A stretch of 64,000 nt of DNA from Candidatus Fermentibacter danicus (GTDB taxonomy: Bacteria; Fermentibacterota; Fermentibacteria; Fermentibacterales; Fermentibacteraceae). The notes under the pieces were generated by a model. The model was not told the origin of the DNA. It searched no databases and worked only from the letters and a program-made list of their open reading frames with translations. Made by a program: the position numbers and the translations under genes. Location of the stretch: positions 2,210 to 66,209 of the forward strand of contig LKHB01000181.1 in assembly GCA_001618615.1 (NCBI GenBank), in the 5' to 3' direction. Every line of letters starts with the position of its first letter. Positions within the stretch are counted from its first letter, which is position 1. Of the stretch, positions 1 to 64,000 are shown piece after piece.

Positions 1-497
1 TCTCCTCGTAGGTGAGCTGCTGGTCCTCGCGGAGGAGGAAAGGTTCGCGGTAATGGATGGGCAGCCTGTTGATGGCCTCCTCGAGAGAGGCTCTGAGTTC
101 GCGTCTGCCGGACTCGTAGTGAGGGGTCGTGTTCACCGGGCTGGTGAGGTTTACCGAGTCCTCGGGAACCTGCATCCAGTGTGACCGCCTGCGCCATTCC
201 TTCTTCGCCAGGTTGCTCGCGATCGTGAAGATCCAGGTGACCAGCGGCCTCTCCGGGTCGTAGTGGTCACGATACTGGTGTACCCTGCAGAAGGTGACCT
301 GGAGGAGTTCCTCGGCGTCGTCCTCGTTGCCGAGCATCCTGATCAGCAGAGAATAGACGGGGCCCTGGAACCTCCTGATCACTTCCGAGAAGGCAGCCTC
401 GTCCCCCTTGCAGAGCGCGATCATCAGTTCGGAGTCCGTCCGCTCGTCCTTTACCTTCTGGCGACCCTTCACGAGTCTGACAGCCACTTCAACCTCC
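1..497 (-). CDS. ECF-type RNA polymerase sigma-70 factor. N-terminal ~165 aa are visible; the C-terminus runs past the window start.
   Basis: Seen: the reverse-strand translation ...EDDAEELLQVTFCRVHQYRDHYDPERPLVTWIFTIASNLAKKEWRRR...LPIHYREPFLLREDQQLTYEE matches sigma region 2 and region 4 (LPxxxRxxFxLxxxEGLSYEE). A GGAGG motif lies 7 nt upstream of a GTG at ~497. Not in the ORF track because the ORF is open at the window edge. Confidence 0.75.
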
Positions 498-560
498 GAC
501 GGCTGTTGTGAATGCTCTCGTGTGCATATACCGGAACCGGACGCCGTTGTTCCAGGCCGG

Positions 561-1820
561 TCATTCCAGCAGCATCGAGACGGGCATGGCGAGACTCACG
601 GCCGCGATGAGCAGAATGACCGCGATACAGACGGCGTTGTAGAACCTCCCGTTGACGTGGTCGCCCATCTGGGACCGGTCGTTGACCAGGATCAGCATGA
701 AGACGAGGACCACGGGCAGTACGATTCCGTTCACCACCTGCGACCAGAACATGACCGGCATGAACGGGACGCCCGGTATGAGAACCGCTCCGGCCCCCAG
801 AACCAGCAGCGCGGTGTACATGATGTAGAATTGCGGGGCGGAATCGAAGTCCCTGTCGACTCCGGACTCCCATCCGAACGCTTCGCAGACCGTATAGGAG
901 GTGGAGAGCGGCAGGATGCTGGCCGCGAAGACGGAAGCGTTGAGAAGGCCGAAGGCGAACAGATAGGAGCTGAGCCTTCCGGCCAGGGGTTCCAGCGCCC
1001 TGGCGGCATCCGCCGCGCTGTTCACCACGATGCCGGCCGAGTTCAGCTTGACTGCGCAGACTATCATGATGCACGATGCCACGAGGCTCACCATGATGCA
1101 TCCGAGCACGGTGTCGAGCTTCGAGTAGGCGTATTCCCCGATGGGGATGTTCTTCTCGGCCACCGAGGCCTGCTGGTAGAACTGCATCCAGGGAGCGATC
1201 GTGGTGCCCAGCAGCCCTACAGCCATGATCAGGTAGCCGCTGTCGAAGTTCAGGTCGGGTTTCACGAACGCCGTCGCGATTTCGCCCGCATCCGGCCCGA
1301 CCACGAAGAGGGTGAGCGGATAGGCGAGATAGAAGATGCAGGCCACGAGGAAGACACGCTCCACGGAGCGGTAGCTGGCCTTTGTCACCAGGAGCCATAC
1401 CAGCGCGGCGCAGACTGGTATCACCGCGACCGGCGGCAGCCCCAGGATCTCGCCGGCCGAGGCTATCCCGGCGAACTCGGCCATGATGTTGGCAAAATTC
1501 GTTACCAGGATCAGCGCCATGAGAGCGAAGGTGACCCTGACCCCGAACCGCTCCCGGATCATGTCGGAGAGACCCTTGCCGGTTACCACGCCCATCCTGT
1601 TCACCATCTCCTGCACCATCACCAGGAAGACGGTGATAGGGATCATCAGCCAGAGAAGCCGCAGACCGAACTGCGCTCCGGCCTGACTGTAGGTCGCAAG
1701 GCCGCCCGCGTCGTTGTCGACATTGGCGGTGATCATCCCGGGCCCCATGACGGCCAGGAAAACGGCTATGCGGCGGAGGATGCCCCGCCTTCTGCCTTCG
1801 GCGAGCCGCAGGGCCGTCAA
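561..1820 (-). CDS. mntH: NRAMP-family divalent metal (Mn2+/Fe2+) transporter
   Basis: 419 aa polytopic membrane protein. The N-terminal GPGMITANVDNDAGGLATYSQAGAQFG is the NRAMP signature (DPGN-like motif), and the length and hydrophobicity profile are typical of MntH. Confidence 0.9.
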   Translation of the reverse strand: MTALRLAEGRRRGILRRIAVFLAVMGPGMITANVDNDAGGLATYSQAGAQFGLRLLWLMIPITVFLVMVQEMVNRMGVVTGKGLSDMIRERFGVRVTFALMALILVTNFANIMAEFAGIASAGEILGLPPVAVIPVCAALVWLLVTKASYRSVERVFLVACIFYLAYPLTLFVVGPDAGEIATAFVKPDLNFDSGYLIMAVGLLGTTIAPWMQFYQQASVAEKNIPIGEYAYSKLDTVLGCIMVSLVASCIMIVCAVKLNSAGIVVNSAADAARALEPLAGRLSSYLFAFGLLNASVFAASILPLSTSYTVCEAFGWESGVDRDFDSAPQFYIMYTALLVLGAGAVLIPGVPFMPVMFWSQVVNGIVLPVVLVFMLILVNDRSQMGDHVNGRFYNAVCIAVILLIAAVSLAMPVSMLLE

Positions 1821-1882
1821 AACCTGCCGCTCCCGGCGGGGGAGCGGTGTGAGGCGGGGATCATGGTCCCGGCCATGCCGGC

Positions 1883-3157
1883 CTAGTCCGCCAGCCTCGC
1901 GAACCGCGGCAGCAGTTCGTCAAAGGCGTGCTCCAGCGTCACTATGCCCTCCATGCAGAAGCGGTCGTTCACCACGGGCACGGCGTGCAGCCTGAACTTC
2001 ATGAAGATGGCTGCCACCTCGTCGAGGTCGTCGTCCGGCGCGAGCGTGGCCAGCCTCCTGTTCATGAGCCCGGAAAGGGGCGTTTCCGGTGCCGATCCGA
2101 GTATGTGGCGCAGGGAGACGACCCCTGCCAGATGGCCTTCATCGCCGTCGAGGCAGTAGATGTAGCTGATGAACTTGATCTCCGCAACCTTCTCCTCGAG
2201 TATGCGCCTGGCCTCCAGGACCGTGGCCCCGGCGGGGCATGTGATGTACTCGACCGTCATGAGCGTGGCCGCGGTATCGTCCTCGGCCTGGGAGAGCTTC
2301 TCGATCCGCTCCCTCTCCTCGTCCTCCATCTCGGCCATGATGTCCTGCTGGGCGTATTCCGGCAGCAGTTCGACGAGATCGACAGCGGCTGCCGGCTCCA
2401 TCTCCTCGATGATGTCGGCTGCGGTAGCGGAGTCGAGATCCCTTATGATGGCGGCCTGCACGTCCTCCTCCGCCTCCTCCAGTACGTCCGCGAGCTGCTC
2501 GGTGTCGAAGGATCTGACCATGGCCAGGCGCTCTCCAGGATCGAGTTCCTCGATGATGTCCGCCAGCTCACCGGGGTGAAGCTGCTTGAGCTGCTCCTGG
2601 CGGAGCGTCAGCTTGACCGGCTCCCTGCCGGGCGCCGGAAGCGGCTGCACGTATTTCCAGGAGACGAGTTCGTTGTCGAGCTGCCTGTGGAATGCCGAAA
2701 CGACCCTTCTCAGGCCGCCCTCGACTCGCAGGCGCCTCGCCAGGCCCGTCATTCCGATGTCCACGTGCACCAGGAACATCCTGCCGGAGTGGACCAGAAG
2801 ATGTATGTCGTTTACACGAACCACCTTGGCCCCTTTGACGTCTACCACCTGCTTGTCCAGCAGCCCCTTCTGGAGAAGGTGCATCTCCGGGCGCGGAAGA
2901 CCAGACAGCCGCCCTGGCTGGCGCTTCAGCGCACTTCCGGAGAGCAGCGCATCGCAGAGAGCCGCATCCATCCTGATGGACACCGGCCCCTTCCTTGTAG
3001 AGAAGACAGCCGCTTCGATCTCGGGGAACTTCTCGGAGAACGATGCTACCAGATCGATCAGTCTGCCCGAGAACGCCCCATCCTCCGAACGGACTCTTCT
3101 TCCCAACAGGTCGGACATGAAGAGGAAAACGCTCCCGCCCGTCATCCCCATCGCCAT
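1883..3157 (-). CDS. Soluble MgtE N-terminal domain plus tandem CBS-domain protein with a PRC-barrel-like N-terminus and no membrane domain
   Basis: 424 aa. The acidic helical region (ELADIIEELDPGERLAMVRSFDTEQLADVLEEAEEDVQAAIIRDLD...) resembles MgtE_N. The C-terminal ~120 aa (TVEYITCPAGATVLEARRILEEKVAEIKF...LHAVPVVNDRFCMEGIVTLEHAFD) is a CBS pair. No TM segments. Immediately upstream of mntH on the same strand. An alternative start at MSDLLGRR (~3118) is possible. Confidence 0.65.
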   Translation of the reverse strand: MAMGMTGGSVFLFMSDLLGRRVRSEDGAFSGRLIDLVASFSEKFPEIEAAVFSTRKGPVSIRMDAALCDALLSGSALKRQPGRLSGLPRPEMHLLQKGLLDKQVVDVKGAKVVRVNDIHLLVHSGRMFLVHVDIGMTGLARRLRVEGGLRRVVSAFHRQLDNELVSWKYVQPLPAPGREPVKLTLRQEQLKQLHPGELADIIEELDPGERLAMVRSFDTEQLADVLEEAEEDVQAAIIRDLDSATAADIIEEMEPAAAVDLVELLPEYAQQDIMAEMEDEERERIEKLSQAEDDTAATLMTVEYITCPAGATVLEARRILEEKVAEIKFISYIYCLDGDEGHLAGVVSLRHILGSAPETPLSGLMNRRLATLAPDDDLDEVAAIFMKFRLHAVPVVNDRFCMEGIVTLEHAFDELLPRFARLAD

Positions 3158-3178
3158 CCCCGCCTCCCGTTCCCGGTC

Positions 3179-3595
3179 CTATTCGCCGATTATCTTGATC
3201 AGGACGCGCTTGCGCCGTCTGCCGTCGAACTCGCCGTAGAAGACACTCTCCCAGGGCCCCAGATCGAGTTCCCCGCCCGTTATCGCCAGGACGGCCTCCC
3301 TGCCCATGATCTGCCTCTTGAGATGGGCGTCGGCGTTGTCCTCCCCGCGGTTGTGCCTGTAGGAGGAAACCGGTTCGTGCGGAGCGAGCTTCTCCAGCCA
3401 GTCGTCGAAGTCCCTGTGCAGGCCGGGTTCGTCGTCGTTCACGAACACGCTGGCGGTTATGTGCATTGCGTTCACGAGGCAGAGCCCCTCCTTCACCCCG
3501 CTTTCCCTGACGGCGGACGAGACCTCCCGGGTGATGTTCACGAATCCTCTCCGCGAGGGGATCTCGAACCAGAGCTCCTTTCTGAGCGTCCTCAT
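3179..3595 (-). CDS. yjbQ: YjbQ/UPF0047 family protein (secondary thiamine-phosphate synthase-like)
   Basis: 138 aa. Motifs [32 protein letters not shown]...[45 protein letters not shown] are typical of the YjbQ family. Confidence 0.8.
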
Positions 3596-3605
3596 CGCTC
3601 TCCTC

Positions 3606-3926
3606 CTATTCCATCTCCGGGTCGAACAGGGAGATGCATGTCTCTATCCCGCCAGTACCTGCGGCGCTGTCCCTGATGAGCGCCACAGCGCTCTCCAGCA
3701 TTCCGGAGGCTCCGGCACGGGTTCCGCACGCACAGGCGGCCGCCACCCAGGCCCGTGCGGGCAGATCCGCAGGCCCCGTCTGCGATACGGAGAAGCCCAG
3801 GTTTCCGAGCCTGTCCCGGATCGAGTTCAGTTCGCCCCTACGGTCCTTCAGCGTCCTCGCGCCGTGGAAGCGGAGATCCGCCACCAGCACGCCTATCCAC
3901 GCCCTGGGGGAGGGCTCGCGGCTCAT
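3606..3926 (-). CDS. DUF503 (YlxP-like) small protein
   Basis: 106 aa. The pattern [41 protein letters not shown]...AWVAAACA...[10 protein letters not shown] fits the DUF503 fold family. Assignment is from memory of the family pattern only. Confidence 0.5.
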
Positions 3927-3945
3927 CTGCGGCGTTCCCGGCCCG

Positions 3946-6180
3946 TCATGCTCCGTGCTCCGGTGCGTCCCGCTTCAGGAAGAGGGCCGCGAGGGGGGGC
4001 AGGGAGAGCGATACGGAGTGAGCCATCCCGTTGCGCGGCTGCGGGTCGGATGCCGTTCCTCCGAGGTTTCCGGTTCCGCTCCCGCCGTAGGAGGATGCGT
4101 CGGAATTGAGCAGCTCCCTGTAGAAACCGCCCTCCGGCACGCCTATCCTGTACCCGTGTCTGGGTTCGGGGGTGAAGTTGAAGACGCAGATCACGCATCC
4201 GCCCCCGGAGTCCCTCCTGGCGAAGGAAACCACGGTGCTGTCCGTATCGCTGAAATCGATCCACCTGAAGCCCGCCGGATCGTGATCCAGTTCGTGCATG
4301 GCGGGTTCGCGTGACAGGAGGGAGTTCAGATCCCGGACGAGGGACCTGATCCCCCGGTGCGGGGCGTATTCGAGCAGGTGCCAGTCCAGTTGCGAATCGT
4401 GGTTCCACTCCGACCTCTGACCGAATTCGCCGCCCATGAAGAGCAGCTTCTTCCCGGGATGAGCCCACTGATAGCACAGGAGGAGTCTGAGATTGGCGAA
4501 CCTCCTCCAGTCGTCGCCGGGCATCTTCTCCAGGAGGCTCGACTTGCCGTGCACGACCTCGTCGTGGGAGAGCGGCAGTATGAAGTTCTCGCTGTAGGCG
4601 TAGAGCTGCGAGAAGGTGAGATTGTTCACGTGGTACTTCCTGTGGACGGGATCCAGCGCGAAAAAGCCGAGCGTGTCGTGCATCCAGCCCATGTTCCACT
4701 TGAAAGAGAAGCCGAGTCCTCCTCCATCCGGGGGTCTGGTCACGGAGGGCCAGGCGGTGCTCTCCTCCGCGATCGTGAAGGCGCCCGGAAACAGGCTGTG
4801 AACCCGGTCGTTCAGCATCCGGATGAAGGCGACGGCATCGAGGTTCTCCCTGCCGCCGTAGCGGTTGGGGATCCATGCGTCCCTCCCGCGCGAATAGTCG
4901 AGGTAGAGCATCGAGGCCACCGCGTCCACGCGCAGCGCATCGATGTGGAACCTGTCGAACCAGGAGATGGCCGCGGAGATCAGGAAGCCGCGGACCTCGT
5001 TCCTTCCATAGTTGAAGATGAGCGTTCCCCAGTCCGGATGCCTTCCGAGCCTCGGATCATCGTGCTCGTACAGGGCGGTGCCGTCGAACCTGGCCAGGCC
5101 GTGGGCGTCGGAGGGGAAGTGGGCCGGGGTCCAGTCGAGGATGATCCCGATTCCCGCCGCATGCGCCCTGTCCACGAAGCGGGCGAAATCCTCCGGAGAG
5201 CCCAGCCTGCTCGTTGGAGCGAAGTATCCCAGAGTCTGGTACCCCCAGGACCCGTCGAAGGGATGCTCCATCACCGGGAGCAGTTCGATGTGGGTGAAGC
5301 CCATATCCGATACGTACGGCAGGAGCGCGTCCGCGAGTTCCATCCAGCCGAGGAACGGCCGGCCGTCGTCCGGTCTGCGCCAGGAGCCGGCATGGACCTC
5401 GTAGATCGAGACCGGGGAACTGAAGCGCCCGGCGGCGGCTCTGCGGGTCATCCATTCCCCGTCGGTCCACTCGAATCCCGATGCGGATGAGACTACGGAA
5501 GCCGTGGCGGGGCGAATCTCGAACCGGGAGGCCACCGGGTCGGCCTTCTCACGGACGACCCCGTCGCATCCGAGGATCGCGAACTTGTAGAGATCGCCCT
5601 CCCGGAGCCGCGGCACGAACAGCTCCCATACGCCCGACGCCCCTCTGGGGCGCATCGGGTGCCTCCTGCGGTCCCAGGCGTTGAAGTCGCCTGTCACGCT
5701 CACCTGTCCTGCGTTGGGAGCCCAGACGGAGAAGAGCACCCCTTCCACCTCCCCGGCCTTCCAGGGCCTGCCTCCGAAGACCTGGTGCATGCGTTCGTGC
5801 CTGCCTTCGTTGAACAGGTGAAGATCGAGTTCACCGAGCTGCGGCAGGAAGCAGTAGGGGTCCTCCGTGGCCCATGTTGACCCGTCCTCCTTCTCGAAGA
5901 CGAGAAGGTAGGCGAACGGCTGTTCGGGGCCGGGGGAGGACCACACGAAGAGACCGTCGCCGTGTACCCGGGTCATCGGGCTCCCGGCGGGGGATGTGTC
6001 CGGGGAGGTGTCGGTGCGGGCGATCCATGCCCTCGTGGCCGCAGGGCAGAAGGTCCGGATCTCCAGCCTGCCGGAGGGCCCTCCGAGCGGGTGCATGCCG
6101 AGCAGGGCGAATGGATCGGCGGGCGTCGCCTGGACTATCGACCGGATCTCGGAAGCCGTCAGGACGGTCTCGGGTTGCAT
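3946..6180 (-). CDS. glgB: 1,4-alpha-glucan branching enzyme (GH13)
   Basis: Track ORF 3946..6273. Likely start at MQPETVLTASEIRSIV (~6180). Contains the N-terminal CBM48-like region, the GH13 catalytic core (HIDALRVDAVASMLY, GFSFKWNMGWMHD) and a C-terminal domain, at about 745 aa. Confidence 0.9.
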   Translation of the reverse strand: MQPETVLTASEIRSIVQATPADPFALLGMHPLGGPSGRLEIRTFCPAATRAWIARTDTSPDTSPAGSPMTRVHGDGLFVWSSPGPEQPFAYLLVFEKEDGSTWATEDPYCFLPQLGELDLHLFNEGRHERMHQVFGGRPWKAGEVEGVLFSVWAPNAGQVSVTGDFNAWDRRRHPMRPRGASGVWELFVPRLREGDLYKFAILGCDGVVREKADPVASRFEIRPATASVVSSASGFEWTDGEWMTRRAAAGRFSSPVSIYEVHAGSWRRPDDGRPFLGWMELADALLPYVSDMGFTHIELLPVMEHPFDGSWGYQTLGYFAPTSRLGSPEDFARFVDRAHAAGIGIILDWTPAHFPSDAHGLARFDGTALYEHDDPRLGRHPDWGTLIFNYGRNEVRGFLISAAISWFDRFHIDALRVDAVASMLYLDYSRGRDAWIPNRYGGRENLDAVAFIRMLNDRVHSLFPGAFTIAEESTAWPSVTRPPDGGGLGFSFKWNMGWMHDTLGFFALDPVHRKYHVNNLTFSQLYAYSENFILPLSHDEVVHGKSSLLEKMPGDDWRRFANLRLLLCYQWAHPGKKLLFMGGEFGQRSEWNHDSQLDWHLLEYAPHRGIRSLVRDLNSLLSREPAMHELDHDPAGFRWIDFSDTDSTVVSFARRDSGGGCVICVFNFTPEPRHGYRIGVPEGGFYRELLNSDASSYGGSGTGNLGGTASDPQPRNGMAHSVSLSLPPLAALFLKRDAPEHGA

Positions 6181-6497
6181 ATCCCACTTCCCCGGGGTTC
6201 GTGACCGATCGGTGCGCGGCAGGAAAGAGCCGCCCGGAACGACGAGTATAACCGGCACGGGCCCCGGGGGCACCCGCCGGTCTCCGGTTCCCGGCAGGGG
6301 AGCGGCTGCATCATCCGTTTCAGGCTCCGGCGGATCGGGAACAACAGCGTTTCGAACCCGCCGGCCGCCACGCCCGAACCGGCGGCGCCCCGGGCTGTGT
6401 ATCGTGTCAGATGCACATCCGCCCGTTACGGATTATAATGGGAGGACACAGGGCAGGTATTCGTGGAACCCGGGGAAGCCAACAAGTACGAAAGGGG

Positions 6498-7010
6498 ATG
6501 CTCGTGATCATCTACGACTATGGCGGACAGAACGATTTCGACGCCTTCGGCCTCTTTGCCGGTATAGCCGCTTTCGGAGTCGTCGCCGTGATATTGCTCG
6601 GTGTACTCTCAGCGGTGATCTTCTACCTGTTGACGATGCAGAAGGCCCTGAACCGCTGTTCCCCGGCAAACCGGACACTGGAGCCCGGTATGGTCTGGCT
6701 TCAGCTCATTCCCGTTTTCGGCATGGTCTGGAGCTTCATCGTCGTTCTGAAGACCAGCGAATCACTCGGGGCGGAGCTGCGGCACCGCAACATCCCCGGG
6801 ATGGAGAGCAGCCCGGGCAGGGGAGTCGGTCTGGCAAGCTGCATCCTGTCGGCCTGGGTCTCGCTGGTGGGGTGGATACCGTATGTGGGACAATGCCTGT
6901 CTTCCCTTCCCGGGCTGGCCGGCATTGTGTGCTGGATCGTCTACTGGGTCAGGATTTCCAGGACCGTCCGGTTGCTCGACCAGTCGCCTGCAAACGCCGG
7001 AGCGGCATGA
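6498..7010 (+). CDS. Hypothetical small polytopic membrane protein
   Basis: Track ORF 6411..7010. A plausible start is MLVIIYDYGG (~6498). Three to four hydrophobic segments. No recognisable family. Confidence 0.4.
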   Translation: MLVIIYDYGGQNDFDAFGLFAGIAAFGVVAVILLGVLSAVIFYLLTMQKALNRCSPANRTLEPGMVWLQLIPVFGMVWSFIVVLKTSESLGAELRHRNIPGMESSPGRGVGLASCILSAWVSLVGWIPYVGQCLSSLPGLAGIVCWIVYWVRISRTVRLLDQSPANAGAA

Positions 7011-7085
7011 TCAGAGGCGGATCGAGCGCAGTCGGAGCGTCTGTGCAGTCGGCCTGACGGTGGGCGGGAACCGGGAGCCGGATAT

Positions 7086-7113
7086 GAAAAGGCGGAGCGT
7101 TTGCCCCGCCTTT
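7086..7113. terminator. Candidate bidirectional intrinsic terminator between convergent genes
   Basis: Seen: AAAAGGCGG-agcgtttgcc-CCGCCTTTT, a 9-bp perfect inverted repeat flanked by an A-tract on one side and a T-tract on the other. It sits between the 3' ends of the 6498..7010 (+) and 7133..7480 (-) genes. Confidence 0.45.
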
Positions 7114-7132
7114 TCTATACCCAGGAAATCGT

Positions 7133-7480
7133 CTACGCCTGGGGCTCCCCGGACTGATCGGGCTTGAGCAGGTTGAGCTTGAAGCCAAACTGGCCGATGA
7201 GCGGCAGGGGCACGGCCTTGCCGCCGAAGCCGTTGAGGGCGCCTATGACGAGCAGCACGAGGCAGAACAGGGCCCAGAGCCATCCGATGACGGGGATGAT
7301 GCCGAGGAGCATCGCTATGAGGAGAATGATGGACTGCTGGCAGTGATAGAGCACGAACCTGTTCTCCTTGCCGGTCAGGTAGGCGATGAGAAGCCCTATC
7401 CAGGTGATGTAGGCGATTCCGGCCATCGTCTTGCCCTCGTCGATCTCCTGCTGCGTGAAAGTGTAGTTCGGATCCATCAT
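7133..7480 (-). CDS. DUF4870-like small membrane protein
   Basis: Track ORF 7133..7555. Likely start at MMDPNYTF. The pattern KTMAGIAYITWIGLLIAYLTGKENRFVLYHCQQSIILLI is typical of the DUF4870 family of two-TM proteins. Confidence 0.55.
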   Translation of the reverse strand: MMDPNYTFTQQEIDEGKTMAGIAYITWIGLLIAYLTGKENRFVLYHCQQSIILLIAMLLGIIPVIGWLWALFCLVLLVIGALNGFGGKAVPLPLIGQFGFKLNLLKPDQSGEPQA

Positions 7481-7657
7481 ACCCCTTTCGAGTCGAGCAC
7501 GGCCGAGCCGCGCCTCCCATAGCGTGCGACCCGCCCGAGCGGGACCGCCCTCCACGGAACGGGAACCAGTTACTCACGGACACGATATTGTCGTTTATGT
7601 CCGGCGTAGTGTCAACTCCACCGCAACCGGCATATAATAAGGCTTGCCGGACGAACG

Positions 7658-8155
7658 GTGAGCCCCTGCATGGCAGAGCATGAAAGGCCGGAGATGACGT
7701 ACGAAGAATCCAACCTCAAGCTGATTGCCATTTTCCATTACGTCCTGGCCGCCTTCATCGCGATGTTCTCGACGATACCCATGCTGTATCTCGGCATGGG
7801 GATATTGATCAGCCTCGCTCCAGCGGTCTTCGAATCCTCCGGCCCGTCGGCCCGGGATGTTCCTCCGGTCATTCTCGGCTTGCTCTTCGGAGCGATAGGC
7901 CTTGCCGGAACGCTGCTGGTCCTTGTTTTCGCAGCCCTCCTGTTCTTCGCGGGGCGCAATCTCCAGAAGGCCAGGCACATGGATTTCTGCACAGTCGTGG
8001 CGGCAGTGTCGTGCCTGTTCATGCCCCTGGGAACCATTCTCGGCGTTTTGACTCTCCTGGAACTGAACAAGAAGGAAGTGCGGGAGCTGTTCGACCCGCC
8101 GGCACCGGGCGGCCCTGTGCCCCCGGTTGCATCCAGCCCCCGCGTCGTTGACTGA
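7658..8155 (+). CDS. Hypothetical membrane protein (4 predicted TM, Pro-rich C-terminus)
   Basis: 165 aa hydrophobic ORF with no family recognised. Coding status is inferred from length, hydrophobic periodicity and its position between genes. Confidence 0.4.
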   Translation: MSPCMAEHERPEMTYEESNLKLIAIFHYVLAAFIAMFSTIPMLYLGMGILISLAPAVFESSGPSARDVPPVILGLLFGAIGLAGTLLVLVFAALLFFAGRNLQKARHMDFCTVVAAVSCLFMPLGTILGVLTLLELNKKEVRELFDPPAPGGPVPPVASSPRVVD

Positions 8156-8200
8156 GGAAGGGGCCGGAACTAGCTTTTCCCGACGAAGTGGAGGTCGCTG

Positions 8201-8551
8201 ATGCCCGTCCAGACCGATGGCGATCGCCGGAGCAGCCCGAGAGCCAGGGTTGACCTTGGTGTAAGCATCAACATCGAAAACACGCCGGCGATCCCGGTCA
8301 CGGCCCTCAATCTCAGCGCTTCGGGGATATACTGCGTCTCGAAGGAGCGGACGGGCGAACTCACCAGGGTCGATCTGGTCCTGAAGCTCGACGACGAATT
8401 CGTAATCCCGGCCAGAGCCGTCATCATCCGCGAGGAGGAGCTTCCGGACGGCAACTTCGGCCTGGGGATGTTCTTCACAAGCATCCTCGACGAGCACAGG
8501 GCGCTGATAGCCGAACTCGTCTCGGGGACGCGGACGGGAGACAGAGCGTGA
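8201..8551 (+). CDS. PilZ-domain protein (putative c-di-GMP receptor)
   Basis: 116 aa. The RxxxR motif (RRSSPRARV) and the D/NxSxxG motif (NLSASGIY) are the two PilZ c-di-GMP-binding signatures. Its stop overlaps the next gene's GTG start (GTGA). Confidence 0.7.
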   Translation: MPVQTDGDRRSSPRARVDLGVSINIENTPAIPVTALNLSASGIYCVSKERTGELTRVDLVLKLDDEFVIPARAVIIREEELPDGNFGLGMFFTSILDEHRALIAELVSGTRTGDRA

Positions 8552-9627
8552 AGCCCGTTCTTTTCGGCATCATCGTATCGGCCTCCCTCCCGGCCGTGGC
8601 AGCCAAGTACGCAGGGGAGTTCATGTATGTCGGCGCCGGCGCCAGGGCGCTCGGCATGGGCGGAGCCTTCTGCTCCGTAGCAGACGACGCGACTGCCGCC
8701 TACTGGAACCCTGCCGGCCTCGTCTCCCTCCCGGGGCGCGAGATTCAGCTCATGCACTCCGAGAGATTTGGAGGGCTGGTCAAGTACGATTATCTGGCCT
8801 ATGCCCAGCCCTTCGGCGGTTCCGCCATCTCGGCGAGCCTCTTCAGAACCGATGCAGGAGACATAGCCGACACGACAGGTCTGGAGTGGCTCGACACCGG
8901 GTCCGACGGCGTCGCCGGCGAAGACGGGGCGGGCGTCCCGGGAGACTCCGGCAGCGACGACTACGATCCCCTGACCAATCCGGGCGGCACGGAGAACAAC
9001 GGTCGGTGGGATCCGGGCGAGGAGCTAATTTACGACGAGGGCCGCATCTCATGGGGAAGCGCCGTCGACTACGCCCTTTATCTCTCCTGGGCCCGCCCCC
9101 TCACGGACGAACTCTCCCTGGGCGCAAGCATGAAGATCATCCAGCGCACCCTCATGGACCACAGCGCCTTCGGTGCCGGTCTGGACGCAGGGATCAGATG
9201 GACGCCCAGCGATGTCTTCGCCGCCGGGCTCAATATCCAGGACGCCGTGGGAACTCATATCTTCTGGGACACCGGCAGCAACGAGAGCGTCGTACCCACG
9301 GCAAAGCTCGGCGCCTCGACCGTATGGAGCCTCGGCAGGCTCTCCACCGTCGTGACCGTGTCGGCGGACGGCGACTTCAGGTTCGAAGGCAGGAAGTACT
9401 CCGCACAGTATCACGTCGGTGACGTCAGCCTGGACACCCACTTCGGAGCGGAGTTCCTGGTAAGGGACAGAGTCGCACTGAGGCTCGGAACCTCCGAAGG
9501 ATCCTTCACGGCCGGAGCCGGCCTCAGGATCGGGATAATGGGGCATCCCGTCAGCCTCGACTACGCCTTCCTCGGCCACGAGGATCTCGACGACACTCAC
9601 AGAATCTCGCTCGGCATAGGCATCTGA
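8548..9627 (+). CDS. FadL/PorV-like (OmpP1/FadL/TodX superfamily) outer-membrane beta-barrel protein
   Basis: 359 aa with a signal peptide. The N-terminal YVGAGARALGMGGAFCSVADDATAAYWNPAGL matches the FadL-family N-terminal hatch motif (GxGRAxxMGGAxxAxxDDAxAxxxNPAGL). A Gly/Asp-rich loop follows. The C-terminus has the alternating aromatic/hydrophobic pattern of terminal beta strands (LDYAFLGHEDLDDTHRISLGIGI). Confidence 0.65.
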   Translation: MKPVLFGIIVSASLPAVAAKYAGEFMYVGAGARALGMGGAFCSVADDATAAYWNPAGLVSLPGREIQLMHSERFGGLVKYDYLAYAQPFGGSAISASLFRTDAGDIADTTGLEWLDTGSDGVAGEDGAGVPGDSGSDDYDPLTNPGGTENNGRWDPGEELIYDEGRISWGSAVDYALYLSWARPLTDELSLGASMKIIQRTLMDHSAFGAGLDAGIRWTPSDVFAAGLNIQDAVGTHIFWDTGSNESVVPTAKLGASTVWSLGRLSTVVTVSADGDFRFEGRKYSAQYHVGDVSLDTHFGAEFLVRDRVALRLGTSEGSFTAGAGLRIGIMGHPVSLDYAFLGHEDLDDTHRISLGIGI

Positions 9628-9638
9628 CACCCTCCCGC

Positions 9639-10241
9639 ATGACGCTGAGCGAAGAACTACTCAGGAAGTCGATACATCTGGCTTCCGTGGTCATCCCCCT
9701 TACCGCCCTCCTCGTGGAGAAGACGCTGCTCGTAGTCGTCCTGGCCGTCGCCGCCCTGGCCCTCCTGCTCGTAGATTATCTCAGGCTCAGGAATCAAGGC
9801 TTCAAGGCCTTCTTCCTGTCCGCCTTCGGCGAGCTTCTCCGGAAGCACGAGAAGCAGGGCGGGATCACGGGCTCTACCATCCTGGTCGCCTCGGCCGCTC
9901 TGACGATACTCATCTACAGGCAGGAGACCGCAGTGGCGGCGCTTGTCTTCCTGAGCCTGGGCGACAGCATGGCCGCGCTGGTGGGCAGGAGATACGGGAG
10001 GGTGAAGCTCGTCTGCGGGAGGACTCTCGAAGGCAGCCTGGCGGCGCTGATAAGCTGCCTTTTCGCGAGCGCGGTCCTGCTGCTCATAAGCCCTGTCTTC
10101 CACTGGAACCTCACCCCGCCCGTGCTCATCGCCGGTTCCGTCACCGCCGTCCTGGTCGAACTGATCGACATCCCGCTCGACGACAACTTCAGGATTCCCA
10201 TCATATCGGGGCTCGTCATGGAACTCCTGATCCCCGGCTGA
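9639..10241 (+). CDS. Short-form CdsA-like membrane protein (phosphatidate cytidylyltransferase / polyprenol kinase family)
   Basis: 200 aa with 5-6 TM segments. GDSMAALVGRRYGRVKLVCGRTLEGSLAAL resembles the CTP_transf_1 signature (GDxxASxxGxxxGK...SPxKTxEG). Confidence 0.5.
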   Translation: MTLSEELLRKSIHLASVVIPLTALLVEKTLLVVVLAVAALALLLVDYLRLRNQGFKAFFLSAFGELLRKHEKQGGITGSTILVASAALTILIYRQETAVAALVFLSLGDSMAALVGRRYGRVKLVCGRTLEGSLAALISCLFASAVLLLISPVFHWNLTPPVLIAGSVTAVLVELIDIPLDDNFRIPIISGLVMELLIPG

Positions 10242-10289
10242 GCTGTGGTGGAAAGCGGCGGCCGTCCCACCCGCAGAGGCGCCTACTGG

Positions 10290-11615
10290 ATGGAAGTCTA
10301 TGGGTGCCAGATGAATGTGAGCGACTCGGAGATCATCCGGGGAATCCTGGAGAGCGCCGGATACAGGCAGGTGGACGATCCGGGTGACGCAGACGCAGTC
10401 CTGGTCGTGACCTGCGCCGTTCGTGAACACGCGGAGACGAGAGCCATAGGCAGGCTGACCCAGCTCGGAGCGGGAACCGGCGGAGAGGGGCGTCCCGTCA
10501 CGGTAGTCTGCGGATGCGTGGCCCAGGAGCACGGGAGTTCCCTGCTGGAGAACTATCCGGCCATCGACATCGTGGTCGGACCCGACAGATACCTCGAACT
10601 TCCCGATCTTATCCGGCGCGGCAGGGCCTCCGCGACCGGGTTCTCGCCCCACCACTACGAAGGGGTCGAGCCCGTCAGGAAAACCTTCCCGCGCTCCTTC
10701 GTGACCGTCATGCGAGGCTGCGACAACTTCTGCAGCTACTGCATCGTGCCTCACGTGCGGGGACGGGAGAGGAGCAGGCCCGCCGCCGACATCCTGCGCG
10801 AGGTGTCCGGGCTCGTCTCCTCGGGTTACGGGGAGATCACGCTGCTGGGCCAGAACGTGAACTCCTACCGCTCCGGGGAGCTGCGTTTTCCGGAACTCCT
10901 CGGGATGGTTTCGCGGGAGGCCCGCGGAGCCTGGGTCAGATTCGTCACCAGTCATCCCCGCGATCTCACCGATGACCTCGTGGAGACGATGTCGCGGTGC
11001 CGCAACGTCTGCCGCCAGATCCACCTGCCCGTACAGTCCGGCAGCGACCGCATCCTCTCCGCGATGAACAGGGGCTATTCGAGGGCCGGGTATCTCGACA
11101 AGATCAGGAAACTCAGGGAGGCGATGCCCGGCATCGCCCTCTCGACCGACATGATCGCGGGATTCCCCGGAGAGAGCGAGGAGGACTTCGAACTCAGCGC
11201 TTCGCTTCTCGAAGAGGTCCGGTTCGACCAGGCCTTCCTCTTCAGGTATTCGGAGAGGGCCGGCACTCCCGCCGCCTCGATGGAAGGCTCCATACCCGTC
11301 GAAGTGAGGCTCGAAAGGCTTTCGAGGCTCCAGGAGATCCAGAGATCGATAACGCGCGCCTGCTCGGCCGCGCTCTCGGGTAGAGAGATGCCGGTACTCA
11401 TCATCGGACCCGGCGCAAAGCGCGGCCTTCTGCAGACCCAGGGCCGGACGGCGGGGAACAGAGTGGTGGTGTTCGAGGGCAGGCAGGCCGAGGCGGGGAG
11501 GTTCGTACTGGCGCGCATCGGCTCGAGCGACGGCTGGACGCACTTCGCGGATCTGGTACGCCCGCTCGGGACGGAGGAGGGTTTCGAGGCGTCGGAGTCA
11601 TGGCGCGAGTGTTGA
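10290..11615 (+). CDS. miaB: tRNA-2-methylthio-N6-dimethylallyladenosine synthase
   Basis: Track ORF 10245..11615. Likely start at MEVYGCQMN. Has the MTTase N-domain, a radical SAM CxxxCxxC (CDNFCSYC) and a TRAM domain, with full-length similarity to the MiaB family. Confidence 0.9.
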   Translation: MEVYGCQMNVSDSEIIRGILESAGYRQVDDPGDADAVLVVTCAVREHAETRAIGRLTQLGAGTGGEGRPVTVVCGCVAQEHGSSLLENYPAIDIVVGPDRYLELPDLIRRGRASATGFSPHHYEGVEPVRKTFPRSFVTVMRGCDNFCSYCIVPHVRGRERSRPAADILREVSGLVSSGYGEITLLGQNVNSYRSGELRFPELLGMVSREARGAWVRFVTSHPRDLTDDLVETMSRCRNVCRQIHLPVQSGSDRILSAMNRGYSRAGYLDKIRKLREAMPGIALSTDMIAGFPGESEEDFELSASLLEEVRFDQAFLFRYSERAGTPAASMEGSIPVEVRLERLSRLQEIQRSITRACSAALSGREMPVLIIGPGAKRGLLQTQGRTAGNRVVVFEGRQAEAGRFVLARIGSSDGWTHFADLVRPLGTEEGFEASESWREC

Positions 11616-12637
11616 AACGGATCGAGAGAGCCTCCAGGAGGCTGCTCACCCGCCTCCTCAGGGGGCCGTCGCAATGTGCCGAATCCGATGCACCGCCTCC
11701 CGAGCCCTCGTCCATCCTCGTCACCAGGCCGGATTCACGGCTGGGAAACCTCGTCCTCACCCTGCCTCTCCTGGAAGGCCTCAGGAGCAGGTTCCCCGAA
11801 GCACGCCTGACGCTGCTGGCCAGCGACAGGTTCGCCGAGCTGCCCACCCTCATGGGATTCGACGTAATCCCTGTCGACAAGGCCAGGATGGCCTCGCACC
11901 CCTGGCTCTTCCCGGGGTTCGCGCGAAAGCTTCGCAAGCGTGGATTCGACTGTGCGATCGACGCTTCCCATCCGTTCGCGTTCTCACTGTCCGGGGCGCT
12001 GGTCGGCCGACTCGCGGGCGCCCGCACGAGGATAGGCTTCGCCTCGGGGGACTACGAGGGCTGGTACACCCATGCGGTCCCGGGCCTCTCGAAAAGCGAC
12101 CACGAGAGCAGGACCATCCACAGGCTGGGGTCGGTATGGCCGCGTTGGCCGGCATATTCGCCGCCACTTCTCCGCACGCCCGGACGGAGCCGATGCCGCT
12201 CCATAGGGGTCCATGTCGGGGCCAGCAGGGGGAAGGTCTATCCGCCGGACAGGTTCTCCAGGCTCGTCGCCGGGCTTGCCGGCATCGGGAGGGTCATCCT
12301 GTTCTGGGGAAGCGAAGGCGAGAGAAACCTCGCCGTCCGGCTGGCGGCGGATGCGGCCGCCTCGGGACTGCAGACCGTCACCGTGTCGGATCCGCTGTCG
12401 ATCGCGGGTCTTCTGGACTCGTTCGCCGGTCTCGATCTGCTGGTGACTGCGGACAACGGGCCCATGCACGTCGCCTACGCCCTGGGAACGCCGGTGATAG
12501 CTCTCTTCCGCGTGCAGAACCATGACAGGTTCGGGCCCCTGTCGGAGGGATCGGTCGTCCTCTACGATCCGGACGGCCCGGATCCGGAGAGAGTCATCCG
12601 CGCAGTGAAGGCTGTCCAGGCCGGGATCCGTCCCTAG
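11600..12637 (+). CDS. Glycosyltransferase family 9 (LPS heptosyltransferase, RfaF/RfaC-like)
   Basis: 345 aa. ILVTRPDSRLGNLVLTLPLLEGLRSRFPEARLTLL, the paired Rossmann layout and the C-terminal DNGPMHVAYALGTPVIALF motif are typical of GT9 heptosyltransferases. Confidence 0.8.
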   Translation: MARVLKRIERASRRLLTRLLRGPSQCAESDAPPPEPSSILVTRPDSRLGNLVLTLPLLEGLRSRFPEARLTLLASDRFAELPTLMGFDVIPVDKARMASHPWLFPGFARKLRKRGFDCAIDASHPFAFSLSGALVGRLAGARTRIGFASGDYEGWYTHAVPGLSKSDHESRTIHRLGSVWPRWPAYSPPLLRTPGRSRCRSIGVHVGASRGKVYPPDRFSRLVAGLAGIGRVILFWGSEGERNLAVRLAADAAASGLQTVTVSDPLSIAGLLDSFAGLDLLVTADNGPMHVAYALGTPVIALFRVQNHDRFGPLSEGSVVLYDPDGPDPERVIRAVKAVQAGIRP

Positions 12638-12927
12638 CCGTCCTCTTCTTCTTCTTCGTTTTCGTCGTCGTCTTCGTCGTCTTCTTCTTCCTCGTCCCGG
12701 GCGTCCGCGTCCGGTGCGCCGGCGGAGTCCGACAGTCCGTCGAGGATGTTCTTCACGGACATCTCGGTAGCCGCCAGGCGGCTGCGGAGGTCTCCTATCA
12801 GCTCCGCCGCCCGCTTCACCTTCGACTCGAGTTCGTCGAGAGGGCAGTCCTCCCTGCCGACCTCGTCCACGAGCCGGTTCAACTCCTTCATCTGCTCCTC
12901 GAAGGAAGCGCTTTTCCTCCTGCCCAT
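12634..12927 (-). CDS. xseB: Exodeoxyribonuclease VII small subunit with a poly-acidic C-terminal tail
   Basis: Track ORF 12634..13134. Likely start at MGRRKSASFEEQMKELNRLVDEVGREDCPLDELESKVKRAAELIGDLRSRLAATEMSVKNILDGL, which is the XseB helical-hairpin consensus. It is followed by DARDEEEEDDEDDDENEEEEEDG. It lies directly downstream of xseA. Confidence 0.8.
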   Translation of the reverse strand: MGRRKSASFEEQMKELNRLVDEVGREDCPLDELESKVKRAAELIGDLRSRLAATEMSVKNILDGLSDSAGAPDADARDEEEEDDEDDDENEEEEEDG

Positions 12928-12992
12928 CCCTCTCCCGTCGGCCGCGATGCCTGCGGAGCAGCGGCCTGAAGACCCGGCGGACATGGAGTCCG

Positions 12993-14399
12993 TCAGGATG
13001 CCCCGTCCATATCGACTTCTACCGCTCTCGCCGAAATGCGGCCGTCCCTCAGCCTTATGCCAACCCGATCCCCCGCCTCGACGCAGGAGGCGGAAGTCAC
13101 CAGCCGGCCTTCTCCGTCCGTGACGATGGCCCATCCCATTTCCAGCATCCTGGCGGGGTCGCGTGCTGCGACGAGGGCGGAAAGGGCATCGAGTCTGCGT
13201 CTCGACACATCGATGAGTGCCCCGCTGGCTGTTCTAAGCTGCCGGGAGCAGTCATCCAGCGACAGACCGCGCTCCGGGAACCGAACGAGGCAGCCCGGCG
13301 GCCCCAGTCTCGCAGCCATTCTTTCCAGTTCACGCCCGGCCCTCGAGGTACTCCTTCCGGAAGCGGCGCGGAGCCATGCCTCGTTCCTGTCGAGAGCGCC
13401 GGAGACGCTCCTGGAGAACATCGAAACTCCCGAGGCCAGCATCGAGGCGGCGGCTCGAATCCTGTGCCCCTCGGATCTGAGTCTGGGAAGCGATGATGCC
13501 GCCATGTCCCTCGCGGCGTCGTCGATCGACTGGGCCGCATCGGCCAGCCTGTCCACAAGGATGGAGGCCGCGTGTGTCGGGGTCTTGGCCCTCGTATGGG
13601 CGATGAAGTCCGGGAGCGTGAAGTCGACTTCGTGGCCGATGCCCGAGACTACAGGGGCGGGGAATGAAGCGATGGCCCGCCCTATGGGTTCCGAGTCGAA
13701 CCACGAGAGGTCGGTTGCTGATCCGCCGCCCCTCGTTATCACCAGGACATCCAGCGAGGGTTCCAGGGCCAGGCGCGACATGGCCTCGACCACGGTTCTC
13801 ATGGTTTCGGCGCCCTGCATCTGTGCAGGGTGGAGCAGAACCTCGAAGGGGTAGCCGCTTTCGCGCAGGGTCGTGAGAAAGTCCTCGAGAGCGGCCGAGC
13901 CGGGTGCGCTTACCAAACCTATCCTGAGGGGCAGCGCCGGGAACGGCAGGGTGCGGTTCCGCTCTGCGAGGCCCTCGCGGGTGAGTTTTGCCAGCAATTC
14001 CCTGAGGCGGGTTTCCGACGAGGCGCCGAAGCTCCCGGGATCGAAGGCCTCCACCACGAACTGGAAGCGTCCGGACTGGGGCCAGATGTCCACGCGGCCG
14101 AGTATCCGGACATCGATTCCCTCGGATGGGTCGAAGACCATCCCGGCTCTGGCGAAGTCGCGCTGCACCACGGTACGGGCGCCGGCGAAGAGTACGCAGT
14201 CTATGGAGGCCTGCGGCCGGGAGGCGGAATCCGTGTTGTCCACGAGCTGGAAGTAGGTATGTCCCCGGCTGTTCGCCTGGATTCTGCCGGCGAGCGTTCC
14301 CCTCAGCCAGATCGGGTACGGGTATACCGTCCGGAATAGCTCCCTCACTCTCGTGTTGAGTTCGAGTACGGTGAGGTCGCGGCCGGATGCGGCGGCCAA
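12993..14399 (-). CDS. xseA: Exodeoxyribonuclease VII large subunit
   Basis: 468 aa. It has an N-terminal OB-fold, a central catalytic region (ITRGGGSATDLSWFDSEPIGRAIASFPAPVVSGIGHEVD) and a C-terminal helical domain. Confidence 0.9.
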   Translation of the reverse strand: MAAASGRDLTVLELNTRVRELFRTVYPYPIWLRGTLAGRIQANSRGHTYFQLVDNTDSASRPQASIDCVLFAGARTVVQRDFARAGMVFDPSEGIDVRILGRVDIWPQSGRFQFVVEAFDPGSFGASSETRLRELLAKLTREGLAERNRTLPFPALPLRIGLVSAPGSAALEDFLTTLRESGYPFEVLLHPAQMQGAETMRTVVEAMSRLALEPSLDVLVITRGGGSATDLSWFDSEPIGRAIASFPAPVVSGIGHEVDFTLPDFIAHTRAKTPTHAASILVDRLADAAQSIDDAARDMAASSLPRLRSEGHRIRAAASMLASGVSMFSRSVSGALDRNEAWLRAASGRSTSRAGRELERMAARLGPPGCLVRFPERGLSLDDCSRQLRTASGALIDVSRRRLDALSALVAARDPARMLEMGWAIVTDGEGRLVTSASCVEAGDRVGIRLRDGRISARAVEVDMDGAS

Positions 14400-14401
14400 G
14401 G

Positions 14402-14785
14402 TCAGAATACCTTCAGATCGTAGCTTCCCCCGGTTTCGCCTATGTCGTGTATCACGATGAAGGCCGGGCCGGTGTATGGCGCAGTGAGGGTAAGGCTTTC
14501 GGAACCATCACTGTCTCCCTCGACCATCGAGAATCCCCTGGCATAGATGTAGTCCTCGTAGTAGGGAAGGCTCATGAACTCGTCGAAGTCCATGTCCCGT
14601 GAGGCGACGGTGACGTCGAAGTCGGCCGGGGGAGGGGGGCAGTCGAGTACGATCCAGTAGTCCGTCCCTTCCAGGACCGTGAGCGTGTACACGGCCGTGG
14701 CGCCCCTGCCGAGCTGGTCCGTCGAGGAGAGCAGGGGTTCGGTGGACAGAGCCAGTGTCAGGATAAGCATCTGTATCATCGACAC
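14402..14785 (-). CDS. Hypothetical small secreted protein
   Basis: 127 aa with an N-terminal signal peptide (MSMIQMLILTLALSTEP). Acidic. No family recognised. Confidence 0.4.
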   Translation of the reverse strand: MSMIQMLILTLALSTEPLLSSTDQLGRGATAVYTLTVLEGTDYWIVLDCPPPPADFDVTVASRDMDFDEFMSLPYYEDYIYARGFSMVEGDSDGSESLTLTAPYTGPAFIVIHDIGETGGSYDLKVF

Positions 14786-15141
14786 CTCCAGGTCGGGCGG
14801 GTTTCATGCAGCAGCGTCAAAATTGTGGGGTCGACCCCGCCCGGTCAACCTCATCTACACCCGGAGAGCGCTCGTTGTTCCTTTCAGCACGATGTCCGTC
14901 ATGGTGGAACGGAGATCATCGCCCCATCGGAAGGCGTGTTGCTCCCGGGGCGGGGAGTCATCCGCGGTCGAACTCCCACAAAAGAGCCGAGTAAAAGAAA
15001 GCGCGAATCATAGTGTCTTTATTAAAGAAATAAATAAAGTTAGCGACATCGCTTTTCGCCGGGTTTCTCCGGGACTGCCGCCAGGGCTTCCCGGGGTTAT
15101 CTTCCCCGGACATCCGACTGAACGAGAACTGGGGGTCCGTA

Positions 15142-16713
15142 ATGAGGGTCCGCGATCTGATAGAGCAGAAACACCGGGGACATGCAGTCGCAGCCGTCGA
15201 TACGAGGGGGCTCGTGGTCGCCCTCGAGGACGAAGCCAGGCCGGGATCGACCTACAAGGCCGTCCCTCCATGGGTGACGGAGGGCCGCGAGGTCTACAGG
15301 AGGAGTCTCATCCTTGCCCTGGACGAGGCATGCAGACGGACCTTCCCCGACTCGAAGCTATGGGTGGAGCACGCGCTCTCGCTGGGGTACAAGTGTCGTC
15401 TGGAGGAGCGGCCGGCGATGGCCGGCGCGGCGATGTGCGACCTCCTCACGGAGGCTCTCCGTGCCGTCATCTCGGAGGACATCACCTTCGAATCCTTCGA
15501 GGCTGGTAATGGAGAGGGGCCGCCGGAGCTGCTCGACTGGTGGGACGGCTCGACCAGGTTCAGGATGAATCGCCTCTGCAGGAGCACCGCCTTCGGCGCC
15601 GGCCCGGTGCTGCCCTCCACCGGGATGCTCGAACTCTTCGAGCTGCGCCCGCTGAATGCCGGCTTCGTCCTGAGGTTCCCGGGGTCCCTGGAATGGCCCG
15701 CCATCGCTCCCTGGGAGGACAGGCCCAGGCTCGCGAGAGAGTTCGACCTCGAGGAGAAGCACGGGGCGAGGATGCGCGTGAGGACCATTCACGAGCTGAA
15801 CTCCAGGATCGAGGAGGACGGCGGTCTCGAGATCGTCGCAATGAGCCACTTCTACCAGGAGTACAGGCTGACCGAGATCGTGATGGCGCTGGAGGGCATG
15901 TTCCCCCGGAAGCGCGTAGTGACCATCGCAGGGCCATCCTCCAGCGGAAAGACGACCTTCACGAAACTTCTAGGCATGTCCCTGCGCGCGCAGGGGTTCG
16001 GTGTCGAGAGCATAAGTGTCGACAACTACTTCCGGAACAGGGAGGAGACCCCCAGGGACTCCAACGGCGAAATGGACTTCGAATGCCTCGAAGCGCTGGA
16101 CACGGAACTCTTCGGCAGGCATCTGAGCGAGCTTCTGGCAGGGAAGGAGATAAGACTGCCTGTCTTCGACTTCAAGACAGGCCACAGGCTCGATGACCAG
16201 ATACCCATGCGCCTGACGCCCAACGATTTCCTGCTGATAGAAGGAATCCACGGTCTGAACGACAGCCTGACCCCGGGCGTGGATCCTTCCTGCAAGTACA
16301 GGATCTATGCCTCCGCCCTGACCCAGATGAACATCGAGAGGCTGACGCGCATGTCCACATCCGACTCCAGGCTCCTGAGGAGGATGACCAGGGACCACAG
16401 GACCAGGGGCTATTCCGCAGAGGAGACCATCGGAAAGTGGCCCAGCGTAAGGCGGGGGGAGAGGCGCCACATATTCCCGTTCCAGGAGATGGCCGACGCC
16501 ATGTTCAACTCGTCGCTTCCATACGAGCTGCCTGTGCTGAAACCCTTCGCCGAGCCGATTCTACGCTCCGTCCCCGAAGGAAGCCCCGCCTTCGACACGG
16601 CGCACAGGCTGCTCTCCGTCCTCTCTCTCGTGAAGCCGATAGACGCGTCTGTCGTCCCGAGGCTGAGCCTTCTCAGGGAGTTCATCGGAGGCCATCTCCT
16701 CGGTCAGGGGTGA
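15142..16713 (+). CDS. Uridine/nucleoside kinase (PRK/Udk) family protein with a ~270 aa N-terminal extension
   Basis: 523 aa. Walker A GPSSSGKTTFTKLLG. The downstream VDNYFRNREETPRD...LLIEGIHGLND layout is typical of uridine kinase-like P-loop kinases. The N-terminal domain is unassigned. Confidence 0.7.
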   Translation: MRVRDLIEQKHRGHAVAAVDTRGLVVALEDEARPGSTYKAVPPWVTEGREVYRRSLILALDEACRRTFPDSKLWVEHALSLGYKCRLEERPAMAGAAMCDLLTEALRAVISEDITFESFEAGNGEGPPELLDWWDGSTRFRMNRLCRSTAFGAGPVLPSTGMLELFELRPLNAGFVLRFPGSLEWPAIAPWEDRPRLAREFDLEEKHGARMRVRTIHELNSRIEEDGGLEIVAMSHFYQEYRLTEIVMALEGMFPRKRVVTIAGPSSSGKTTFTKLLGMSLRAQGFGVESISVDNYFRNREETPRDSNGEMDFECLEALDTELFGRHLSELLAGKEIRLPVFDFKTGHRLDDQIPMRLTPNDFLLIEGIHGLNDSLTPGVDPSCKYRIYASALTQMNIERLTRMSTSDSRLLRRMTRDHRTRGYSAEETIGKWPSVRRGERRHIFPFQEMADAMFNSSLPYELPVLKPFAEPILRSVPEGSPAFDTAHRLLSVLSLVKPIDASVVPRLSLLREFIGGHLLGQG

Positions 16714-17159
16714 TACCCGACCGAAAGAGGGCGAGGGCAGGCCGACCCGGACGCCTCTAGCGTCCGTGGATATAGCCTCATCGCAAGGCGGGTTGCGGCT
16801 GCCGCTCGAAATCGTGCGGAGCCTGAGGCGTCGACGCTCCTGTCCGCGGGAGCCGTTCCTTCGTATGCTTCGTCATGATGACCGCCGGGACGGCCCGGCG
16901 GTTCGGCAGTGCCCCGAAGCAGGAGGAGGCGCCCATGGCTCCCCGCCCGGCTGGATGGTTCCGCCGCGGCCCTCCGGGAGTCAGAGAGAACAGCCTCGCC
17001 GGCGCACCGGTGTATTCGGATCCCGCATCTCCGGCGGATCGTCGGATCGACCTCGCAGCCCCCTCACGAAATCGTCATCGGAAAAGCAGTGAAGATCGCA
17101 CTCGTTCGATAACTTCGTCCGGCATGGCGCAGTGTTCCGGAAGACAGCCGGGACAGGAG

Positions 17160-17663
17160 TCATCCGCGGAGCCTTCTCCTCTGGATCTCACAGGCCACCA
17201 TCGCGATCACGCTCGCTACGTTGAGGCAGTCGCGGAAGCCCGACTGAGGGAAGTGGATTACCATGTCCGACCTGTCGAGCACGGCCTTCGATATGCCGAG
17301 AGCCTCGTTGCCGAACACGAATGCGTCGGAGGGGAGGAATCCCGCATCGAGCATGGAAACGCTGCCTGCGGTCCTCTCGACGGCGATTATCCTCCTGCCC
17401 GTGGCGGATGCCCATTCCGCCGCGTCCTCCGCCCGTTCGAAACGCATCCAGGGTATGGAGTTCTGAGTCCCCCTCGCGGAGTGCGCGAGTTTCCGGTTGC
17501 CCGGCACGGCGCAGACGCCGCAGAGGAACACGGCGGATGGGTAGACGGCCTCCGCCGTCCTGAACGCCGAACCCACGTTGAAGGCGCTTCTGAAGCCGTC
17601 GAGTATGAATACCGGCGTATCGCCTGGAGAATGCAGCCTCGGGGAGGGGAGGGCTGACATGAC
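17160..17663 (-). CDS. SpoU/TrmH-family RNA 2'-O-methyltransferase (TrmL-size, ~165 aa)
   Basis: Only the C-terminal part of track ORF 17160..18242 is credible. FILDGFRSAFNVGSAFRTAEA...AVERTAGSVSMLDAGFLPSDAFVFGNEALGISKAVL...CLNVASVIAMVACEIQRR are the SPOUT motifs. The upstream part of the track ORF is antisense to comEC and was rejected. Confidence 0.7.
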   Translation of the reverse strand, partial: VMSALPSPRLHSPGDTPVFILDGFRSAFNVGSAFRTAEAVYPSAVFLCGVCAVPGNRKLAHSARGTQNSIPWMRFERAEDAAEWASATGRRIIAVERTAGSVSMLDAGFLPSDAFVFGNEALGISKAVLDRSDMVIHFPQSGFRDCLNVASVIAMVACEIQRRRLRG

Positions 17664-18951
17664 TCTGTCGGGATGGGTGTTCTGGATCACGGCATCGTAC
17701 ATCTGCGGAATATACCTCGCTCCATGCCTGCATCCGGCCTTCGGAACGGCCGTTGCCGCCGCCGGGCTCGCAGCGGCTGCATTCGGAAAACGCACCGCCG
17801 GGAGGCTGCTTCTCGCCTCGGGATTCTTCCTCCTGGCATACGAGCCTAAGGTAGCCGGAGCAGGGTCGGGCCTGCAAGCCCCGGGTCGCTCCGGAGTTTT
17901 CGAAGGCGTCGCGGAGCGGGTCACGAGGGAGGGGGCGATCCTCTCCTGCGACGGCGTGAGGATCTGGCTGAACGGCAAGTCGATCCATCTCGACACCATG
18001 GAGGGAGATTCCCTGAGGGTCCTCGGTCTCGAATCGTGGGGATCGCTCGCCGTATGCGCCCACACGGTCCGGCCGGGCTCCGGATTGTTCGCGCGTCTGC
18101 GCCGGACTGCGGTTTTGACCTGGAGGGAGAGGCTGGGGGAGGGTCCGACCTCCGCGCTGGTGGCCGCCCTGCTGTCGGGTGAGCGGTCCGGGATTTCCGA
18201 TACAGTCAGGGATCTGTTCAGGGAGACCGGGACCATCCACATCCTCTCCGTGTCGGGCTATCACGTGGCGATCGCGGGCTCGCTCGTCTATCTGCTGATG
18301 GGCGCGGCCGCCCGGAGGAGGCCGCTGCTCGCGGCCTTTCTATGCTCACTGACCACCGGCGCCTATACGCAGTTCTCGGGGGCAAGGCCGCCGGCCGTGC
18401 GCGCCACGGTGATGGCCACCGCGGCCGTATTCCTGTCCGCTCTCGGAGTGAGATCGCCGGGGACCGCCGTCTGGTCCCTGGCTGCGGCGGTTGTCCTGGC
18501 GACTTATCCGGGCGCCGCCTTCGACGCGGGCGCGCAGATGTCGTTCATCGCGGTGCTGATCCTCATCGTGTACAGATGGAGAATGGGAGGGGGGTGGACC
18601 CGGCCTCTGCAGGCCCTTCTGGCGGGCGTCTCCATAACCATCGGGCTCGCCCCGGTGCTGGTGCCGCTCTACGGCGGGCTCGCCACGGCTTCGGCGCCGG
18701 CGACGGTCGTCACGACGCCGCTGATGGCCTTCACGATGCTGACCGGCGCCCTGACTCTGCTGCCCGGGGTGTGGCATCCCGCGGCAAGGCTTACGGAATG
18801 GGCGGTCTTCCTCTGGCTGTGGATTCTCGAGTTTGCGAAGCTGCCGGTGGTGTATTTCGAGGGTTCCTTCTGGATCTGGCCGTGGCTCGCGGCGATGATC
18901 CTCATGTGGCTCGTCTCCGAGCGCAGAACCTTCCTGCGGAGGTTCCGCTGA
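17659..18951 (+). CDS. comEC: ComEC/Rec2-family DNA internalisation channel protein (competence domain only, no MBL domain)
   Basis: Track ORF 17578..18951. Likely start at MTLSGWVFWITASY. A polytopic protein with the conserved competence region (ALLSGERSGISDTVRDLFRETGTIHILSVSGYHVAIAG). Confidence 0.8.
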   Translation: MTLSGWVFWITASYICGIYLAPCLHPAFGTAVAAAGLAAAAFGKRTAGRLLLASGFFLLAYEPKVAGAGSGLQAPGRSGVFEGVAERVTREGAILSCDGVRIWLNGKSIHLDTMEGDSLRVLGLESWGSLAVCAHTVRPGSGLFARLRRTAVLTWRERLGEGPTSALVAALLSGERSGISDTVRDLFRETGTIHILSVSGYHVAIAGSLVYLLMGAAARRRPLLAAFLCSLTTGAYTQFSGARPPAVRATVMATAAVFLSALGVRSPGTAVWSLAAAVVLATYPGAAFDAGAQMSFIAVLILIVYRWRMGGGWTRPLQALLAGVSITIGLAPVLVPLYGGLATASAPATVVTTPLMAFTMLTGALTLLPGVWHPAARLTEWAVFLWLWILEFAKLPVVYFEGSFWIWPWLAAMILMWLVSERRTFLRRFR

Positions 18952-18954
18952 GGC

Positions 18955-19632
18955 TCACTGGATCAGGAACGTGATGAGCACGCTTCCGCCGTTGTCCAGC
19001 GCATCCTCCGTGTGGTCCAGTCCCAGGGCCTCCACCCTCGCGCCGAGTGGGAGATCGAGCGTCAGCGTATCGCCGGGCAGCGCGGCGGCGGCCCATCTGC
19101 CCTCGTTGGGGCTGTGCACGACCAGGACCACCAGGCCGTCATAGCCGCTCAGGTTGTCGTCCTGGACGAGCACCGTGTACCTGCCGGCCGGGAGGGAGAT
19201 GTCGCGCGCCCTGTCCATGACCCCGAGATGATAGGCGGCCGATACCGTCATGCTGGGTGTGAGCTGGGGGATGAACGGAAGGAACCTGACCGAATCCACG
19301 GAGGTGGGAGTCGTCGCCACCACGAGGACCGAGTCCGTAAAACCGGGATCGGGGTGCCATGTGACGCTGCGCCCGGTCGCCGTGGGCTCTCCGGTTTCCG
19401 AGAAGCGGCCCGCGGAGCATGTCCACACGGCCGATCCGCCGTCCGGCATCAGCGTGGAGAGGTATGTGGTGCCCGATCCGGAGGCATCGATCGAGGCTAT
19501 GATCCCGGAATCGTCCGATCGCTGTCCGAAGCTCTCGGACACAATCCAGACGCCCAGGGCCAGGATGGGGATGACGAAGGGGAGGGATATGGCGAGGAAT
19601 GATCTGATCCTGTTCGAGGTTCTGCTTCTCAT
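18955..19632 (-). CDS. Hypothetical secreted or membrane-anchored protein
   Basis: Track ORF 18955..19905. Likely start at MRSRTSNRIRSFLAISLPFVIPILALGVWIV (signal anchor). Composition suggests a beta-rich domain. No family recognised. Confidence 0.4.
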   Translation of the reverse strand: MRSRTSNRIRSFLAISLPFVIPILALGVWIVSESFGQRSDDSGIIASIDASGSGTTYLSTLMPDGGSAVWTCSAGRFSETGEPTATGRSVTWHPDPGFTDSVLVVATTPTSVDSVRFLPFIPQLTPSMTVSAAYHLGVMDRARDISLPAGRYTVLVQDDNLSGYDGLVVLVVHSPNEGRWAAAALPGDTLTLDLPLGARVEALGLDHTEDALDNGGSVLITFLIQ

Positions 19633-20196
19633 CTCGTCCTCCCGCAGGCGGTCCGGCGCGCCCCGAGGATGAGGCGCGCGGCCTCCGCAAGGTCGCCGGC
19701 GCGGAAATCCGGCTCGGATTCCGGCCCGCACAGCCTGGACTGCACGGCCCCCCTGCCGGTCATCACGAGTATGGTCGTGAGCCCGGTTCTGCGGCCCAGC
19801 TCCATGTCGCTCACGGCGTCTCCTACGAGCCATCCGCCGGGCGGCAGGCCCAGTTCGCGCCTGGATGCGTCCACGAGACCCGTCGCGGGCTTTCTGCACG
19901 AGCATCCCTCATCGGGTCTGTGCGGGCAGCAGTAGACTCCGGAGAGCCTTCCTCCCAGGGCCCTTATCCTCTCGGACATGAGCGCGTTGATCTCCTCGAC
20001 GACGGAGGCTTCGACGAGCCCCCTCCCGATGCCGGACTGGTTGGTGACCACTATCACGGGATGCCCGGCCGTCGAGAGCGATGCGGCCGCCTCCAGGGAG
20101 CCGGGGATGGGTATCCAGGCATCGACCGACCTGACGTAGGCCGGGACGTTCTCGTTTATCACCCCGTCCCTGTCCAGGAAGACCGGTTCGAGCACG
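19629..20196 (-). CDS. gmhB: D-glycero-beta-D-manno-heptose-1,7-bisphosphate 7-phosphatase (HAD-IIIA)
   Basis: The motifs FLDRDGVIN, VVTNQSGIGRG and the Zn-binding CCPHRPDEGCSCRKP are GmhB hallmarks. The start is probably a GTG near 20196 (VLEPVFLDRDG). Confidence 0.8.
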
Positions 20197-21132
20197 TCAG
20201 CGGATCCTCCCGCGATGATACTCGACAAGCTCCGAGAGCCCGTCCTCGAAGCTGATGACTGGCTTCCATCCGAGGTCTTCGGCCGCAAGCCCGGCGTCGA
20301 GGGATATCTTCAGTATCTCCTCGGGCAGGGCGGGCCCCTGTTCTGGAAGGAGATCGGTGCCGACGAAGCGCCTTATCAGCGAGTCCAGTTCCTTCACCGA
20401 CCTTCCCCTTCCCCAGCCGATGTTGAAGATGCGTCCGGAGATGCGGTGGTTGCCGATATCCATGGCCAGGAGGTTCGCACGCGCGATATCCCTGACGTGG
20501 ACGTAATCCCGGAGTTGCTCCCCGTCGCCGTTGATCCTCGGACGCCTGTTCTCCAGGTATGCCAGGCTGAAGATCGCCGTTACACCAGCCTCGCCGTGGG
20601 GATTCTGCCTCGGTCCGTAGACGTTCGGATACCTCAGGACGACATAGTCGAGCCCGTACAGGTGCCTGTAGAGGAAGAGGTAGTGTTCGACGGTATGCTT
20701 GCTTATGCCGTAGTGGCAGATGGGGTTCACGGGATGGTCCTCCCTGACGGGGATCGAGGAGGGCTCGCCGTAGACCGCTCCGCCGGTCGATGCGTAGACG
20801 ACCCGCTTCACCCCTCCATCCCTTGCGGCTTCGAGGAGGGAGATCGTTCCGAGGATGTTGACGTCCGCGTCGAAGAGGGGTTCCCTCACCGATCTGCGGA
20901 CGTCCATCTGGGCGGCGTGATGACACAGGATGTCGAATCCACCCGTGCGTACCGCTTCTGCGGCCTCGGGGCTCCTGATGTCCATCTCCAGGAACGAGGC
21001 GCGAGGGTTCAGGTTCTCCCTGAAGCCGGTGGAGAGGTTGTCCATTACGTGCACTTCATGGCCGTTCTCGACGAGGAGATCGGCTACATTGGAGCCGATG
21101 AAGCCGGCCCCGCCGGTTACGAGTATTCTCAT
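20197..21132 (-). CDS. NAD-dependent epimerase/dehydratase (GalE/extended SDR family), possibly a nucleotide-sugar epimerase of the heptose or LPS pathway
   Basis: 311 aa. MRILVTGGAGFIGSN Rossmann motif and the YxxxK catalytic motif (HYGISKH). Confidence 0.85.
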   Translation of the reverse strand: MRILVTGGAGFIGSNVADLLVENGHEVHVMDNLSTGFRENLNPRASFLEMDIRSPEAAEAVRTGGFDILCHHAAQMDVRRSVREPLFDADVNILGTISLLEAARDGGVKRVVYASTGGAVYGEPSSIPVREDHPVNPICHYGISKHTVEHYLFLYRHLYGLDYVVLRYPNVYGPRQNPHGEAGVTAIFSLAYLENRRPRINGDGEQLRDYVHVRDIARANLLAMDIGNHRISGRIFNIGWGRGRSVKELDSLIRRFVGTDLLPEQGPALPEEILKISLDAGLAAEDLGWKPVISFEDGLSELVEYHRGRIR

Positions 21133-21227
21133 TCAGAGTCCTCCGATGTCGTTACCGCTTCGACGACGCCCGGGCCGCTGGTTGTGGACAGACGCGAGCG
21201 GGCATAGTCATCATACTGCGTCGGGAG

Positions 21228-22241
21228 GTGTCGATGAAAGTACTGGTCTTGTGCGGAGGGCGGTCCGTCGAGAGGGAAATCTCGATGGAGTCGTCCCGTT
21301 TCGTGCTGGAGGCACTGTCGAAGGCCGGGCATTCGACCGTCACCGCGGTCATCGGCCATGACGGCGTCTGGACGGTCGACGGGGGGCGGGCGACGATCGA
21401 CGCGTCCTCTCCCAGATGGCTGCTCATGCGCGAGGGAGCCGAGGTCCCCTTCGACGTGCTCTTCCCGGTTCTTCACGGTACATTCGGCGAGGACGGCACC
21501 GTCCAGGGCCTCTGCGAGATGGCCTCATGGCCCTGTGCGGGGGCCGGGGTGATGGCTTCCGCCGTGGGCATGAACAAGATCGTCCTCAAGAGGCTCGCCG
21601 CGGGCGCCGGCATCCCCGTGGTCCCGTGGATGGAGCTGATGCGCGGCGCGGAATCGCCTTCTCCCTCGGCGATGCTGGACAGCCTAGGGCTTCCGGTGTT
21701 CGTGAAGCCGGCGCGACTCGGATCGAGCGTGGGGATATCGAGGGTCGACAGCGAATCCGACCTGGCCGGCGCTCTGGAACTGGCCTTCGGGCATGACGAA
21801 CTCGTCCTCGTGGAGAAGGCGGTTCCTTCTCCGAGGGAGATCGAGATCGGCGTGATAGGAACGGGCACGGCCGTCCACACCACGGTTCCCGGCGAGATCG
21901 AGCCCGGCAGGAGCTGGTACGACTTCGAGGCCAAGTACGCATGCAAAGGTTCCAGACTGACGATTCCGGCGTCCCTCGATCCGGAGACTGCCGCGGAGGC
22001 GCGGGACCATGCCGCCGCCGTCTTCCGCCTCCTGGGAGGCAGGGGATTCGCCAGGGTGGATTTTCTTCTCGGTGAGAGCGGTCTGTTCCTCAACGAGATC
22101 AACACGATTCCAGGTTTCACGGCCATCAGCATGTTCCCGAAGCTCTGGGAGGCCTCGGGGCTGGATTCCACCGGACTGATGGACGCCATAATCTCGGAGG
22201 CGCTTTCGAGGCCCGCGACCGGGCTCTGGGAGGAGCGGTGA
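21228..22241 (+). CDS. ddl: D-alanine--D-alanine ligase
   Basis: 337 aa. MKVLVLCGGRSVEREISMESS, the ATP-grasp motifs and the C-terminal EINTIPGFT. Confidence 0.9.
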   Translation: MSMKVLVLCGGRSVEREISMESSRFVLEALSKAGHSTVTAVIGHDGVWTVDGGRATIDASSPRWLLMREGAEVPFDVLFPVLHGTFGEDGTVQGLCEMASWPCAGAGVMASAVGMNKIVLKRLAAGAGIPVVPWMELMRGAESPSPSAMLDSLGLPVFVKPARLGSSVGISRVDSESDLAGALELAFGHDELVLVEKAVPSPREIEIGVIGTGTAVHTTVPGEIEPGRSWYDFEAKYACKGSRLTIPASLDPETAAEARDHAAAVFRLLGGRGFARVDFLLGESGLFLNEINTIPGFTAISMFPKLWEASGLDSTGLMDAIISEALSRPATGLWEER

Positions 22242-23275
22242 GCCGGTTCAGGGTCGATCTGAGAAGCGACACCGTCAGCGTCCCCTCCCTGGGCATGCGC
22301 AATGCCATGGCCCATGCCGACGTGGGCGACGATGTGTTCGGAGAGGACCCCACGGTGAACGCCCTCGAGGAGAGGGTCGCCAGGATGCTGGGCTTCGAGC
22401 GGGCCGTCTTCATGCCCAGCGGGACGATGTCCAACGGCGTAGCCGTCCGGGTGCTGGCCGAGCCCGGCGACGAGGTGATCTGCGGAAGCAGAAGTCATGT
22501 CTACATCTACGAGGGAGCGCAGGCTGCGCTGAACGCGGGGATACAGCTCCACAGGATCGACGAGAGGCCGGAAGGTCTTCCCGATCCCGCGGATATGGAC
22601 TCCGCCCTGGCCAGGTCGGACGACATACACTTCGCGCCCCGGAGGCTGATCTGCCTGGAGAACACGCACAACACCCTCGGAGGCAGGGTGATCCCACGGG
22701 AAAGGCTCGATGCCGTCAAAACAGTGGCAGAGGCGCACGGCGCAAGACTGTTCCTCGACGGCGCCCGGCTGTGGCATGCAGCAGTGGCCCTCCGGTGCGA
22801 CATAGCGGAACTGTGCGAGGGATTCTCGATGGTGACGGTCTGCTTTTCCAAGGGGCTGGGCTGTCCCGTGGGCTCCGTGCTCGCGGGAGGCGCGGAGAAT
22901 GTCGACAGGGCGCGATGGTTCCGCAAGCGGCACGGCGGCGGCATGAGGCAGGCCGGGATCCTGGCCGCGGCCTGCCATTATGCTCTCGATCACAATCTGA
23001 AGAGGCTGGAGAGGACTCATACCTGGGCGAAGACTCTCGCCAGGGCCGCCGCCGCATCTCCCATACTCGAGGCCGATCCCGAAAACGTCGAGAGCAACAT
23101 CGTACTGGTGCGCTCCCCGGGCATAAGCTCGGAATCGGTCGTCGCCACGCTGGGCACGCTGGGCATCGGCTGTCTCACGATGGGTCCATCGAGTCTGAGG
23201 CTCGTGACACATCTCTCACTTGCGGACAGGGATGTCAGGTACGCTGCGGATATCCTGGCCACATTCGGAGGATAG
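22238..23275 (+). CDS. ltaE: Low-specificity L-threonine aldolase (PLP-dependent)
   Basis: 345 aa. PSGTMSNGVAV, and the PLP-lysine motif CFSKGLGCPVGSVLAG is typical of threonine aldolases. Confidence 0.8.
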   Translation: MSRFRVDLRSDTVSVPSLGMRNAMAHADVGDDVFGEDPTVNALEERVARMLGFERAVFMPSGTMSNGVAVRVLAEPGDEVICGSRSHVYIYEGAQAALNAGIQLHRIDERPEGLPDPADMDSALARSDDIHFAPRRLICLENTHNTLGGRVIPRERLDAVKTVAEAHGARLFLDGARLWHAAVALRCDIAELCEGFSMVTVCFSKGLGCPVGSVLAGGAENVDRARWFRKRHGGGMRQAGILAAACHYALDHNLKRLERTHTWAKTLARAAAASPILEADPENVESNIVLVRSPGISSESVVATLGTLGIGCLTMGPSSLRLVTHLSLADRDVRYAADILATFGG

Positions 23276-24187
23276 ATGAGGGTCGGAGTAATAGGAGTGG
23301 GCCATCTCGGCTACCATCATGCCAGGATACTGCGATCGCTCGCTTCGGAGGTGACGGTTTTCGACGCCAGGGAGGCCAGGACCGCGGAGGTCGCCTCGGA
23401 ACTGGGCGTCGCGGCCGCTTCCTCCGCATCCGAGCTGCTTTCCAGGGTGGACGCCGTGGTGGTAGCTTCGGACACGGTCACCCACCACGACGTCGTTATG
23501 CAGGCTCTTGCCGCCGGGTGCCACACGCTGGTCGAGAAGCCGATCGCCTCGGATTCCATCCAGGCCGCCCGTCTCGCATCGGAAGCCGAAAGGCTCGGTC
23601 GCGTGCTCGCCGTCGGCCACGTGGAGCGCTTCAACCCCGCCGTCGTCGCGGCCGGGGCGCTGATCGACTCGCCCATGTTCGTGGAGGCACACAGGCTCGC
23701 GCCCTTCAAGCACAGAGGGATCGACGTGTCGGTGGTCATGGATCTCATGATCCACGACATCGATCTGGTGCTCTCGTTCGTCAGATCGCCGGTCAGCGAG
23801 GTTCACGCCTCGGGCGTCGCCGTCCTCACCGACAAGGTCGACATCGCCAGCGCACGCGTGATGTTCGCCAACGGGGCCGTCGCCAACCTGACCGCCAGCC
23901 GCATCTCACGGGAACCGATGAGGAAGCTGCGCTTCTTCCAGCAGAGGGGCTACGTGTCGATAGATTTCGCCGGAAGAACCGTGGAGGCGTTGAAGGTGGA
24001 CGGCGAATCCATTCGCCCTGTTCCGGTCGTCGTCACCGATGCCGATCCCCTGACCTGCGAGCTGCAGGATTTCCTGTCGGCCTGCGGGGGAGGGGGGCGA
24101 CCGCTCGTCGGAGCCGCGGAGGGGGTCCGCGCCATAAGGGCCGCCGAACTCATAACCTCCAGGATGACGACCGCCGGATCGGCCTGA
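23276..24187 (+). CDS. Gfo/Idh/MocA-family NAD(P)-dependent oxidoreductase
   Basis: 303 aa. MRVGVIGVGHLGYHHARIL Rossmann and the EKP motif (LVEKPIA). Its stop overlaps the lpxB ATG (TGATG). Confidence 0.8.
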   Translation: MRVGVIGVGHLGYHHARILRSLASEVTVFDAREARTAEVASELGVAAASSASELLSRVDAVVVASDTVTHHDVVMQALAAGCHTLVEKPIASDSIQAARLASEAERLGRVLAVGHVERFNPAVVAAGALIDSPMFVEAHRLAPFKHRGIDVSVVMDLMIHDIDLVLSFVRSPVSEVHASGVAVLTDKVDIASARVMFANGAVANLTASRISREPMRKLRFFQQRGYVSIDFAGRTVEALKVDGESIRPVPVVVTDADPLTCELQDFLSACGGGGRPLVGAAEGVRAIRAAELITSRMTTAGSA

Positions 24188-25284
24188 TGCTCCTTTTCGT
24201 CTCTGCGGGCGAGCCATCGGGCGATCTCAGGGCGGCCGAGCTCTGCAGGGAGCTGTCCGCCAGGTCTCCCGGCATCGGTTTCTTCGGGCTGGGCGGGGAT
24301 GACATGGAAGCCTCGGGTGTGGACCTCTCGGCTCATCTCGAGGAATTCTCGGTGATGGGATTCTCCTCCGTGCTGAAATCGCTAGGCAGGATACTCTCAC
24401 TCGAGAAGCGGCTCAGGAGGGAGTGCCTCGAACGCAGGCCGGATGCGGTGCTGCTCGTGGACTATCCCGGCTTCAATCTCAGAATGGCGCGCTGGGCGTC
24501 CCGCAGGGGATTCCCCGTAGTCTACCACATCTCCCCCCAGTTCTGGGCCTGGGGCGGCTGGCGGGCGCGAGGCATGGCCAGGCATGTCGATCTCGTCACG
24601 ACGCTGTTCGAGTTCGAGGCCGGCTTCCATGCCGCTCTGGAGGTCGATGCCGTCTGGTGCGGACACCCTCTGGTCGAGTCGATCCCCCGTCCCTCGCCCG
24701 GCGGCGGGGATATCGCACTCCTGCCGGGCAGCCGGCCGGACGAGGTCGAGAGGCTCATGGAGCCGATGCTGGGGTGCGTGGAACTCCTCAGGCGCGCCGG
24801 AGACCGGCGGGAGGCTGTGGTGGCGGTTTCGAGAACCGTACCCGGGGCGCTCTACTCGAAGGCCTCCGCCCTGGGCTGCAGGCTCGTGGAGGGCACGTCG
24901 GCGGCGCTTTCGAGCGCCAGGGCGGCTCTGGTCTGCTCGGGCACGGCCACGCTCGAAGCCTCCCTGCACGGAGTACCGTTCGTGCTGATGTACAGGACAT
25001 CCCCATTGAACTACGGTATAGCCAGGCTGCTCGTTCGCGGCGTGGACAGGATCTGTCTCGCCAGCATCGCATCCGGCAGGACCGTCGCCCCGGAGCTCAT
25101 CCAGGGTGATGCCACCGCGGAAAAGGCGTTCGATGCGGTGCTTCCGCTTCTGGGCGACACACGCGAGCGGCGGGATGCATTGGAGGCCGCAGGCGCCGTA
25201 CGCGATGCGCTGGGGCCTCCCGGAGCGGCCGGGAGGGCGGCGGAAGCCATCCTCAGGAAGCTGCAGGAGATGAACGTTGTCTGA
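24187..25284 (+). CDS. lpxB: Lipid-A-disaccharide synthase
   Basis: The C-terminal part of track ORF 22771..25284 starting at MLLFVSAGEPSGD (the LpxB N-terminal signature). GT-B fold with PGSR and related motifs. The upstream part of that track ORF is an out-of-frame artefact. Confidence 0.85.
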   Translation: MLLFVSAGEPSGDLRAAELCRELSARSPGIGFFGLGGDDMEASGVDLSAHLEEFSVMGFSSVLKSLGRILSLEKRLRRECLERRPDAVLLVDYPGFNLRMARWASRRGFPVVYHISPQFWAWGGWRARGMARHVDLVTTLFEFEAGFHAALEVDAVWCGHPLVESIPRPSPGGGDIALLPGSRPDEVERLMEPMLGCVELLRRAGDRREAVVAVSRTVPGALYSKASALGCRLVEGTSAALSSARAALVCSGTATLEASLHGVPFVLMYRTSPLNYGIARLLVRGVDRICLASIASGRTVAPELIQGDATAEKAFDAVLPLLGDTRERRDALEAAGAVRDALGPPGAAGRAAEAILRKLQEMNVV

Positions 25285-27121
25285 CCTGGTTTCGAAGGAT
25301 CGCGGTTTCGCCGGCCTGATCCTGCTCAGGCTCCTCATGGCGAGCTGGAGGGTGGACTACAGGAGGCCTCCGGGCGGGCGGACGGGCAGGCCCAGGGGCA
25401 GGCCGGTGCTCTACTGTCTCTGGCATGCGCGGCAGCTTCCCCTGATGCTCAGCCACAGGCGCGAAGGCATCACGACCCTGATAAGCCTGCACAGGGACGG
25501 CGACTATGTAGCGAAGGTCGCCAAGCTCCTTGGCTTCTCCGTGGTACGCGGTTCGAGCACCAGAGGTGGAGCAGCGGCTCTCAAGCGCATGGCGTCCGTC
25601 CTCAGGTCCGGTACGGATTGCGCGATAACCCCCGACGGTCCACGCGGGCCCGCCTTCAAGGCGAAACCCGGGCTGGTCCTGATATCCAGGCTGGGGCGAA
25701 GGCCTGCGGTTCCCATCGCAGCCTCCGGCTGCCCCGCCCTGGTATTCGGCTCCTGGGACTCCTTCCGCCTGCCGCTTCCCTTCGCACGCATGACGATTGT
25801 CGAGGGCAGGCCCATCCCTCCATCTCCTCCCCGGATGACCCCGGAACAGGCCGCACTCCATGTCGAACGCGAGATGGCAAGGGTCACGGGGATGGCGGAT
25901 TTCCTAGCCTGCACTCAGGGCAGACTGTTCGAGAGGGTCGCAGGCGCGGCCGGCAGGATGCTGGGCTTCGCCGCACAGGCGGCGCTGATTGGAAGACCCG
26001 GGAACGAGAGGCTCGAAAGGCGCGGAATCGTCCCGTCGAGAAGCGACAGACCGGTCGTGCTGCACGGATCGTCGGCGGGGGAGGTCAACGGCATTCTCCC
26101 GCTCGCCGGGCACCTCGCCTCCCGCGGCCTTCCCGTCCATCTCACATGCTTCACCCCGGCGGGCAGGGAGGCTGTTTCGAGATCGGGCCTCCCGGGGTCG
26201 TTCCTCCCCCTCGACTCGCCCGTGTTCGTGGAGAGATTCCTGGAATCGACGGCCCCCCGGGCGCTCGTGATAGCGGAGACGGAGATATGGCCCAACCTCC
26301 TCATGGGCGCCCTTCTCAGATCGGTGCCCTGCATCGCGGTGAACGCCAGGCTCTCGGAATCCAGCCTGAGGAACTACCGGCTGCTCGCCGGCCGTCGGAT
26401 CGGCAGGCTTTTGTCGTGCTTCTGCGCGATCCAGTGCCGGACTCCTGGAGATGCTGAGAGGTTCGAGTCCCTCGGCGTCGATCCTTCCGTGATCGAAGTC
26501 ACGGGCGACACCAAGGCCCTGCGCGATCCCGGTGATCCCCCCGCCGGATGGTCGTCGAGGTTTTCGGGCTGCGGCCCGGTTATTGTCGCAGGATCGACGA
26601 GGCCCGGCGAGGAGAGGGCCGTAGCCCTCGCTTCACGGAAGGCCGGTCTCTTCCCGGTGATAGCGCCGAGGCATCTCGAGAGGCTCGGAGAAGTGGCCGA
26701 CCTGCTCCGCTCCGAGGGTTTACGCACGAAGCTCTGGTCCGAGGGCGGACCCGCCTCCGGCGGTGACTGCATCCTGTTGGACGAGAGAGGGATACTCGCC
26801 CGTCTCTACGGTTGTGCGGATGTTGCGTTCGTGGGCGGCACCATCGCCCCCTTCGGAGGGCACAACGTCATGGAGCCGCTCCTCAGAGGCGTCCCGGTCG
26901 TCGTCGGACCCAGTCACGGGAGTTTCGAGGCGCTCGTCCAGGAAGGCGTAAGGATCGGGGCGGTGCGGGTAGCCGACGAGGACGGTCTAGCGGACGCATT
27001 CCACGCAATGGCCTCGTGCGGGCTCGATCGCTCGATCATAAGAAGTCTCGGAGCCTCCGGCGGCAGAGAGGCGCTCGACAGGTTCGTCGCGGCTCTGGCC
27101 CTCGCGGGGATCGTGATCTGA
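25277..27121 (+). CDS. waaA: Fusion protein: N-terminal DUF374 (lysophospholipid acyltransferase-like) domain plus 3-deoxy-D-manno-octulosonic-acid (Kdo) transferase
   Basis: 614 aa. Residues ~1-200 (LYCLWHARQLPLML...ITPDGPRGPAFKAKPGLVLIS) resemble DUF374. Residues ~230-614 form a KdtA GT-B domain (VLHGSSAGEVNGILPL..., ...GGHNVMEPLLRGVPVVVGP). Confidence 0.8.
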   Translation: MSDLVSKDRGFAGLILLRLLMASWRVDYRRPPGGRTGRPRGRPVLYCLWHARQLPLMLSHRREGITTLISLHRDGDYVAKVAKLLGFSVVRGSSTRGGAAALKRMASVLRSGTDCAITPDGPRGPAFKAKPGLVLISRLGRRPAVPIAASGCPALVFGSWDSFRLPLPFARMTIVEGRPIPPSPPRMTPEQAALHVEREMARVTGMADFLACTQGRLFERVAGAAGRMLGFAAQAALIGRPGNERLERRGIVPSRSDRPVVLHGSSAGEVNGILPLAGHLASRGLPVHLTCFTPAGREAVSRSGLPGSFLPLDSPVFVERFLESTAPRALVIAETEIWPNLLMGALLRSVPCIAVNARLSESSLRNYRLLAGRRIGRLLSCFCAIQCRTPGDAERFESLGVDPSVIEVTGDTKALRDPGDPPAGWSSRFSGCGPVIVAGSTRPGEERAVALASRKAGLFPVIAPRHLERLGEVADLLRSEGLRTKLWSEGGPASGGDCILLDERGILARLYGCADVAFVGGTIAPFGGHNVMEPLLRGVPVVVGPSHGSFEALVQEGVRIGAVRVADEDGLADAFHAMASCGLDRSIIRSLGASGGREALDRFVAALALAGIVI

Positions 27122-27123
27122 AC

Positions 27124-28212
27124 ATGAAAAGACCCGATCTGGTCTTCAGGAGCATCGCAGAGCGGCGCGGGGGGTGGCGTTTCGCCGGGATGGCCCTCAG
27201 CCCCGCCGGGGCGGTCTTCGGGCTCGCCGCAAACCTCAGGAGGAGGGCGTATTCGCTGGGGCTCGGCCGGAAGCTGCGCGCCTGCGTTCCCGTGGTGAGC
27301 GTGGGGAACATCGAAGTGGGCGGCATAGGCAAGACCCCGGTCACGGTATGGCTGGCCAGGAGGCTGGTCAGCGCCGGGTTCGAGATCGCGGTGGCGGCGA
27401 GGGATCTCAACCGGCGGTCGGGTCCGCCTCTGAACGCATCCCTAGGGGCCTGGTCTTCAGATTCCCCTCCCTCCGACGAAGTCCTGATGCTGGCGAAACA
27501 GCTTCCCGGCTGCAGCGTGTTCGCCGGGCCCTCGAAGGCCCAGGCGGCCGTCAGGGCCGCGGCGGAAGTCTCGCCCGACCTGGTCCTGGTGGACGACGGG
27601 TTCCAGCATCTCACGCTGCACCGGGACATGGACATAGTCGTGCTGGACTTCGAACATCCGCTTGGAACCGGAGGCGTCATCCCCGCCGGCACTCTGAGGG
27701 AGTTCCCCTCGGCGCTGTCCGCCGCCGACTGCTTCTGGGTGAACCGGGTGCCGGCCGGACGCTCTCCGGAATGGCTCACGAGGACTCTCTCGCTGTTCTC
27801 CACCAGGGCGTCCGTCGTGAACAGCCGTCCGGTGCCGGTCGCGCTCGAGATGCCCGGAGGCGGCAGCGTCGATCCGAAGGGTCTCAGGGTGGTGGCTTTC
27901 TGCGGGATAGGCCAACCCTCCTCCTTCCGCACGACACTGGCGGAGGCGGGATGCGAGACCGTGCATTTCCAGGACTTCCCCGATCACCACGTCTTCACCG
28001 TGGCGGAGCTGGTAGCCCTGGAGGAGAAGAGGAAGGCCCTGAAGGCGGACCTGCTGGTGACGACCGAGAAGGATGCGGTCAAGCTGGGCGAACCGGGAAT
28101 CAGGCTTAACATCTGCGCACTCAGGATCGAACTGGACGTTTGGGGCGGATCGGACAGATTGCTGGAAGACATCGCCGGACTGGTCCGGGAAGGCGGGAAG
28201 CGTGAACCGTAG
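27124..28212 (+). CDS. lpxK: Tetraacyldisaccharide 4'-kinase
   Basis: Internal start MKRPDL of track ORF 26812..28212. GNIEVGGIGKTP matches the LpxK P-loop signature. Confidence 0.85.
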   Translation: MKRPDLVFRSIAERRGGWRFAGMALSPAGAVFGLAANLRRRAYSLGLGRKLRACVPVVSVGNIEVGGIGKTPVTVWLARRLVSAGFEIAVAARDLNRRSGPPLNASLGAWSSDSPPSDEVLMLAKQLPGCSVFAGPSKAQAAVRAAAEVSPDLVLVDDGFQHLTLHRDMDIVVLDFEHPLGTGGVIPAGTLREFPSALSAADCFWVNRVPAGRSPEWLTRTLSLFSTRASVVNSRPVPVALEMPGGGSVDPKGLRVVAFCGIGQPSSFRTTLAEAGCETVHFQDFPDHHVFTVAELVALEEKRKALKADLLVTTEKDAVKLGEPGIRLNICALRIELDVWGGSDRLLEDIAGLVREGGKREP

Positions 28213-29785
28213 ATGCGACGTGCTCGTGATAGGGGGAGGGCTGGCCGGCATGGCCTGTGCGCTGGAGCTGCCCTCCTCCATGAAGGTCATACTGATGAGC
28301 AAGATCGAGCTTCCTACGGGAAGCACGAGCCTGGCGCAGGGAGGGATCGCCGCACCGGTAGGAAGCGACGACAGCACCGAACTCCACCTCCAGGACACGA
28401 TCAAGGCCGGCGGAGGAATGGTCGATATCAACGCCGCGAGGGAAATAATCTCCCGCGGTCCCGATCTGATCCGAAAGCTCGCGGGCTGGGGCATACAGCT
28501 CGAGGGCGCCGGCGGCGGGACGGGCTCCATGGAGGGCGGGCACAGCAGGCGAAGGATCCTGCACTACCTCGACAGGACCGGGCGATGGATAAGCGAAGGC
28601 CTCATAGGGGCATGCCGGTCCAGGGAGAACATCGAGATCATGGAGGGGGCCTTCGCCATAAACCTCATCACAGCCTCGCGCGAGGAACTCTCCCTGGCAT
28701 CGGGACATGGTGACAGGTGTCTGGGGGCGTATGTCCTGGTCGACGGCGAGGTTCATACCGTACTCGCTTCGGAGACCGTCATAGCCACCGGCGGCGCCGG
28801 GAAGGTGTACCGCTACACGTCCAACGACGACTGGGCCACGGGAGACGGCATAGCGATGGCCTGGCGCGCCGGACTGACAGTCCGCAACATGGAGTTCTAC
28901 CAGTTCCATCCCACCTGCCTCTATCACAAGGACAGGCGGAACTTCCTGATCACCGAGGCTCTCAGGGGAGAGGGGGCCATGCTCCTGAACCTGGACGGCG
29001 AGAGGTTCATGGATCGTTTCGATCCCGTGCGGATGGAGCTGGCTCCGAGGGATGTCGTAGCCAGGGCGATAGATTCCGAGATGAAGCGTCTGGGACACGA
29101 CCATGTCGTTCTGGACGCCAGGGCGCTCGGCAGGAAGGCGCTGGAGGAGAGATTCCCGGAGGTCACGGAGGGTGTGATGTCAGTAGGCATCTGCCCGTGG
29201 GAAGAGCCGATACCCGTCGTGCCCGCGGCGCATTACTGCGTCGGAGGGGTGGTGGCGGGTATCGACGGCTCCACCTCCATGAAGGGGCTCCGAGTCATAG
29301 GCGAGGCTGCCTCTACCGGCCTGCACGGCGCCAACAGGCTGGGCAGCAACAGCCTTCTCGAGGCCGGCGTGATGGGGATCGAGGCGGCCCGTTCGACGAC
29401 GGGTTCGATCGACCCGCTGCCGGCCGGGCTCTCGGTCCGCGACTGGTACTTCGGCAGGGCCAGGCCTCTGAGCGAGAGCGTCCTGATAGACCACGACTGG
29501 GCTGCGGTCAGGAGCACCATGTGGGACTACGTTGGGATAATCCGCACGGACCGCAGGCTCACCCGCGCCCTGCGCATCCTGGACGTCATCTCCCGGGAGG
29601 TCGAGGAGGACTACTGGTCGCTTCTGCCGCAGATGGATCTCCTCGAGCTGAGGAACCTCTGCGACGTGGCCGGGATCATCGTCAGGTCCGCCATCCTGCG
29701 GCGCGAGAGCCGCGGGCTGCATTACAACCTCGACTGTCCGGAGACCGTTCCACCGGGCAGGGACACTCTGATGACGAGGAACTAG
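28202..29785 (+). CDS. nadB: L-aspartate oxidase
   Basis: Starts with GTG as VNRRCDVLVIGGGLAGM (FAD dinucleotide fold). Succinate dehydrogenase/fumarate reductase flavoprotein family with the RHSRR-type motifs. Overlaps the lpxK 3' end by ~11 nt. Confidence 0.9.
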   Translation: MNRRCDVLVIGGGLAGMACALELPSSMKVILMSKIELPTGSTSLAQGGIAAPVGSDDSTELHLQDTIKAGGGMVDINAAREIISRGPDLIRKLAGWGIQLEGAGGGTGSMEGGHSRRRILHYLDRTGRWISEGLIGACRSRENIEIMEGAFAINLITASREELSLASGHGDRCLGAYVLVDGEVHTVLASETVIATGGAGKVYRYTSNDDWATGDGIAMAWRAGLTVRNMEFYQFHPTCLYHKDRRNFLITEALRGEGAMLLNLDGERFMDRFDPVRMELAPRDVVARAIDSEMKRLGHDHVVLDARALGRKALEERFPEVTEGVMSVGICPWEEPIPVVPAAHYCVGGVVAGIDGSTSMKGLRVIGEAASTGLHGANRLGSNSLLEAGVMGIEAARSTTGSIDPLPAGLSVRDWYFGRARPLSESVLIDHDWAAVRSTMWDYVGIIRTDRRLTRALRILDVISREVEEDYWSLLPQMDLLELRNLCDVAGIIVRSAILRRESRGLHYNLDCPETVPPGRDTLMTRN

Positions 29786-29787
29786 GC

Positions 29788-30315
29788 GTGAACCGGAGGA
29801 GGCTTTCCGGCGCCCTTCCCGCCGTAGCCGCCGCGGCGGCCCTGGCTGCAGGATGCGCCTCCACTCCGGTCTATACCGGGGGCGGGATCGACTGCAGGGG
29901 AGCCGCCTGGTCCGCCGGGGTGTCCTCCTCCGCAGGCGCCCCGGTCTCTGCAGACGACAACCGGATGATGGACATCATCGAAGCCTGGATCGGGACTCCC
30001 TACAGGTACGGCGGAGAGACGAAGAACGGCGTGGACTGCTCGGGCTTCACCCAGGCCGTGTTCCGCGAGATGGGTGTTTCGATCCCCCGGACCGCCAGCA
30101 CGCAGGCGGAGGCTGCGGAAAAGGTGCAGCCGGGGGATCTCAGGTTCGGAGACATCATCTTCTTCAACACTTCCGGCGGAGGCATTTCCCACTGCGGCAT
30201 CTACATAGGTGACGGGTTCTTCGTACATGCCTCCGCGAGAAGGGGAGTCGTGCGCCAGTCCCTTGCGAACCCGTACTACTTCAGCAGAATAGTGAGCGCG
30301 GGAAGGTTCCTCTGA
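29788..30315 (+). CDS. NlpC/P60-family lipoprotein (peptidoglycan endopeptidase)
   Basis: C-terminal part of track ORF 28717..30315. GTG start, lipoprotein signal (LAAGCAS). Catalytic Cys and His are in context (YRYGGETKNGVDCSGFTQAVF ... HCGIYIGDGFFVHAS). Confidence 0.8.
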   Translation: MNRRRLSGALPAVAAAAALAAGCASTPVYTGGGIDCRGAAWSAGVSSSAGAPVSADDNRMMDIIEAWIGTPYRYGGETKNGVDCSGFTQAVFREMGVSIPRTASTQAEAAEKVQPGDLRFGDIIFFNTSGGGISHCGIYIGDGFFVHASARRGVVRQSLANPYYFSRIVSAGRFL

Positions 30316-30344
30316 TCCGCCCCGCGGCCTGTCGTCACCAGGAG

Positions 30345-31100
30345 TTACGGCAGGCGCGACCCGGGACCCTCGAGGCAGAACCGCACGGCCATCAGCCTGA
30401 GTTCGCTCGGGGCCGAGGCGTCCTGGAGCAGCCTCGTCCAGAGTCTGTTCGCCAGGTAGGAGTCTCCGGTTACCATGTATGCGATGGCGGCGGCTGCGAG
30501 GGCCTCGGCCTGCGGGGCATCGGTGGCGATCGCAGTCTCGAGCCTCCTGCGCGCGGCGAGCACGTCGTCGTTCTCCCAGTCGATGAGCCCGAGCAGGAGG
30601 GCCGCCCTCGGCTTCGACGAGACGGGTTCGAGCAGCTCCCTGGCGGAGTCCGCCCGACCTCGCTCCAGCATCAGGAGAGCCAGGTCGTAACGGGGGATGG
30701 ACCAGCCAGGATCGGCCTCGACGGCCTCCATGAGCTCCCTGCCTGAAGCTTCGTCGTCTCCCGCCTCGTGCAGCGCGGTGGCCGTTCTCACGTGCCGTGC
30801 CGCCGTCAGCCTGGAATCCAGCTCCGCCCTCATCGAAGGGTCGATCGGAAGCCGGACCTTCGTGCCCGGCCGAAGGGCGGCATCCGGCCGGTGGCCGGAC
30901 ATGATTGCAAGCGCCTCGTGACCCTCGCCCCGGTCGGCATCCAGGAGGGCCCAGGCGAGGAATCTCCAGGAATCGCCCTCCTGCCATTCGTATTCGCTGG
31001 TCCTGTCGCCTGTGACAGTCAGCACGGCAGGGGGAGCGGACTCGCGGGGCCCGCACGACACGGCCGCAAGGGCGGGGAGAACCAGCCATAGCTTCTTCAT
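30345..31100 (-). CDS. Lipoprotein with TPR-like helical repeats
   Basis: Internal start MKKLWLVLPALAAVSCG (lipobox) of track ORF 30345..31556, followed by repeated helical-hairpin segments. Its start overlaps the dusB stop (ATGA). Confidence 0.5.
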   Translation of the reverse strand: MKKLWLVLPALAAVSCGPRESAPPAVLTVTGDRTSEYEWQEGDSWRFLAWALLDADRGEGHEALAIMSGHRPDAALRPGTKVRLPIDPSMRAELDSRLTAARHVRTATALHEAGDDEASGRELMEAVEADPGWSIPRYDLALLMLERGRADSARELLEPVSSKPRAALLLGLIDWENDDVLAARRRLETAIATDAPQAEALAAAAIAYMVTGDSYLANRLWTRLLQDASAPSELRLMAVRFCLEGPGSRLP

Positions 31101-32056
31101 GCAGTCTCCATGATCTTTGAAGCCTCCTCGAGCACTCCGGCCACGTCCGATTCGGATTCCACTCCCACCGCGAGCGACCGCAGCGAGGCGGCACCCTTGA
31201 AGCCCTTCAGGTATCTGACGAGCTGCCCCCTGAACATATGGAACACGAACGGCGCCGGAACATCCAGCATGGAAAGCCTCAGATGCTCCATCACCGTCTC
31301 CCGGAACTCCCCGGCGGCAGGCTGGATTGACCCCAGGCCCGCCAGCTCCCGGAAGAACCAGGGTCGCCCGATGGCACCCCTTCCGATGAGCAGCCCCGAC
31401 GCTCCTGTCTCGTCCCTCATCCGCAGGGCGGCGGAAGGGCTGGTGGAGTCTCCGTTGGCCACGACGGGAATGGGTGAGGCGCCTGCGATCGCTGTGATCC
31501 CGGCTGTTCTGACCGGACCGTCGAACATGTCGCTCCTGAAGCGTCCATGGACGCAAAGGGCCGAAGCCCCCCTCGATGCCGCAAGCGCTCCGATGTCGTC
31601 GGGGACGGGGTTTTCAGGATCCCAGCCGAGCCTGATCTTGAGGGTCACGGGGAGCCCGCCCGCTCCTGCCGAGGTGGCGGATACGACGTCGAGCAGTCTG
31701 GGGATGTCCCTGAGGAGCGCCGCGCCGGAACGGCTGGCCAGAACCTTGCGGACGGGGCAGCCGGCATTGATGTCGATGAAGTCGAATCCCATCCTGGATA
31801 CGATCGAGGCCGCCCTCTCGAATGCCTCGGGCTCCGCGCCGTAGAGCTGAACGCCGATGGGCTTCTCCTCCTCCCTGAAGGCGAGCAGGCGGCAGGAACC
31901 GGAGTTCCTCCTCGAAAGGCCCTGGACGCTTACCATCTCGGTCACGACGGCCGTGGCCCCATGCCTCCTCGCTATCGTCCTGAAGGCGGAGTCCGTAAAG
32001 CCGGCCATGGGTGCGAGCGTGAAACCGCGAGCGTACCCCTCGGGCGCCGGTGTCAT
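31097..32056 (-). CDS. dusB: tRNA-dihydrouridine synthase
   Basis: Likely start at MTPAPEGYARGFTLAPMAGFTDSAFR. TIM-barrel Dus motifs including GCPVRKV. Roughly 320 aa. Confidence 0.85.
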   Translation of the reverse strand: MTPAPEGYARGFTLAPMAGFTDSAFRTIARRHGATAVVTEMVSVQGLSRRNSGSCRLLAFREEEKPIGVQLYGAEPEAFERAASIVSRMGFDFIDINAGCPVRKVLASRSGAALLRDIPRLLDVVSATSAGAGGLPVTLKIRLGWDPENPVPDDIGALAASRGASALCVHGRFRSDMFDGPVRTAGITAIAGASPIPVVANGDSTSPSAALRMRDETGASGLLIGRGAIGRPWFFRELAGLGSIQPAAGEFRETVMEHLRLSMLDVPAPFVFHMFRGQLVRYLKGFKGAASLRSLAVGVESESDVAGVLEEASKIMETA

Positions 32057-32937
32057 TCCCGGCCTTCTCCATGGACGGACAGGCCGGCATATGCCGCGGC
32101 GGCGTCGAAGGAACTCCTGACGAGAGGACCGGAGGCCACGGCGGCGAATCCTGCGGCCAGAGCCTCCGAGCGCCACTGGTCGAACTCCGCCGGCGTCACG
32201 AACCTGTCCACCGGCTGGTGGTTTCGGGTCGGCTGGAGGTACTGGCCCAGTGTGAGCATGGTTACGCCCGCGCTCCTCAGGTCCGCCAGAGTCGATCTGA
32301 TGTCCTCGGCGCTCTCGCCGAGCCCCAGCATGATCCCGCTTTTGGTGGGAATCCCCGGCTGGATGCGTCGGAAGGTCGAAAGCAGGTCCAGGGAAGTCCT
32401 GTAGGAAGCCCCGGGGCGGAGCGCCGGGAAGAGCCTCTCGACTGTCTCTACGTTATGGTTGAAGACGTCGGGGCGGGCCTCGCCTACGATCGACAGACTC
32501 CTGCCGCAGCCCTTGAAGTCCGGCGTCAGTACCTCCACCTTCGTCGAAGGGGATCGCTTCCGTATGGCCGCTATCGTGTCGGCGAAAATGGATGCTCCGC
32601 CGTCCGCCAGGTCGTCCCTGGTGACGGACGTGACTACTGCGTACTTCAGGCCGAGGGCTTCGACGGCCGAAGCCACCCTCTCCGGTTCGTCCGGCGGGGG
32701 AGGGGGAACGGGGCCCGACGCCTTCCGCACGGCGCAGTAGGCGCATCGTCTCGTGCAGGTATCGCCGAGGATCAGGAACGTCGCCGTCCCGTTCTCGAAG
32801 CAGCGCCCCTGGTTCGGGCAGGCGGCCTCCCTGCAGACAGTATGCAGCCCCGCCCCGTCTATGAGGCTCCGGACCCTGGCCGCCTCCACTCCTCCCAGAG
32901 TGACGGACCGGAGCCATTCCGGCTTCCCGCACTTCAT
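32053..32937 (-). CDS. lipA: Lipoyl synthase (radical SAM)
   Basis: CPNQGRCF is the auxiliary-cluster Cys motif and CTRRCAYC is the radical SAM motif. Likely start at MKCGKPEW. Confidence 0.9.
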   Translation of the reverse strand: MKCGKPEWLRSVTLGGVEAARVRSLIDGAGLHTVCREAACPNQGRCFENGTATFLILGDTCTRRCAYCAVRKASGPVPPPPPDEPERVASAVEALGLKYAVVTSVTRDDLADGGASIFADTIAAIRKRSPSTKVEVLTPDFKGCGRSLSIVGEARPDVFNHNVETVERLFPALRPGASYRTSLDLLSTFRRIQPGIPTKSGIMLGLGESAEDIRSTLADLRSAGVTMLTLGQYLQPTRNHQPVDRFVTPAEFDQWRSEALAAGFAAVASGPLVRSSFDAAAAYAGLSVHGEGRE

Positions 32938-33019
32938 CGCTCCGGTCTCCCTTCCTGGTCGATCGCCCGGTGTGCCGCAAACGGTCGTCCACAGTCCCAT
33001 GCGGGGGCCGTCGTAATCT

Positions 33020-33832
33020 TCATGCCCATGCAGCGGCCTCCAGCCTGAAGGAGGACTCCAGTCGTGAGAGTTCGCACGAGTCGAGCCCGTATTCGTCCAT
33101 CTCCACAGGCTCTTCGCCCAGCGCCCGGGAGAAGGCCCGGTGGACCGGCTCCCTCAGCGATTCCGGCGTTATCCCGGGGTCGAAGTCCGCGAGCCCGCGC
33201 ACGGTTCCCGACAGTATGGCGCGCACGGCCTCCCTGGACCCGGGGTCGGTCCCCGGGAGGAAGTCCGCGAGGCGGACCTGATCGTTTCTCACGATCATGG
33301 AGCCATGTTCGAGGAATGCTCCATGGCGGCGGGCCTGGGCGCTGCCGACGACCTTGGCACCCCCGATGGTCACCTCCATCCTGCCGTGGGAGGTGAAGCA
33401 CGGATTGGCAGGCATCCTGGGATGGAGCGAATGCCTGTCCGCCCTGGCCAGCACGGCGGGAAGACCCATCGATGCAAGCGCATCGGCGAGCGCGGAACCG
33501 GTCCAAGCGAGGGCCTCCTCTATTCCGCACTTTGCGAGGAAGTGGTCCGGACAGGCTGCAATGCAGTAGGTGAGTTCGGATTCGTGCCAGACCGCCCTGC
33601 CGCCGGTAGGCCTCCGAACCGCTCCGATCCCGCCGGCCCGGAGCCTCTCCGCGCAGATCTCCCTGGACGGGTCCTGCAGCCTGCCGATGGACACGCAGGC
33701 CGGTTCCCAAAGGTATGTGCGCAGGGCGAAGCCTGTCTCGCCCCGCTCCGCCATCGACAGGAGCAGGGAATCGACCGCCATGTTCCTCGGTCCGTCCGAT
33801 GCGCCCGATCTGAGCTGAACAGAATGTGCCAT
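33020..33832 (-). CDS. Lipoate-protein ligase / octanoyltransferase family protein (BPL_LplA_LipB catalytic domain; LplA/LipM-like)
   Basis: About 270 aa from MAHSVQLRS. LRTYLWEPACVSIGRLQD...RRPTGGRAVWHESELTYCIA fits the LplA/LipB catalytic-domain pattern. Adjacent to lipA. Confidence 0.7.
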   Translation of the reverse strand: MAHSVQLRSGASDGPRNMAVDSLLLSMAERGETGFALRTYLWEPACVSIGRLQDPSREICAERLRAGGIGAVRRPTGGRAVWHESELTYCIAACPDHFLAKCGIEEALAWTGSALADALASMGLPAVLARADRHSLHPRMPANPCFTSHGRMEVTIGGAKVVGSAQARRHGAFLEHGSMIVRNDQVRLADFLPGTDPGSREAVRAILSGTVRGLADFDPGITPESLREPVHRAFSRALGEEPVEMDEYGLDSCELSRLESSFRLEAAAWA

Positions 33833-33919
33833 GTCATACTCCAGGCCCGACCGGCAGCGTGGAACCGTTGTCATCGGGGAGGGTATCAGATAGATTGATC
33901 GCCAGAACACGGAGGTCCA

Positions 33920-34825
33920 ATGAGACGAATCCTGCCGGTGGCTCTGTTCGCCTGCCTCACGGCTCGCGCCGATGACGGAATATACCGGGACGCGGGCGCT
34001 TCGGCCTTCCAGTTCCTGAAGGTCGAAGTCTCCGCCCGCGCGGCCGCTCTGGGCGGGACGGTACTGCTGAACTCGGGCCCCCTTTCAGGGATGTCGTGCC
34101 CTTCAGGGCTGGCAGGGGTGGACGGCCTCACCCTCACGGCCTGCCATGCCGGCTATCTGGGCTCCGCCACTCAGAATGCGGCGGCCCTGACCTGGGGCGG
34201 AGGGCGATTCCGATTCTCCGCCGGCATCAGCACCATTTCCGCCGGCGGTCTCGAATATCGCGGGGACGTGCCTACCTCCGAGCCTCTCGGAACCTTCGAC
34301 TATCTCGACCTCGCCGTATCCGGAGCCGCGGCGGTGAGGCTCGGTGCGGTGGATGCCGGTCTGGGCGCCAAGATCATCCACGAGGAGATCTGGGATACGG
34401 ACGACTGGGGCATGGCTGTCGACGCATCCGCGGCCTTCCATCCGACAGGCTGGCTCGACATCGCACTGGCGGTCCAGAACGTGGGGCCTTCGGTCGATTT
34501 CGGCGAGAGGCCCGGTTACAGGATGCCCATGACCTGGAGGACGGGCGCCAGGGTCACCCCGGTCCTCCCTCTGGCCGGTCCGGTCTCGGTCTCCGCCGAG
34601 ATGTGCAAGCCCATAGACAACGAGGTCTCGGGCGGAGCGGGAGTCGAACTCAATCCGGTCGGCTGGCTCGATCTCAGAACCGGTTACAGGTTCGGTAGCG
34701 ATTCCCAGGATCTCACCGCAGGGCTCGGGCTCTCATACGGCGGGTGGGCACTCGATTACGCCTGGATTCCCGGCGCGCTCTCCCTCGGGGACGTACACCG
34801 GATCGTCCTCACAACCCGGCTCTGA
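33920..34825 (+). CDS. FadL/PorV-like outer-membrane beta-barrel protein (paralog of 8548..9627)
   Basis: 301 aa with a signal peptide (MRRILPVALFACLTARA) and no N-terminal hatch motif, unlike its paralog. It has the same C-terminal architecture (GLSYGGWALDYAWIPGALSLGDVHRIVLTTRL versus LDYAFLGHEDLDDTHRISLGIGI). Confidence 0.6.
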   Translation: MRRILPVALFACLTARADDGIYRDAGASAFQFLKVEVSARAAALGGTVLLNSGPLSGMSCPSGLAGVDGLTLTACHAGYLGSATQNAAALTWGGGRFRFSAGISTISAGGLEYRGDVPTSEPLGTFDYLDLAVSGAAAVRLGAVDAGLGAKIIHEEIWDTDDWGMAVDASAAFHPTGWLDIALAVQNVGPSVDFGERPGYRMPMTWRTGARVTPVLPLAGPVSVSAEMCKPIDNEVSGGAGVELNPVGWLDLRTGYRFGSDSQDLTAGLGLSYGGWALDYAWIPGALSLGDVHRIVLTTRL

Positions 34826-34842
34826 CCCCCGGAGACGCTTCC

Positions 34843-35568
34843 ATGATAGTATTGGTCACGAACGACGACGGCATAGACGCGCCCGGGCTGGAAGCCCTCG
34901 CCTCCGCCCTGTCGGAAGACTGGGACGCCTATGTCGTCGCTCCATCCGGTCACTGCAGCGGCACGGGGCATGCGCTGACCCTGTACCGCGACCTGTCCGT
35001 GGAGAAGCGCGGCGATCGTTCCTGGTGCGTCGGCGGGACTCCGGCGGACTGCGTCAAGCTCGCCATTGGAGAGCTCCTCGGGGTCCGTCCGGACGTGGTC
35101 GTGTCGGGGATCAATCCGGGGCCCAACATGGCCAACAACGTGCATTATTCCGGCACCATAGCGGCCGCGAGCGAAGCCGCGTTCTGGAACATTCCATCGA
35201 TAGCCGTCAGCTCCGGTTCGCAGACCCCCCGGCACCTGGGCTGCACCGGCTCCTATGTCCGAAAACTCCTGCTGGCGGGCGTCCACCGGCTCATCCCCCG
35301 GTCCTGCGTTCTCAGCCTCAACATACCCGACCTGCCTCTCCGGGAACTCGGACAGCCGGTCTGGACGAGGACCGCCCGGTTTTCGGCCGATGCGCCCTTC
35401 ATCGTGCTCGATCCCGGACGCTCCTACAGGTACGGCAGGATGCCCGATCCTACCCTGACGGATCCCTCCGGAACCGACGTGGAGGCCCTCAAGGCGGGCC
35501 TCGTGAGCGCAACGCTGCTGGGGCTCGACCGCAGCCTCCCCGGATTCGACCTCCCGCCCATCGGATAG
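34843..35568 (+). CDS. surE: 5'/3'-nucleotidase
   Basis: MIVLVTNDDGIDAPGL is the SurE N-terminal signature. The rest matches full length. Confidence 0.9.
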   Translation: MIVLVTNDDGIDAPGLEALASALSEDWDAYVVAPSGHCSGTGHALTLYRDLSVEKRGDRSWCVGGTPADCVKLAIGELLGVRPDVVVSGINPGPNMANNVHYSGTIAAASEAAFWNIPSIAVSSGSQTPRHLGCTGSYVRKLLLAGVHRLIPRSCVLSLNIPDLPLRELGQPVWTRTARFSADAPFIVLDPGRSYRYGRMPDPTLTDPSGTDVEALKAGLVSATLLGLDRSLPGFDLPPIG

Positions 35569-35570
35569 CC

Positions 35571-37355
35571 GTGGCCTCCGCTCTGGCCGCGGCGCTGCTG
35601 GTCTCGTCCGGCCCGGACGCCATCTTCCTGGATCACCGGGCCTCGGTGGACCTGATCCGCAGCCCGGATCTCCTCGCCGTGGAAGTCTCGGACGAGACGA
35701 TCATCCCCCTGAACGCCTCCGGAGTGGCCCGGTTCTCGTCCCTCTCCGTCCCGTACGACCGTTCGATGGAGACTGTCATGGTCGTGAAGGCCGAGATCCA
35801 TCCAGTCCGTCCGGGTCGCCCGGAGGCCGAGGCCCGGGTGACGGAGAGGCCCAGGCCGGGACTTGCCGCATCCGGCCGGCTGGAGAGCAATTTCAGGGAG
35901 CTGGTGATCGAGTTCACAGGGGTGGAGACGGGGGACACCCTCTTCATCACGACCCGTCGCGAGATCGAAAGGCTTCCGCTCGTCGACGCCTACAGCTACT
36001 CGTTCTTCTCCCAGTCCACGGACAGCATCGCGTCGAGCTGCTTCTCGGTCCGGTGGCCCGCCGGAGCGCCGCTGCTGATCGCAGGGCCGCCGCCTTCGAC
36101 GGATTACGAGGCCGGCGGCGTGAGACATCTGCAATGGCCCTGCGGTCCGATGCCGGCGCTGCCCCCGCTTCCTCTGGGAGTACCGGTGGAGATGGAGGCC
36201 CGGCGCGTGATCATCGCCTCGCACCCGCCGGAGGAGCTGGGGGCGCTGCTCTGTCCCGTTCTGGACCCGGGCGGCGCCGGTGGAGCCGAAGAGGCCGCCC
36301 TGTCCATGGTGATAGACTCCGTCGGGCGTGATCCGGATTCCCTCAGGGCCTGGGTGGCGAGGAGCATCTCCTTTCTCGGCGCAGGCATCGGGGCGCATCC
36401 GGGGTTCACCCCCAGGACCCCTCTGCAGACGCTCCAGGACAGGTGCGGAGTCTGCAGGGACAAGTCCGTCCTCCTCACCGCACTGCTGAGGGAGGCAGGG
36501 AGCCGGGCGTGGCTCGGGCTGACCAGGGTCTCGCATCCTCTCGACGAGCTCTGCGGGATCAGGGATTTCGACCACATGGTCGTTCTGCTCGAGAGGGACG
36601 GGGCGATCGATATCCTCGACCCTTCCACGGCCGGCCACTCCACTCCCGCAGGGTACGCCCTGCGGGGCCTCCCCGTGCTGCCCGTCGCGCCATGGTGCAG
36701 GGGGTACGAGACGGTCCCCTCCGAAGGATGCGACACCCTGTCCATCCGGATGTCGCTGGGCTTCTCGTCCGGGCTGGACAGCCTCTCGGGAGGTTTCGAG
36801 GCCGGATTCACTGGGGCGGTGGACGAACTCTGGAGGGACATGCTCTCCAGGGTGGATGTGGAAGCTTGGCCCGAAATGCTGGAAGCCCTCTTCGGAGCTT
36901 CTCCATCCAGCGCCCTCCGTATCGTGGGCGATCCCCACGATCCCCTGTCGGCCGTCTCCGTGGAGGGTACGATCACCATCCCCTCCCGCCTGATCGGGGA
37001 CGGGGACACCTCGGCTATGATCCTCCCCGGGCTGGTCGACGTGAACAGGGCGGGCTCCAGGATCGCCGCCCTTCTCCTCGCCGGAGAGGGATCGAGCGGA
37101 CGGGCCGAGGGTACGGATACGCCGATGATCGAACTTCTGGACGCCGCCATCTGCATCCCGGAGGGATTCGCTCCATCCCTGCCGGAACCGGCTTCGGCCG
37201 AGGGTCATGAGGTCTCCGTGCGGATCGAGGGAGACTCGCTGAGATGGTCTGAATCCTGCGATCTCGGAAACCACGCTGTCTCCCGGCTCAGGAGAACGGC
37301 GCTGGCCAGATGCGCCGGCTCGCCTCGCGGCATCCTCCTGACGGAGGAAAGATGA
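35571..37355 (+). CDS. Large secreted protein with a transglutaminase-like cysteine-protease core
   Basis: Track ORF 35025..37355. A GTG start directly after the surE stop gives a signal peptide (VASALAAALLVSSGP). DRCGVCRDKSVLLTALLREAG...DHMVVLLERDGAIDILD is a Cys/His/Asp transglutaminase-like core. Confidence 0.55.
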   Translation: MASALAAALLVSSGPDAIFLDHRASVDLIRSPDLLAVEVSDETIIPLNASGVARFSSLSVPYDRSMETVMVVKAEIHPVRPGRPEAEARVTERPRPGLAASGRLESNFRELVIEFTGVETGDTLFITTRREIERLPLVDAYSYSFFSQSTDSIASSCFSVRWPAGAPLLIAGPPPSTDYEAGGVRHLQWPCGPMPALPPLPLGVPVEMEARRVIIASHPPEELGALLCPVLDPGGAGGAEEAALSMVIDSVGRDPDSLRAWVARSISFLGAGIGAHPGFTPRTPLQTLQDRCGVCRDKSVLLTALLREAGSRAWLGLTRVSHPLDELCGIRDFDHMVVLLERDGAIDILDPSTAGHSTPAGYALRGLPVLPVAPWCRGYETVPSEGCDTLSIRMSLGFSSGLDSLSGGFEAGFTGAVDELWRDMLSRVDVEAWPEMLEALFGASPSSALRIVGDPHDPLSAVSVEGTITIPSRLIGDGDTSAMILPGLVDVNRAGSRIAALLLAGEGSSGRAEGTDTPMIELLDAAICIPEGFAPSLPEPASAEGHEVSVRIEGDSLRWSESCDLGNHAVSRLRRTALARCAGSPRGILLTEER

Positions 37356-38839
37356 CGGGCCTTGTCCTCGCCTCGCTGCTGCCGTCCGCAGTCGCCTCCG
37401 CGTCCTTCCTCGGCATGGAGCTGTCCATGAGGGATGAGGTTCTGGTGACGGAGCTTACGGTGGACGGCTACCCCGGGAGGCGGTATCCCGTCCCGTTCGA
37501 TCCCGCCTTCATGGACGCCGAACTCGAAGAGGCCTGGGTGGCTTCTCCGACCGGAGGCAGGATCGACGTGCCCGCCTGGGCCGTCGATACCCTCAGCGTA
37601 GTGTCCGGCATGCCCTCGGCCCTGGTCGTGGCATTCCCTGGAGCGATGGGGGAGGGCGGCTTCCTCCGCGCCACGGTCACGGACAGGAGTTCCGCCTGGA
37701 GCCGTGGCGCATGGTTCGACTTCACCGCCCCGGAGTGGCCCGACAGCGTCCGGATAGTCTTCAGGGACTCCGGCCGTGAGCCGGTCTGGTCCGGAGAGGG
37801 ATACGAATTTTCCATGGACGGCCGGGACGCCGTCTTCACCGCCGGACCATCGGCGGGGCGCCTGTCGGTCTCGTGCTTCACCGACTGGGACGACCTGTAC
37901 GAATTCCTGCGGACCTCGTTCGACGAGGCCGCGAACGCGCCCGTGCCCTCCTCCGTCAGGGGGGCCGCGATCGAAGCCGCCGCCTCCGGCGCCGACGGGA
38001 CGATGATCGCAGCCAGGCTGCGGACCATTCTGTGCAACAGCTTCAGGTTGAAGAGCGCCGGGCATCCGGCGTCCCTCCTGGAGGTCGATCCCCTCGAAAC
38101 CCTCATGAGAACGAGGTCGGCCGACAGACTGGAGATGGCCCTGGTGGCGGTCTCGATCCTCGAGGCGATGGACATGGACGCCGAACTCCTCTTCGGCGCC
38201 GCAGACAGGGCGGAGGTGCCGATCCCGTCGGACTGGGACAGGCCTCTCGTTTCCATCGCCCTGGCTGACGGGCGAGTGCTGCTCATCGATCCATCGGCAT
38301 ATCTGAACAGCGCGTTCCATGTCCCCGACAGGGAGTCGATGGACATCCTGGGGCCGGGCTGCGGCAGGCCGCTCGAACCTCCGGCCGGCGGCCCCGAGGA
38401 CTTCTGGAGGGAGACATGGACTGTCGCCCCGGACGGATCGTTCGCGCTCGAAGTACTCACCGGCGGATCGGCCGATTCCCTTCTCAGGCACAGGCTGGCG
38501 GGACTGGACGGGCCCTCCGCGTCCGCCTCGCTGGCCCTCTGGCTTCTCCAGGGCGGGGGACCGGCCGCGATCGAGAGCCTCGAGACCACCGATCTGTTCG
38601 ACCTCTCCACCCCGGCTTCCCTCTGCGCCTGCGGACGGCTTCCCGACATCGTCGCTCCGGGTTCGCAGATTCTGCTCCCCAGGCTGCCGGTGCGCCAGGA
38701 GAACGGGACACAGAGGATCTGGAACCTGCCGGCGAGGATCGCGGCCTTCTCCCGGGGTCTGTCCTTGTCGGGCGGCGGTTTCTCGCTCGAGGAGGTCGAT
38801 GGTGGACCGGCCTGTCCGGCTGCTCTCTTCGAAATGTAA
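37352..38839 (+). CDS. Paralogous large secreted protein (transglutaminase-like family, catalytic Cys apparently absent)
   Basis: Starts at MTGLVLASLLPSAVASASF (signal) and overlaps the preceding gene by 4 nt. Similar size and composition, with the homologous region around LEMALVAVSILEAMDMDAELLFGAAD...LLIDPSAY. No CxxC-type nucleophile is seen at the corresponding place. Confidence 0.45.
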   Translation: MTGLVLASLLPSAVASASFLGMELSMRDEVLVTELTVDGYPGRRYPVPFDPAFMDAELEEAWVASPTGGRIDVPAWAVDTLSVVSGMPSALVVAFPGAMGEGGFLRATVTDRSSAWSRGAWFDFTAPEWPDSVRIVFRDSGREPVWSGEGYEFSMDGRDAVFTAGPSAGRLSVSCFTDWDDLYEFLRTSFDEAANAPVPSSVRGAAIEAAASGADGTMIAARLRTILCNSFRLKSAGHPASLLEVDPLETLMRTRSADRLEMALVAVSILEAMDMDAELLFGAADRAEVPIPSDWDRPLVSIALADGRVLLIDPSAYLNSAFHVPDRESMDILGPGCGRPLEPPAGGPEDFWRETWTVAPDGSFALEVLTGGSADSLLRHRLAGLDGPSASASLALWLLQGGGPAAIESLETTDLFDLSTPASLCACGRLPDIVAPGSQILLPRLPVRQENGTQRIWNLPARIAAFSRGLSLSGGGFSLEEVDGGPACPAALFEM

Positions 38840-38974
38840 GGACTTCAGCCTGCTTCGCCCGGGATCCGTTACCCTCCGCAGCGGTTCTTCGTCATCTTCC
38901 AGCCATCGCCCGGCTGCGCGCCGGCCGGGATCGGAGGCCCGACGGAACGCCCCATGTGAGGGAAGGATGATTCT

Positions 38975-40630
38975 GTGACTGAAATGGAGAGGGAAGTGCG
39001 GGAAGAGGGACCGGCGGCGCTCGGTTCCATCCAGCAGGAAGGCGGGAAGGTCGCCCGGGCCGCCGGCATGATGGGCATCCTCACCCTAGTCAGCAGGCTT
39101 CTGGGGCTTGCGAGGGACATCGGTCAGGCGGCGGTTCTGGGGACGGGCATCGCCGCAGACGCCTTCACGCTCGCATTCGTGATCCCCAACATCCTTCGGA
39201 GGCTGTTCGGCGAATCCACCGTCAGCGCGGCTCTCGTGCCCACCCTCACCTCGACTCTCGTCGACAAGGGCAGGGCGGAGGGCTCCAGGCTGGGGTCCAG
39301 AATCGTCACCTTCACCGTCGTCTGCCTCACCGTCATCACCATAGCGGGCATCCTCGCAGCCCCTCTGCTGGTAAGACTCTTCGCCCCCGGCTTCGAGGGC
39401 GAGCCGGGCAAGACCCTTCTGGCGACCAGACTTCTCCGGTTTATGTTCCCCTACATCCTCTTCGTCGGCACAGCCGCCGTGGTGATGGGGATTCTGAACA
39501 GCGCCAGACACTTCCTCACGCCCACACTGGGGCCGATCCTCTTCAACATCTCCGCTCTCTGCGGCCTTTTCGCGCTGCCGTTGCTCTGGCGTCCGGATGA
39601 ACCCGTCTGGCCGTATTCGGCGGGCATCCTGGCGGGCGGGGCGGCACAGCTCCTGGTTCAGCTCCCGGCTCTCCGCAGGAACGGCTTCTCCATCCGCCCG
39701 GACTTCTCCTTCGGAGATCCGGCGCTCAAGACGGTTCTGCGTCTCGCCGTGCCGGCGCTTGTGGGTCTCGTAGCCGCGGAGTTCAACATCCTGGTGGACC
39801 AGATGGTGGCATCGGTCCTGGAGGAGGGCAGCGTGGCCGCCCTCTCCTACGGGAACAGGATCATGCAGTTCCCGCTGGGCATCTTCGCAGTGGCCGCAGC
39901 CACCGCGCTGCTGCCGACGCTAAGCCGCCAGGCCGCGCTGAACAGGCTCGAAGAGGCCAGGAAGACCCTGGGCTATGCCACTCTGGGGCTGGCCGCGCTG
40001 CTCCTGCCGGCGACCATATTCATCACGGCGCTGGGCCGTGAAACCATCACGGTGCTCCTGGCCAGGGGCGCCTTCGGAGCGGATTCGGTCGATCTCACCA
40101 CGGCGGCTCTGATCTATTACTCCCTCGGCCTCCTGTTCTACGGCGGAGTGAAGATCACCGCACCGGTGTTCTACGCCATGAAGGACACGCATACCCCCGC
40201 CATGATCGGCATGGCCAGCATGGGGCTGAACATCGTGCTCAACGTCCTGCTGTCCCTGCTGTTCATCCGGACGGGCTGGGAGAGGCCCCTGGCGGGAGTC
40301 GCGCTGGCGACGAGCCTTTCGTCGGCGGCCAATCTCGTGGCCTTACGGATAGCCATGAGGAGAAGGCTGGGGCGTGGAGGAGGAGCGCCCGTGCGCGCAT
40401 GGGCGGCAACCCTTCCGGCGTCCGCCGCCTGCCTCGGACTCCTCGTCCTGTTGAAGCCGCGGGTGGCGGGGATGTGTTCCGGAGGTTTCCTCCCGGGCCT
40501 GATTGCGCTCGGGGTCGCCGCCGTCTCTTCGATGGCCTGTTTCCTGATCGTCTTCGCTCTCGCTGGAGGCGCCGGGGTCGCAACGCTGAGGAGGTTCGTC
40601 TTCCGCCGTGGACGGGAAGACCTCTCTTGA
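38975..40630 (+). CDS. murJ: Lipid II flippase MurJ (MviN)
   Basis: 551 aa with ~14 TM segments. LGLARDIGQAAVLGTGIAADAFTLAFVIPNILRRLFGESTVSAALVP is the MurJ N-terminal consensus. An alternative start is MMGILT (~39068). Confidence 0.9.
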   Translation: MTEMEREVREEGPAALGSIQQEGGKVARAAGMMGILTLVSRLLGLARDIGQAAVLGTGIAADAFTLAFVIPNILRRLFGESTVSAALVPTLTSTLVDKGRAEGSRLGSRIVTFTVVCLTVITIAGILAAPLLVRLFAPGFEGEPGKTLLATRLLRFMFPYILFVGTAAVVMGILNSARHFLTPTLGPILFNISALCGLFALPLLWRPDEPVWPYSAGILAGGAAQLLVQLPALRRNGFSIRPDFSFGDPALKTVLRLAVPALVGLVAAEFNILVDQMVASVLEEGSVAALSYGNRIMQFPLGIFAVAAATALLPTLSRQAALNRLEEARKTLGYATLGLAALLLPATIFITALGRETITVLLARGAFGADSVDLTTAALIYYSLGLLFYGGVKITAPVFYAMKDTHTPAMIGMASMGLNIVLNVLLSLLFIRTGWERPLAGVALATSLSSAANLVALRIAMRRRLGRGGGAPVRAWAATLPASAACLGLLVLLKPRVAGMCSGGFLPGLIALGVAAVSSMACFLIVFALAGGAGVATLRRFVFRRGREDLS

Positions 40631-42494
40631 GGCCGCAGTAGAAGGCGCCCCGCATCTGCCAGGGGTCTACCGCTTCGTGGACGCCTCGGGCCGTATCCTC
40701 TACATCGGCAAAGCTATAGACATAAGCAGGAGGCTCCGGGGCCACCTCTCGAACCCCGGCGACGAGAGGCACAGGATCATCCTCGAGAAGTCCTGCTCGG
40801 TGGAGTGGACCGTCACCCGTTCCGAGCTGGAGGCGCTCGTCCTCGAAGCCGACCTGATAAGGATACACAAGCCGCCACTCAATGTCCGGCTCAGGCAGGA
40901 CCAGCGCTATCCCTACCTCGAACTGACGATGGACGAGGAACTGCCGCGCCTGCTGGTGACACGGAAGATCGACCCGTCCAGAGATATCCCGCGATTCGGA
41001 CCCTACCCCGACGCCCGCACCCTCAGAGCGCTGGTCGAGTTCCTTCAGGAGGCCTTTCCCCTCCGGAGGTGCCGCACTCCCCGTCCATCCGGCGCACCCG
41101 GAAGGAGCTGCCTCCTGGGCCAGATCTCCAGGTGCCCGGCCCCGTGCGTCAATGGAACCGCAGGGTACTCGGAGAATGTCTCTTCGGTGCTCAGGGTGCT
41201 GAAGGGCGACTGGGAGGGCGCCAGGCGCGGCATCTCCGACCTCATGGAGGAGTGCGCCGCCTCGATGAGGTACGAGGAGGCGGCGCGCTGGAGGAACCTG
41301 CTGACCAGACTGGATTCCCTCGGATGGCCCGCGCCGGAGGCGGTCAGGGATCGTGTGAGCAGGGACATAGCGGCAGTCAGGGAGAACTGGGGCATCATCC
41401 TGCAGATGAGGTCGGGTCGTTTCACCGGAGTGGTGAGGCTGCCCTTCGAGAGCAGGTGGAAGCTGGCCGCAGTCCCGGAGAGGCTCTCGGTCCTTATTCG
41501 AACATACTACGCGGAAACCGGCGACATCCCCCGGGAGGTCGTGGCTATGGAACCTCCCTCCGATGCCGGCGTGCTGGAGGAGTGGCTGAAGGGGAGGCGT
41601 GGAAGCGCCGTCAGCCTGATCTCGCCGGTGCGCGGCGCCATGAGGGAACTCGTCGAGGTGGCCCTGAAGGACCTGGAGCACTTCCTGGCGAGGCTGGAGT
41701 GGAAGAGGCCGGGAGGCAGGAGGGAAAGGACGGAGGCCGCCCTGGAGGGGCTTGCCGACATGCTCGGCCTGCCCGCCCCACCGCGCTGGATGGTGGCGCT
41801 GGATGCCTCGACGATCCAGGGTTCTTTCCCCGTGGCCGCCCTGGTGAGCTTCCGGGACGGGAGGCCGGACAAGGCGGGGTACAGGCGTTTCTCGATGGAC
41901 GCGGAGATAGGCAGGAACGATCCGGCGATGATAGCGGACGCGGTGAGGAGATATCTGGCCGGAGCCGGGGAGGGGGAGATCCCCTCGCTCTTCCTCATCG
42001 ACGGAGGAATCACACAGCTCCGGGCCGCGATCGGGGCGGCGGGCGACGTCGCTCTGCGAACGCTCTTCGTGGCGATCGCCGAAAAGGAGGAGACGCTGCT
42101 CTGCGGGAATGAGGAGAGAAAGATATCGAGGCCTGTCGACGAGCCTCCCATGAGGCTTCTCATCGCGATGAGGGACGAGGCTCACCGCTTTGTCCTCCAC
42201 TACCACAGGACCAGCCGTTCGAGAGGGGAGATGAGATCCGTGCTCGACGACATTCCGGGGATAGGTCCGGCCCTGCGCGGGCTTCTCCTGTCCACCTTCG
42301 GAAGCGTCGACAGGCTGCGGGCGGCGACGGAGGAGGACCTGGGCAAGATCCCGGGCATAGGAAAAACCAGGGCTGCGCTGCTCAGGAGGTATCTCGATGA
42401 CTGGGAGAGACCGGAACAGGTTCGGCTCGGTGCCGAAGGAGATGCACAGGGACGAGAGGGGCTGGGTGATCAACCCGTTCGATCATCTCGCTGA
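40608..42494 (+). CDS. uvrC: Excinuclease ABC subunit C
   Basis: 628 aa with a GIY-YIG domain (PGVYRFVDASGRILYIGKAIDISRRLRGH). The UvrBC-interacting region, RNaseH-like endonuclease domain and HhH2 C-terminus are all present. Confidence 0.9.
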   Translation: MDGKTSLEAAVEGAPHLPGVYRFVDASGRILYIGKAIDISRRLRGHLSNPGDERHRIILEKSCSVEWTVTRSELEALVLEADLIRIHKPPLNVRLRQDQRYPYLELTMDEELPRLLVTRKIDPSRDIPRFGPYPDARTLRALVEFLQEAFPLRRCRTPRPSGAPGRSCLLGQISRCPAPCVNGTAGYSENVSSVLRVLKGDWEGARRGISDLMEECAASMRYEEAARWRNLLTRLDSLGWPAPEAVRDRVSRDIAAVRENWGIILQMRSGRFTGVVRLPFESRWKLAAVPERLSVLIRTYYAETGDIPREVVAMEPPSDAGVLEEWLKGRRGSAVSLISPVRGAMRELVEVALKDLEHFLARLEWKRPGGRRERTEAALEGLADMLGLPAPPRWMVALDASTIQGSFPVAALVSFRDGRPDKAGYRRFSMDAEIGRNDPAMIADAVRRYLAGAGEGEIPSLFLIDGGITQLRAAIGAAGDVALRTLFVAIAEKEETLLCGNEERKISRPVDEPPMRLLIAMRDEAHRFVLHYHRTSRSRGEMRSVLDDIPGIGPALRGLLLSTFGSVDRLRAATEEDLGKIPGIGKTRAALLRRYLDDWERPEQVRLGAEGDAQGREGLGDQPVRSSR

Positions 42495-42783
42495 TCCCAC
42501 GGCGGTTACGCACTGCCACGCATTCTCCATAGAGCCCGGATGCAGGCGCGGCGGCCACGTCCACGAGGGTCGCGACGAGCAGGTGGCCGTGCTCGGCGGC
42601 ACCGTCGCCATCGTGGACATGGAGACTGGGCACGAGGAGATGATGTCTCCGTCGAGCGACCGCCTGCTGGTGATACCGCCCGGAGTTCCCCACGTCTTCG
42701 AGAACAGGTCCGGTGTAACCGCAGTGGCGCTCTGCTTCAGCTCGGGCCCGGACTTCAGCGGGGACGCCGGGCCGCGTCTCTGA
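42442..42783 (+). CDS. Cupin-domain protein
   Basis: The pattern HCHAFSIEPGCRRGGHVHEGRDEQVAVLGGTVAI...PPGVPHVFEN is a cupin two-motif signature (G(X)5HXH...PxGxxH). The start is uncertain (track 42397; MHRDERGW 42442) and overlaps the uvrC 3' end. Confidence 0.55.
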   Translation: MHRDERGWVINPFDHLADPTAVTHCHAFSIEPGCRRGGHVHEGRDEQVAVLGGTVAIVDMETGHEEMMSPSSDRLLVIPPGVPHVFENRSGVTAVALCFSSGPDFSGDAGPRL

Positions 42784-42886
42784 AATCCGCCTTATCCACC
42801 CCGGCCTTCCTCTTTTGTAGATTCCACAGACCGCCCTGCGACCGATCCGGGCTCGCGGGCGAAACGCACAAACCACGGGAGGAAAC

Positions 42887-43388
42887 CATGAGCAGCACTC
42901 TGGACGATCTCAAGGAAGCCTTCGCGGGCGAATCGCAGGCCAACAGGAAGTATCTCGCATTCGCGCGGAAAGCGGAGCAGGACGGCCACCCGCAGGCCGC
43001 GAGGCTCTTCAGGGCCGTGGCCGAAGCCGAAACCGTGCATGCCCTTTCGCACCTCCGCGCCATGGGCGGCATCGGCGGGACGGCCGACAACCTGAAGAAT
43101 GCGGTTGACGGCGAGGTTTACGAGTTCAAGAGCATGTATCCGCCCATGATCGAACGCGCGAAGGCTGCGGGAGAGAAGCAGGCCCTCAGGTCGTTCGAGT
43201 TCGCAAAGGCCGTCGAGGAAATCCATGCCGGTCTCTACCAGAAGATGCTGGATGGCCTGGGCGGATCGGATGCCGAGCAGTATCCCTACTTCGTCTGCCC
43301 CGTGTGCGGTCATACGGCCGAGCGCGGCGCTCCCGACACCTGCCCGATCTGCGGCGCGAAGGGATCGAGCTACATCAGGATCGACTAG
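42887..43388 (+). CDS. rbr: Rubrerythrin (ferritin-like diiron domain plus C-terminal rubredoxin-like Cys4)
   Basis: 166 aa from MSSTLDDLKEAFAGESQANRKYLAFARKAE (the diiron four-helix-bundle ExxH motifs) ending in CPVCGHTAERGAPDTCPICGAKG. A GGGAGG RBS precedes the ATG. Confidence 0.85.
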
Positions 43389-43391
43389 GCG

Positions 43392-43425
43392 CCGCCGGCT
43401 GGCCGGCTCGTCGTCTCTTGTCCAT
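43392..43425 (+). terminator. Candidate intrinsic terminator downstream of rbr
   Basis: Seen: the GC-rich palindrome GCCGG-ctgg-CCGGC followed by TCGTCGTCTCTTGTCC (T-rich). A weak call. Confidence 0.3.
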
Positions 43426-43445
43426 ACTATGCCTGCGTTAACAAA

Positions 43446-43531
43446 CGCCGGGGTGGTGGAACGGCAGACACAACGGACTTAAAATCCGTCGGCCCGAGGC
43501 CGTGAGGGTTCGAATCCCTCTCCCGGCACCA
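43446..43531 (+). tRNA. tRNA-Leu, anticodon TAA, type II (long variable arm), CCA encoded
   Basis: Seen: acceptor stem GCCGGGG pairing with TCCCGGC (one G-U pair), D-arm GTGGAACGGCAGAC, anticodon stem ACGGA/TCCGT with loop CTTAAAA (anticodon UAA), variable-arm hairpin CGGCCCGAGGCCG, T-arm GAGGGTTCGAATCCCTC, and 3' ACCA. Confidence 0.8.
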
Positions 43532-43545
43532 TCCATGGAGGAGTC

Positions 43546-45270
43546 TTGCAGGCGATCCGGGTTCTCAGCGACGAGGTGGTCAACCTCATCTCCGCCGGCG
43601 AGGTGGTCGAGCGGCCGTCATCCATCGTGAAGGAGCTGGTCGAGAACTCGATCGATGCAGGAGCCTCGTCCGTGGAGGTGGAGATCGAGAGGGGGGGCCG
43701 GCAGTCGATAACCGTAAGGGACGACGGTTCCGGGATGTCGCGGCACGACCTGCTCCTCTCGGTGCAGAGGCATGCGACCAGCAAGATCGCCAGGGCTTCG
43801 GACCTGGAGAGCATGACCACGCTCGGATTCCGGGGCGAGGCCCTGCCCAGCATCGCAGCCGTGACCCACATGTCCATCGTCACATCCGACGGAGCCGGGG
43901 CCTGGAGGCTTACGATAGACGGAGGCGTACTCGGAGGGGTCGAACCGGCCGCGAGGACCAGGGGCACGACCATCGTGGCGTCGGGCGTATTCTTCAACCA
44001 GCCCGCGAGGAGGAAGTTCCTCAGGTCGGAGAAGACCGAGGAGTCGTGGATCATCCGTCATCTCGAGGCGCTGGCCTTCTCGAGGCTGGATGTGTCCATC
44101 TCTCTCACGAGCGACGGACGGAGAGTCTTCTCCATACCCGCCGGCACGCTCGAATCCCGCGTCATAACCAGATTCCAGCTTCCCCGTGGAACCGGAGCCG
44201 TCACCGGGCTGGCCTCGGACGGCGCGAGGAGCGCTCGGATACTCCTCTTCCCCGAGAGGCGCACCTCCTCCAGACAGAACTGGTACACCGTGCTCAACGG
44301 CAGGCCTGTTTCGATCAGGGCCGTGGGATATGTCCTCGAGAGCATGCTGGGCGGGCCTTCCGGGTTTCCCCTTTGCGTCTGCAGCCTCGAACTATCCCCG
44401 GGAGACTACGACGTGAACGTACACCCCGCGAAGCTGGAGGCCAGGATGCGCGTGCCTTCGATGATCCAGGCCCTCGTCGCATCGGCGGTCGAGGATGCGA
44501 CGGGCCGCAGGACGGAGGAGGTGCGCGGGAGCCTGACGGCTGCCGGTGGTAACCTGAATGCCGGTGGCGGGGGTGGCTGGAGCCTGACGGCCGTCGGGAG
44601 CGCAGGCGGATCGGCCCTCGGGAAGGAATCCGGCTATCCGGTTTCGTCGAGTCTCTTCGAGACTGCATTCGAGCTTCAGTCCCCCGGTGGTGTGCTTCGA
44701 AAGGAAGCGTCCCCGCCTCCTTCAGCCGCCATCTATCAGGTGGGCAGGAGCTACCTGGTCTCGGCCATGGCAGGGGGGATCGTGATAGTAGACCCTCACG
44801 CCGCGCACGAGAGAATCCTCTTCGAGAGCATCAGGAAGGGCCCCTCCGGCCGTCCGGGGCAGCAGCGCCTGCTCCTGCCGGAGCGGCTCGACCTCGATCC
44901 GGCCTCTCTCGAACAGCTCGGGCTCTATTCCGACATGATAGCCGAGGCCGGCTTCGACATACAGGAATCGGGGGGGCGCCTCATGCTCTGCGCGGTTCCC
45001 GAGGGGGTCAGGCACGGGGTGGAGGCGGTACACGAGATTCTGGCCTCCCTGTCGGACCCCTCCAGGGCCTCTCTCCCTCCACAGGACCAGATCGCGGCCG
45101 CTGCAGCCTGCGCCGGAGCGGTCAAGCTCGGCGACAGCCTCGATCCAGTCCAGGCCGCCGAACTCCTGGACATGCTGTTCGCAACGAAGGATCCCTTCCA
45201 TTGCCCGCACGGAAGGCCAACACTCATCGAGATTTCTTACGACGAGCTGGCCAGGAGGTTCGGCAGATGA
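43546..45270 (+). CDS. mutL: DNA mismatch repair protein MutL
   Basis: 574 aa with a TTG start. GHKL ATPase N-terminus (LISAGEVVERPSSIVKELVENSIDAGAS...VRDDGSGM). The C-terminal dimerisation domain contains DQHAAHERI-like and CPHGRP motifs (endonuclease-type MutL). Confidence 0.9.
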   Translation: MQAIRVLSDEVVNLISAGEVVERPSSIVKELVENSIDAGASSVEVEIERGGRQSITVRDDGSGMSRHDLLLSVQRHATSKIARASDLESMTTLGFRGEALPSIAAVTHMSIVTSDGAGAWRLTIDGGVLGGVEPAARTRGTTIVASGVFFNQPARRKFLRSEKTEESWIIRHLEALAFSRLDVSISLTSDGRRVFSIPAGTLESRVITRFQLPRGTGAVTGLASDGARSARILLFPERRTSSRQNWYTVLNGRPVSIRAVGYVLESMLGGPSGFPLCVCSLELSPGDYDVNVHPAKLEARMRVPSMIQALVASAVEDATGRRTEEVRGSLTAAGGNLNAGGGGGWSLTAVGSAGGSALGKESGYPVSSSLFETAFELQSPGGVLRKEASPPPSAAIYQVGRSYLVSAMAGGIVIVDPHAAHERILFESIRKGPSGRPGQQRLLLPERLDLDPASLEQLGLYSDMIAEAGFDIQESGGRLMLCAVPEGVRHGVEAVHEILASLSDPSRASLPPQDQIAAAAACAGAVKLGDSLDPVQAAELLDMLFATKDPFHCPHGRPTLIEISYDELARRFGR

Positions 45271-46223
45271 TCCGCCTTCCTCCCGTGCCGGTGATAACAG
45301 GTTGCACTGCAACCGGGAAGACCGCTCTCGCACTGGCTCTCGCCCGGGACTACCCGATAGAGGTGATCAGCGCCGACTCCCGTCAGGTCTACAGATACAT
45401 GGACATAGGCACGGCCAAGCCCGGCAGGGCGGAAACGGCGGCGCTGCCCCACCATCTGATCGACATCGCAGACCCGGACGGCTGCTTTTCCGCCGGCTCG
45501 TTCGCGCGGGAGGCCGCCCGGCTCATCCTCGAGATCTCCGCAAGGGGAGCCGTGCCTGTGATCGTCGGTGGAACCGGCCTCTACATCCGGGCACTGACCG
45601 GACCTTTCGACGACCTGCCTCCCGCACATCCCGCCCTCCGCACGGTTCTCTCCGCCTGCGAAGCATCCTCTGCGGGCTTTCTGCGCAGGTTTCTGGCGAG
45701 GCTGGACCCGGTTTCCTCTAAAACCATCGGGGCCGGTGACGCGGTCAGAACGCTCAGGGCCCTGGAGATAACCATTCTGTCGGGACGCCGTGCATCCGTC
45801 CTCAGAACCGGTGCTGGACGAAGAAGCGGGTTCACCTTCCGCATCGCGAGGATAGAGATTCCCGGAGCCGCGCTCCGGGCGAGGATATCCCTGCGGGTGA
45901 ACAGGATGATGGAGGACGGACTGGAGGCGGAAGTCGGACGCCTGCTCGCGATGGGCTACGGGCGGGGCTGCGCGCCGGGAAGGACGATAGGATACAGGGA
46001 GGTGCTCGATTCCATCGACGCCGGCCGGTCTTCCGAGGAGACCACGACAGCGATCGTGAACGGGACATGGCGCTTTTCGAGGAGGCAGAGGAACATGCTC
46101 GGCAGGCTTCCCGCGGATCTCGTTTCCGACGGAGGAGATCCGGCATCTCTCGGTCCCGCCCTTTTCGAGGGATGGGATCGATCATTCGCGGATGGAGGGA
46201 CTGGCAGTGCAGAAGGCAGTTGA
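45267..46223 (+). CDS. miaA: tRNA dimethylallyltransferase
   Basis: Internal start MIRLPPVPVITGCTATGKTALALALA (P-loop) of track ORF 45201..46223. DSRQVYRYMDIGTAKP is MiaA-typical. Overlaps the mutL stop by 4 nt. Confidence 0.85.
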   Translation: MIRLPPVPVITGCTATGKTALALALARDYPIEVISADSRQVYRYMDIGTAKPGRAETAALPHHLIDIADPDGCFSAGSFAREAARLILEISARGAVPVIVGGTGLYIRALTGPFDDLPPAHPALRTVLSACEASSAGFLRRFLARLDPVSSKTIGAGDAVRTLRALEITILSGRRASVLRTGAGRRSGFTFRIARIEIPGAALRARISLRVNRMMEDGLEAEVGRLLAMGYGRGCAPGRTIGYREVLDSIDAGRSSEETTTAIVNGTWRFSRRQRNMLGRLPADLVSDGGDPASLGPALFEGWDRSFADGGTGSAEGS

Positions 46224-47499
46224 ACCGCTTTCCGAGCATATCCCGCTCGAAGAGGTGAAGATCGAGGAGATCGACTCCCTCGATCCGCCCGAAGGCTGGA
46301 GCCCGGAGTCTCCCGGGGTCGAACCCGTGCCTCCTCCGATTCTCATCGAGGAGGAGGGCAGATTCTCGCTTCTGATCAACCACGACTCCTTCTGGCGGGC
46401 CAGAGCGGCCGGCATGCTCTCGATCAGGGCCATGGTCGTGAGGAATCCCATACACGTCCCGATCGCTCACAAGTCGGTGAAGAACAGCCTGGAGGAGGCG
46501 CTCCTCTTCGACGGCCTGCTCCGGATGTCCATCGTCCCCAACAGGAGCAGGCTTGCGGAGCTGCTGAACTTCTCCAGAGCCCGGATCACACAGGTGCTCA
46601 ACGTCCTGAAGCTGCCCCTCCAGATCAGGCGCGAACTGCTGATCACCGAGAACATCAGCGAGTTCCACCTCCGCCCCCTCATCAAGATGGACGACGAGAA
46701 GCGTCAACTGGCCTCGTTCCGCAAGCTGATCGCCGACGGGCTGACCGGGAGGCAGATGGCCCTGTTCGCGGCCTCCGGAGAGGAACCGGTCGAGGAGGCA
46801 CAGACGGACCTCGAAAGAATTATGTCGGAGCCTGTGCTGGTTACGCCCGAGCCTCCCTCCGGGGAAGCCCCGCGGAAACCGGTTTCAGCTATGGAAACTC
46901 CCCCTGAAGATGAGGAGGTCGCCGCCCCGGCGTCCGCGCCGGAGGCTGATCCGGCCGCCGGAGAACACGCCGCGAAGAAGACCCAGGGGCAGCAGGAGAA
47001 GACCAGGCAGCCCAGATCCGCTCAGAGGGCGGACTCCGGGAAGGAGGACACGCCGCCCTCCACGGCCGAGAGAGCCCTGTTCATGAGGGCGAAGGGTCTG
47101 CTCGATATCCTGGGCACGCTGCGGGACAAGGGCTGGGAGGAGAAGGCCGCCAGGAACGGAGCGACACGCGAGGAACTCGTCTTCCTGGAGGGAGTATCCC
47201 TTCTTCGCAGGGGGCTTTACGAGCGAGCTGCCGAAACCCTCATCAACGCCTCGCACCTGTCCCGCGACAATGCCGCCGTCTTCTTCTTCCTCGGAAGGAG
47301 CTACAACCTCATGGAAAAGCTGTCGAACGCCGAGGAGTATCTCCGGATGGCCTGCGAGCACGTGCCGGACGATCCCGACATCCTTTCCGAACTGGCCATC
47401 GTCCTGGAGAAGCAGAAACGGTACACGGAAGCGTCGAGCTTCTACAGGAGGGCTTCCGCCCTCCGGAACCCCTCCCAGCCCAGGAGCCGGCGCCAGTGA
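46192..47499 (+). CDS. ParB-like HTH protein with a degenerate ParB/Srx N-domain and a C-terminal TPR region
   Basis: 435 aa. NRSRLAELLNFSRARITQVLNVLKLPLQIRREL matches the ParB HTH and LKLP box. The upstream LINHDSFWRARAAGMLSIRAMVV aligns to the ParB GERRxRAA arginine-patch region but is diverged. A low-complexity Pro/Glu/Ala linker follows, then TPR-like repeats (FFFLGRSYNLMEKLSNAEEYLRMACEHVPDDPDILSELAIVLEKQKRYTEASSFYRRA). Confidence 0.55.
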   Translation: MEGLAVQKAVEPLSEHIPLEEVKIEEIDSLDPPEGWSPESPGVEPVPPPILIEEEGRFSLLINHDSFWRARAAGMLSIRAMVVRNPIHVPIAHKSVKNSLEEALLFDGLLRMSIVPNRSRLAELLNFSRARITQVLNVLKLPLQIRRELLITENISEFHLRPLIKMDDEKRQLASFRKLIADGLTGRQMALFAASGEEPVEEAQTDLERIMSEPVLVTPEPPSGEAPRKPVSAMETPPEDEEVAAPASAPEADPAAGEHAAKKTQGQQEKTRQPRSAQRADSGKEDTPPSTAERALFMRAKGLLDILGTLRDKGWEEKAARNGATREELVFLEGVSLLRRGLYERAAETLINASHLSRDNAAVFFFLGRSYNLMEKLSNAEEYLRMACEHVPDDPDILSELAIVLEKQKRYTEASSFYRRASALRNPSQPRSRRQ

Positions 47500-49088
47500 G
47501 ATCGAGGGACGCCTCGCTCTTCGTCATGTCTCTGATCCTCGCCGCCGGATGCGCCCGCATAGTGGCTCCGTCGGGAGGCCCGGAGGACAAATCCCCGCCT
47601 TCGGTGGTCTCGGTTTCTCCGCCTCCCTCGGCCGGGGTGCCGGAACTGGACAGAATCACGATATCATGGGACGAGAGGCTTCAGCAGAGCACCATCGAGG
47701 CGCAGCTCTTCCCGCGTATCCCGGCCAGGATCGGCAGTTCGCAGAGATCGATTACGATCTCGCTCGAAGAGCCTCTCGGAGCCCGCACACTGCTCGTCCA
47801 CATCCCGTCATCCCTCTCCGACCAGCATGGCAACGAACTGGGCGCGACGCTCGACTTCGCCTACAGCGGTCTGGACACGCTGCCTTCGGGGGTCATCAGG
47901 ATATCGACGGCCAGGCAGGGCGGAACCGTGTTCGGCGCGGAGGTGCGGGTCGAAGTCACCGACGAGTCGAATGAACTCGTGCGCAGGACGACTCCGGACT
48001 CGACAGGCATCGCTTTCGCGGGCTGGCTTCCCGGAGGCGGCTACTCCGTCCTCTGCTACGAGGATCTGGACAGGAGCATGACGTGGGAGCGCGACATGGA
48101 AGCAGGTGCCGAGACCACCCTGGTCCTTCCGGCGGCCGACACGCTCACCCTCGATATGGTTCTGACCGTCGTGGACACCGTCGGCCCCAGGCTCGTATCG
48201 GTGACTTCCCTGGACGCATTCCATCTTCAGGTGGATTTCAACGAACAGCCCGCCATCCCGGCGGCCCCCGGAGCGTCGTTCTCGCTGAGCGACCCCTCGG
48301 GAGCCCGGATCGGGATACTCGGATGCTGGGGGTCCGGCGCCCGTGACGCCAGATCGCTGATACTGGCCACCGGGGCTCTTCCGGCCGGACTCTGCATACT
48401 CCGGACGGACGGAACCATAGAGGATCTTCTCGGCAACGCCTCCGATCCGGACTCGATCGAATTCACCGCCGTCGATTCCGTCGCGACCGACTCTCTCAGA
48501 CTGCAATCCATGTACCCGCCGCCGGGCGCGACGGAGGTGTCCGCCTCGACGATCATCGCCTTCTCCTTCTCGGACTGGGTCGATTACGATTCGCTTCTGA
48601 CCAGATTCAGCCTGTCCAGGGTGCTGGACGGCTCGAAAGTCGAGGGCACGCTCACCGCCAGGGATTCGAGATCGTTCGAGTTCGCACCCCTGCACGACCT
48701 GATGGGCGAGGAGCAGTACAGAGTCGAAATCCTGTCCGGCCTCGAATCCCCTTCCGGTGACACTCTCCAGACGACGGGCTGGGCCTTCGTAGCCGCCTGG
48801 GGCGACGAACCCGGCTCGATCGAGGGAGTCGTCAGAGGGGGCGGGGCGAACATCGTGATAGGTGTAACGGCCGCCGGCTCCAGCGGCGATTCCTTTTCTT
48901 TCGGAATCCGGAGCGGTCCGTTCGTTCTCGAGGGCATCCCTGCAGGCAGGTACACCGTATCGGCCTGGACGGACAGGAACGGCAACGGCGTCTGGGATCC
49001 CGGAGAGCCCTACGGAAACTGTCCCGGGGTCGTGCTGGTGAACCCGGGCATAGCCACGACGGGGGTGGCGATTGAGATTCTCCCCTGA
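47496..49088 (+). CDS. Lipoprotein with bacterial Ig-like (SbsA/Big-type) domains
   Basis: 530 aa with a lipobox (LILAAGCAR). PSVVSVSPPPSAG is the typical start of SbsA-type Ig-like domains. A beta-rich repeat organisation follows. Confidence 0.5.
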   Translation: MRSRDASLFVMSLILAAGCARIVAPSGGPEDKSPPSVVSVSPPPSAGVPELDRITISWDERLQQSTIEAQLFPRIPARIGSSQRSITISLEEPLGARTLLVHIPSSLSDQHGNELGATLDFAYSGLDTLPSGVIRISTARQGGTVFGAEVRVEVTDESNELVRRTTPDSTGIAFAGWLPGGGYSVLCYEDLDRSMTWERDMEAGAETTLVLPAADTLTLDMVLTVVDTVGPRLVSVTSLDAFHLQVDFNEQPAIPAAPGASFSLSDPSGARIGILGCWGSGARDARSLILATGALPAGLCILRTDGTIEDLLGNASDPDSIEFTAVDSVATDSLRLQSMYPPPGATEVSASTIIAFSFSDWVDYDSLLTRFSLSRVLDGSKVEGTLTARDSRSFEFAPLHDLMGEEQYRVEILSGLESPSGDTLQTTGWAFVAAWGDEPGSIEGVVRGGGANIVIGVTAAGSSGDSFSFGIRSGPFVLEGIPAGRYTVSAWTDRNGNGVWDPGEPYGNCPGVVLVNPGIATTGVAIEILP

Positions 49089-49884
49089 GGAAGCCATCGA
49101 CAGAGGCCTCTGCACGAGCTGCGGGAGGTGCTCCGCCGTCTGTCCCTCGGGCGCGGCGTCCGGCGGCGCCGGAGTTCCTCCGGCCTTCGATCTCCGCAGG
49201 TGCATCTCCTGTGGACACTGCTCCGCCTTCTGCCCCGTGGACGCCTTCCATTCCGGAAGCCTGCCGGGATCTTCCGCCGCATGCGGCATCGATCCGCTGC
49301 TTGAGCTCTATTCCGGCAGGAGATCGGTGAGGGTGTTCGCGCCGGTGGAGGTGACGGAGGCCGAAAGGGCGAAGATGCTGTCCGTGATCGGCTACTGCCC
49401 CACGGGCGTCAACAGGTGCGGGATCGTCGTGCGCGCGTTCGGAGGGGCGGAGGCCGGGTCACTCCACGAGAGCGTCAGAAGGGCGCTGCGGCCGTTCTGG
49501 AAGATCGGCCCGCTCCGGCTGATCGGAGCCGTCTCCGGGTATGGGGCGGTTCTGCGGCGCTTCATGAAAGGGGAGGACCTGATATTCAGGCAGGCTCCGC
49601 TGGTGCTTTTCTTCTTCACCCCGCGGAGGAACCCCACTTCGGCGGAAGACGGCGTGATAGCCGCGTCCATGGTCATGACGGCCGCGTGCTCCATGGGGTT
49701 CGGCTCCTTCTGGAACGGGGTGGCCAGGATCCTCTACCACATCACGCCTTCGTGGAGAAGGCTGGCCGGGGCGCCCCGTGGGTCCAGACTCTGCGCCGTG
49801 CTGTGCCTGGGCAGACCCGCCTTCGAGTCCAGACCGCTGCCGCCGAGAGAGTGGACGCTTCTGGACGGAAGCGGAAGGCCGTAA
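49072..49884 (+). CDS. Nitroreductase-family protein with an N-terminal 2x[4Fe-4S] ferredoxin domain
   Basis: 270 aa. Two Cys clusters, CTSCGRCSAVCP and CISCGHCSAFCP. The downstream RRSVRVFAPVEVTEAERAKML is the nitroreductase FMN-binding fold start (RRSxR). Confidence 0.65.
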   Translation: MRFSPEEAIDRGLCTSCGRCSAVCPSGAASGGAGVPPAFDLRRCISCGHCSAFCPVDAFHSGSLPGSSAACGIDPLLELYSGRRSVRVFAPVEVTEAERAKMLSVIGYCPTGVNRCGIVVRAFGGAEAGSLHESVRRALRPFWKIGPLRLIGAVSGYGAVLRRFMKGEDLIFRQAPLVLFFFTPRRNPTSAEDGVIAASMVMTAACSMGFGSFWNGVARILYHITPSWRRLAGAPRGSRLCAVLCLGRPAFESRPLPPREWTLLDGSGRP

Positions 49885-49893
49885 CCGGCCGGA

Positions 49894-50832
49894 CTAGTCG
49901 AGGGGCACCGCTGAGAAGGGCATGGGGGAGTGGAGATCCTCGCGCCACGTCTCGGGACGGTAGAACCCCCGGTGTCCCAGCAGCCTCGTTACAGAAGAGA
50001 GAGCCATGTCCATCCGGCTTATCCTGAGCCGGCCCGACGCGCTCCGGAGCGAGCCCAGATCGGCCAGCGCTCCGTCCACGACGAAACCGAGCCCGGCCGA
50101 GGGGATGCCCTCGAATGAGATCGTGGAGAGTCTCTCATCGACACGGGCGCCCTCGGGAATCATTCCTCCAGGCCAGGCTGCGGCGTACATCCCTCCGAGC
50201 CGTATGCCCACATACTTCTTCACCGCCTCCTGAGCCCCGGTGAGGGCGGGCCCCCAGGAGTCGGCGCCCATCCCCATGAAGCTGCGGTGCCTGGCCGAGT
50301 GGTTCCCGATGCAGTATCCGCGGTCGAGCAGGAAATTGAACTTCTGTTCGATGTATTCCTGCTGTCCGAAGGGGATCTTGTCGAAGGATATGAAGAACAC
50401 GGCGCCACGTCCGAAGTCGGGGTGCGAGTCGCAGAACTCCTCCAGGATGCCTACCGCGCACCGGGGGTCGATCTCGAGAGAGCCGTCCGGTCTCCTCAGA
50501 TAATTGAACTGGCTCTGCCATCCGTCGTCGAACGTGATCATGACCGGACTCCTCCCCGCGGGGAGTCTGACGAGGCCGTTCGACAAATCTTCGGGCGTGA
50601 TCAGGAAGAAGCCTTCGCTCTCGAGCTGCTCGAGGTCGTTCCTGAATCGCCGTGCGCTCACCGAAAGCTCCCCGCCGGTGTCGATCGAATGGTAGCAGAG
50701 AACGGGGAACCTGTCGGATCCCTCGGGGAGCGGAGGAGGAGGAGGCGTATCCGGCGGTTCGCACGAATAGACCCCGGGCGGCGTCCCCGCCAGAGCGGCC
50801 AGTGCGGCCAGCAGGCATGCGAACGAGGTCAC
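49894..50832 (-). CDS. Polysaccharide deacetylase (NodB homology domain, CE4), secreted
   Basis: C-terminal 313 aa of track ORF 49894..51561, from GTG (VTSFACLLAALAALAG, signal). MITFDDGWQS and GNHSARH are CE4 motifs 1 and 2. Its GTG start overlaps the upstream gene's TGA (GTGA). Confidence 0.75.
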   Translation of the reverse strand: MTSFACLLAALAALAGTPPGVYSCEPPDTPPPPPLPEGSDRFPVLCYHSIDTGGELSVSARRFRNDLEQLESEGFFLITPEDLSNGLVRLPAGRSPVMITFDDGWQSQFNYLRRPDGSLEIDPRCAVGILEEFCDSHPDFGRGAVFFISFDKIPFGQQEYIEQKFNFLLDRGYCIGNHSARHRSFMGMGADSWGPALTGAQEAVKKYVGIRLGGMYAAAWPGGMIPEGARVDERLSTISFEGIPSAGLGFVVDGALADLGSLRSASGRLRISRMDMALSSVTRLLGHRGFYRPETWREDLHSPMPFSAVPLD

Positions 50833-51542
50833 GGCCGGCTCAGGGGGACTACCGTGAAACGGTCGAGCACGGCGCTGGTCCATGCGTCCACGAAGACACC
50901 GGTCTGTCCCATGACCGGGACGGTGGTCCGGACGACCTGCAGGAGCTGTCCGTTCACGGAGAAATCGACATAGTTGCCATGTATCTCGGCGGTCAGGACG
51001 ACCCGTTCCGGATCGAACGGAAGCAGCCTGCTCGATTCGAACGGATCGAGACCCATAACGGGAGTCCAGAGGCCGCCCAGACATCTCTGCACGGTGTACT
51101 GGCCTCGGGAGTTGACACCGGCCATCAGAAAGGTGTCGTAGTCCTCGGCCCTGAGTATCAGCCCCAGTACGGAGTGGGGCCTGGAGCGGTCCACCTCGAA
51201 CACCGCCTCCACCAATCCGTCCCTGAGGAGCGAGGCCGTCGACAGCAGGACTGCGGCATCGTGCGAGGCGGAATTGTCGATGTGCAACCCGCCGTGATAG
51301 ATCTCGAAACGGCAGCCGGGTCCGAACGGCGCATCGAGGATGTTGTCGAAGGTGCAGTTGAGAAGTGTATCCTCCGCGGTCGGCGGTGTCGCGGCGGGGG
51401 AGGAGTCGGACGAGGAAGACTCGCGCCCGACGAGCGGACCTGCGAAAAAGCCCGCAGTCTGCGGAGAACCGCAGGATGCGAGCAGGACAACCAGGGGGAG
51501 GGAGGCGAGGATGACGGCAGGGGGCTTGTCGAAGAGTCGCAT
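50829..51542 (-). CDS. Hypothetical lipoprotein
   Basis: Internal start MRLFDKPPAVILASLPLVVLLASCGS (a lipobox) of track ORF 50829..52196. About 238 aa. No family recognised. Confidence 0.5.
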   Translation of the reverse strand: MRLFDKPPAVILASLPLVVLLASCGSPQTAGFFAGPLVGRESSSSDSSPAATPPTAEDTLLNCTFDNILDAPFGPGCRFEIYHGGLHIDNSASHDAAVLLSTASLLRDGLVEAVFEVDRSRPHSVLGLILRAEDYDTFLMAGVNSRGQYTVQRCLGGLWTPVMGLDPFESSRLLPFDPERVVLTAEIHGNYVDFSVNGQLLQVVRTTVPVMGQTGVFVDAWTSAVLDRFTVVPLSRP

Positions 51543-52410
51543 CGAAACCTTTCCCCGCCATTCCGGGCGGTCTGGATGGATCAGGCGCGAAGTTAAGACA
51601 CTCATCCTCACCTGTCCAGTACTTCTTGCAGCCGCCTGCGGCGGCGGGGGCGGCGATCCCGATCCGGTGACACCGGAAAACATAACTGAATCCTCTATCC
51701 AGCCGGGCGCTCCGGCCGTGTTCATGGTGAGCGCCGCGCCGCCGGACACGATGCCTCTATTCTGGAGCGTTCCAGGTCCCGTCGGCGAGGTCAGGCCACG
51801 GGTTTCGCCCGGCGACGAGGTCGAGGCCGGCGACACCCTGGCCACCGGCAGGGACTCCATGTCGATGATGGAGCTCGAACGCTCGCGGATGGCCCTTGCC
51901 ATTGCACAGGCCCGTTTCGACGTCTCGCCGGGCGACACCTCCCTCGCCGTGATCCTTGCGGAAGAGTCAGCCAGGTGCGCCGCGCTGGATTCCGCATCGC
52001 GCCTGGTCCTCACGGCCCCCGTGGCCGGCCTGGTCGTCTCCGTCCCACGGCCGGTCCCGGGCGGGCCTGTGGTTCTGATCCTGACCGGGATCGACAGCCT
52101 TGTCGCCCTGACGCCGCCGCCGGGCGCCGGAATGCTGAGATGGCCGGAATCGGCCGGTCCGCTCCGGCTCGTGGAAATCGGCGACGGTTGCGCCATATAT
52201 TCCGGCCTGCCGACGGACAGCCTGTTCGCCTTCCCGGGATCGTTCTCCGTCCCCAGGCAGGCGCTGAGGACTTCCGGGCTCGAGAGCTATCTGGTGCTGG
52301 AGGATGGTGACAGCCTCGCAATCGAGGTGCTCTGCACGACGGGTTCGACTCTGACGGTCACCGGGGCTCTCCCGGCGGATTCGCGAATACGGGTCTGGGC
52401 CGGTCCGTGA
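51511..52410 (+). CDS. Short lipoprotein related to RND/HlyD periplasmic adaptor proteins (biotin-lipoyl-like and beta-barrel segments only); start uncertain
   Basis: Track ORF 51340..52410. Lipobox TLILTCPVLLAAACGG. GEVRPRVSPGDEVEAGDTLAT is a lipoyl-like hairpin. The C-terminal SVPRQALRTSGLESYLVLEDGDSLAIEV...TVTGALPADSRIRV resembles the adaptor beta-barrel and MP domains. There is no ATG/GTG/TTG between the upstream stop and the lipobox other than Met at 51511, which overlaps the divergent lipoprotein gene. Confidence 0.4.
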   Translation: MTAGGLSKSRIETFPRHSGRSGWIRREVKTLILTCPVLLAAACGGGGGDPDPVTPENITESSIQPGAPAVFMVSAAPPDTMPLFWSVPGPVGEVRPRVSPGDEVEAGDTLATGRDSMSMMELERSRMALAIAQARFDVSPGDTSLAVILAEESARCAALDSASRLVLTAPVAGLVVSVPRPVPGGPVVLILTGIDSLVALTPPPGAGMLRWPESAGPLRLVEIGDGCAIYSGLPTDSLFAFPGSFSVPRQALRTSGLESYLVLEDGDSLAIEVLCTTGSTLTVTGALPADSRIRVWAGP

Positions 52411-52445
52411 CCGGTGCAGGCTGCTGACTGAGGGGGAGGTGTTTC

Positions 52446-53699
52446 ATGCGTTCTGACCGCGGCGGATTCTCCCTGGAGGCGGGTTTCGACTTCCCCGGGA
52501 TTTCCCGGCAGGCGCTGGAAGCGTTCGGCGAATGGAGGAGGGCCGGCAGGCTGGGCTTCATGCAACTGCCCTTCGAAAGGGAATATGAGGCCATGTGTCT
52601 CGAAACGGCGAAGTCCTTCGACGGGCTGGTCGACGACGTGGTGCTGGATGGAATAGGCGGCTCGGCCCTCGGCGCCAGATGTCTGCTGTCCGCCCTCGCC
52701 GCCGGGCCGGACGCCCGCCCGGGGATCCATGTGATCGATTCGCCCGACCCTTTCACTGTCTCCCGCATCAAGGAGTCCTGCGATCCCGCGAGGACGCTCC
52801 TGCTCGTGATCACGAAGTCGGGTTCCACCGCCGAGACCATGTCGCTGTTCCTGTCCTTCCACGACTGGCTGCCGGAGGATCTCCGTGATTCGAGGATCGT
52901 CACCGTCACCGATCCCGCCAGGGGAGACCTCAGGCGGCTCTCGACGGACAGAGGCTGGCCTTCGCTTCCGGTACCCCCTTCGGTCGGAGGCAGATACAGC
53001 GTCCTGTCCCCGGTCGGGCTTCTTCCCGCGGCTCTGGCCGGCATCGATACCTCCGCTCTGCTGGACGGAGCCGCCTCCAGCGTGGAGGACTTCGACTCGG
53101 ACGCTCCAGGAAGCCTTGCCGGAAGGCTTGCGGCGTGCTGGCTGTCGCACTTCGTCACCCATCCGGTGCACGTCTTCTTCGTTTACTGCGACAGGCTTTA
53201 CGACACCGCGCTATGGTTCTCCCAGCTCTGGGCGGAGAGCCTCGGGAAAACCTCTCCCGACGGATCGGGAGGCATCGGGCAGACTCCGCTGGCCTGCCGG
53301 GGGCCGGCCGATCAGCATTCGCTCGTCCAGCTCTTCATGGAGGGCCCGTCCGACAAGTTCTTCACCTTCCTCGAGGTGGGCGGGCCATCGGAGCCACTTC
53401 CCGGCGGCTTCCAGGGATATCCATCGATAGAGTGGCTGGAGGGGAGGACCCTGAGCGAGCTCCGGTCGGCTGAGGCTTTCGCGACCGCATCCGCCCTGGA
53501 GGAGAAGGGCCTGCCGGTTTGCAGACTCTCGATCGACCGTTCCCCGGACGCCTTCGACATGGGCAGGCTGCTCTGCACGATCGAGATCGCCACGGTTCTC
53601 ACGGGACTCTCACTGGGCATCGATCCACTGGACCAGCCCGGGGTTGAGCGTGGCAAATATTTGACGTTCAAGCAAATGGGCAGGCCGGGCTGGAATTGA
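52446..53699 (+). CDS. pgi: Glucose-6-phosphate isomerase (short bacterial/archaeal-type PGI)
   Basis: 417 aa. DGIGGSALGAR, ITKSGSTAET and GGRYSVLSPVGLLPAALAGID are SIS-domain PGI signatures. Confidence 0.85.
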   Translation: MRSDRGGFSLEAGFDFPGISRQALEAFGEWRRAGRLGFMQLPFEREYEAMCLETAKSFDGLVDDVVLDGIGGSALGARCLLSALAAGPDARPGIHVIDSPDPFTVSRIKESCDPARTLLLVITKSGSTAETMSLFLSFHDWLPEDLRDSRIVTVTDPARGDLRRLSTDRGWPSLPVPPSVGGRYSVLSPVGLLPAALAGIDTSALLDGAASSVEDFDSDAPGSLAGRLAACWLSHFVTHPVHVFFVYCDRLYDTALWFSQLWAESLGKTSPDGSGGIGQTPLACRGPADQHSLVQLFMEGPSDKFFTFLEVGGPSEPLPGGFQGYPSIEWLEGRTLSELRSAEAFATASALEEKGLPVCRLSIDRSPDAFDMGRLLCTIEIATVLTGLSLGIDPLDQPGVERGKYLTFKQMGRPGWN

Positions 53700-54961
53700 C
53701 CACGATCCCGCTCCTCCTGGCGGCGCTGGCCTCCTTCGAGCCTTCCCCGATCGACCTGCTCGAGACGGAACTCCTCCTGGAATGGTCCGAACTCCCGTTC
53801 ATGGCTGCGGACGATTCGAGGATTCTCATCGACGGCCACCCTCGAATGCTGCTCCCGGGCGGTGTCCCTCTCCCCGCCTGGGGCTCCTTCGAATCGGTTT
53901 CCGTCAGGAGTCCTCTGGAAGCCGGCGTATGGGGGGGCGGAGGATGGACGATGGAGTTCGCCGTGCCGGAGATTCCCGACAGCAGCTACAGGAGCATGGC
54001 CGGCCTGATGGAGAGCACAGTCGGAAGGAACAGGTATGCCGGACTCCTCCAGAGGCCTCTCCCGATGGGGCTGGGGTTCGGAGCAGCCCTCGGGCGGGAG
54101 GACACGCTCTCTACACAGCTCCTGAGCCTCGTCCGTAAGCCGTTTTCACTCGACGGATTCCTGTGGCAGGGCTCGGGCATCCCCGACGGATACGCCGCCC
54201 GTGCCTCGTTCGCCCCCGGCAGGCCCGATCTCGAAGTATCCTGCGGCATCGTTTCGCCTTCCGGGGGCGTCACTTACGCCGAACCATCGCTCTCCGCCGC
54301 CTTCGGCAGCGGCAGTCTCCGCATGGAGGCCGCAGCCGGAGCTTCCGCATGGGATTCGATAGCTCATGTCGAGGCTCATCTGAAGGCCTCGGCCGGATTC
54401 GGGGGGACGATCCTGGTGGCGAGAGGGGATCTGTCCGGCGATCCCGATGACGCGGAAGCCGTTGGCATGGCGGGAGTCCTGCAGACGATACCCTCGGGAC
54501 CGGTTCTGGGCGTGGCCCTCACCGGCGCGGGGGAATCCGGGGGCGGATTGCTCGCCACGGCCTCATGGGGTCCGGTCGGAGCAGAAGCGTACTACCGGGA
54601 CGGCGCCTTCACCTCGGGAATCCACCTGAGATGGCCCTCCTGGCTATCGGCCTCGGCCTTCCGGTCGGACAGCCTGCTGCGTGCCGCGATGACGGTATTC
54701 CCCGGGTTCGCCTACGGCAGGAACGGCAGGATCAACATCGGTGGAAGAATGACGGCCACGCGCACCGGAGAGGACGATCCGACGGAGGAGATCCGCGCCG
54801 ACTTCTGCACCGCGTTTTCGCTCGGAGGGTTCTCGCTCGTTGGAGCAGTGGAGGACATATTCGACGACGGAGACCGGAGGATTGCCTATGGCATCGTCTG
54901 GAGGTTCTCCGATCCGCCTGCATGGCGGCCCGCCGATCCCGGGGAGGAGCGAGGAAGATGA
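53696..54961 (+). CDS. Hypothetical Gly/Ala/Ser-rich secreted protein
   Basis: 421 aa with a weak N-terminal signal. No family recognised. Overlaps pgi (4 nt) and purN (4 nt), suggesting co-translation. Confidence 0.4.
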   Translation: MTTIPLLLAALASFEPSPIDLLETELLLEWSELPFMAADDSRILIDGHPRMLLPGGVPLPAWGSFESVSVRSPLEAGVWGGGGWTMEFAVPEIPDSSYRSMAGLMESTVGRNRYAGLLQRPLPMGLGFGAALGREDTLSTQLLSLVRKPFSLDGFLWQGSGIPDGYAARASFAPGRPDLEVSCGIVSPSGGVTYAEPSLSAAFGSGSLRMEAAAGASAWDSIAHVEAHLKASAGFGGTILVARGDLSGDPDDAEAVGMAGVLQTIPSGPVLGVALTGAGESGGGLLATASWGPVGAEAYYRDGAFTSGIHLRWPSWLSASAFRSDSLLRAAMTVFPGFAYGRNGRINIGGRMTATRTGEDDPTEEIRADFCTAFSLGGFSLVGAVEDIFDDGDRRIAYGIVWRFSDPPAWRPADPGEERGR

Positions 54962-55599
54962 GCGGCAGAAGGATAGCGGTGCTGGCCTCCGGAAGGGGCA
55001 GCAACTTCGAGGCTCTCTGCACCGCCGACCTGGGAGACGCATCGGTGGTGCTGCTCGCCACAGACAACCCGAAGGCGGAGGCATTGATAAAGGCGAAGCG
55101 TCTCGGGATAGAGAAGGCGGTTTTCGATCCGGGGGCCGCACGCGGTGCATCCCCGGCCGGAATGGAGGCTTCCATCGCGGCTCTTCTCGAGGACAGGGGG
55201 ATCGATCTGGTCTGTCTGGCCGGCTTCATGAGGATATTGAAGGGGCCTCTCCTGGACAGGTTCGAGGGCAGGATACTGAACATCCATCCATCCCTGCTGC
55301 CCTCGTTCCCCGGGCTGGATGCACAGGCCAGGGCTCTCGAGTACGGCGTGAGGATCACCGGCTGCACCGTTCATTACGTGGACGCCGGTACGGATACCGG
55401 CCCGGTCGTGCTCCAGGCGGCCGTCCCGGTACTCGGGACCGATACGGTGGAGTCGCTCTCCCGCCGCATACTCAGGGAGGAACACCGGATATACCCGCTT
55501 GCAGTCCGGCTCCACTGCGAGGGGAGCATCCGCCTCGACGGGAGGACCGTCCATTTCCACGGGACGGACGGTATTCCAGGCCCGCTCGCTTCGTTATGA
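54958..55599 (+). CDS. purN: Phosphoribosylglycinamide formyltransferase
   Basis: Internal start MSGRRIAVLASGRGSNFEAL of track ORF 54565..55599. NIHPSLLPSFPG is the PurN active-site motif. Confidence 0.9.
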   Translation: MSGRRIAVLASGRGSNFEALCTADLGDASVVLLATDNPKAEALIKAKRLGIEKAVFDPGAARGASPAGMEASIAALLEDRGIDLVCLAGFMRILKGPLLDRFEGRILNIHPSLLPSFPGLDAQARALEYGVRITGCTVHYVDAGTDTGPVVLQAAVPVLGTDTVESLSRRILREEHRIYPLAVRLHCEGSIRLDGRTVHFHGTDGIPGPLASL

Positions 55600-55635
55600 T
55601 ACTCTGTTGCGAAAACATGGTCCGGAGGTAGCCCG

Positions 55636-56565
55636 ATGCTCGTCTGGAGCCTTGCATGGCTCATGGTTTTCTCGACGTCGTCCGATCCCGATCCGGGACC
55701 GGCCGGGATTCCGCTTTCAGTCGGAGACGCGCGGCTGCACCCCTCGAGGATGTCCCTCTCCTGCTACCCTGGCGAAACCCTCTCCCTGTCCACCCCGGAC
55801 AGTTGCTCCTGGGCGTTTTCCGGAGGCGAGCCCGCTTCCTGTTCCGGTACCTCCGCCTCCTGGACGGCTCCCAGGAGACACGGCGTGGTCAGGCTCTCCC
55901 TGTCTTCGCGGGATGCGGTTCAGGAATACGCCCTGATCATCCTTGTCGATGCGTCCAGATGGAGGACCACGACCCTGAACTCATATCCGATCGGCCTCTA
56001 TGGCGACGGAAACTCGAGGCGCGACAATCCGGCCGCCTTCATCGAGATGCGTCAGGCCGACGCCGGCGTCAGGCTCTCAAGCCATTTCACCCTGGGCGAG
56101 TTCCTCGGCCACACGGAAGGCTGTTATCCGCAATACCTCGCACTGGATCTGAGGCTGGTCGACAAGCTCGAAACACTGCTCTCCTCTCTCGGGGAGTCGT
56201 ACCCCGAACCGCTCGACATCCACGTGTTCAGCGGATTCAGGTCTCCGGAATACAACAGCTCCATCGGCAACGAGACGGACTTCAGCGCCCATCTCTACGG
56301 CACCGCAGCGGACATCTGGGTAGAGAGCTTTCCGCCCAACAACCTGATGGACGACGTGGACAGGAACAAGAGGATCGACATAGGCGACGGGAGCTTCATA
56401 GTCGATCTGACCAGGCGGATCGAGGCCTCCGGTTCCGTTCCCGTCGGCGGGGCGTCGGCCTACAGATGGACTCCGCAACACGGTCCGTTCGTACACATCG
56501 ACGTCCGGGGAAGGCCCGCGAGCTGGCAGACCCAGCTCAACCTCGTCCCGGATCCGGTCATCTAG
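55636..56565 (+). CDS. Peptidase M15A / DUF882 family (MepK/YcbK-like murein endopeptidase)
   Basis: 309 aa. HFTLGEF...SGFRSPEYNSSIG...SAHLYGTAADIW...HID give the Zn-binding His/Asp/His arrangement of LAS/M15 enzymes. Confidence 0.7.
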   Translation: MLVWSLAWLMVFSTSSDPDPGPAGIPLSVGDARLHPSRMSLSCYPGETLSLSTPDSCSWAFSGGEPASCSGTSASWTAPRRHGVVRLSLSSRDAVQEYALIILVDASRWRTTTLNSYPIGLYGDGNSRRDNPAAFIEMRQADAGVRLSSHFTLGEFLGHTEGCYPQYLALDLRLVDKLETLLSSLGESYPEPLDIHVFSGFRSPEYNSSIGNETDFSAHLYGTAADIWVESFPPNNLMDDVDRNKRIDIGDGSFIVDLTRRIEASGSVPVGGASAYRWTPQHGPFVHIDVRGRPASWQTQLNLVPDPVI

Positions 56566-56576
56566 GAAGGAACCCC

Positions 56577-57356
56577 TTGAAAACACTCAGCGGATCCGCG
56601 GCCGTCCTCGGCTGTTGTCTGGCGGCGAGCCTCGCCGCATTGCTCGTGATGGCCATGATGCTGAGGGCGGAGCGCTCCGGGGCGTCGAAGGTTCTGGACG
56701 ATGCCAGAGCCTCGATAGCTCTCATGGACACCATCCTCTCCGCAGATTCCACGCTCGGCGCCTGCAGGGACTCCATGGAGTACTACCGGGGCCGCACCGT
56801 CTCACTGGAGGCACGGATCGCCGCGGACAGCATTGCATCGGTCTTCCCCGGCTACTACCTGATCATCGATACCGGCCAGAACAGGTTCCATCTCCGCATG
56901 GGCGATCTCCTGGTGAGGTCCGGATACTGCGGCACCGGGAAGGGCTGGACCTCCAACGTAACGGGCGAGACCTGGGATTTCAGCACTCCGAGAGGTCTGA
57001 GGCACGTACTAGGCAACGGGACTAATCCATACTGGTTCAGGCCGGACTGGTTCTGGCTGGAGCAGAATGCCGCTCCTCCGGATCCCGACCAGGTGGTCAC
57101 GATCCCGCAGGATCTCTCCTACGAAGAACAGATCGCCTACTACAACGACTCCCTGACGGCCGGGGAGAGGTTCTATGTCCGGCAGGTGCCCGGGGCGCTT
57201 GGCTCCTACAAGGTCGACCTGGGCGGAGGCGTGCTGCTGCACTACGGCACGGGGAGGGGCGGCAACGTCAGCCATGGATGCATCAGGCTCAGCAGCGCCG
57301 ATCTCGAGGCAATCTACAGGACTCTTCCCATCGGCGCGCCGGTTCTGATCTACTGA
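56577..57356 (+). CDS. L,D-transpeptidase (YkuD domain)
   Basis: C-terminal part of track ORF 55656..57356, from TTG (LKTLSGSAAVLGCCLAASLAALLV, signal) with a GGAAGGA RBS. The catalytic motif SHGCIRLSSAD lies near the C-terminus. Confidence 0.75.
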   Translation: MKTLSGSAAVLGCCLAASLAALLVMAMMLRAERSGASKVLDDARASIALMDTILSADSTLGACRDSMEYYRGRTVSLEARIAADSIASVFPGYYLIIDTGQNRFHLRMGDLLVRSGYCGTGKGWTSNVTGETWDFSTPRGLRHVLGNGTNPYWFRPDWFWLEQNAAPPDPDQVVTIPQDLSYEEQIAYYNDSLTAGERFYVRQVPGALGSYKVDLGGGVLLHYGTGRGGNVSHGCIRLSSADLEAIYRTLPIGAPVLIY

Positions 57357-57369
57357 TGCGGAGGTTCAC

Positions 57370-58638
57370 ATGACCAGATCCGCGGCCGCGCCCGGCAGAA
57401 TCCCGGGCTCCAGGTTCGCCCCGCTCATAGGCGCCCTTGCCGCGCTGGTCGTGACGGCCGTCGTCATCGTCGCGATAAGGGCCGGTGGAGGCGGGGGGCC
57501 GGCGGACGGCGACGAGAACGCCGAGATGGGGGCGGTCACAGTCGAGGCCATCCCCGACTCCGTCAGGGACGAGATCCCGAATACATGGTCCCAGCCCAGG
57601 AACGACCCGTCCGGAACCGGAGTCTGGGGGCCGGATGTCGGTTCGCCCATGGACACCCTGTGGAGAATCCATACCGGCATGGAGTTCTTCGCAGCCCCCG
57701 CCCTCTGCGGCGGGACCCTCTATTTCGGAGGGAACGACGGCGTCTTCATGGCCGTCTCGGCCGCCGACGGCTCGCGGCTATGGGCGTTCGGAACGTCCTG
57801 CGGCCTGAACGGAGAGGCTGCAGTAAGCGACAGTGCAGTGTTCTTCTGCGGCCAGGACGGATATGTCTACTCGCTGGACCGCGCATCGGGCTCGCTCCGC
57901 TGGAAGGCGGGACTGGGATACCACATCTTCGCATCGGTGGGGCTCCTCTGCGATACCATCCTCGTCACCGGCAACTCCGAGGGCTCGATTGCGGCGCTGT
58001 CGGCTGCGAGCGGCGATCTGCTCTGGTCCGCATCGCCGGGCGGCGTGATACTCGGTCCTGCTCTTGCAGACACGATTGCTGTATTCACCTCGGAGGACGG
58101 GATCGCGTGCGCCTACGGCGCCGGCGGGAACGAGCTCTGGAGGAGGGATTTCTCCGCGCAGGCCTCCGCTCCTTCGATAGGAGGCTCTTCAGTCTATATC
58201 GGCTTCTCGGACGGAGTCGTGAGAAGGATCGACCTCGCTTCGGGAACGGTCGTGTGGGAAACCGACCTGGTGCACCAACCCGTCCGCACCGTCATTTCCA
58301 GACCCGTCCTCTCAGGGGGCAGAGTCTTCGCAGGCACGTGCGACAGCCGGGTGGTCTGCCTGTCCGAAGAGGACGGCTCCCTGCAGTGGGACACTCCCCT
58401 GGAGAACTGGGTCCAGCTTCCTCCCGCGGTCGGGGCGGCCTCGCTCTATGTCTGCTCCGACGACCAGCGTTTTCATGTGCTCGACGTCGAGACGGGCGAG
58501 ATCCGGTTCAGCATCGAGATGGGCGGCTATTCGGGAACGGCGCCCATACTCGCCAACGGTACGGTCTATTTCGGAACCGCTTCGGGCGACTTCTTCGCCT
58601 TCCGCGGAACCCTGGCCGACGACGGGGAAGAGCCCTGA
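57370..58638 (+). CDS. PQQ-like beta-propeller repeat protein (BamB-like)
   Basis: 422 aa with a signal anchor. Repeated tGxxxWxx motifs: GSRLWAF, SLRWKAG, LLWSAS, NELWRRD, VVWETD, SLQWDT. Confidence 0.7.
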   Translation: MTRSAAAPGRIPGSRFAPLIGALAALVVTAVVIVAIRAGGGGGPADGDENAEMGAVTVEAIPDSVRDEIPNTWSQPRNDPSGTGVWGPDVGSPMDTLWRIHTGMEFFAAPALCGGTLYFGGNDGVFMAVSAADGSRLWAFGTSCGLNGEAAVSDSAVFFCGQDGYVYSLDRASGSLRWKAGLGYHIFASVGLLCDTILVTGNSEGSIAALSAASGDLLWSASPGGVILGPALADTIAVFTSEDGIACAYGAGGNELWRRDFSAQASAPSIGGSSVYIGFSDGVVRRIDLASGTVVWETDLVHQPVRTVISRPVLSGGRVFAGTCDSRVVCLSEEDGSLQWDTPLENWVQLPPAVGAASLYVCSDDQRFHVLDVETGEIRFSIEMGGYSGTAPILANGTVYFGTASGDFFAFRGTLADDGEEP

Positions 58639-59519
58639 TGACCCGGGAGGAGGGGAGGATACACGCCGGATACGCCGTTATCGCGGGAGCCGCCAACTCC
58701 GGCAAGTCCTCTCTCTTCAACTATTTGGTAGGCAAGAACATATCCCCGGTCACTCCGGGCCGGGGCACGACGCGGGTGCCGCTCTCCGGGATCTGCCACA
58801 GGGCGGGGGATGACTGCCAGGTATGCCTGATCGACACGCCGCCTCTCGCATCGGCCGTCAACCTGAACCTGCTGGACTGGATGGATGCGGCATGCCTGCT
58901 GGTGGATGCGACCCGTCTCGGCGAGGAGCTTTCCTCCCCCGAGGCATCCGAGCTGTTCAGGCGTTTCGAGGGCAGGCCGGTCGTGCTGGGCCTGACCCAT
59001 GTGGACAGATTCGATGCCTCCCTCTGGCGTGCGCTTCTCAACCAGGCCGGTCTCATGCGGGAGTTCCCGTACGCCGTAGCCATGTGTCCGCCGCGGGGGA
59101 CGGGTGCAGCGGAGATGCTCGACGCCCTGGTCCGGCTGCTCCCCATGAGAAGGAGGCTCTTTCCGGACGGCTGCATCACCCTCCATTCCGAGCGCTTCCT
59201 CGTGTCGGAACTCATCAGGACGGAACTGTTCCACGTCCTCCCGGAGGAGATAGCCACCTCCACGGCCGTCCAGATCGAGGAGTACTCCCTCCGGGATTCC
59301 AAGACCTACATCAGGGCCAATCTCCTGGTATCCAGGCATTCCTTCAAGGGCATCGTGATAGGGCGCAGAGGGCAGACACTCCAGAAGATAACGGACTCCG
59401 CCTCCAGGGGAGCCGGCGACCTGCTCGGCAAGGTCGTCCTGCCCGACCTCTGGGTGAAGGTCCGGGAGTCGTGGCCCGACAACCGTCACGACCTGCTCGA
59501 GCTGGGCTATGTCATCTGA
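58638..59519 (+). CDS. era: GTPase Era
   Basis: C-terminal part of track ORF 57585..59519, from MTREEGRIHAGYAVIAGAANSGKSSLFN (G1). DTPP (G3) is present. The C-terminal KH domain ends ...WVKVRESWPDNRHDLLELGY. Overlaps the previous stop (TGATG). Confidence 0.85.
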   Translation: MTREEGRIHAGYAVIAGAANSGKSSLFNYLVGKNISPVTPGRGTTRVPLSGICHRAGDDCQVCLIDTPPLASAVNLNLLDWMDAACLLVDATRLGEELSSPEASELFRRFEGRPVVLGLTHVDRFDASLWRALLNQAGLMREFPYAVAMCPPRGTGAAEMLDALVRLLPMRRRLFPDGCITLHSERFLVSELIRTELFHVLPEEIATSTAVQIEEYSLRDSKTYIRANLLVSRHSFKGIVIGRRGQTLQKITDSASRGAGDLLGKVVLPDLWVKVRESWPDNRHDLLELGYVI

Positions 59520-60231
59520 CGCCTGCCGGATCAGCCTCGAGCAGTTCGAGGGCCCTCTCGACCTTCTGCTCTATCTGATCAAGCGCGATGAGCTGGACAT
59601 AAGAGAGGTGCCCATGGCAAGAGTAGCCTCGCAATACCTCGACTACATCCGGGAGGCCGAGGAACTCGACCTCGACATAGCGAGCGAATACCTGGTCATG
59701 GCGGCGACCCTCGCCAGCATCAAGAGCCGCGCCCTCCTCCCGTCCAGATCGGTGGAGGTCGAGGAGGATCCGGGCCGTGCCCTGATGCGCCAGCTCGTTC
59801 TGTACCGCGCCTTCAAGGAGGTCGCGGCGGAGCTCCGGGAGAGCGAGGAGATCTGGCGCAACGCGTTCCCTTCGGCGGGGGAGAGGGAGAGATGGGTTAC
59901 GGACGCACCCAGGACGACCTCGCCGGGGGAGGTGACCCTGCTGGATCTGATCGAGGCGATGGACTCCCTCTCGGCCGTGCCCGAGGAGCCCGTCCAGAAA
60001 TACAGGAGGCCAGAACTGAAGATCAGCGAGTGTATCGAGATGATATCCACCAGACTGAGGCACGGGCGGGGAACCAGTTTCAGGGATCTCGTCGGCGCGA
60101 CCCTCGACAGGCGCATCATCGTGGCCTTCTTCATCACCTTGCTGGAGCTCTCCAGACAGGGGCTGGTCACCTTCACCCAGCCTGTCCCGTTCGGTGAACT
60201 CGTACTCGTCAGGTCCGAAGGCTGGGTGTGA
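59509..60231 (+). CDS. scpA: Segregation and condensation protein A
   Basis: 240 aa. LEQFEGPLDLLLYLIKRDELDI is the ScpA N-terminal consensus. Confidence 0.85.
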   Translation: MSSDACRISLEQFEGPLDLLLYLIKRDELDIREVPMARVASQYLDYIREAEELDLDIASEYLVMAATLASIKSRALLPSRSVEVEEDPGRALMRQLVLYRAFKEVAAELRESEEIWRNAFPSAGERERWVTDAPRTTSPGEVTLLDLIEAMDSLSAVPEEPVQKYRRPELKISECIEMISTRLRHGRGTSFRDLVGATLDRRIIVAFFITLLELSRQGLVTFTQPVPFGELVLVRSEGWV

Positions 60232-60232
60232 A

Positions 60233-60811
60233 ATGCTGGATGTGACAGCGCGCATCGTCGAGGGCCTCCTGTTCGCCTCCGACCGTCCGCTGAGCCTCGA
60301 CGAGATCTGCGACCTGACAGGTTCCGGACCGGAAACCGTCACCGGGGCGCTGGAGAGGATTCAGGCCGCGCTGGAGGAGGAGGGCCACGCGATGATCCTC
60401 CAGGAGGCCGCCGGATCCTGGCGCATGGTGACCGATCCCGGAGTCGGGTCTTCCGTGGCCCAGCTCTTCGAGGACAGGAGGCCGGGAAGACTCAGTCGCG
60501 CCGCAGTGGAGGCCCTGGCCGTGATCGCATACAACCAGCCCTGCACCAGAGCAGCCATCGAGGCCATCAGGGGCGTGAACTGCGACAGCGCGCTGAAATC
60601 CCTGCTGGAGCGCGGGCTGATCAGGATCAGCGGGAGACAGGAGACGCCGGGAAGACCGCTCACCTATTCCACGACCGAGGGATTCCTGAATTATTTCGGA
60701 CTGAACGACATCGACCACCTTCCCCGCAAGAGGGAGATCGAGGAGCTGATAGGCTCCGGAGGGGATGGGGAGGGGGATGCCCCGAGTGAAACCGACCTCT
60801 TCGGCTCATAG
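60233..60811 (+). CDS. scpB: Segregation and condensation protein B
   Basis: Internal start MLDVTARIVEGLLFASDRPLSLDEI of track ORF 60194..60811. Tandem winged-helix ScpB motifs (AYNQPCTRAAIEAIRGVN). Confidence 0.85.
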   Translation: MLDVTARIVEGLLFASDRPLSLDEICDLTGSGPETVTGALERIQAALEEEGHAMILQEAAGSWRMVTDPGVGSSVAQLFEDRRPGRLSRAAVEALAVIAYNQPCTRAAIEAIRGVNCDSALKSLLERGLIRISGRQETPGRPLTYSTTEGFLNYFGLNDIDHLPRKREIEELIGSGGDGEGDAPSETDLFGS

Positions 60812-60842
60812 CGCACCCGGAGGAGATGAGCGGCCGGGCGGG

Positions 60843-61556
60843 ATGAGGCTGAACCGCTTCCTCGCAAGGGCGGGAGTGGGCTCCAGGAGAACCTGCGACG
60901 ACCTGATCAGGCAGGGGCTCGTGACGGTGAATGGAAGACGCCCCGAGTCCCTGGGCGTGCAGGTCTCACCGGGCGACAGGGTGGAGTATGCCGGAAGGAG
61001 GATCGTCCTTCCCGATGTTTCGATCTATGCCTGGAACAAGCCCATCGGGGTCGAGACGAGCATGGCGGACAGGAGCGGCAGGCTGAAGGCCCTGCTCGAG
61101 AGGCTGACGCCCGGCTGCGTGCCGGTCGGCAGGCTGGACATCAACACCGGCGGACTGCTCATCCTGACGAACGACGGCGACCTGACCAACAGGCTGACCC
61201 ATCCCAGATGGGGGGTGGAGCGCGAGTACGTCCTCACCCTGGCCGGGGACATCCCGGGCGGCGTGCTGGGCAGGCTTCGCTCAGGCATCTCGATTGGTCC
61301 CGGTCCGCTCTGCCGGCCCGTATCCGTTGCGCCGCTGGGAGCCAGGCGCCTCTCCGTCGTCCTGTCGAGCGGGAGATACCACGAAGTGAGGCGCATGGCG
61401 GCCGCAGCCGGCCTGACTCTCGCCTCGCTGGAGCGGACGCGGTTCGGCCCGGTCACGATAGGCGATCTCCCCAGGGGCGGGCACCGGAACCTGTCCCGCA
61501 AGGAGGCAGGTATGCTCTACTCCCTCGTTGGCCTCGAACCCCCGGGGTCTCATTGA
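60843..61556 (+). CDS. rluB: Pseudouridine synthase, RsuA/RluB family (N-terminal S4 domain)
   Basis: Internal start MRLNRFLARAGVGSRRTCDDLIRQGLVTVNG (S4) of track ORF 60765..61556. The catalytic Asp lies in GRLDINTGGLLILTNDG. Confidence 0.8.
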   Translation: MRLNRFLARAGVGSRRTCDDLIRQGLVTVNGRRPESLGVQVSPGDRVEYAGRRIVLPDVSIYAWNKPIGVETSMADRSGRLKALLERLTPGCVPVGRLDINTGGLLILTNDGDLTNRLTHPRWGVEREYVLTLAGDIPGGVLGRLRSGISIGPGPLCRPVSVAPLGARRLSVVLSSGRYHEVRRMAAAAGLTLASLERTRFGPVTIGDLPRGGHRNLSRKEAGMLYSLVGLEPPGSH

Positions 61557-61617
61557 CGGCGGAGCCCTGCGGGGAGATAATTCTCCTCTATGCGTAAAAG
61601 AGGGGACGTGACCTTGT

Positions 61618-62292
61618 CTGCCTGATCTGATCGCCATCGACGGGCCCGCGGGTTCGGGCAAGAGCACGACAGCGCGACTCTGCGCCGGCGTGCTGGGATT
61701 CGACTACCTGGACACGGGCGCGATGTACAGGATGGCTGCTCTCCTCTGCGCTCGGAATGGCTGCGGATCTGACGGCGGGGCTCTCGCCGCGCTGATCGAA
61801 TCTCACTCGATATCGCTGCATAATGGAGAGGCGTTCCTCGATGGCGAGAACGTCTCGGCCTGCATCCGCACGCCGGCGATAAGCGAAGCGGCCAGTCTCC
61901 TGTCGGCGCTGTCCGGGGTCAGGCGGGCCATGGTCCTCAAGCAGCGCGAATTCGCATCCGGGCGCGATCTCGTAGCCGAAGGCCGTGACATGGGCACGGT
62001 CGTGTTTCCCGACGCCTCACTCAAGGTCTACGTGATAGCCGATCTGGCAGTGAGGGCCGTGAGGAGGCTGCGCGACCAGGGTCCGGGCTCCGCGGGGGAG
62101 GAGGACTTCGCCTCAGTGGTTCTCTCCCTCATTAAGAGGGACCGGAGGGACCGGGAACGCTCCGACAGCCCCCTGAGGCCTGCGCCGGACGCCGTCCTCC
62201 TGGACACCAGCCTCATGACGGTAGCCGAACAGGTGGAAAAGGTGGTCTCGCTTTACGAGGCAGTTCGCGGGAGGCGCAGGGATGTTGTCTAG
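61618..62292 (+). CDS. cmk: Cytidylate kinase; start upstream of the track ORF (non-canonical or CTG start likely)
   Basis: Track ORF 61690..62292 begins after the P-loop. The same frame stays open from 61612 and encodes LIAIDGPAGSGKSTTARL (Cmk P-loop) using CTG codons at 61618 and 61627, with no ATG/GTG/TTG. The rest is Cmk-like (DTGAMYR...). Confidence 0.75.
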   Translation: MPDLIAIDGPAGSGKSTTARLCAGVLGFDYLDTGAMYRMAALLCARNGCGSDGGALAALIESHSISLHNGEAFLDGENVSACIRTPAISEAASLLSALSGVRRAMVLKQREFASGRDLVAEGRDMGTVVFPDASLKVYVIADLAVRAVRRLRDQGPGSAGEEDFASVVLSLIKRDRRDRERSDSPLRPAPDAVLLDTSLMTVAEQVEKVVSLYEAVRGRRRDVV

Positions 62293-62929
62293 GCGCAGGT
62301 ACATGCCCTCCCTCCAAAGGTACGGCCACCTCGTGATCAAGGCGGTCTTCGGACTGAGGGTGACCGGGGTCGAGAAGGTTCCCAGAACCGGCGGACTCCT
62401 GATGGCGAGCAACCACATCTCCGAACTCGATCCGCCCGTTCTGGGGAGCTGCATACCCCGGATTGTCCACTTCATGGCGAAGAGCGAGCTTTTCCGTGGC
62501 AGGGCCGCAACATGGTTCTTCGCCCGCCTCAATGCTTTTCCGGTGGATCGGAAAAGGATCGACAGGGCCTCCCTGCGCACCGCCGAGTCCATCCTGCTCT
62601 CGCAGGGCGCCCTTCTCATGTTCCCCGAGGGCACTCGCAGCCATGACGGCCGGGCCCTCAGACCCAAGCCCGGAATCGGGATGCTCGTTCAGAGAACCGG
62701 AGTGCCCGTGCTGCCGATATTCATCCACGGCACCGACAGGCCGCTGGGGGCCGTCCTGAGGCGGCCGCGCTTCTCGGTCTCACTGGGTGACCCGATCGCC
62801 CCTGAGGAGATGACGGACGCCGCCGGAGACGGCGGATTCGCTTCGATAGCCGAATTGATAATGGAGAGGATACTGGAAACGGGAGCCAAGGCTGGCCTCG
62901 CAGCAGAGGCCGAGAGGAGTGCGAATTGA
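62282..62929 (+). CDS. plsC: 1-acyl-sn-glycerol-3-phosphate acyltransferase
   Basis: 215 aa. NHISELDPP (HX4D motif), FPEGTRS and a short proline box. Confidence 0.8.
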   Translation: MLSRRRYMPSLQRYGHLVIKAVFGLRVTGVEKVPRTGGLLMASNHISELDPPVLGSCIPRIVHFMAKSELFRGRAATWFFARLNAFPVDRKRIDRASLRTAESILLSQGALLMFPEGTRSHDGRALRPKPGIGMLVQRTGVPVLPIFIHGTDRPLGAVLRRPRFSVSLGDPIAPEEMTDAAGDGGFASIAELIMERILETGAKAGLAAEAERSAN

Positions 62930-64000
62930 GCGAAAAGGAGTACTGCGTCGGACTTACGCCGGAGGAGATCGAAAGGATCGAGGGATTCGAGTACTCTCCG
63001 GAAGAAAGGCGTCAGCTCGAGGAATCCTATAACGGCACCATCACGACTACGGAGGTCCGGGTAGGCACGATCCTGTCCGGCACGATACTCCAGAGGGTCG
63101 GCAACGAGGTCGTCGTTGACATCGGATACAAGAGCGAGGGCGTCATCCCGCTGTCCGAGTTCCGGGAGGACGAGGAGATAGTCCCCGGGCAGCAGGTGGA
63201 CGTCTATATCGAGACTCTCGAAGACCAGGACGGCAGGGTCAGCGTCTCCAAGGAGAAGGCCCACTTCCACCGCGTCTGGGCGGACATCAAGGCCGCCTAC
63301 GACAACGGCACCATCCTCGAGGGCACCGTTCTCAAGAGGATCAAGGGCGGTCTCGTCGTGCGCATCATGGGCGTGGACGCATTCCTGCCCGGTTCACAGG
63401 TCGCGCTCAGGCAGGTTCCCAACCTCGAGAAGTTCATCAACCAGAAGCTCGAGTTCCGCGTGATAAAGCTGAACAAGAGGCGCAGGAACATCGTGGTGAG
63501 CAGGCGCCAGGTCCTCGAGGAGGCGCGGTCGGAGTTGAAGGAGAAGCTGATAAAGGAACTCGAGGAGGATCAGGTGCGCACCGGCGTCGTGAAGAACATC
63601 ACGGATTTCGGCGCATTCGTGGACCTCGGCGGAATCGACGGCCTCCTCCACATAACCGACATGAGCTGGGGCAGGGTTCGCCATCCCAGCCAGCTCGTGA
63701 ACATCGGCGACGAGATAGAGGTAAAGGTGCTCAAGTTCGACCGCGACCGCGAGCGCATTTCTCTGGGTCTGAAGCAGTTGCAGCCCTTCCCCTGGGAGGG
63801 CGTCGGCGAGAGGTATCCCAAGGGCTCGGTCGTCAGCGGCAAGGTCGCCAGCATAACCGACTACGGCGCCTTCATCGAGCTCGAACCCGGCGTGGAGGGA
63901 CTCATCCACGTCTCGGAGATGTCTTGGACCAAGCAGGTCAGGCATCCCTCCAAGATCCTCAGCGTGGGGGACGATCTCGAGGCCGTAGTGCTGAACGTGA
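62926..64000 (+). CDS. rpsA: 30S ribosomal protein S1 (N-terminal ~358 aa; continues beyond the window end)
   Basis: TTG start overlapping the plsC stop (TTGA). Repeated S1 OB-fold domains (GTVLKRIKGGLVVRIMGVDAFLPGSQV..., GVVKNITDFGAFVDLGGIDGLLHITDMSW..., GKVASITDYGAFIELEPGVEGLIHVSEMSW). The cmk-then-rpsA order is conserved in many bacteria. Confidence 0.9.
   Translation, partial: MSEKEYCVGLTPEEIERIEGFEYSPEERRQLEESYNGTITTTEVRVGTILSGTILQRVGNEVVVDIGYKSEGVIPLSEFREDEEIVPGQQVDVYIETLEDQDGRVSVSKEKAHFHRVWADIKAAYDNGTILEGTVLKRIKGGLVVRIMGVDAFLPGSQVALRQVPNLEKFINQKLEFRVIKLNKRRRNIVVSRRQVLEEARSELKEKLIKELEEDQVRTGVVKNITDFGAFVDLGGIDGLLHITDMSWGRVRHPSQLVNIGDEIEVKVLKFDRDRERISLGLKQLQPFPWEGVGERYPKGSVVSGKVASITDYGAFIELEPGVEGLIHVSEMSWTKQVRHPSKILSVGDDLEAVVLNV

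Follow-up and report, generated by a model that had tools for sequence, protein, structure and literature searches.

Transglutaminase-like proteins with DUF3857 and DUF3858 domains are known in Bacteroidota and Xanthomonas (3kd4; PMC10682907; PMC6341742), and a DUF3857 protein of 648 aa and a DUF3858 protein of 544 aa have been detected in the outer-membrane vesicles of Tannerella forsythia (PMC10682907). Related sequences were also found here in diverse metagenomic lineages. We searched the literature for DUF3857 and DUF3858 and for the 3kd4 and Pfam identifiers, and the search returned incidental mentions only and no functional study of the family. The only solved structure of the family, and the one behind the Pfam DUF3857 and DUF3858 models, is 3kd4 (BDI_1141 of Parabacteroides distasonis). 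It is labelled 'putative protease' and is a Cys-less form, in which the helix reads 'GTPLE' and His is missing as well. Among transglutaminase-fold proteins of eukaryotes, erythrocyte protein 4.2 and the transglutaminase-homology domain of Rad4/XPC have also lost the catalytic residues and have been retained for binding or scaffolding. In the window (the whole stretch of 64,000 nucleotides of Candidatus Fermentibacter danicus DNA analysed here), two neighbouring genes, P1 and P2, encode new members of this already known but uncharacterised family, of which only the first retains the catalytic triad.

From the upstream promoter match to murJ, all of the features described here lie on the plus strand. 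The cluster starts with a PorV/PorQ-family outer-membrane beta-barrel of 301 aa (33920..34825) and continues with surE (5'/3'-nucleotidase SurE, 34843..35568; Pfam SurE, E 3e-53), which runs from the ATG at 34843 to the TAG at 35566-35568. P1 (35571..37355; 594 aa) begins with a GTG 2 nt past this stop, a start backed by orthologs that have an ATG at the aligned position. P2 (37352..38839; 495 aa) begins with the ATG at 37352, just behind a GGAGG, and its start overlaps the stop of P1 in an ATGA (37352..37355), the arrangement of translational coupling. A spacer of 135 nt (38840..38974) separates P2 from murJ (lipid II flippase family, 38975..40630; TIGR01695, 383.9 bits against a cut-off of 235.55; Pfam MurJ, E 8e-105), whose 3' end overlaps uvrC (40608-42494). 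The sequence-only reading had described two co-oriented genes overlapping by 4 nt, with a GTG right after the surE stop, beside a lipid II flippase and a FadL/PorV-like barrel; the coordinates proved exact, the barrel belongs to the PorV/PorQ family and the MurJ models match. The successive gaps from the barrel through surE, P1 and P2 to murJ are 17, 2, -4 and 135 nt. A promoter scan of 33700-39300 gave one sigma-70-like match, TTGTCA-17-TAGATT (33868..33896), in the divergent spacer 5' of the barrel gene; it rests on agreement with the consensus, and 0.3 such matches would be expected by chance. From there to 39300, the sequence showed no terminator-like site. With these gaps, no terminator-like site and a single upstream promoter-like site, the suggested co-transcription of surE, both genes and murJ is plausible, and the transcript may include the barrel gene. 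Long antisense ORFs are plentiful around P1 and P2.

The DUF3857 beta-sandwich domain of P1 (residues 40-194; 35688..36152) matched Pfam PF12969 with 40.3 bits and an E value of 4e-10, above the gathering cut-off of 24.6 bits. The transglutaminase-like catalytic core (residues about 258-355; 36342..36635) scored 22.9 bits with Transglut_core (PF01841), 0.1 bit under the cut-off of 23.0, and the orthologs P0004-6 and P0009 have a precomputed PF01841 match. The Pfam search for DUF3858 (PF12970) gave no match for P1 or P2, and neither did the NCBIfam search for any of its families. Along its entire length, the P1 profile aligned with canonical DUF3857/Transglut_core/DUF3858 proteins (hhalign 99.8%, E 7e-29, 532 columns), and this alignment reached residue 611 of P0039, whose DUF3858 occupies residues 527-639. 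These results bear out the family assignment to DUF3857/DUF3858-type proteins that had been offered from the letters, with the C-terminal domain of P1 best described as DUF3858-like.

The catalytic triad of P1 is intact. A Cys/His/Asp core (CGVCRDKS...DHMVVLLE...D) had been read from the first gene, and the motifs are present at the catalytic positions: GVC295RDKS aligns with the Cys helix GVCRDFAHL of PDB 3isr, from Cytophaga hutchinsonii, and the triad Cys295 (36453-36455), His335 (DFDH335MVV; 36573-36575) and Asp350 (LD350PS; 36618-36620), with the codons checked, is invariant across 13 P1 orthologs down to about 35% identity. The three residues occur in the order Cys-His-Asp, with the Cys at a helix start in a G-x-C motif. 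Within the Transglut_core superfamily (3isr, LapG, PNGase), P1 shares with 3isr the G-V-C-R-D helix motif and the spacing of His at +40 and Asp at +55; it differs in the large DUF3857 and DUF3858-like domains on either side of its core. Foldseek with the P1 model ranked 3kd4 first (E 4e-21) and also matched 3isr (E 6e-5).

The relationship between P1 and P2 is far more distant. BLASTP of P1 against P2 gave nothing significant, and their identity of about 16% is recognisable at the profile level only. With shallow alignments of 9 and 8 sequences, hhalign gave an E value of 0.25, which is not significant; significance was reached only after sequences from the full HMMER scan had deepened the P2 family. 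P1 against the resulting 24-sequence family scored 95% with E 3e-8 over 335 columns, versus 0.05-0.6 for reversed and shuffled controls. In the same direction, the P2 profile, run with HMMER through the full set of 1.8 billion proteins, reached canonical DUF3857/Transglut_core/DUF3858 proteins (E 2e-8 to 1e-3), and the P2-family profile matched 3kd4 on the Cys-helix region (E 2.4e-5); the shallow P2 profile had found no match among the PDB sequences. The N-terminal domain of P2 is likewise homologous at the profile level only: P2 scored 12.3 bits with Pfam DUF3857 (E 0.17), under the cut-off of 24.6, its relatives score 15-19 bits, and hhalign to the canonical members starts from residue 45. 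Thus, the two proteins, which had been called paralogous, are homologous in profile comparison but show no pairwise BLASTP alignment, and these comparisons indicate that the homology is real but ancient. The P2-type subfamily defined here is missed by the current Pfam and NCBIfam models.

Structural comparison pointed to the same fold, with models of mediocre quality. A word-indexed protein search with the P2 alignment, the third such search, yielded no further members, so that the AF2 alignments stayed shallow; the pLDDT was 67 for P1 and 62 for P2. The P1 and P2 models both match 3kd4 first, and 3kd4 is also the top PDB sequence match for both families. The core of P2 (residues 178-348) lies below 50 in pLDDT, so that its pocket geometry is tentative. 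P1 and P2 share the three-domain layout of 3kd4, and P2 further resembles it in length (506 aa in 3kd4) and in the missing Cys and His. The identity to either protein is only 9-13%, 3kd4 comes from Bacteroidota, and the triad of P1 is intact where that of 3kd4 is not. The structural searches also returned OST subunit 1, PIG-T and M1-aminopeptidase N-domain matches, which cover the beta-sandwich only, with TM-scores of about 0.2.

At the positions of the triad, P2 carries Arg259 (38126-38128), Arg297 (38240-38242) and Asp313 (38288-38290) within a vestigial active-site region (38114..38290). The missing cysteine that had been noticed in the second gene is thus replaced by Arg259, and neither Cys nor His occurs at the catalytic positions in any of the 24 family members, in which the Cys position is R, P, A, S, T, D or G, the His position is Arg in 23, and the Asp position is D or E. 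To evaluate selective constraints, dN/dS was estimated at 0.20 for P2, compared with 0.19 for P1, 0.22 for surE and 0.15 for murJ, revealing purifying selection on both genes. The orthologs of P2 are full-length down to 24% identity, and its GC3 is 0.84. These observations, together with the structural matches of the P2 model, refute the possibility that gene 2 is a pseudogene in decay or an ORF that arose spuriously from high GC content, a reading to which the abundant antisense ORFs nearby and the silence of Pfam and NCBIfam on P2 might lend themselves and which we regard as practically negligible. With homology to active enzymes, loss of the catalytic residues and purifying selection, P2 is the pseudoenzyme that the sequence-only reading took it for, a protein of the transglutaminase-like fold lineage rather than an active member. 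It resembles protein 4.2 and Rad4/XPC as an inactive transglutaminase fold that has been kept; those proteins are eukaryotic, have a different architecture and are not known to be encoded beside, or fused with, a live paralog.

The pocket of P2 has been conserved in spite of this loss. Among the 24 sequences, Arg255 and Glu261 are invariant, and Trp295 and Arg297 are at least 90% conserved. Such conservation exceeds purely structural need, which would agree with a P2 that acts independently of P1, having been neofunctionalised after an old tandem duplication into a ligand- or glycan-binding protein, or into an enzyme with a non-thiol site at Arg255/Glu261/Arg297, so that the adjacency would be historical. 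The dead-type relative P0050, whose contig (L031) shows no partner gene upstream of it and which means that live/dead pairing is not universal, and the crystallised 3kd4, itself without Cys and His, would fit this scenario. The genomic context argues against it. P1 and P2 were adjacent with a start/stop overlap in all of the Fermentibacteria-type loci (some 15 after removal of redundancy, down to 24-30% identity), so that the recurrence of adjacent homolog pairs, which the sequence-only reading had proposed to check, is borne out; according to the gene calls, the overlap is 4 nt in L001, L002, L010, L012, L013 and L014 and 1 nt in L005. Outside this clade, the adjacent live-then-dead pair occurs in two unrelated contexts (L016 and L030), neither of which has surE, murJ or barrel neighbours. 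In P0040 (1253 aa) and P0046 (1316 aa), a live N-module and a dead C-module are naturally fused. An overlap kept across deep divergence, an order that recurs in unrelated loci and two fusions of both modules into a single chain make an independent P2 unlikely.

Because a live copy followed by a dead one is seen again in three further metagenomic cases (two adjacent, one fused), P1 and P2 probably work together. The start/stop overlap, the strict co-occurrence and the natural fusions are indirect signs that the two proteins may associate as a heteromer. Alternatively, P2 could be an inhibitor dedicated to P1 or its folding chaperone, a prodomain-like decoy that would hold P1 inactive until export or activation. 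A dead homolog could fill the interfaces of P1, the two genes are translationally coupled, and latency control is common in the transglutaminase-like superfamily (PMC4866520); the fused forms, however, point to partners that stay together permanently and not just transiently, and we consider this role very unlikely.

Where the pair would act is suggested by its leaders and its neighbours. P1, P2 and nearly all of their orthologs open with a hydrophobic stretch of 10-18 residues and have no further membrane segment, which fits signal peptides. Of the signal peptides claimed for both proteins, the hydrophobic stretch was thus recovered, but in the window copies this leader is short and has no basic n-region. 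A Kdo transferase is also encoded in the window, indicating LPS. Together with the PorV/PorQ barrel and MurJ neighbours and the vesicle proteins of Tannerella, these features lead us to infer an envelope location for P1 and P2.

The order barrel, surE, P1, P2 and usually P3 was found in all of the Fermentibacteria-type loci with enough flank, with the barrel gene directly 5' of surE in each, and murJ joins the conserved cluster in the closer loci. The barrel protein had no match among the PDB sequences. Within a single phylum, common descent rather than function may account for part of this synteny of surE, murJ and barrel. P3, a protein of about 480-545 aa with a polytopic membrane domain and TPRs, is found in the more distant relatives; it is absent from the P2-murJ spacer where it sits in those genomes, and no relocated P3 or further paralogs were found in the window. 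We rejected P3 as a third paralog of P1 and P2 (hhalign E 0.3-0.5 versus both families). It matches GT87/GT-C weakly, as well as a model for a 'cell surface glycopolymer formation protein'.

This setting recalls the attachment complex of the type IX secretion system, which comprises PorU-PorV and PorZ-PorQ, with PorU a C25-like peptidase. In both cases the genes for a cysteine-type enzyme and for a partner without catalytic function accompany that of a PorV/PorQ-family barrel, and the cluster could by analogy be an outer-membrane surface-attachment or processing machine, in which the barrel would anchor P1 (in the place of PorU) and P2 (in the place of PorZ). Such a unit would process surface proteins or link them to a glycopolymer, to whose production the GT-C-like/TPR protein P3 and the MurJ-type flippase would contribute. 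The barrel exceeds the family cut-off of NCBIfam NF033709 (94.6 bits against 90) and accompanies surE-P1-P2 as described, P3 has the weak GT-C match, the glycopolymer-model match and the TPRs, and a related genome encodes a C25 peptidase close to the cluster with a faint Por_Secre_tail match. Yet P1 is transglutaminase-like, the T9SS C-terminal sorting domain (Por_Secre_tail/TIGR04183) was detected in neither P1 nor P2 with Pfam or NCBIfam at E values up to 1, and the barrel is below the PorQ equivalog cut-off (55 of 220 bits). Moreover, surE intervenes between the barrel and P1, the out-of-clade pairs lack the barrel, this lineage has lost P3 but kept P1 and P2 under selection, and a literature search linking Fermentibacteria to T9SS found nothing. 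A type IX-like machine is thus quite unlikely, and the likeness is best treated as analogy only.

The explanation we favour, and judge to be reasonably probable, is that P1 and P2 form an exported, translationally coupled two-part unit with a catalytic and a non-catalytic subunit. P1 would be the catalytic subunit, a predicted thiol hydrolase or acyl-transferase (protease, amidase or transpeptidase) whose substrate, a protein or a molecule that bears a peptide, would lie in the periplasm or the outer membrane of this diderm. P2, which lost its nucleophile and general base long ago and kept the fold, together with the conserved charged pocket of Arg255, Glu261, Trp295, Arg297 and Asp/Glu313, may serve P1 as a substrate-binding, scaffolding or regulatory partner produced in fixed proportion to it. 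The more specific role in envelope or peptidoglycan-protein crosslinking that had been proposed for the pair is unproven.

Taken for this window only, the advance is incremental, as it demonstrates neither new chemistry nor a new mechanism. For the family, the coupled, same-order and sometimes fused live and dead copies give a concrete basis for experiments and caution against calling every DUF3857/DUF3858 member a protease. A broader conjecture, which we hold to be unlikely as it stands, is that DUF3857 transglutaminase-like proteins in general are obligate two-module machines of a live and a dead copy, either as coupled neighbours or in a fused chain, and that the version in Fermentibacteria is wired to a PorV-like outer-membrane barrel and to a module for glycopolymer or lipid-linked export (the GT-C/TPR protein and the MurJ-type flippase), processing surface proteins or attaching them covalently. 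If true, this machine would be an envelope-maturation system of the FCB group that has so far escaped notice.

The two genes lie where the sequence-only reading had placed them, on the forward strand at 35571-37355 and 37352-38839 of the window. The first starts with a GTG at 35571, 2 nt past the surE stop codon (TAG at 35566-35568) and at a position aligned with ATG in the orthologs, and encodes a protein of 594 aa (P1). The second, with GGAGG ahead of its ATG start codon at 37352, encodes a protein of 495 aa (P2); the two genes overlap by a common ATGA. Orthologs exist for both plus-strand frames, which also show a GC3 of ~0.84 and low dN/dS values. Longer ORFs from 35025 and 37310 in a mechanical listing were rejected as upstream extensions, and long antisense ORFs as by-products of a genome with 65-68% GC.

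P1 had been suspected to be a DUF3857/DUF3858-type protein, and the profile searches bore this out. In Pfam, its DUF3857 score was 40.3 bits (cut-off 24.6), and its Transglut_core score was 22.9 bits against a cut-off of 23.0. Using hhalign, P1 was aligned to eleven canonical DUF3857/Transglut_core/DUF3858 proteins (99.8%, E 7e-29, 532 columns), and the alignment reached into the DUF3858 region. A profile of nine P1 orthologs matched PDB 3kd4, while a broader profile of triad-bearing members matched 3kd4 (E 9e-22) and 3isr (E 7e-5), aligning ERAGVCRDFAHL of 3isr to RCGVC295RDKSVLL of P1. The AF2 model of P1 (pLDDT 67) gave 3kd4 as the best Foldseek match (E 4e-21), with 3isr among the matches. 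Cys295, His335 and Asp350 were invariant across 13 orthologs, some of them only ~35% identical.

Neither pairwise BLASTP nor a shallow profile comparison detected significant similarity between P1 and P2, and the only Pfam match of P2 was DUF3857 at E 0.17. Just eight members of the P2 family were found in the word-indexed database. Run against 1.84 billion representatives in a full HMMER scan, the P2 profile recovered 21 further members (E 1e-107 to 1e-13), followed by canonical proteins of ~640 aa (E 2e-8 to 1e-3), in which Pfam identified DUF3857 and Transglut_core, with or without DUF3858. The P2 family (24 sequences) aligned to the P1 family over 335 collinear columns (hhalign 95%, E 3e-8), compared with E 0.05-0.6 for reversed and column-shuffled controls, and its profile matched 3kd4 on the Cys-helix region at E 2.4e-5. 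Judged from these deep profile searches, which connect the P2 family with canonical proteins, the P1 family and 3kd4, the proposed paralogy of the two genes holds, although it is ancient and BLASTP alone does not see it.

The catalytic Cys noted as missing from the second protein is replaced by Arg259; the residues found there in the family are R/P/A/S/T/D/G. In place of His stands Arg297, with Arg in 23 of the 24 members, and the counterpart of the triad Asp is Asp313, with D or E in all members. Two residues, Arg255 and Glu261, do not vary within the family, and conservation reaches at least 90% for Trp295 and Arg297. The dN/dS of P2 against an 81%-identical ortholog was 0.20, with values of 0.19 for P1, 0.22 for surE and 0.15 for murJ. 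The residue loss and this constraint uphold the pseudoenzyme reading: P2 is, on sequence evidence, a maintained pseudoenzyme with a predicted conserved charged pocket at the former active site. The only solved DUF3857/DUF3858 structure, 3kd4, carries Pro in place of the Cys and Thr in place of the His, and has a 'tPLE' helix motif in common with P2; the sole crystal structure of the family is therefore of a catalytically dead member, and its deposited label, 'putative protease', is probably misleading.

In all related loci with enough flank, the order is a PorV/PorQ-family barrel gene, surE, P1 and P2, and the start-stop overlap of P1 and P2 is conserved; murJ and then uvrC follow in closer relatives. 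The barrel gene (33920-34825, upstream of surE) encodes 301 aa and scored 94.6 bits against the NCBIfam PorV/PorQ family model (cut-off 90); it fell below the PorQ equivalog cut-off and had no Pfam match or PDB sequence match. The barrel or P1 gene is broken over several frames in MAG contigs LQAJ01000040 and LQAI01000016 (L025:4434-5370, L027:6077-7879), reflecting either assembly frameshifts or real pseudogenisation. In all relatives outside the window's subclade, P2 is followed by a third, coupled gene (L001:11161-12636, L002:11188-12639, L013:4532-6154), with murJ after it in the closer ones; its product of about 480-545 aa combines a polytopic membrane region (conserved YVDE motif) with C-terminal TPRs and shows weak matches to GT87/GT-C and to a 'cell surface glycopolymer formation' model. 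In the window's subclade this gene has been lost, leaving a 135-nt spacer at 38840-38974; it was not found in the window, the near-identical L019, L005/6, L008 or L028, and is dispensable for P1-P2. The stretch from 33700 to 39300 contained a single promoter-like site, which precedes the barrel gene, and nothing resembling a terminator, so the suggested co-transcription from surE to murJ is plausible. The murJ and uvrC genes overlap by 23 nt (40608-40630). Because ~25 N-terminal residues of the listed murJ ORF precede its TIGR01695 match, the true start may be further downstream (around 39050-39070).

Outside this clade, two unrelated metagenomic loci each encode a triad-bearing DUF3857 protein with a dead one directly after it, C/H/D then S/E/D in L016 and C/H/D then W/A/D in L030. 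In L030 (4428-8089), the pair is followed by two adjacent genes for M16 peptidases; as pairing of an active with an inactive member is also classical for M16, the neighbourhood may be a proteolytic one. Two proteins, P0040 (1253 aa) and P0046 (1316 aa), contain two complete modules per chain, the N-terminal one live and the C-terminal one dead; since gene fusion is a classical sign of two parts acting jointly, these chains are evidence for joint action. The contig of the dead-type P0050 carries no partner upstream of it. In P0041 (2507 aa), 10 separate stretches match the P2 profile over its first 60-70 residues (E 8e-8); either repetition of the N-terminal beta-strand unit or biased composition may account for this.

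Among named relatives, Candidatus Fermentibacteria MAGs are the closest, with P1 proteins 64-65% identical to the one here and a shared gene order; Fermentibacterota is part of the FCB group. The window is ordinary chromosome, containing glgB, xseA, comEC, a Kdo transferase gene, nadB, mutL and a BamB-like gene, with dus, lipA and a lipoate ligase-like gene upstream (assigned by synteny). A 614-aa protein (25277-27121) joins DUF374 to the Kdo transferase domain, and lpxK occurs in syntenic loci; these two genes indicate LPS synthesis and a diderm envelope.

We conclude that P1 is probably the catalytic and P2 the non-catalytic subunit of one exported two-part enzyme. Export is suggested by N-terminal hydrophobic leaders kept across orthologs. 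Further support comes from Tannerella, whose outer-membrane vesicles contained DUF3857 and DUF3858 proteins (PMC10682907). Superfamily reactions include proteolysis, amide hydrolysis, transamidation and acyl transfer (PMC4866520), and the choice among them for P1 is beyond what sequence alone decides. The neighbours (the PorV-like barrel, MurJ and the GT-C/TPR protein of relatives) point to the envelope; this pointer is weak because the out-of-clade pairs occur without them. A further envelope-linked setting for the family comes from Xanthomonas campestris, where lolA, which encodes the outer-membrane lipoprotein chaperone, is immediately preceded by a DUF3857 gene in the same orientation (PMC6341742).

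P1 and P2 belong to known yet uncharacterised Pfam families, of which the P2-type branch escapes current models, and no description of live/dead pairing of DUF3857 proteins was found in the searchable literature. The result is not a new kind of system; it is a solid comparative-genomics lead.

Follow-up and report, generated by a model that had tools for sequence, protein, structure and literature searches.

A ParB-type HTH protein with tetratricopeptide repeats and without recognisable CTP-binding boxes, conserved throughout Fermentibacterota

What is the role of a ParB-like protein encoded at an ordinary chromosomal locus, without a parA gene at its side? In the current view a CTP switch forms the core of the ParB mechanism, and exceptions are to our knowledge rare and instructive, ParT being the main one. 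An earlier note on a 64-kb stretch of Candidatus Fermentibacter DNA (the whole of it hereafter called the window) had drawn attention to an open reading frame joining a ParB-type HTH to tetratricopeptide repeats (TPRs), and had suggested that its product serves not in partition but as a repurposed DNA-binding scaffold or regulator. The encoded protein, here called ParB-TPR, consists in order of an N-domain, a ParB-type HTH, a disordered linker rich in Pro, Glu and Ala, and three TPRs (Table 1). Public records of Candidatus Fermentibacter daniensis include its exact sequence. Translation probably starts at the GTG at 46207, giving 430 residues, because this codon is placed 8 nt downstream of a GGAGG, the NCBI models of the identical protein are 430 residues long, and the N-termini of close homologues, reading MQKA..., correspond to it.

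Table 1. Positions of the ParB-TPR gene, its modules and its neighbours within the window.
Feature	Position	Strand	Remarks
mutL	43546-45270	+	upstream of ParB-TPR gene
miaA	about 45267-46223	+	overlaps start of ParB-TPR gene
ParB-TPR open reading frame	46192-47499	+	435 aa from ATG; stop codon 47497-47499
Shine-Dalgarno and start codon	46194-46209	+	GGAGG 46194-46198; GTG 46207-46209
Degenerate N-domain, predicted ParB/sulfiredoxin fold	46240-46482	+	aa 17-97
NHDSFW in place of GERRxRA arginine patch	46378-46395	+	aa 63-68
ParB-type DNA-binding domain	46483-46773	+	aa 98-194
HTH core NRSRLAELLNFSRARITQVLNVLKLP	46540-46617	+	aa 117-142; invariant columns in alignments A1 and A2
Disordered acidic Pro/Glu/Ala-rich linker	46774-47058	+	aa 195-289
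Short linear motif DLERIM	46807-46824	+	aa 206-211; inside linker
Two helices before the TPRs	47059-47166	+	aa 290-325; weakly conserved cap
Three tetratricopeptide repeats	47167-47475	+	aa 326-428
Big_5 lipoprotein	47496-49088	+	4-nt overlap with ParB-TPR stop; Pfam
2x[4Fe-4S]-nitroreductase fusion	49072-49884	+	downstream of Big_5 lipoprotein; Pfam

The kinship with ParB is carried by the DNA-binding domain. The string NRSRLAELLNFSRARITQVLNVLKLPLQIRREL, quoted in the earlier note for its LKLP box, is indeed present at residues 117-149, and Pfam HTH_ParB (PF17762) matches residues 98-189 with E=2.1e-9 and 37.9 bits versus a cutoff of 22.6, far above chance, so that a coincidental likeness can be set aside. 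This domain is the most conserved module of the family (mean pairwise identity 66%); the HTH core motif is found in 113 of 122 members, almost unchanging phylum-wide, and R118, R120, R129, R131 and K140 are invariant basic residues of the HTH. The position of the canonical ParB GHAR is occupied by SEFHLRPL, with the family form (S/T)E(F/Y)xLRP. Strong purifying selection acts on the DNA-binding domain as well as on the TPR module.

The N-domain is predicted to retain the ParB/sulfiredoxin fold, with strands at residues 19-23, 50-54, 57-62 and 77-83 and a helix at 64-72, AlphaFold models being the source of this and of every other structural statement on the protein. Pfam ParB_N (PF02195) gave no match even at E<=10. 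The box I helix (C motif) is deleted, with a Pro-rich loop instead, and so is the ENLQR region (box III), N98 aligning with the Asn of ENLQR and the LQRxxL part being gone. As to the arginine patch, HDSFWRARAAG (residues 64-74 of the 435-residue frame) had been taken for a degenerate version of it. This reading is correct, because phmmer searches of the PDB align residues 46-189 to Noc (7ng0, 7nfu) and H. pylori ParB (4umk), and set NHDSFWRA opposite GERRWRA. The word degenerate would however understate the change: GERR occurs in 0 of 122 family members and xHxxxW in 121, with H64 and W68 invariant, such that GERRxRA is exchanged for a differently conserved motif, (N/H)HxxxW, in which both central P-motif arginines are swapped for Ser/Thr and a hydrophobic residue. 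With GERRxRA, the box I helix and ENLQR all missing, we infer that the protein is without a recognisable CTP pocket. The N-domain has a mean pairwise identity of 49%, with H64, W68, N98, E101 and E102 invariant, and may contain a ligand pocket of a new kind or an interface through which the mechanism is altered.

An unstructured N-terminal peptide of ParB is often required for the interaction with ParA (PMC12260392). In alignment A3 the peptide LG(R/K)GLxxLI is present in five of eight canonical-type ParBs (P0137, P0175, P0180, P0207 and P0315) and absent from all ParB-TPR family members. The N-terminus of our protein (MQKAVEPLSEH...) is acidic and predicted to be disordered over residues 1-11.

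Downstream of the HTH, a disordered Pro/Glu-rich linker had been anticipated, and both composition (16% Pro, 17% Glu and 15% Ala over residues 195-289, net charge -11) and AF2 pLDDT values, below 50 over most of its length, agree with this. Across the family the linker measures 39-106 residues with a mean pairwise identity of 19%. It harbors a short motif with the family consensus (D/E)(L/I)Ex(L/V)(M/F), modelled by AF2 as a short helix at 207-210, the strict form of which is found in 93 of 122 members versus 1.2% of shuffled linkers, an approximately 60-fold enrichment. Two cap helices (AF2, 290-307 and 315-321; mean pairwise identity 28%) lead into the TPRs, which are modelled as the helix pairs 326-339/343-356, 361-373/377-390 and 395-407/411-425. 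Pfam TPR_16, TPR_1, TPR_2, TPR_14 and TPR_19 exceed their cutoffs over residues 332-425, and Foldseek matches the module to consensus TPR proteins (target-normalised TM 0.7-0.96) and to MamA structures. The resemblance to MamA we regard as generic TPR similarity; the NCBIfam model NF040959 (MamA) yields 36.9 bits versus a cutoff of 200. Mean pairwise identity of the TPRs is 53%, and the invariant polar residues N372, E406 and K407 would occupy helix-A positions 12-13. For the C-terminal dimerisation domain of ParB (ParB_C) there is no Pfam match even at E<=10, congruent with the claim that TPRs have taken its place.

The gene is part of a block that recurs family-wide, mutL-miaA-X-Big_5 lipoprotein-nitroreductase (X being the ParB-TPR gene; mutL and miaA were identified from Pfam assignments of orthologous genes). 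The neighbours had been named correctly from the outset, mutL-miaA upstream and a lipoprotein downstream, and represent an ordinary chromosomal housekeeping context. miaA adjoins the gene in 51 of 53 loci, both exceptions having turned out intact; the corresponding counts are 51 of 51 for Big_5 and 46 of 47 for the nitroreductase. Such conserved synteny, in a small and slowly rearranging phylum, holds little information on function. More than 120 full-length homologues were recovered, and about 57 species genomes contain the gene. Regarding distribution, the family is confined to Fermentibacterota (Hyd24-12) among taxon-named records, and the gene is single-copy, and in the same block, in every examined member. 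Fermentibacterota is an uncultured phylum.

Two seeming N-terminal truncations (L058 and L059) are intact reading frames, and second loci in two MAGs (L073 and L074), candidates for a canonical ParB, are a non-ORF match and a 103-residue standalone HTH beside an IS-like transposase. HTH-only matches in Hydrogenedentota and elsewhere are small standalone ParB-type HTH proteins without TPR fusion, and long ParB-like proteins (438-673 residues) from a representative search have an ordinary ParB_N and HTH followed by unannotated tails, with no TPR.

The claim of an orphan gene without parA holds for the neighbourhood. The ParA-type Walker A motif KGGxGK[ST]T is absent from the window, where four P-loop ORFs are present, none of them ParA/MinD-like, and from 76 related loci totalling 1.24 Mb (+/-10 kb, about 57 genomes). 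Scanning the window for parS (TGTTNCACGTGAAACA) returned one non-significant site with 2 mismatches, at 4692-4707, and 945 kb of family loci contained no site with at most one mismatch. In the same 945 kb, comprising 56 family loci, no palindrome shared between species emerged as a candidate DNA target: CCTGGCG-N3-CGCCAGG, restricted to few species, is coding sequence for the MiaA motif TWRYARRQ, and GGTATCGATACC, likewise in few species, is found inside the Big_5 gene. Partition genes go unmentioned in the Hyd24-12 genome paper. A defence or phage origin was also considered and rejected, as neither PADLOC nor PHROGs includes a matching family and the genomic context is one of housekeeping.

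How does the protein then compare with established ParB systems? Among solved structures, chromosomal ParB, Spo0J and Noc come closest to it. The NCBIfam model TIGR00180 (parB_part) reaches 24 bits versus a cutoff of 58.45. With canonical ParB/Spo0J, a type Ia centromere-binding CTPase, it shares the predicted ParB/sulfiredoxin-fold N-domain, the ParB-type HTH, the order of N-domain, DNA-binding domain, flexible linker and C-terminal module, and the single chromosomal copy. In contrast, the canonical proteins possess GERRxRA, the box I helix, ENLQR, the LG(R/K)GL peptide, GHAR and a C-terminal dimerisation domain in place of three TPRs, whereas ParB-TPR lacks a parA neighbour, and no significant parS turned up around its gene, be it in the window or among the family loci.

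The architecture had been described as unfamiliar. It is so in the sense that no characterised family has it, but it is not unique: two Coatesbacteria-type clusters, P0125 (= MBN1232524.1) and P0280, the only other ones found, also combine ParB and TPR. These proteins are the nearest relatives outside the Fermentibacterota family (78 bits) and collinear with it in ParB N-domain, ParB HTH and TPRs, with 42% identity over 93 residues in the HTH region, including the unusual motif TEFQLRPL, and 30% over 99 residues in the TPR region. In contrast to ParB-TPR, their ParB_N is recognised by Pfam (45.9 bits) and includes the box I helix and GERR, with a degenerate box III, and they have an additional C-terminal domain of about 120 residues. 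Their genomic context is different too: the gene that follows bears no relationship to the Big_5 lipoprotein, and a pairing conserved across phyla was rejected on this ground. The text and examined supplement of a 2025 survey of the ParB-CTPase fold mention no TPR fusion (10.1101/2025.10.10.680097).

From these comparisons and models we propose that ParB-TPR, a cytoplasmic protein descended from chromosomal ParB/Noc-type proteins, acts as an adaptor or regulator that binds DNA, stays at its sites and works independently of CTP, and not as a ParA-driven partition protein. It is the explanation that we favor, at slightly below even confidence. First, the ParB-type HTH would bind one or more specific DNA sites. 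Second, with the fold kept and all nucleotide-binding boxes lost, no CTP-gated sliding clamp would form and the protein would stay at its loading sites. Third, the acidic linker with its conserved peptide and the three-repeat TPR would supplant the dimerisation domain, mediating self-association through docking of the TPR to a second copy's linker peptide, and/or bringing a partner protein to the DNA so bound. A site-bound DNA-protein hub would result. All elements of the earlier reading that lent themselves to checking held, and its proposal of a repurposed scaffold or regulator is strengthened by the loss of all three CTP boxes and of the ParA-interacting peptide and by the missing ParA Walker A in 1.24 Mb of related loci. 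Since the gene is phylum-universal, single-copy and placed in a housekeeping block, a role in nucleoid or cell-cycle housekeeping seems a little more probable than a niche regulatory function.

A transcription factor is the foremost alternative, possible but rather unlikely in our judgement. The ParB-type HTH would here bind an operator and the TPRs would sense a peptide, a protein or a small ligand, with RNPP- or KorB/VirB-like switching of repression or activation, possibly of its own block. HTH, linker and TPR is a general layout of ligand-sensing regulators, and the RNPP proteins (PlcR, PrgX, NprR and Rgg) combine an N-terminal HTH with a C-terminal TPR module that binds ligands or peptides. 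The likeness is one of HTH-plus-TPR logic, with no sequence relationship detected in any search: RNPP regulators, from Firmicutes, have an XRE-type HTH and longer TPR domains, and neither a ParB/Srx-fold domain nor a long acidic linker. Precedent within the ParB family comes from the transcription regulators KorB and VirB (PMC11790492, PMC10770331), and the absence of ParA, of parS in the window and family loci, and of CTP motifs would fit such a role. However, KorB and VirB still depend on the CTP switch, while the pocket of ParB-TPR appears lost; they are moreover plasmid-encoded and devoid of TPRs, and KorB, which works with KorA, ends in a C-terminal domain of its own. Also against a regulator, no conserved palindrome or operator-like site was seen near the block in 56 species, and promoter and terminator scans of 42400-50200 (promoters by sigma-70 consensus only) gave nothing exceeding shuffle expectation. 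A universal single copy with a near-invariant HTH in a housekeeping block is furthermore odd for a niche regulator, suiting a global one instead.

It is improbable that ParB-TPR is the working centromere-binding protein of its lineage, with a diverged parS-like site and a ParA encoded elsewhere. Such a protein would resemble ParT of the Streptomyces plasmid SCP2, a CTP-independent ParB-like protein working on DNA that sets a precedent for CTP-independent partition and is likewise a ParB-family HTH protein without a working CTPase module (PMC12260392). The single-copy, phylum-universal occurrence, as is usual for chromosomal parB, and the chromosomal ParB, Spo0J and Noc as closest solved relatives are in agreement with this. 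ParT, however, has an N-region of a flexible peptide and helices alpha1-alpha2 without ParB fold, whereas ParB-TPR is predicted to retain the fold; it keeps the C-terminal dimerisation domain that ParB-TPR is devoid of, has a neighbouring cognate ParA and a defined parS, and is plasmid-borne and chiefly actinobacterial rather than chromosomal (PMC12260392). The missing Walker A motif in the window and within 10 kb of the gene in about 57 genomes, the missing canonical N-terminal peptide and the lack of a parS-like site across the 945 kb from the family all speak against a centromere-binding role.

Doubtful as well is a ligand-gated switch in which H64, W68, N98, E101 and E102 would make up a reshaped pocket of new specificity, accepting some other nucleotide or a small ligand. 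Some ParB-fold proteins are reported to bind ATP or GTP rather than CTP (10.1101/2025.10.10.680097), and the clear constraint on the N-domain, with several invariant polar and aromatic residues, the nearly universal xHxxxW and the pairing of N98 with the Asn of ENLQR, is compatible with a live domain. Against this stand the deletion of the box I helix and of LQRxxL, the replacement of both central P-motif arginines and the lack of any PF02195 signal at E<=10.

A Noc-like nucleoid-occlusion factor, which would anchor particular loci of the chromosome at the membrane or the division machinery, is very improbable. Noc of Firmicutes, a chromosomal ParB paralogue with a non-partition role, carries an N-terminal membrane-targeting helix and a ParB-type C-terminal domain. 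It is the top-scoring named family in NCBIfam and PDB sequence searches, and one public record labels the identical protein 'Nucleoid occlusion protein', but TIGR04285 (Noc) yields 32.2 bits versus a cutoff of 315. Furthermore, in Noc, a CTPase, attachment to the membrane is governed by CTP (PMC8429893), whereas ParB-TPR has no CTP boxes and no ParB C-terminal domain, and its acidic, predicted-disordered N-terminus is unlike a membrane-targeting helix, as judged by composition and model. Lastly, an artefact, whether a ParB-like and a TPR gene joined by frameshift or mis-assembly or a decaying pseudogene, is refuted by the same uninterrupted architecture in more than 120 protein clusters and in about 57 species genomes from independent assemblies, at identities down to 35-40% (35% at the lowest), by the two intact frames first seen as partial matches, and by the purifying selection on both modules.

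Returning to the site-bound adaptor, a farther-reaching version would be that Fermentibacterota have no conventional ParABS and that ParB-TPR, as sole ParB homologue, organises or segregates the chromosome without CTP or ParA. We consider this a long shot. If true, site-bound copies would join through docking of TPR to linker peptide, or hook DNA to a partner in the cell envelope or division machinery; TPR docking would have replaced the CTP-gated clamp, with the GERR-bearing Coatesbacteria proteins as an intermediate stage. In either case a whole-phylum descendant of chromosomal ParB would have kept its DNA-binding domain and, as modelled, its fold, and gained a TPR module and a conserved linker peptide, while giving up the nucleotide-binding boxes without exception, along with the ParA-contacting peptide and the dimerisation domain. 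ParB surveys based on PF02195 would miss it, as it has no match to this model. Set beside its GERR-bearing Coatesbacteria relatives, it provides a natural series for studying the capacities of a ParB scaffold without CTP, and the possible evolutionary route from a clamp to a fixed adaptor.

On sequence evidence, the product of the ParB-TPR gene appears to be a phylum-wide pseudo-CTPase derivative of ParB with a TPR tail. The ParB-type helix-turn-helix proposed in the earlier note is real: Pfam matched HTH_ParB (PF17762) at aa 98-189 (E=2.1e-9, 37.9 bits; gathering score 22.6), with the HTH string NRSRLAELLNFSRARITQVLNVLKLPLQIRREL located at aa 117-149, so the LKLP similarity is not coincidental. 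Several TPR models scored above cutoff at aa 332-425, and neither ParB_N (the ParBc domain, PF02195) nor the ParB C-terminal domain was matched by Pfam, even at E<=10, congruent with the suggestion that the repeats replace the dimerisation domain. NCBIfam returned only sub-threshold scores (Noc 32 bits, cutoff 315; parB_part 24 bits, cutoff 58.45). In a phmmer search of PDB sequences, aa 46-189 aligned to Noc (7ng0, 7nfu) and H. pylori ParB (4umk), with GERRWRA placed opposite NHDSFWRA; the string HDSFWRARAAG, at aa 64-74, is indeed the diverged arginine patch that had been pointed out. Four of the five testable defining features of canonical ParB are lacking, in addition to the sub-threshold family model score. 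What the protein does possess is the HTH_ParB domain, the TPR repeats and, in the predicted model, the ParB/Srx fold.

All structural statements derive from predicted models. AlphaFold2 run with the alignment of the family, i.e. the full-length homologues, gave a model of mean pLDDT 81.9 that is confident at aa 20-200 and 290-430, and the N-terminal half modelled separately reached a pLDDT of 88.5 and a pTM of 0.84. The models predict that the N-domain keeps the ParB/Srx fold, but the CTP pocket is gone, its boxes being replaced or deleted. In alignment with canonical ParBs, PPxxW takes the place of the PNPxQPR loop, the box I helix is lost through an 8-residue deletion that leaves a Pro-rich loop, (N/H)H(R/D/K)(S/T)(F/V/L)W stands where GERRxRA is expected, and box III has lost its LQRxxL part, retaining the Asn (N98) alone. 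GERRxRA mediates both ParB-CTP and ParB-ParB contacts (PMC7333895). GERR occurs in none of the 122 family members and xHxxxW in 121 of them, while H64, W68, N98, E101 and E102 are invariant; the N-domain thus seems, from the alignment, to have been remodelled rather than decayed. The LG(R/K)GLxxLI N-terminal peptide, present in five of the eight canonical-type ParBs aligned, is absent from the family. The HTH core of the DNA-binding domain (DBD) is nearly invariant, and the canonical GHAR position reads (S/T)E(F/Y)xLR(P/Q)(L/I) in 121/122 members.

Because of the spacing of the GGAGG element, the 430-aa length of the identical protein in NCBI models (the form that the GTG at 46207 gives) and the 'MQKA...' N-termini of close homologues, which match that same start, the true start of the gene is probably 46207 rather than the annotated ATG at 46192.

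Features of the ParB-TPR gene, its product and its 3' neighbours (window positions; residues of the product as aa)
Feature	Position	Strand	Description
ParB-TPR ORF	46192..47499	+	uninterrupted, 435 aa
GGAGG Shine-Dalgarno and GTG start	46194-46198, GTG 46207	+	8 nt apart; GGAGG inside first codons after ATG 46192
Linker motif DLERIM, consensus (D/E)(L/I)Ex(L/V)(M/F)	46807-46824, aa 206-211		~28 residues past DBD
Big_5 lipoprotein gene	47496-49088		530 aa, lipobox LAAGC, Big_5 Ig-like domain; weak DUF2141 and CarboxypepD_reg-like matches
4Fe-4S/nitroreductase fusion	49072-49884		270 aa; two 4Fe-4S ferredoxin motifs and nitroreductase-family domain; overlaps lipoprotein gene end
DBD	aa 98-194		mean pairwise identity 66%
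TPR module			mean pairwise identity 53%
N-domain			mean pairwise identity 49%
Pre-TPR helices			mean pairwise identity 28%
Linker	aa 195-289		mean pairwise identity 19%

The Pro/Glu-rich linker described earlier was recovered as well, at aa 195-289 (16% Pro, 17% Glu, 15% Ala, net charge -11), and is predicted by AlphaFold2 to be disordered. Within it, the strict form of the linker motif is found in 93/122 members versus 1.2% of shuffled linkers, with near variants in most of the non-matching members listed, and the model places a short helix there; the motif could serve as a peptide that docks into the TPR groove of the protein itself or onto a partner. In TPRs, A-helix positions 12-13 line the ligand-binding groove. 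The invariant polar residues of the TPR module, N372, E406 and K407, would fall at these positions and hence line the groove.

The exact protein sequence is recorded for Candidatus Fermentibacter daniensis, candidate phylum Hyd24-12 (Fermentibacterota), where it is named 'hypothetical protein', 'Nucleoid occlusion protein' or 'ParB-like chromosome segregation protein Spo0J', depending on the pipeline. A homology search returned 143 clusters; all 120 listed share the same HTH_ParB and TPR Pfam set, nearly all being full-length (~365-437 aa) with identity down to 37%, and where named the taxa among these 120 are Fermentibacteria, Aegiribacteria or Sabulitectum and no other. Scanning one genome per GTDB species placed the full-length gene in ~57 genomes, Fermentibacterota wherever the record names a taxon; in other phyla the HTH segment alone was matched. 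In an exhaustive profile search of 1.84 billion representatives with the N-terminal half (aa 1-198), seven representatives matched the profile over its full length, scoring 277-324 bits, eight reached E<=1e-30, and the best match beyond the family scored 78 bits; owing to this cliff, the family appears to be a tight, isolated clade specific to the phylum. If the gene truly encodes the phylum's only ParB homologue, its importance would rise sharply.

Where inspected, the HTH-only matches turned out to be short, standalone proteins with a ParB-type HTH. Three of 103-206 aa, at homologue loci L074 (9866-10177), L062 (9815-10300) and L066 (9665-10285), share an LSRARITQ(I/L)LNLLKLP-like helix; one standalone protein, in an Aegiribacteria MAG, adjoins an IS-like transposase or integrase ORF, and Hydrogenedentota MAGs hold several standalone copies.

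The neighbours named in the earlier note, mutL-miaA upstream and a lipoprotein gene downstream, are part of a recurrent block. Three distant members (40-70% identity) display the order murJ-uvrC-...-mutL-miaA-ParB-TPR-Big_5 lipoprotein-[4Fe-4S]/nitroreductase-...-pgi, and neighbouring genes overlap at their stop and start codons. By tblastn over 57 loci, miaA lies immediately 5' of the ParB-TPR gene in 51/53 (the remaining two turned out intact), mutL lies upstream in 42/44, the Big_5 lipoprotein gene follows immediately 3' in 51/51 Fermentibacterota loci, and the nitroreductase gene comes next in 46/47. In the window the ParB-TPR gene shares 17-32 nt with miaA and 4 nt with the Big_5 gene, and no promoter-like or terminator-like signal stood out in a scan around the block. 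Co-transcription is likely. A tRNA-Leu gene (anticodon TAA; 43447-43531), between a rubrerythrin-like ORF and mutL, ends 15 nt ahead of the mutL start and may mark the start of the mutL-to-nitroreductase transcription unit.

Consistent with the claim that parA is missing nearby, no ParA-type deviant Walker A was found in the window, nor in 1.24 Mb of sequence from 76 loci. The window holds four P-loop ORFs only: MiaA, 15034-16710, which looks like a kinase-like protein (GPSSSGKTT), 57357-59516, resembling an Era/Der-type GTPase (GAANSGKSSLFN), and 61612-62289, apparently a Cmk-like cytidylate kinase (IAIDGPAGSGKST). The sole parS-like sequence in the window, TGTTCCACTTGAAAGA at 4692-4707, has two mismatches to TGTTNCACGTGAAACA and is not significant, an equal mismatch count arising in 8/100 shuffles; the 945 kb of family loci contain no parS with one mismatch or fewer. 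PADLOC and PHROG gave no family match for the protein.

The absence of the CTP boxes and of the ParA peptide supports the earlier reading of a repurposed DNA-binding scaffold or regulator, not a partition protein. We tentatively favor a DNA-protein adaptor fixed at its sites, whose role is probably a housekeeping one in the nucleoid or cell cycle. The HTH would bind specific DNA; the protein could presumably not close as a CTP-gated clamp and would therefore stay on its sites; and the TPR module, with or without the linker peptide, would provide self-association, partner recruitment or both. A transcription regulator sensing a ligand or a partner is rather unlikely, yet the evidence barely separates it from the adaptor; a palindrome scan of the 945 kb of family loci yielded no candidate DNA target. 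Less plausible still is a centromere protein that, like ParT, does without CTP and works with a ParA, here one encoded elsewhere. Among known proteins ParT comes closest in function as a precedent for independence from CTP (PMC12260392). It is set apart by three traits: its N-region lacks the ParB fold that our model predicts here, it keeps the dimerisation domain missing from the window protein, and it has a ParA partner (PMC12260392), with no parA near our gene. Marginally further down we place a remodelled N-domain that acts as a ligand switch, compatible with either the adaptor or the regulator role. A Noc-like tether is very improbable despite the alignment to Noc. By its features and scores the protein does not qualify as a Noc, a ParT or a MamA. 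An artefact we regard as practically negligible: a frameshifted fusion was rejected, the ORF being uninterrupted, the architecture family-wide and two seemingly partial matches intact ORFs.

P0125 (MBN1232524.1), a 514-aa protein of Candidatus Coatesbacteria encoded at locus L075, 10001-11545, is the best match beyond the family and carries ParB_N (45.9 bits), HTH_ParB and TPRs in Pfam. It aligns collinearly to the window protein, with 42% identity across the HTH region, which contains TEFQLRPL, and 30% in the TPRs. However, P0125 retains the box I helix and GERR, both gone in the Fermentibacterota family, although its box III (ENLQR) is degenerate. Proteins of this type also have an extra ~120-aa C-terminal domain after the TPRs, without Pfam match, that the window protein lacks, and the Coatesbacteria gene sits in a different genomic context, its 3' gene being unrelated to the Big_5 lipoprotein. 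Since P0125 and P0280 are the only further clusters of this type, the ParB-TPR architecture appears to be rare. In evolutionary terms these proteins may be intermediates; it was the Fermentibacterota clade that lost the nucleotide pocket. A 2025 survey of ParB-CTPase fold fusions (10.1101/2025.10.10.680097) chose its proteins via PF02195, and TPR goes unmentioned in its text and in the supplement consulted; lacking a PF02195 match, the family would therefore escape it. The representative search also returned P0173, P0181, P0184, P0187, P0196, P0202, P0222, P0233 and P0260 (438-673 aa), in which an ordinary N-terminal ParB_N and HTH_ParB precede C-terminal extensions of ~240-470 aa without Pfam match, and these look like a separate set of ParB-like proteins with extensions, not related to the TPR family.
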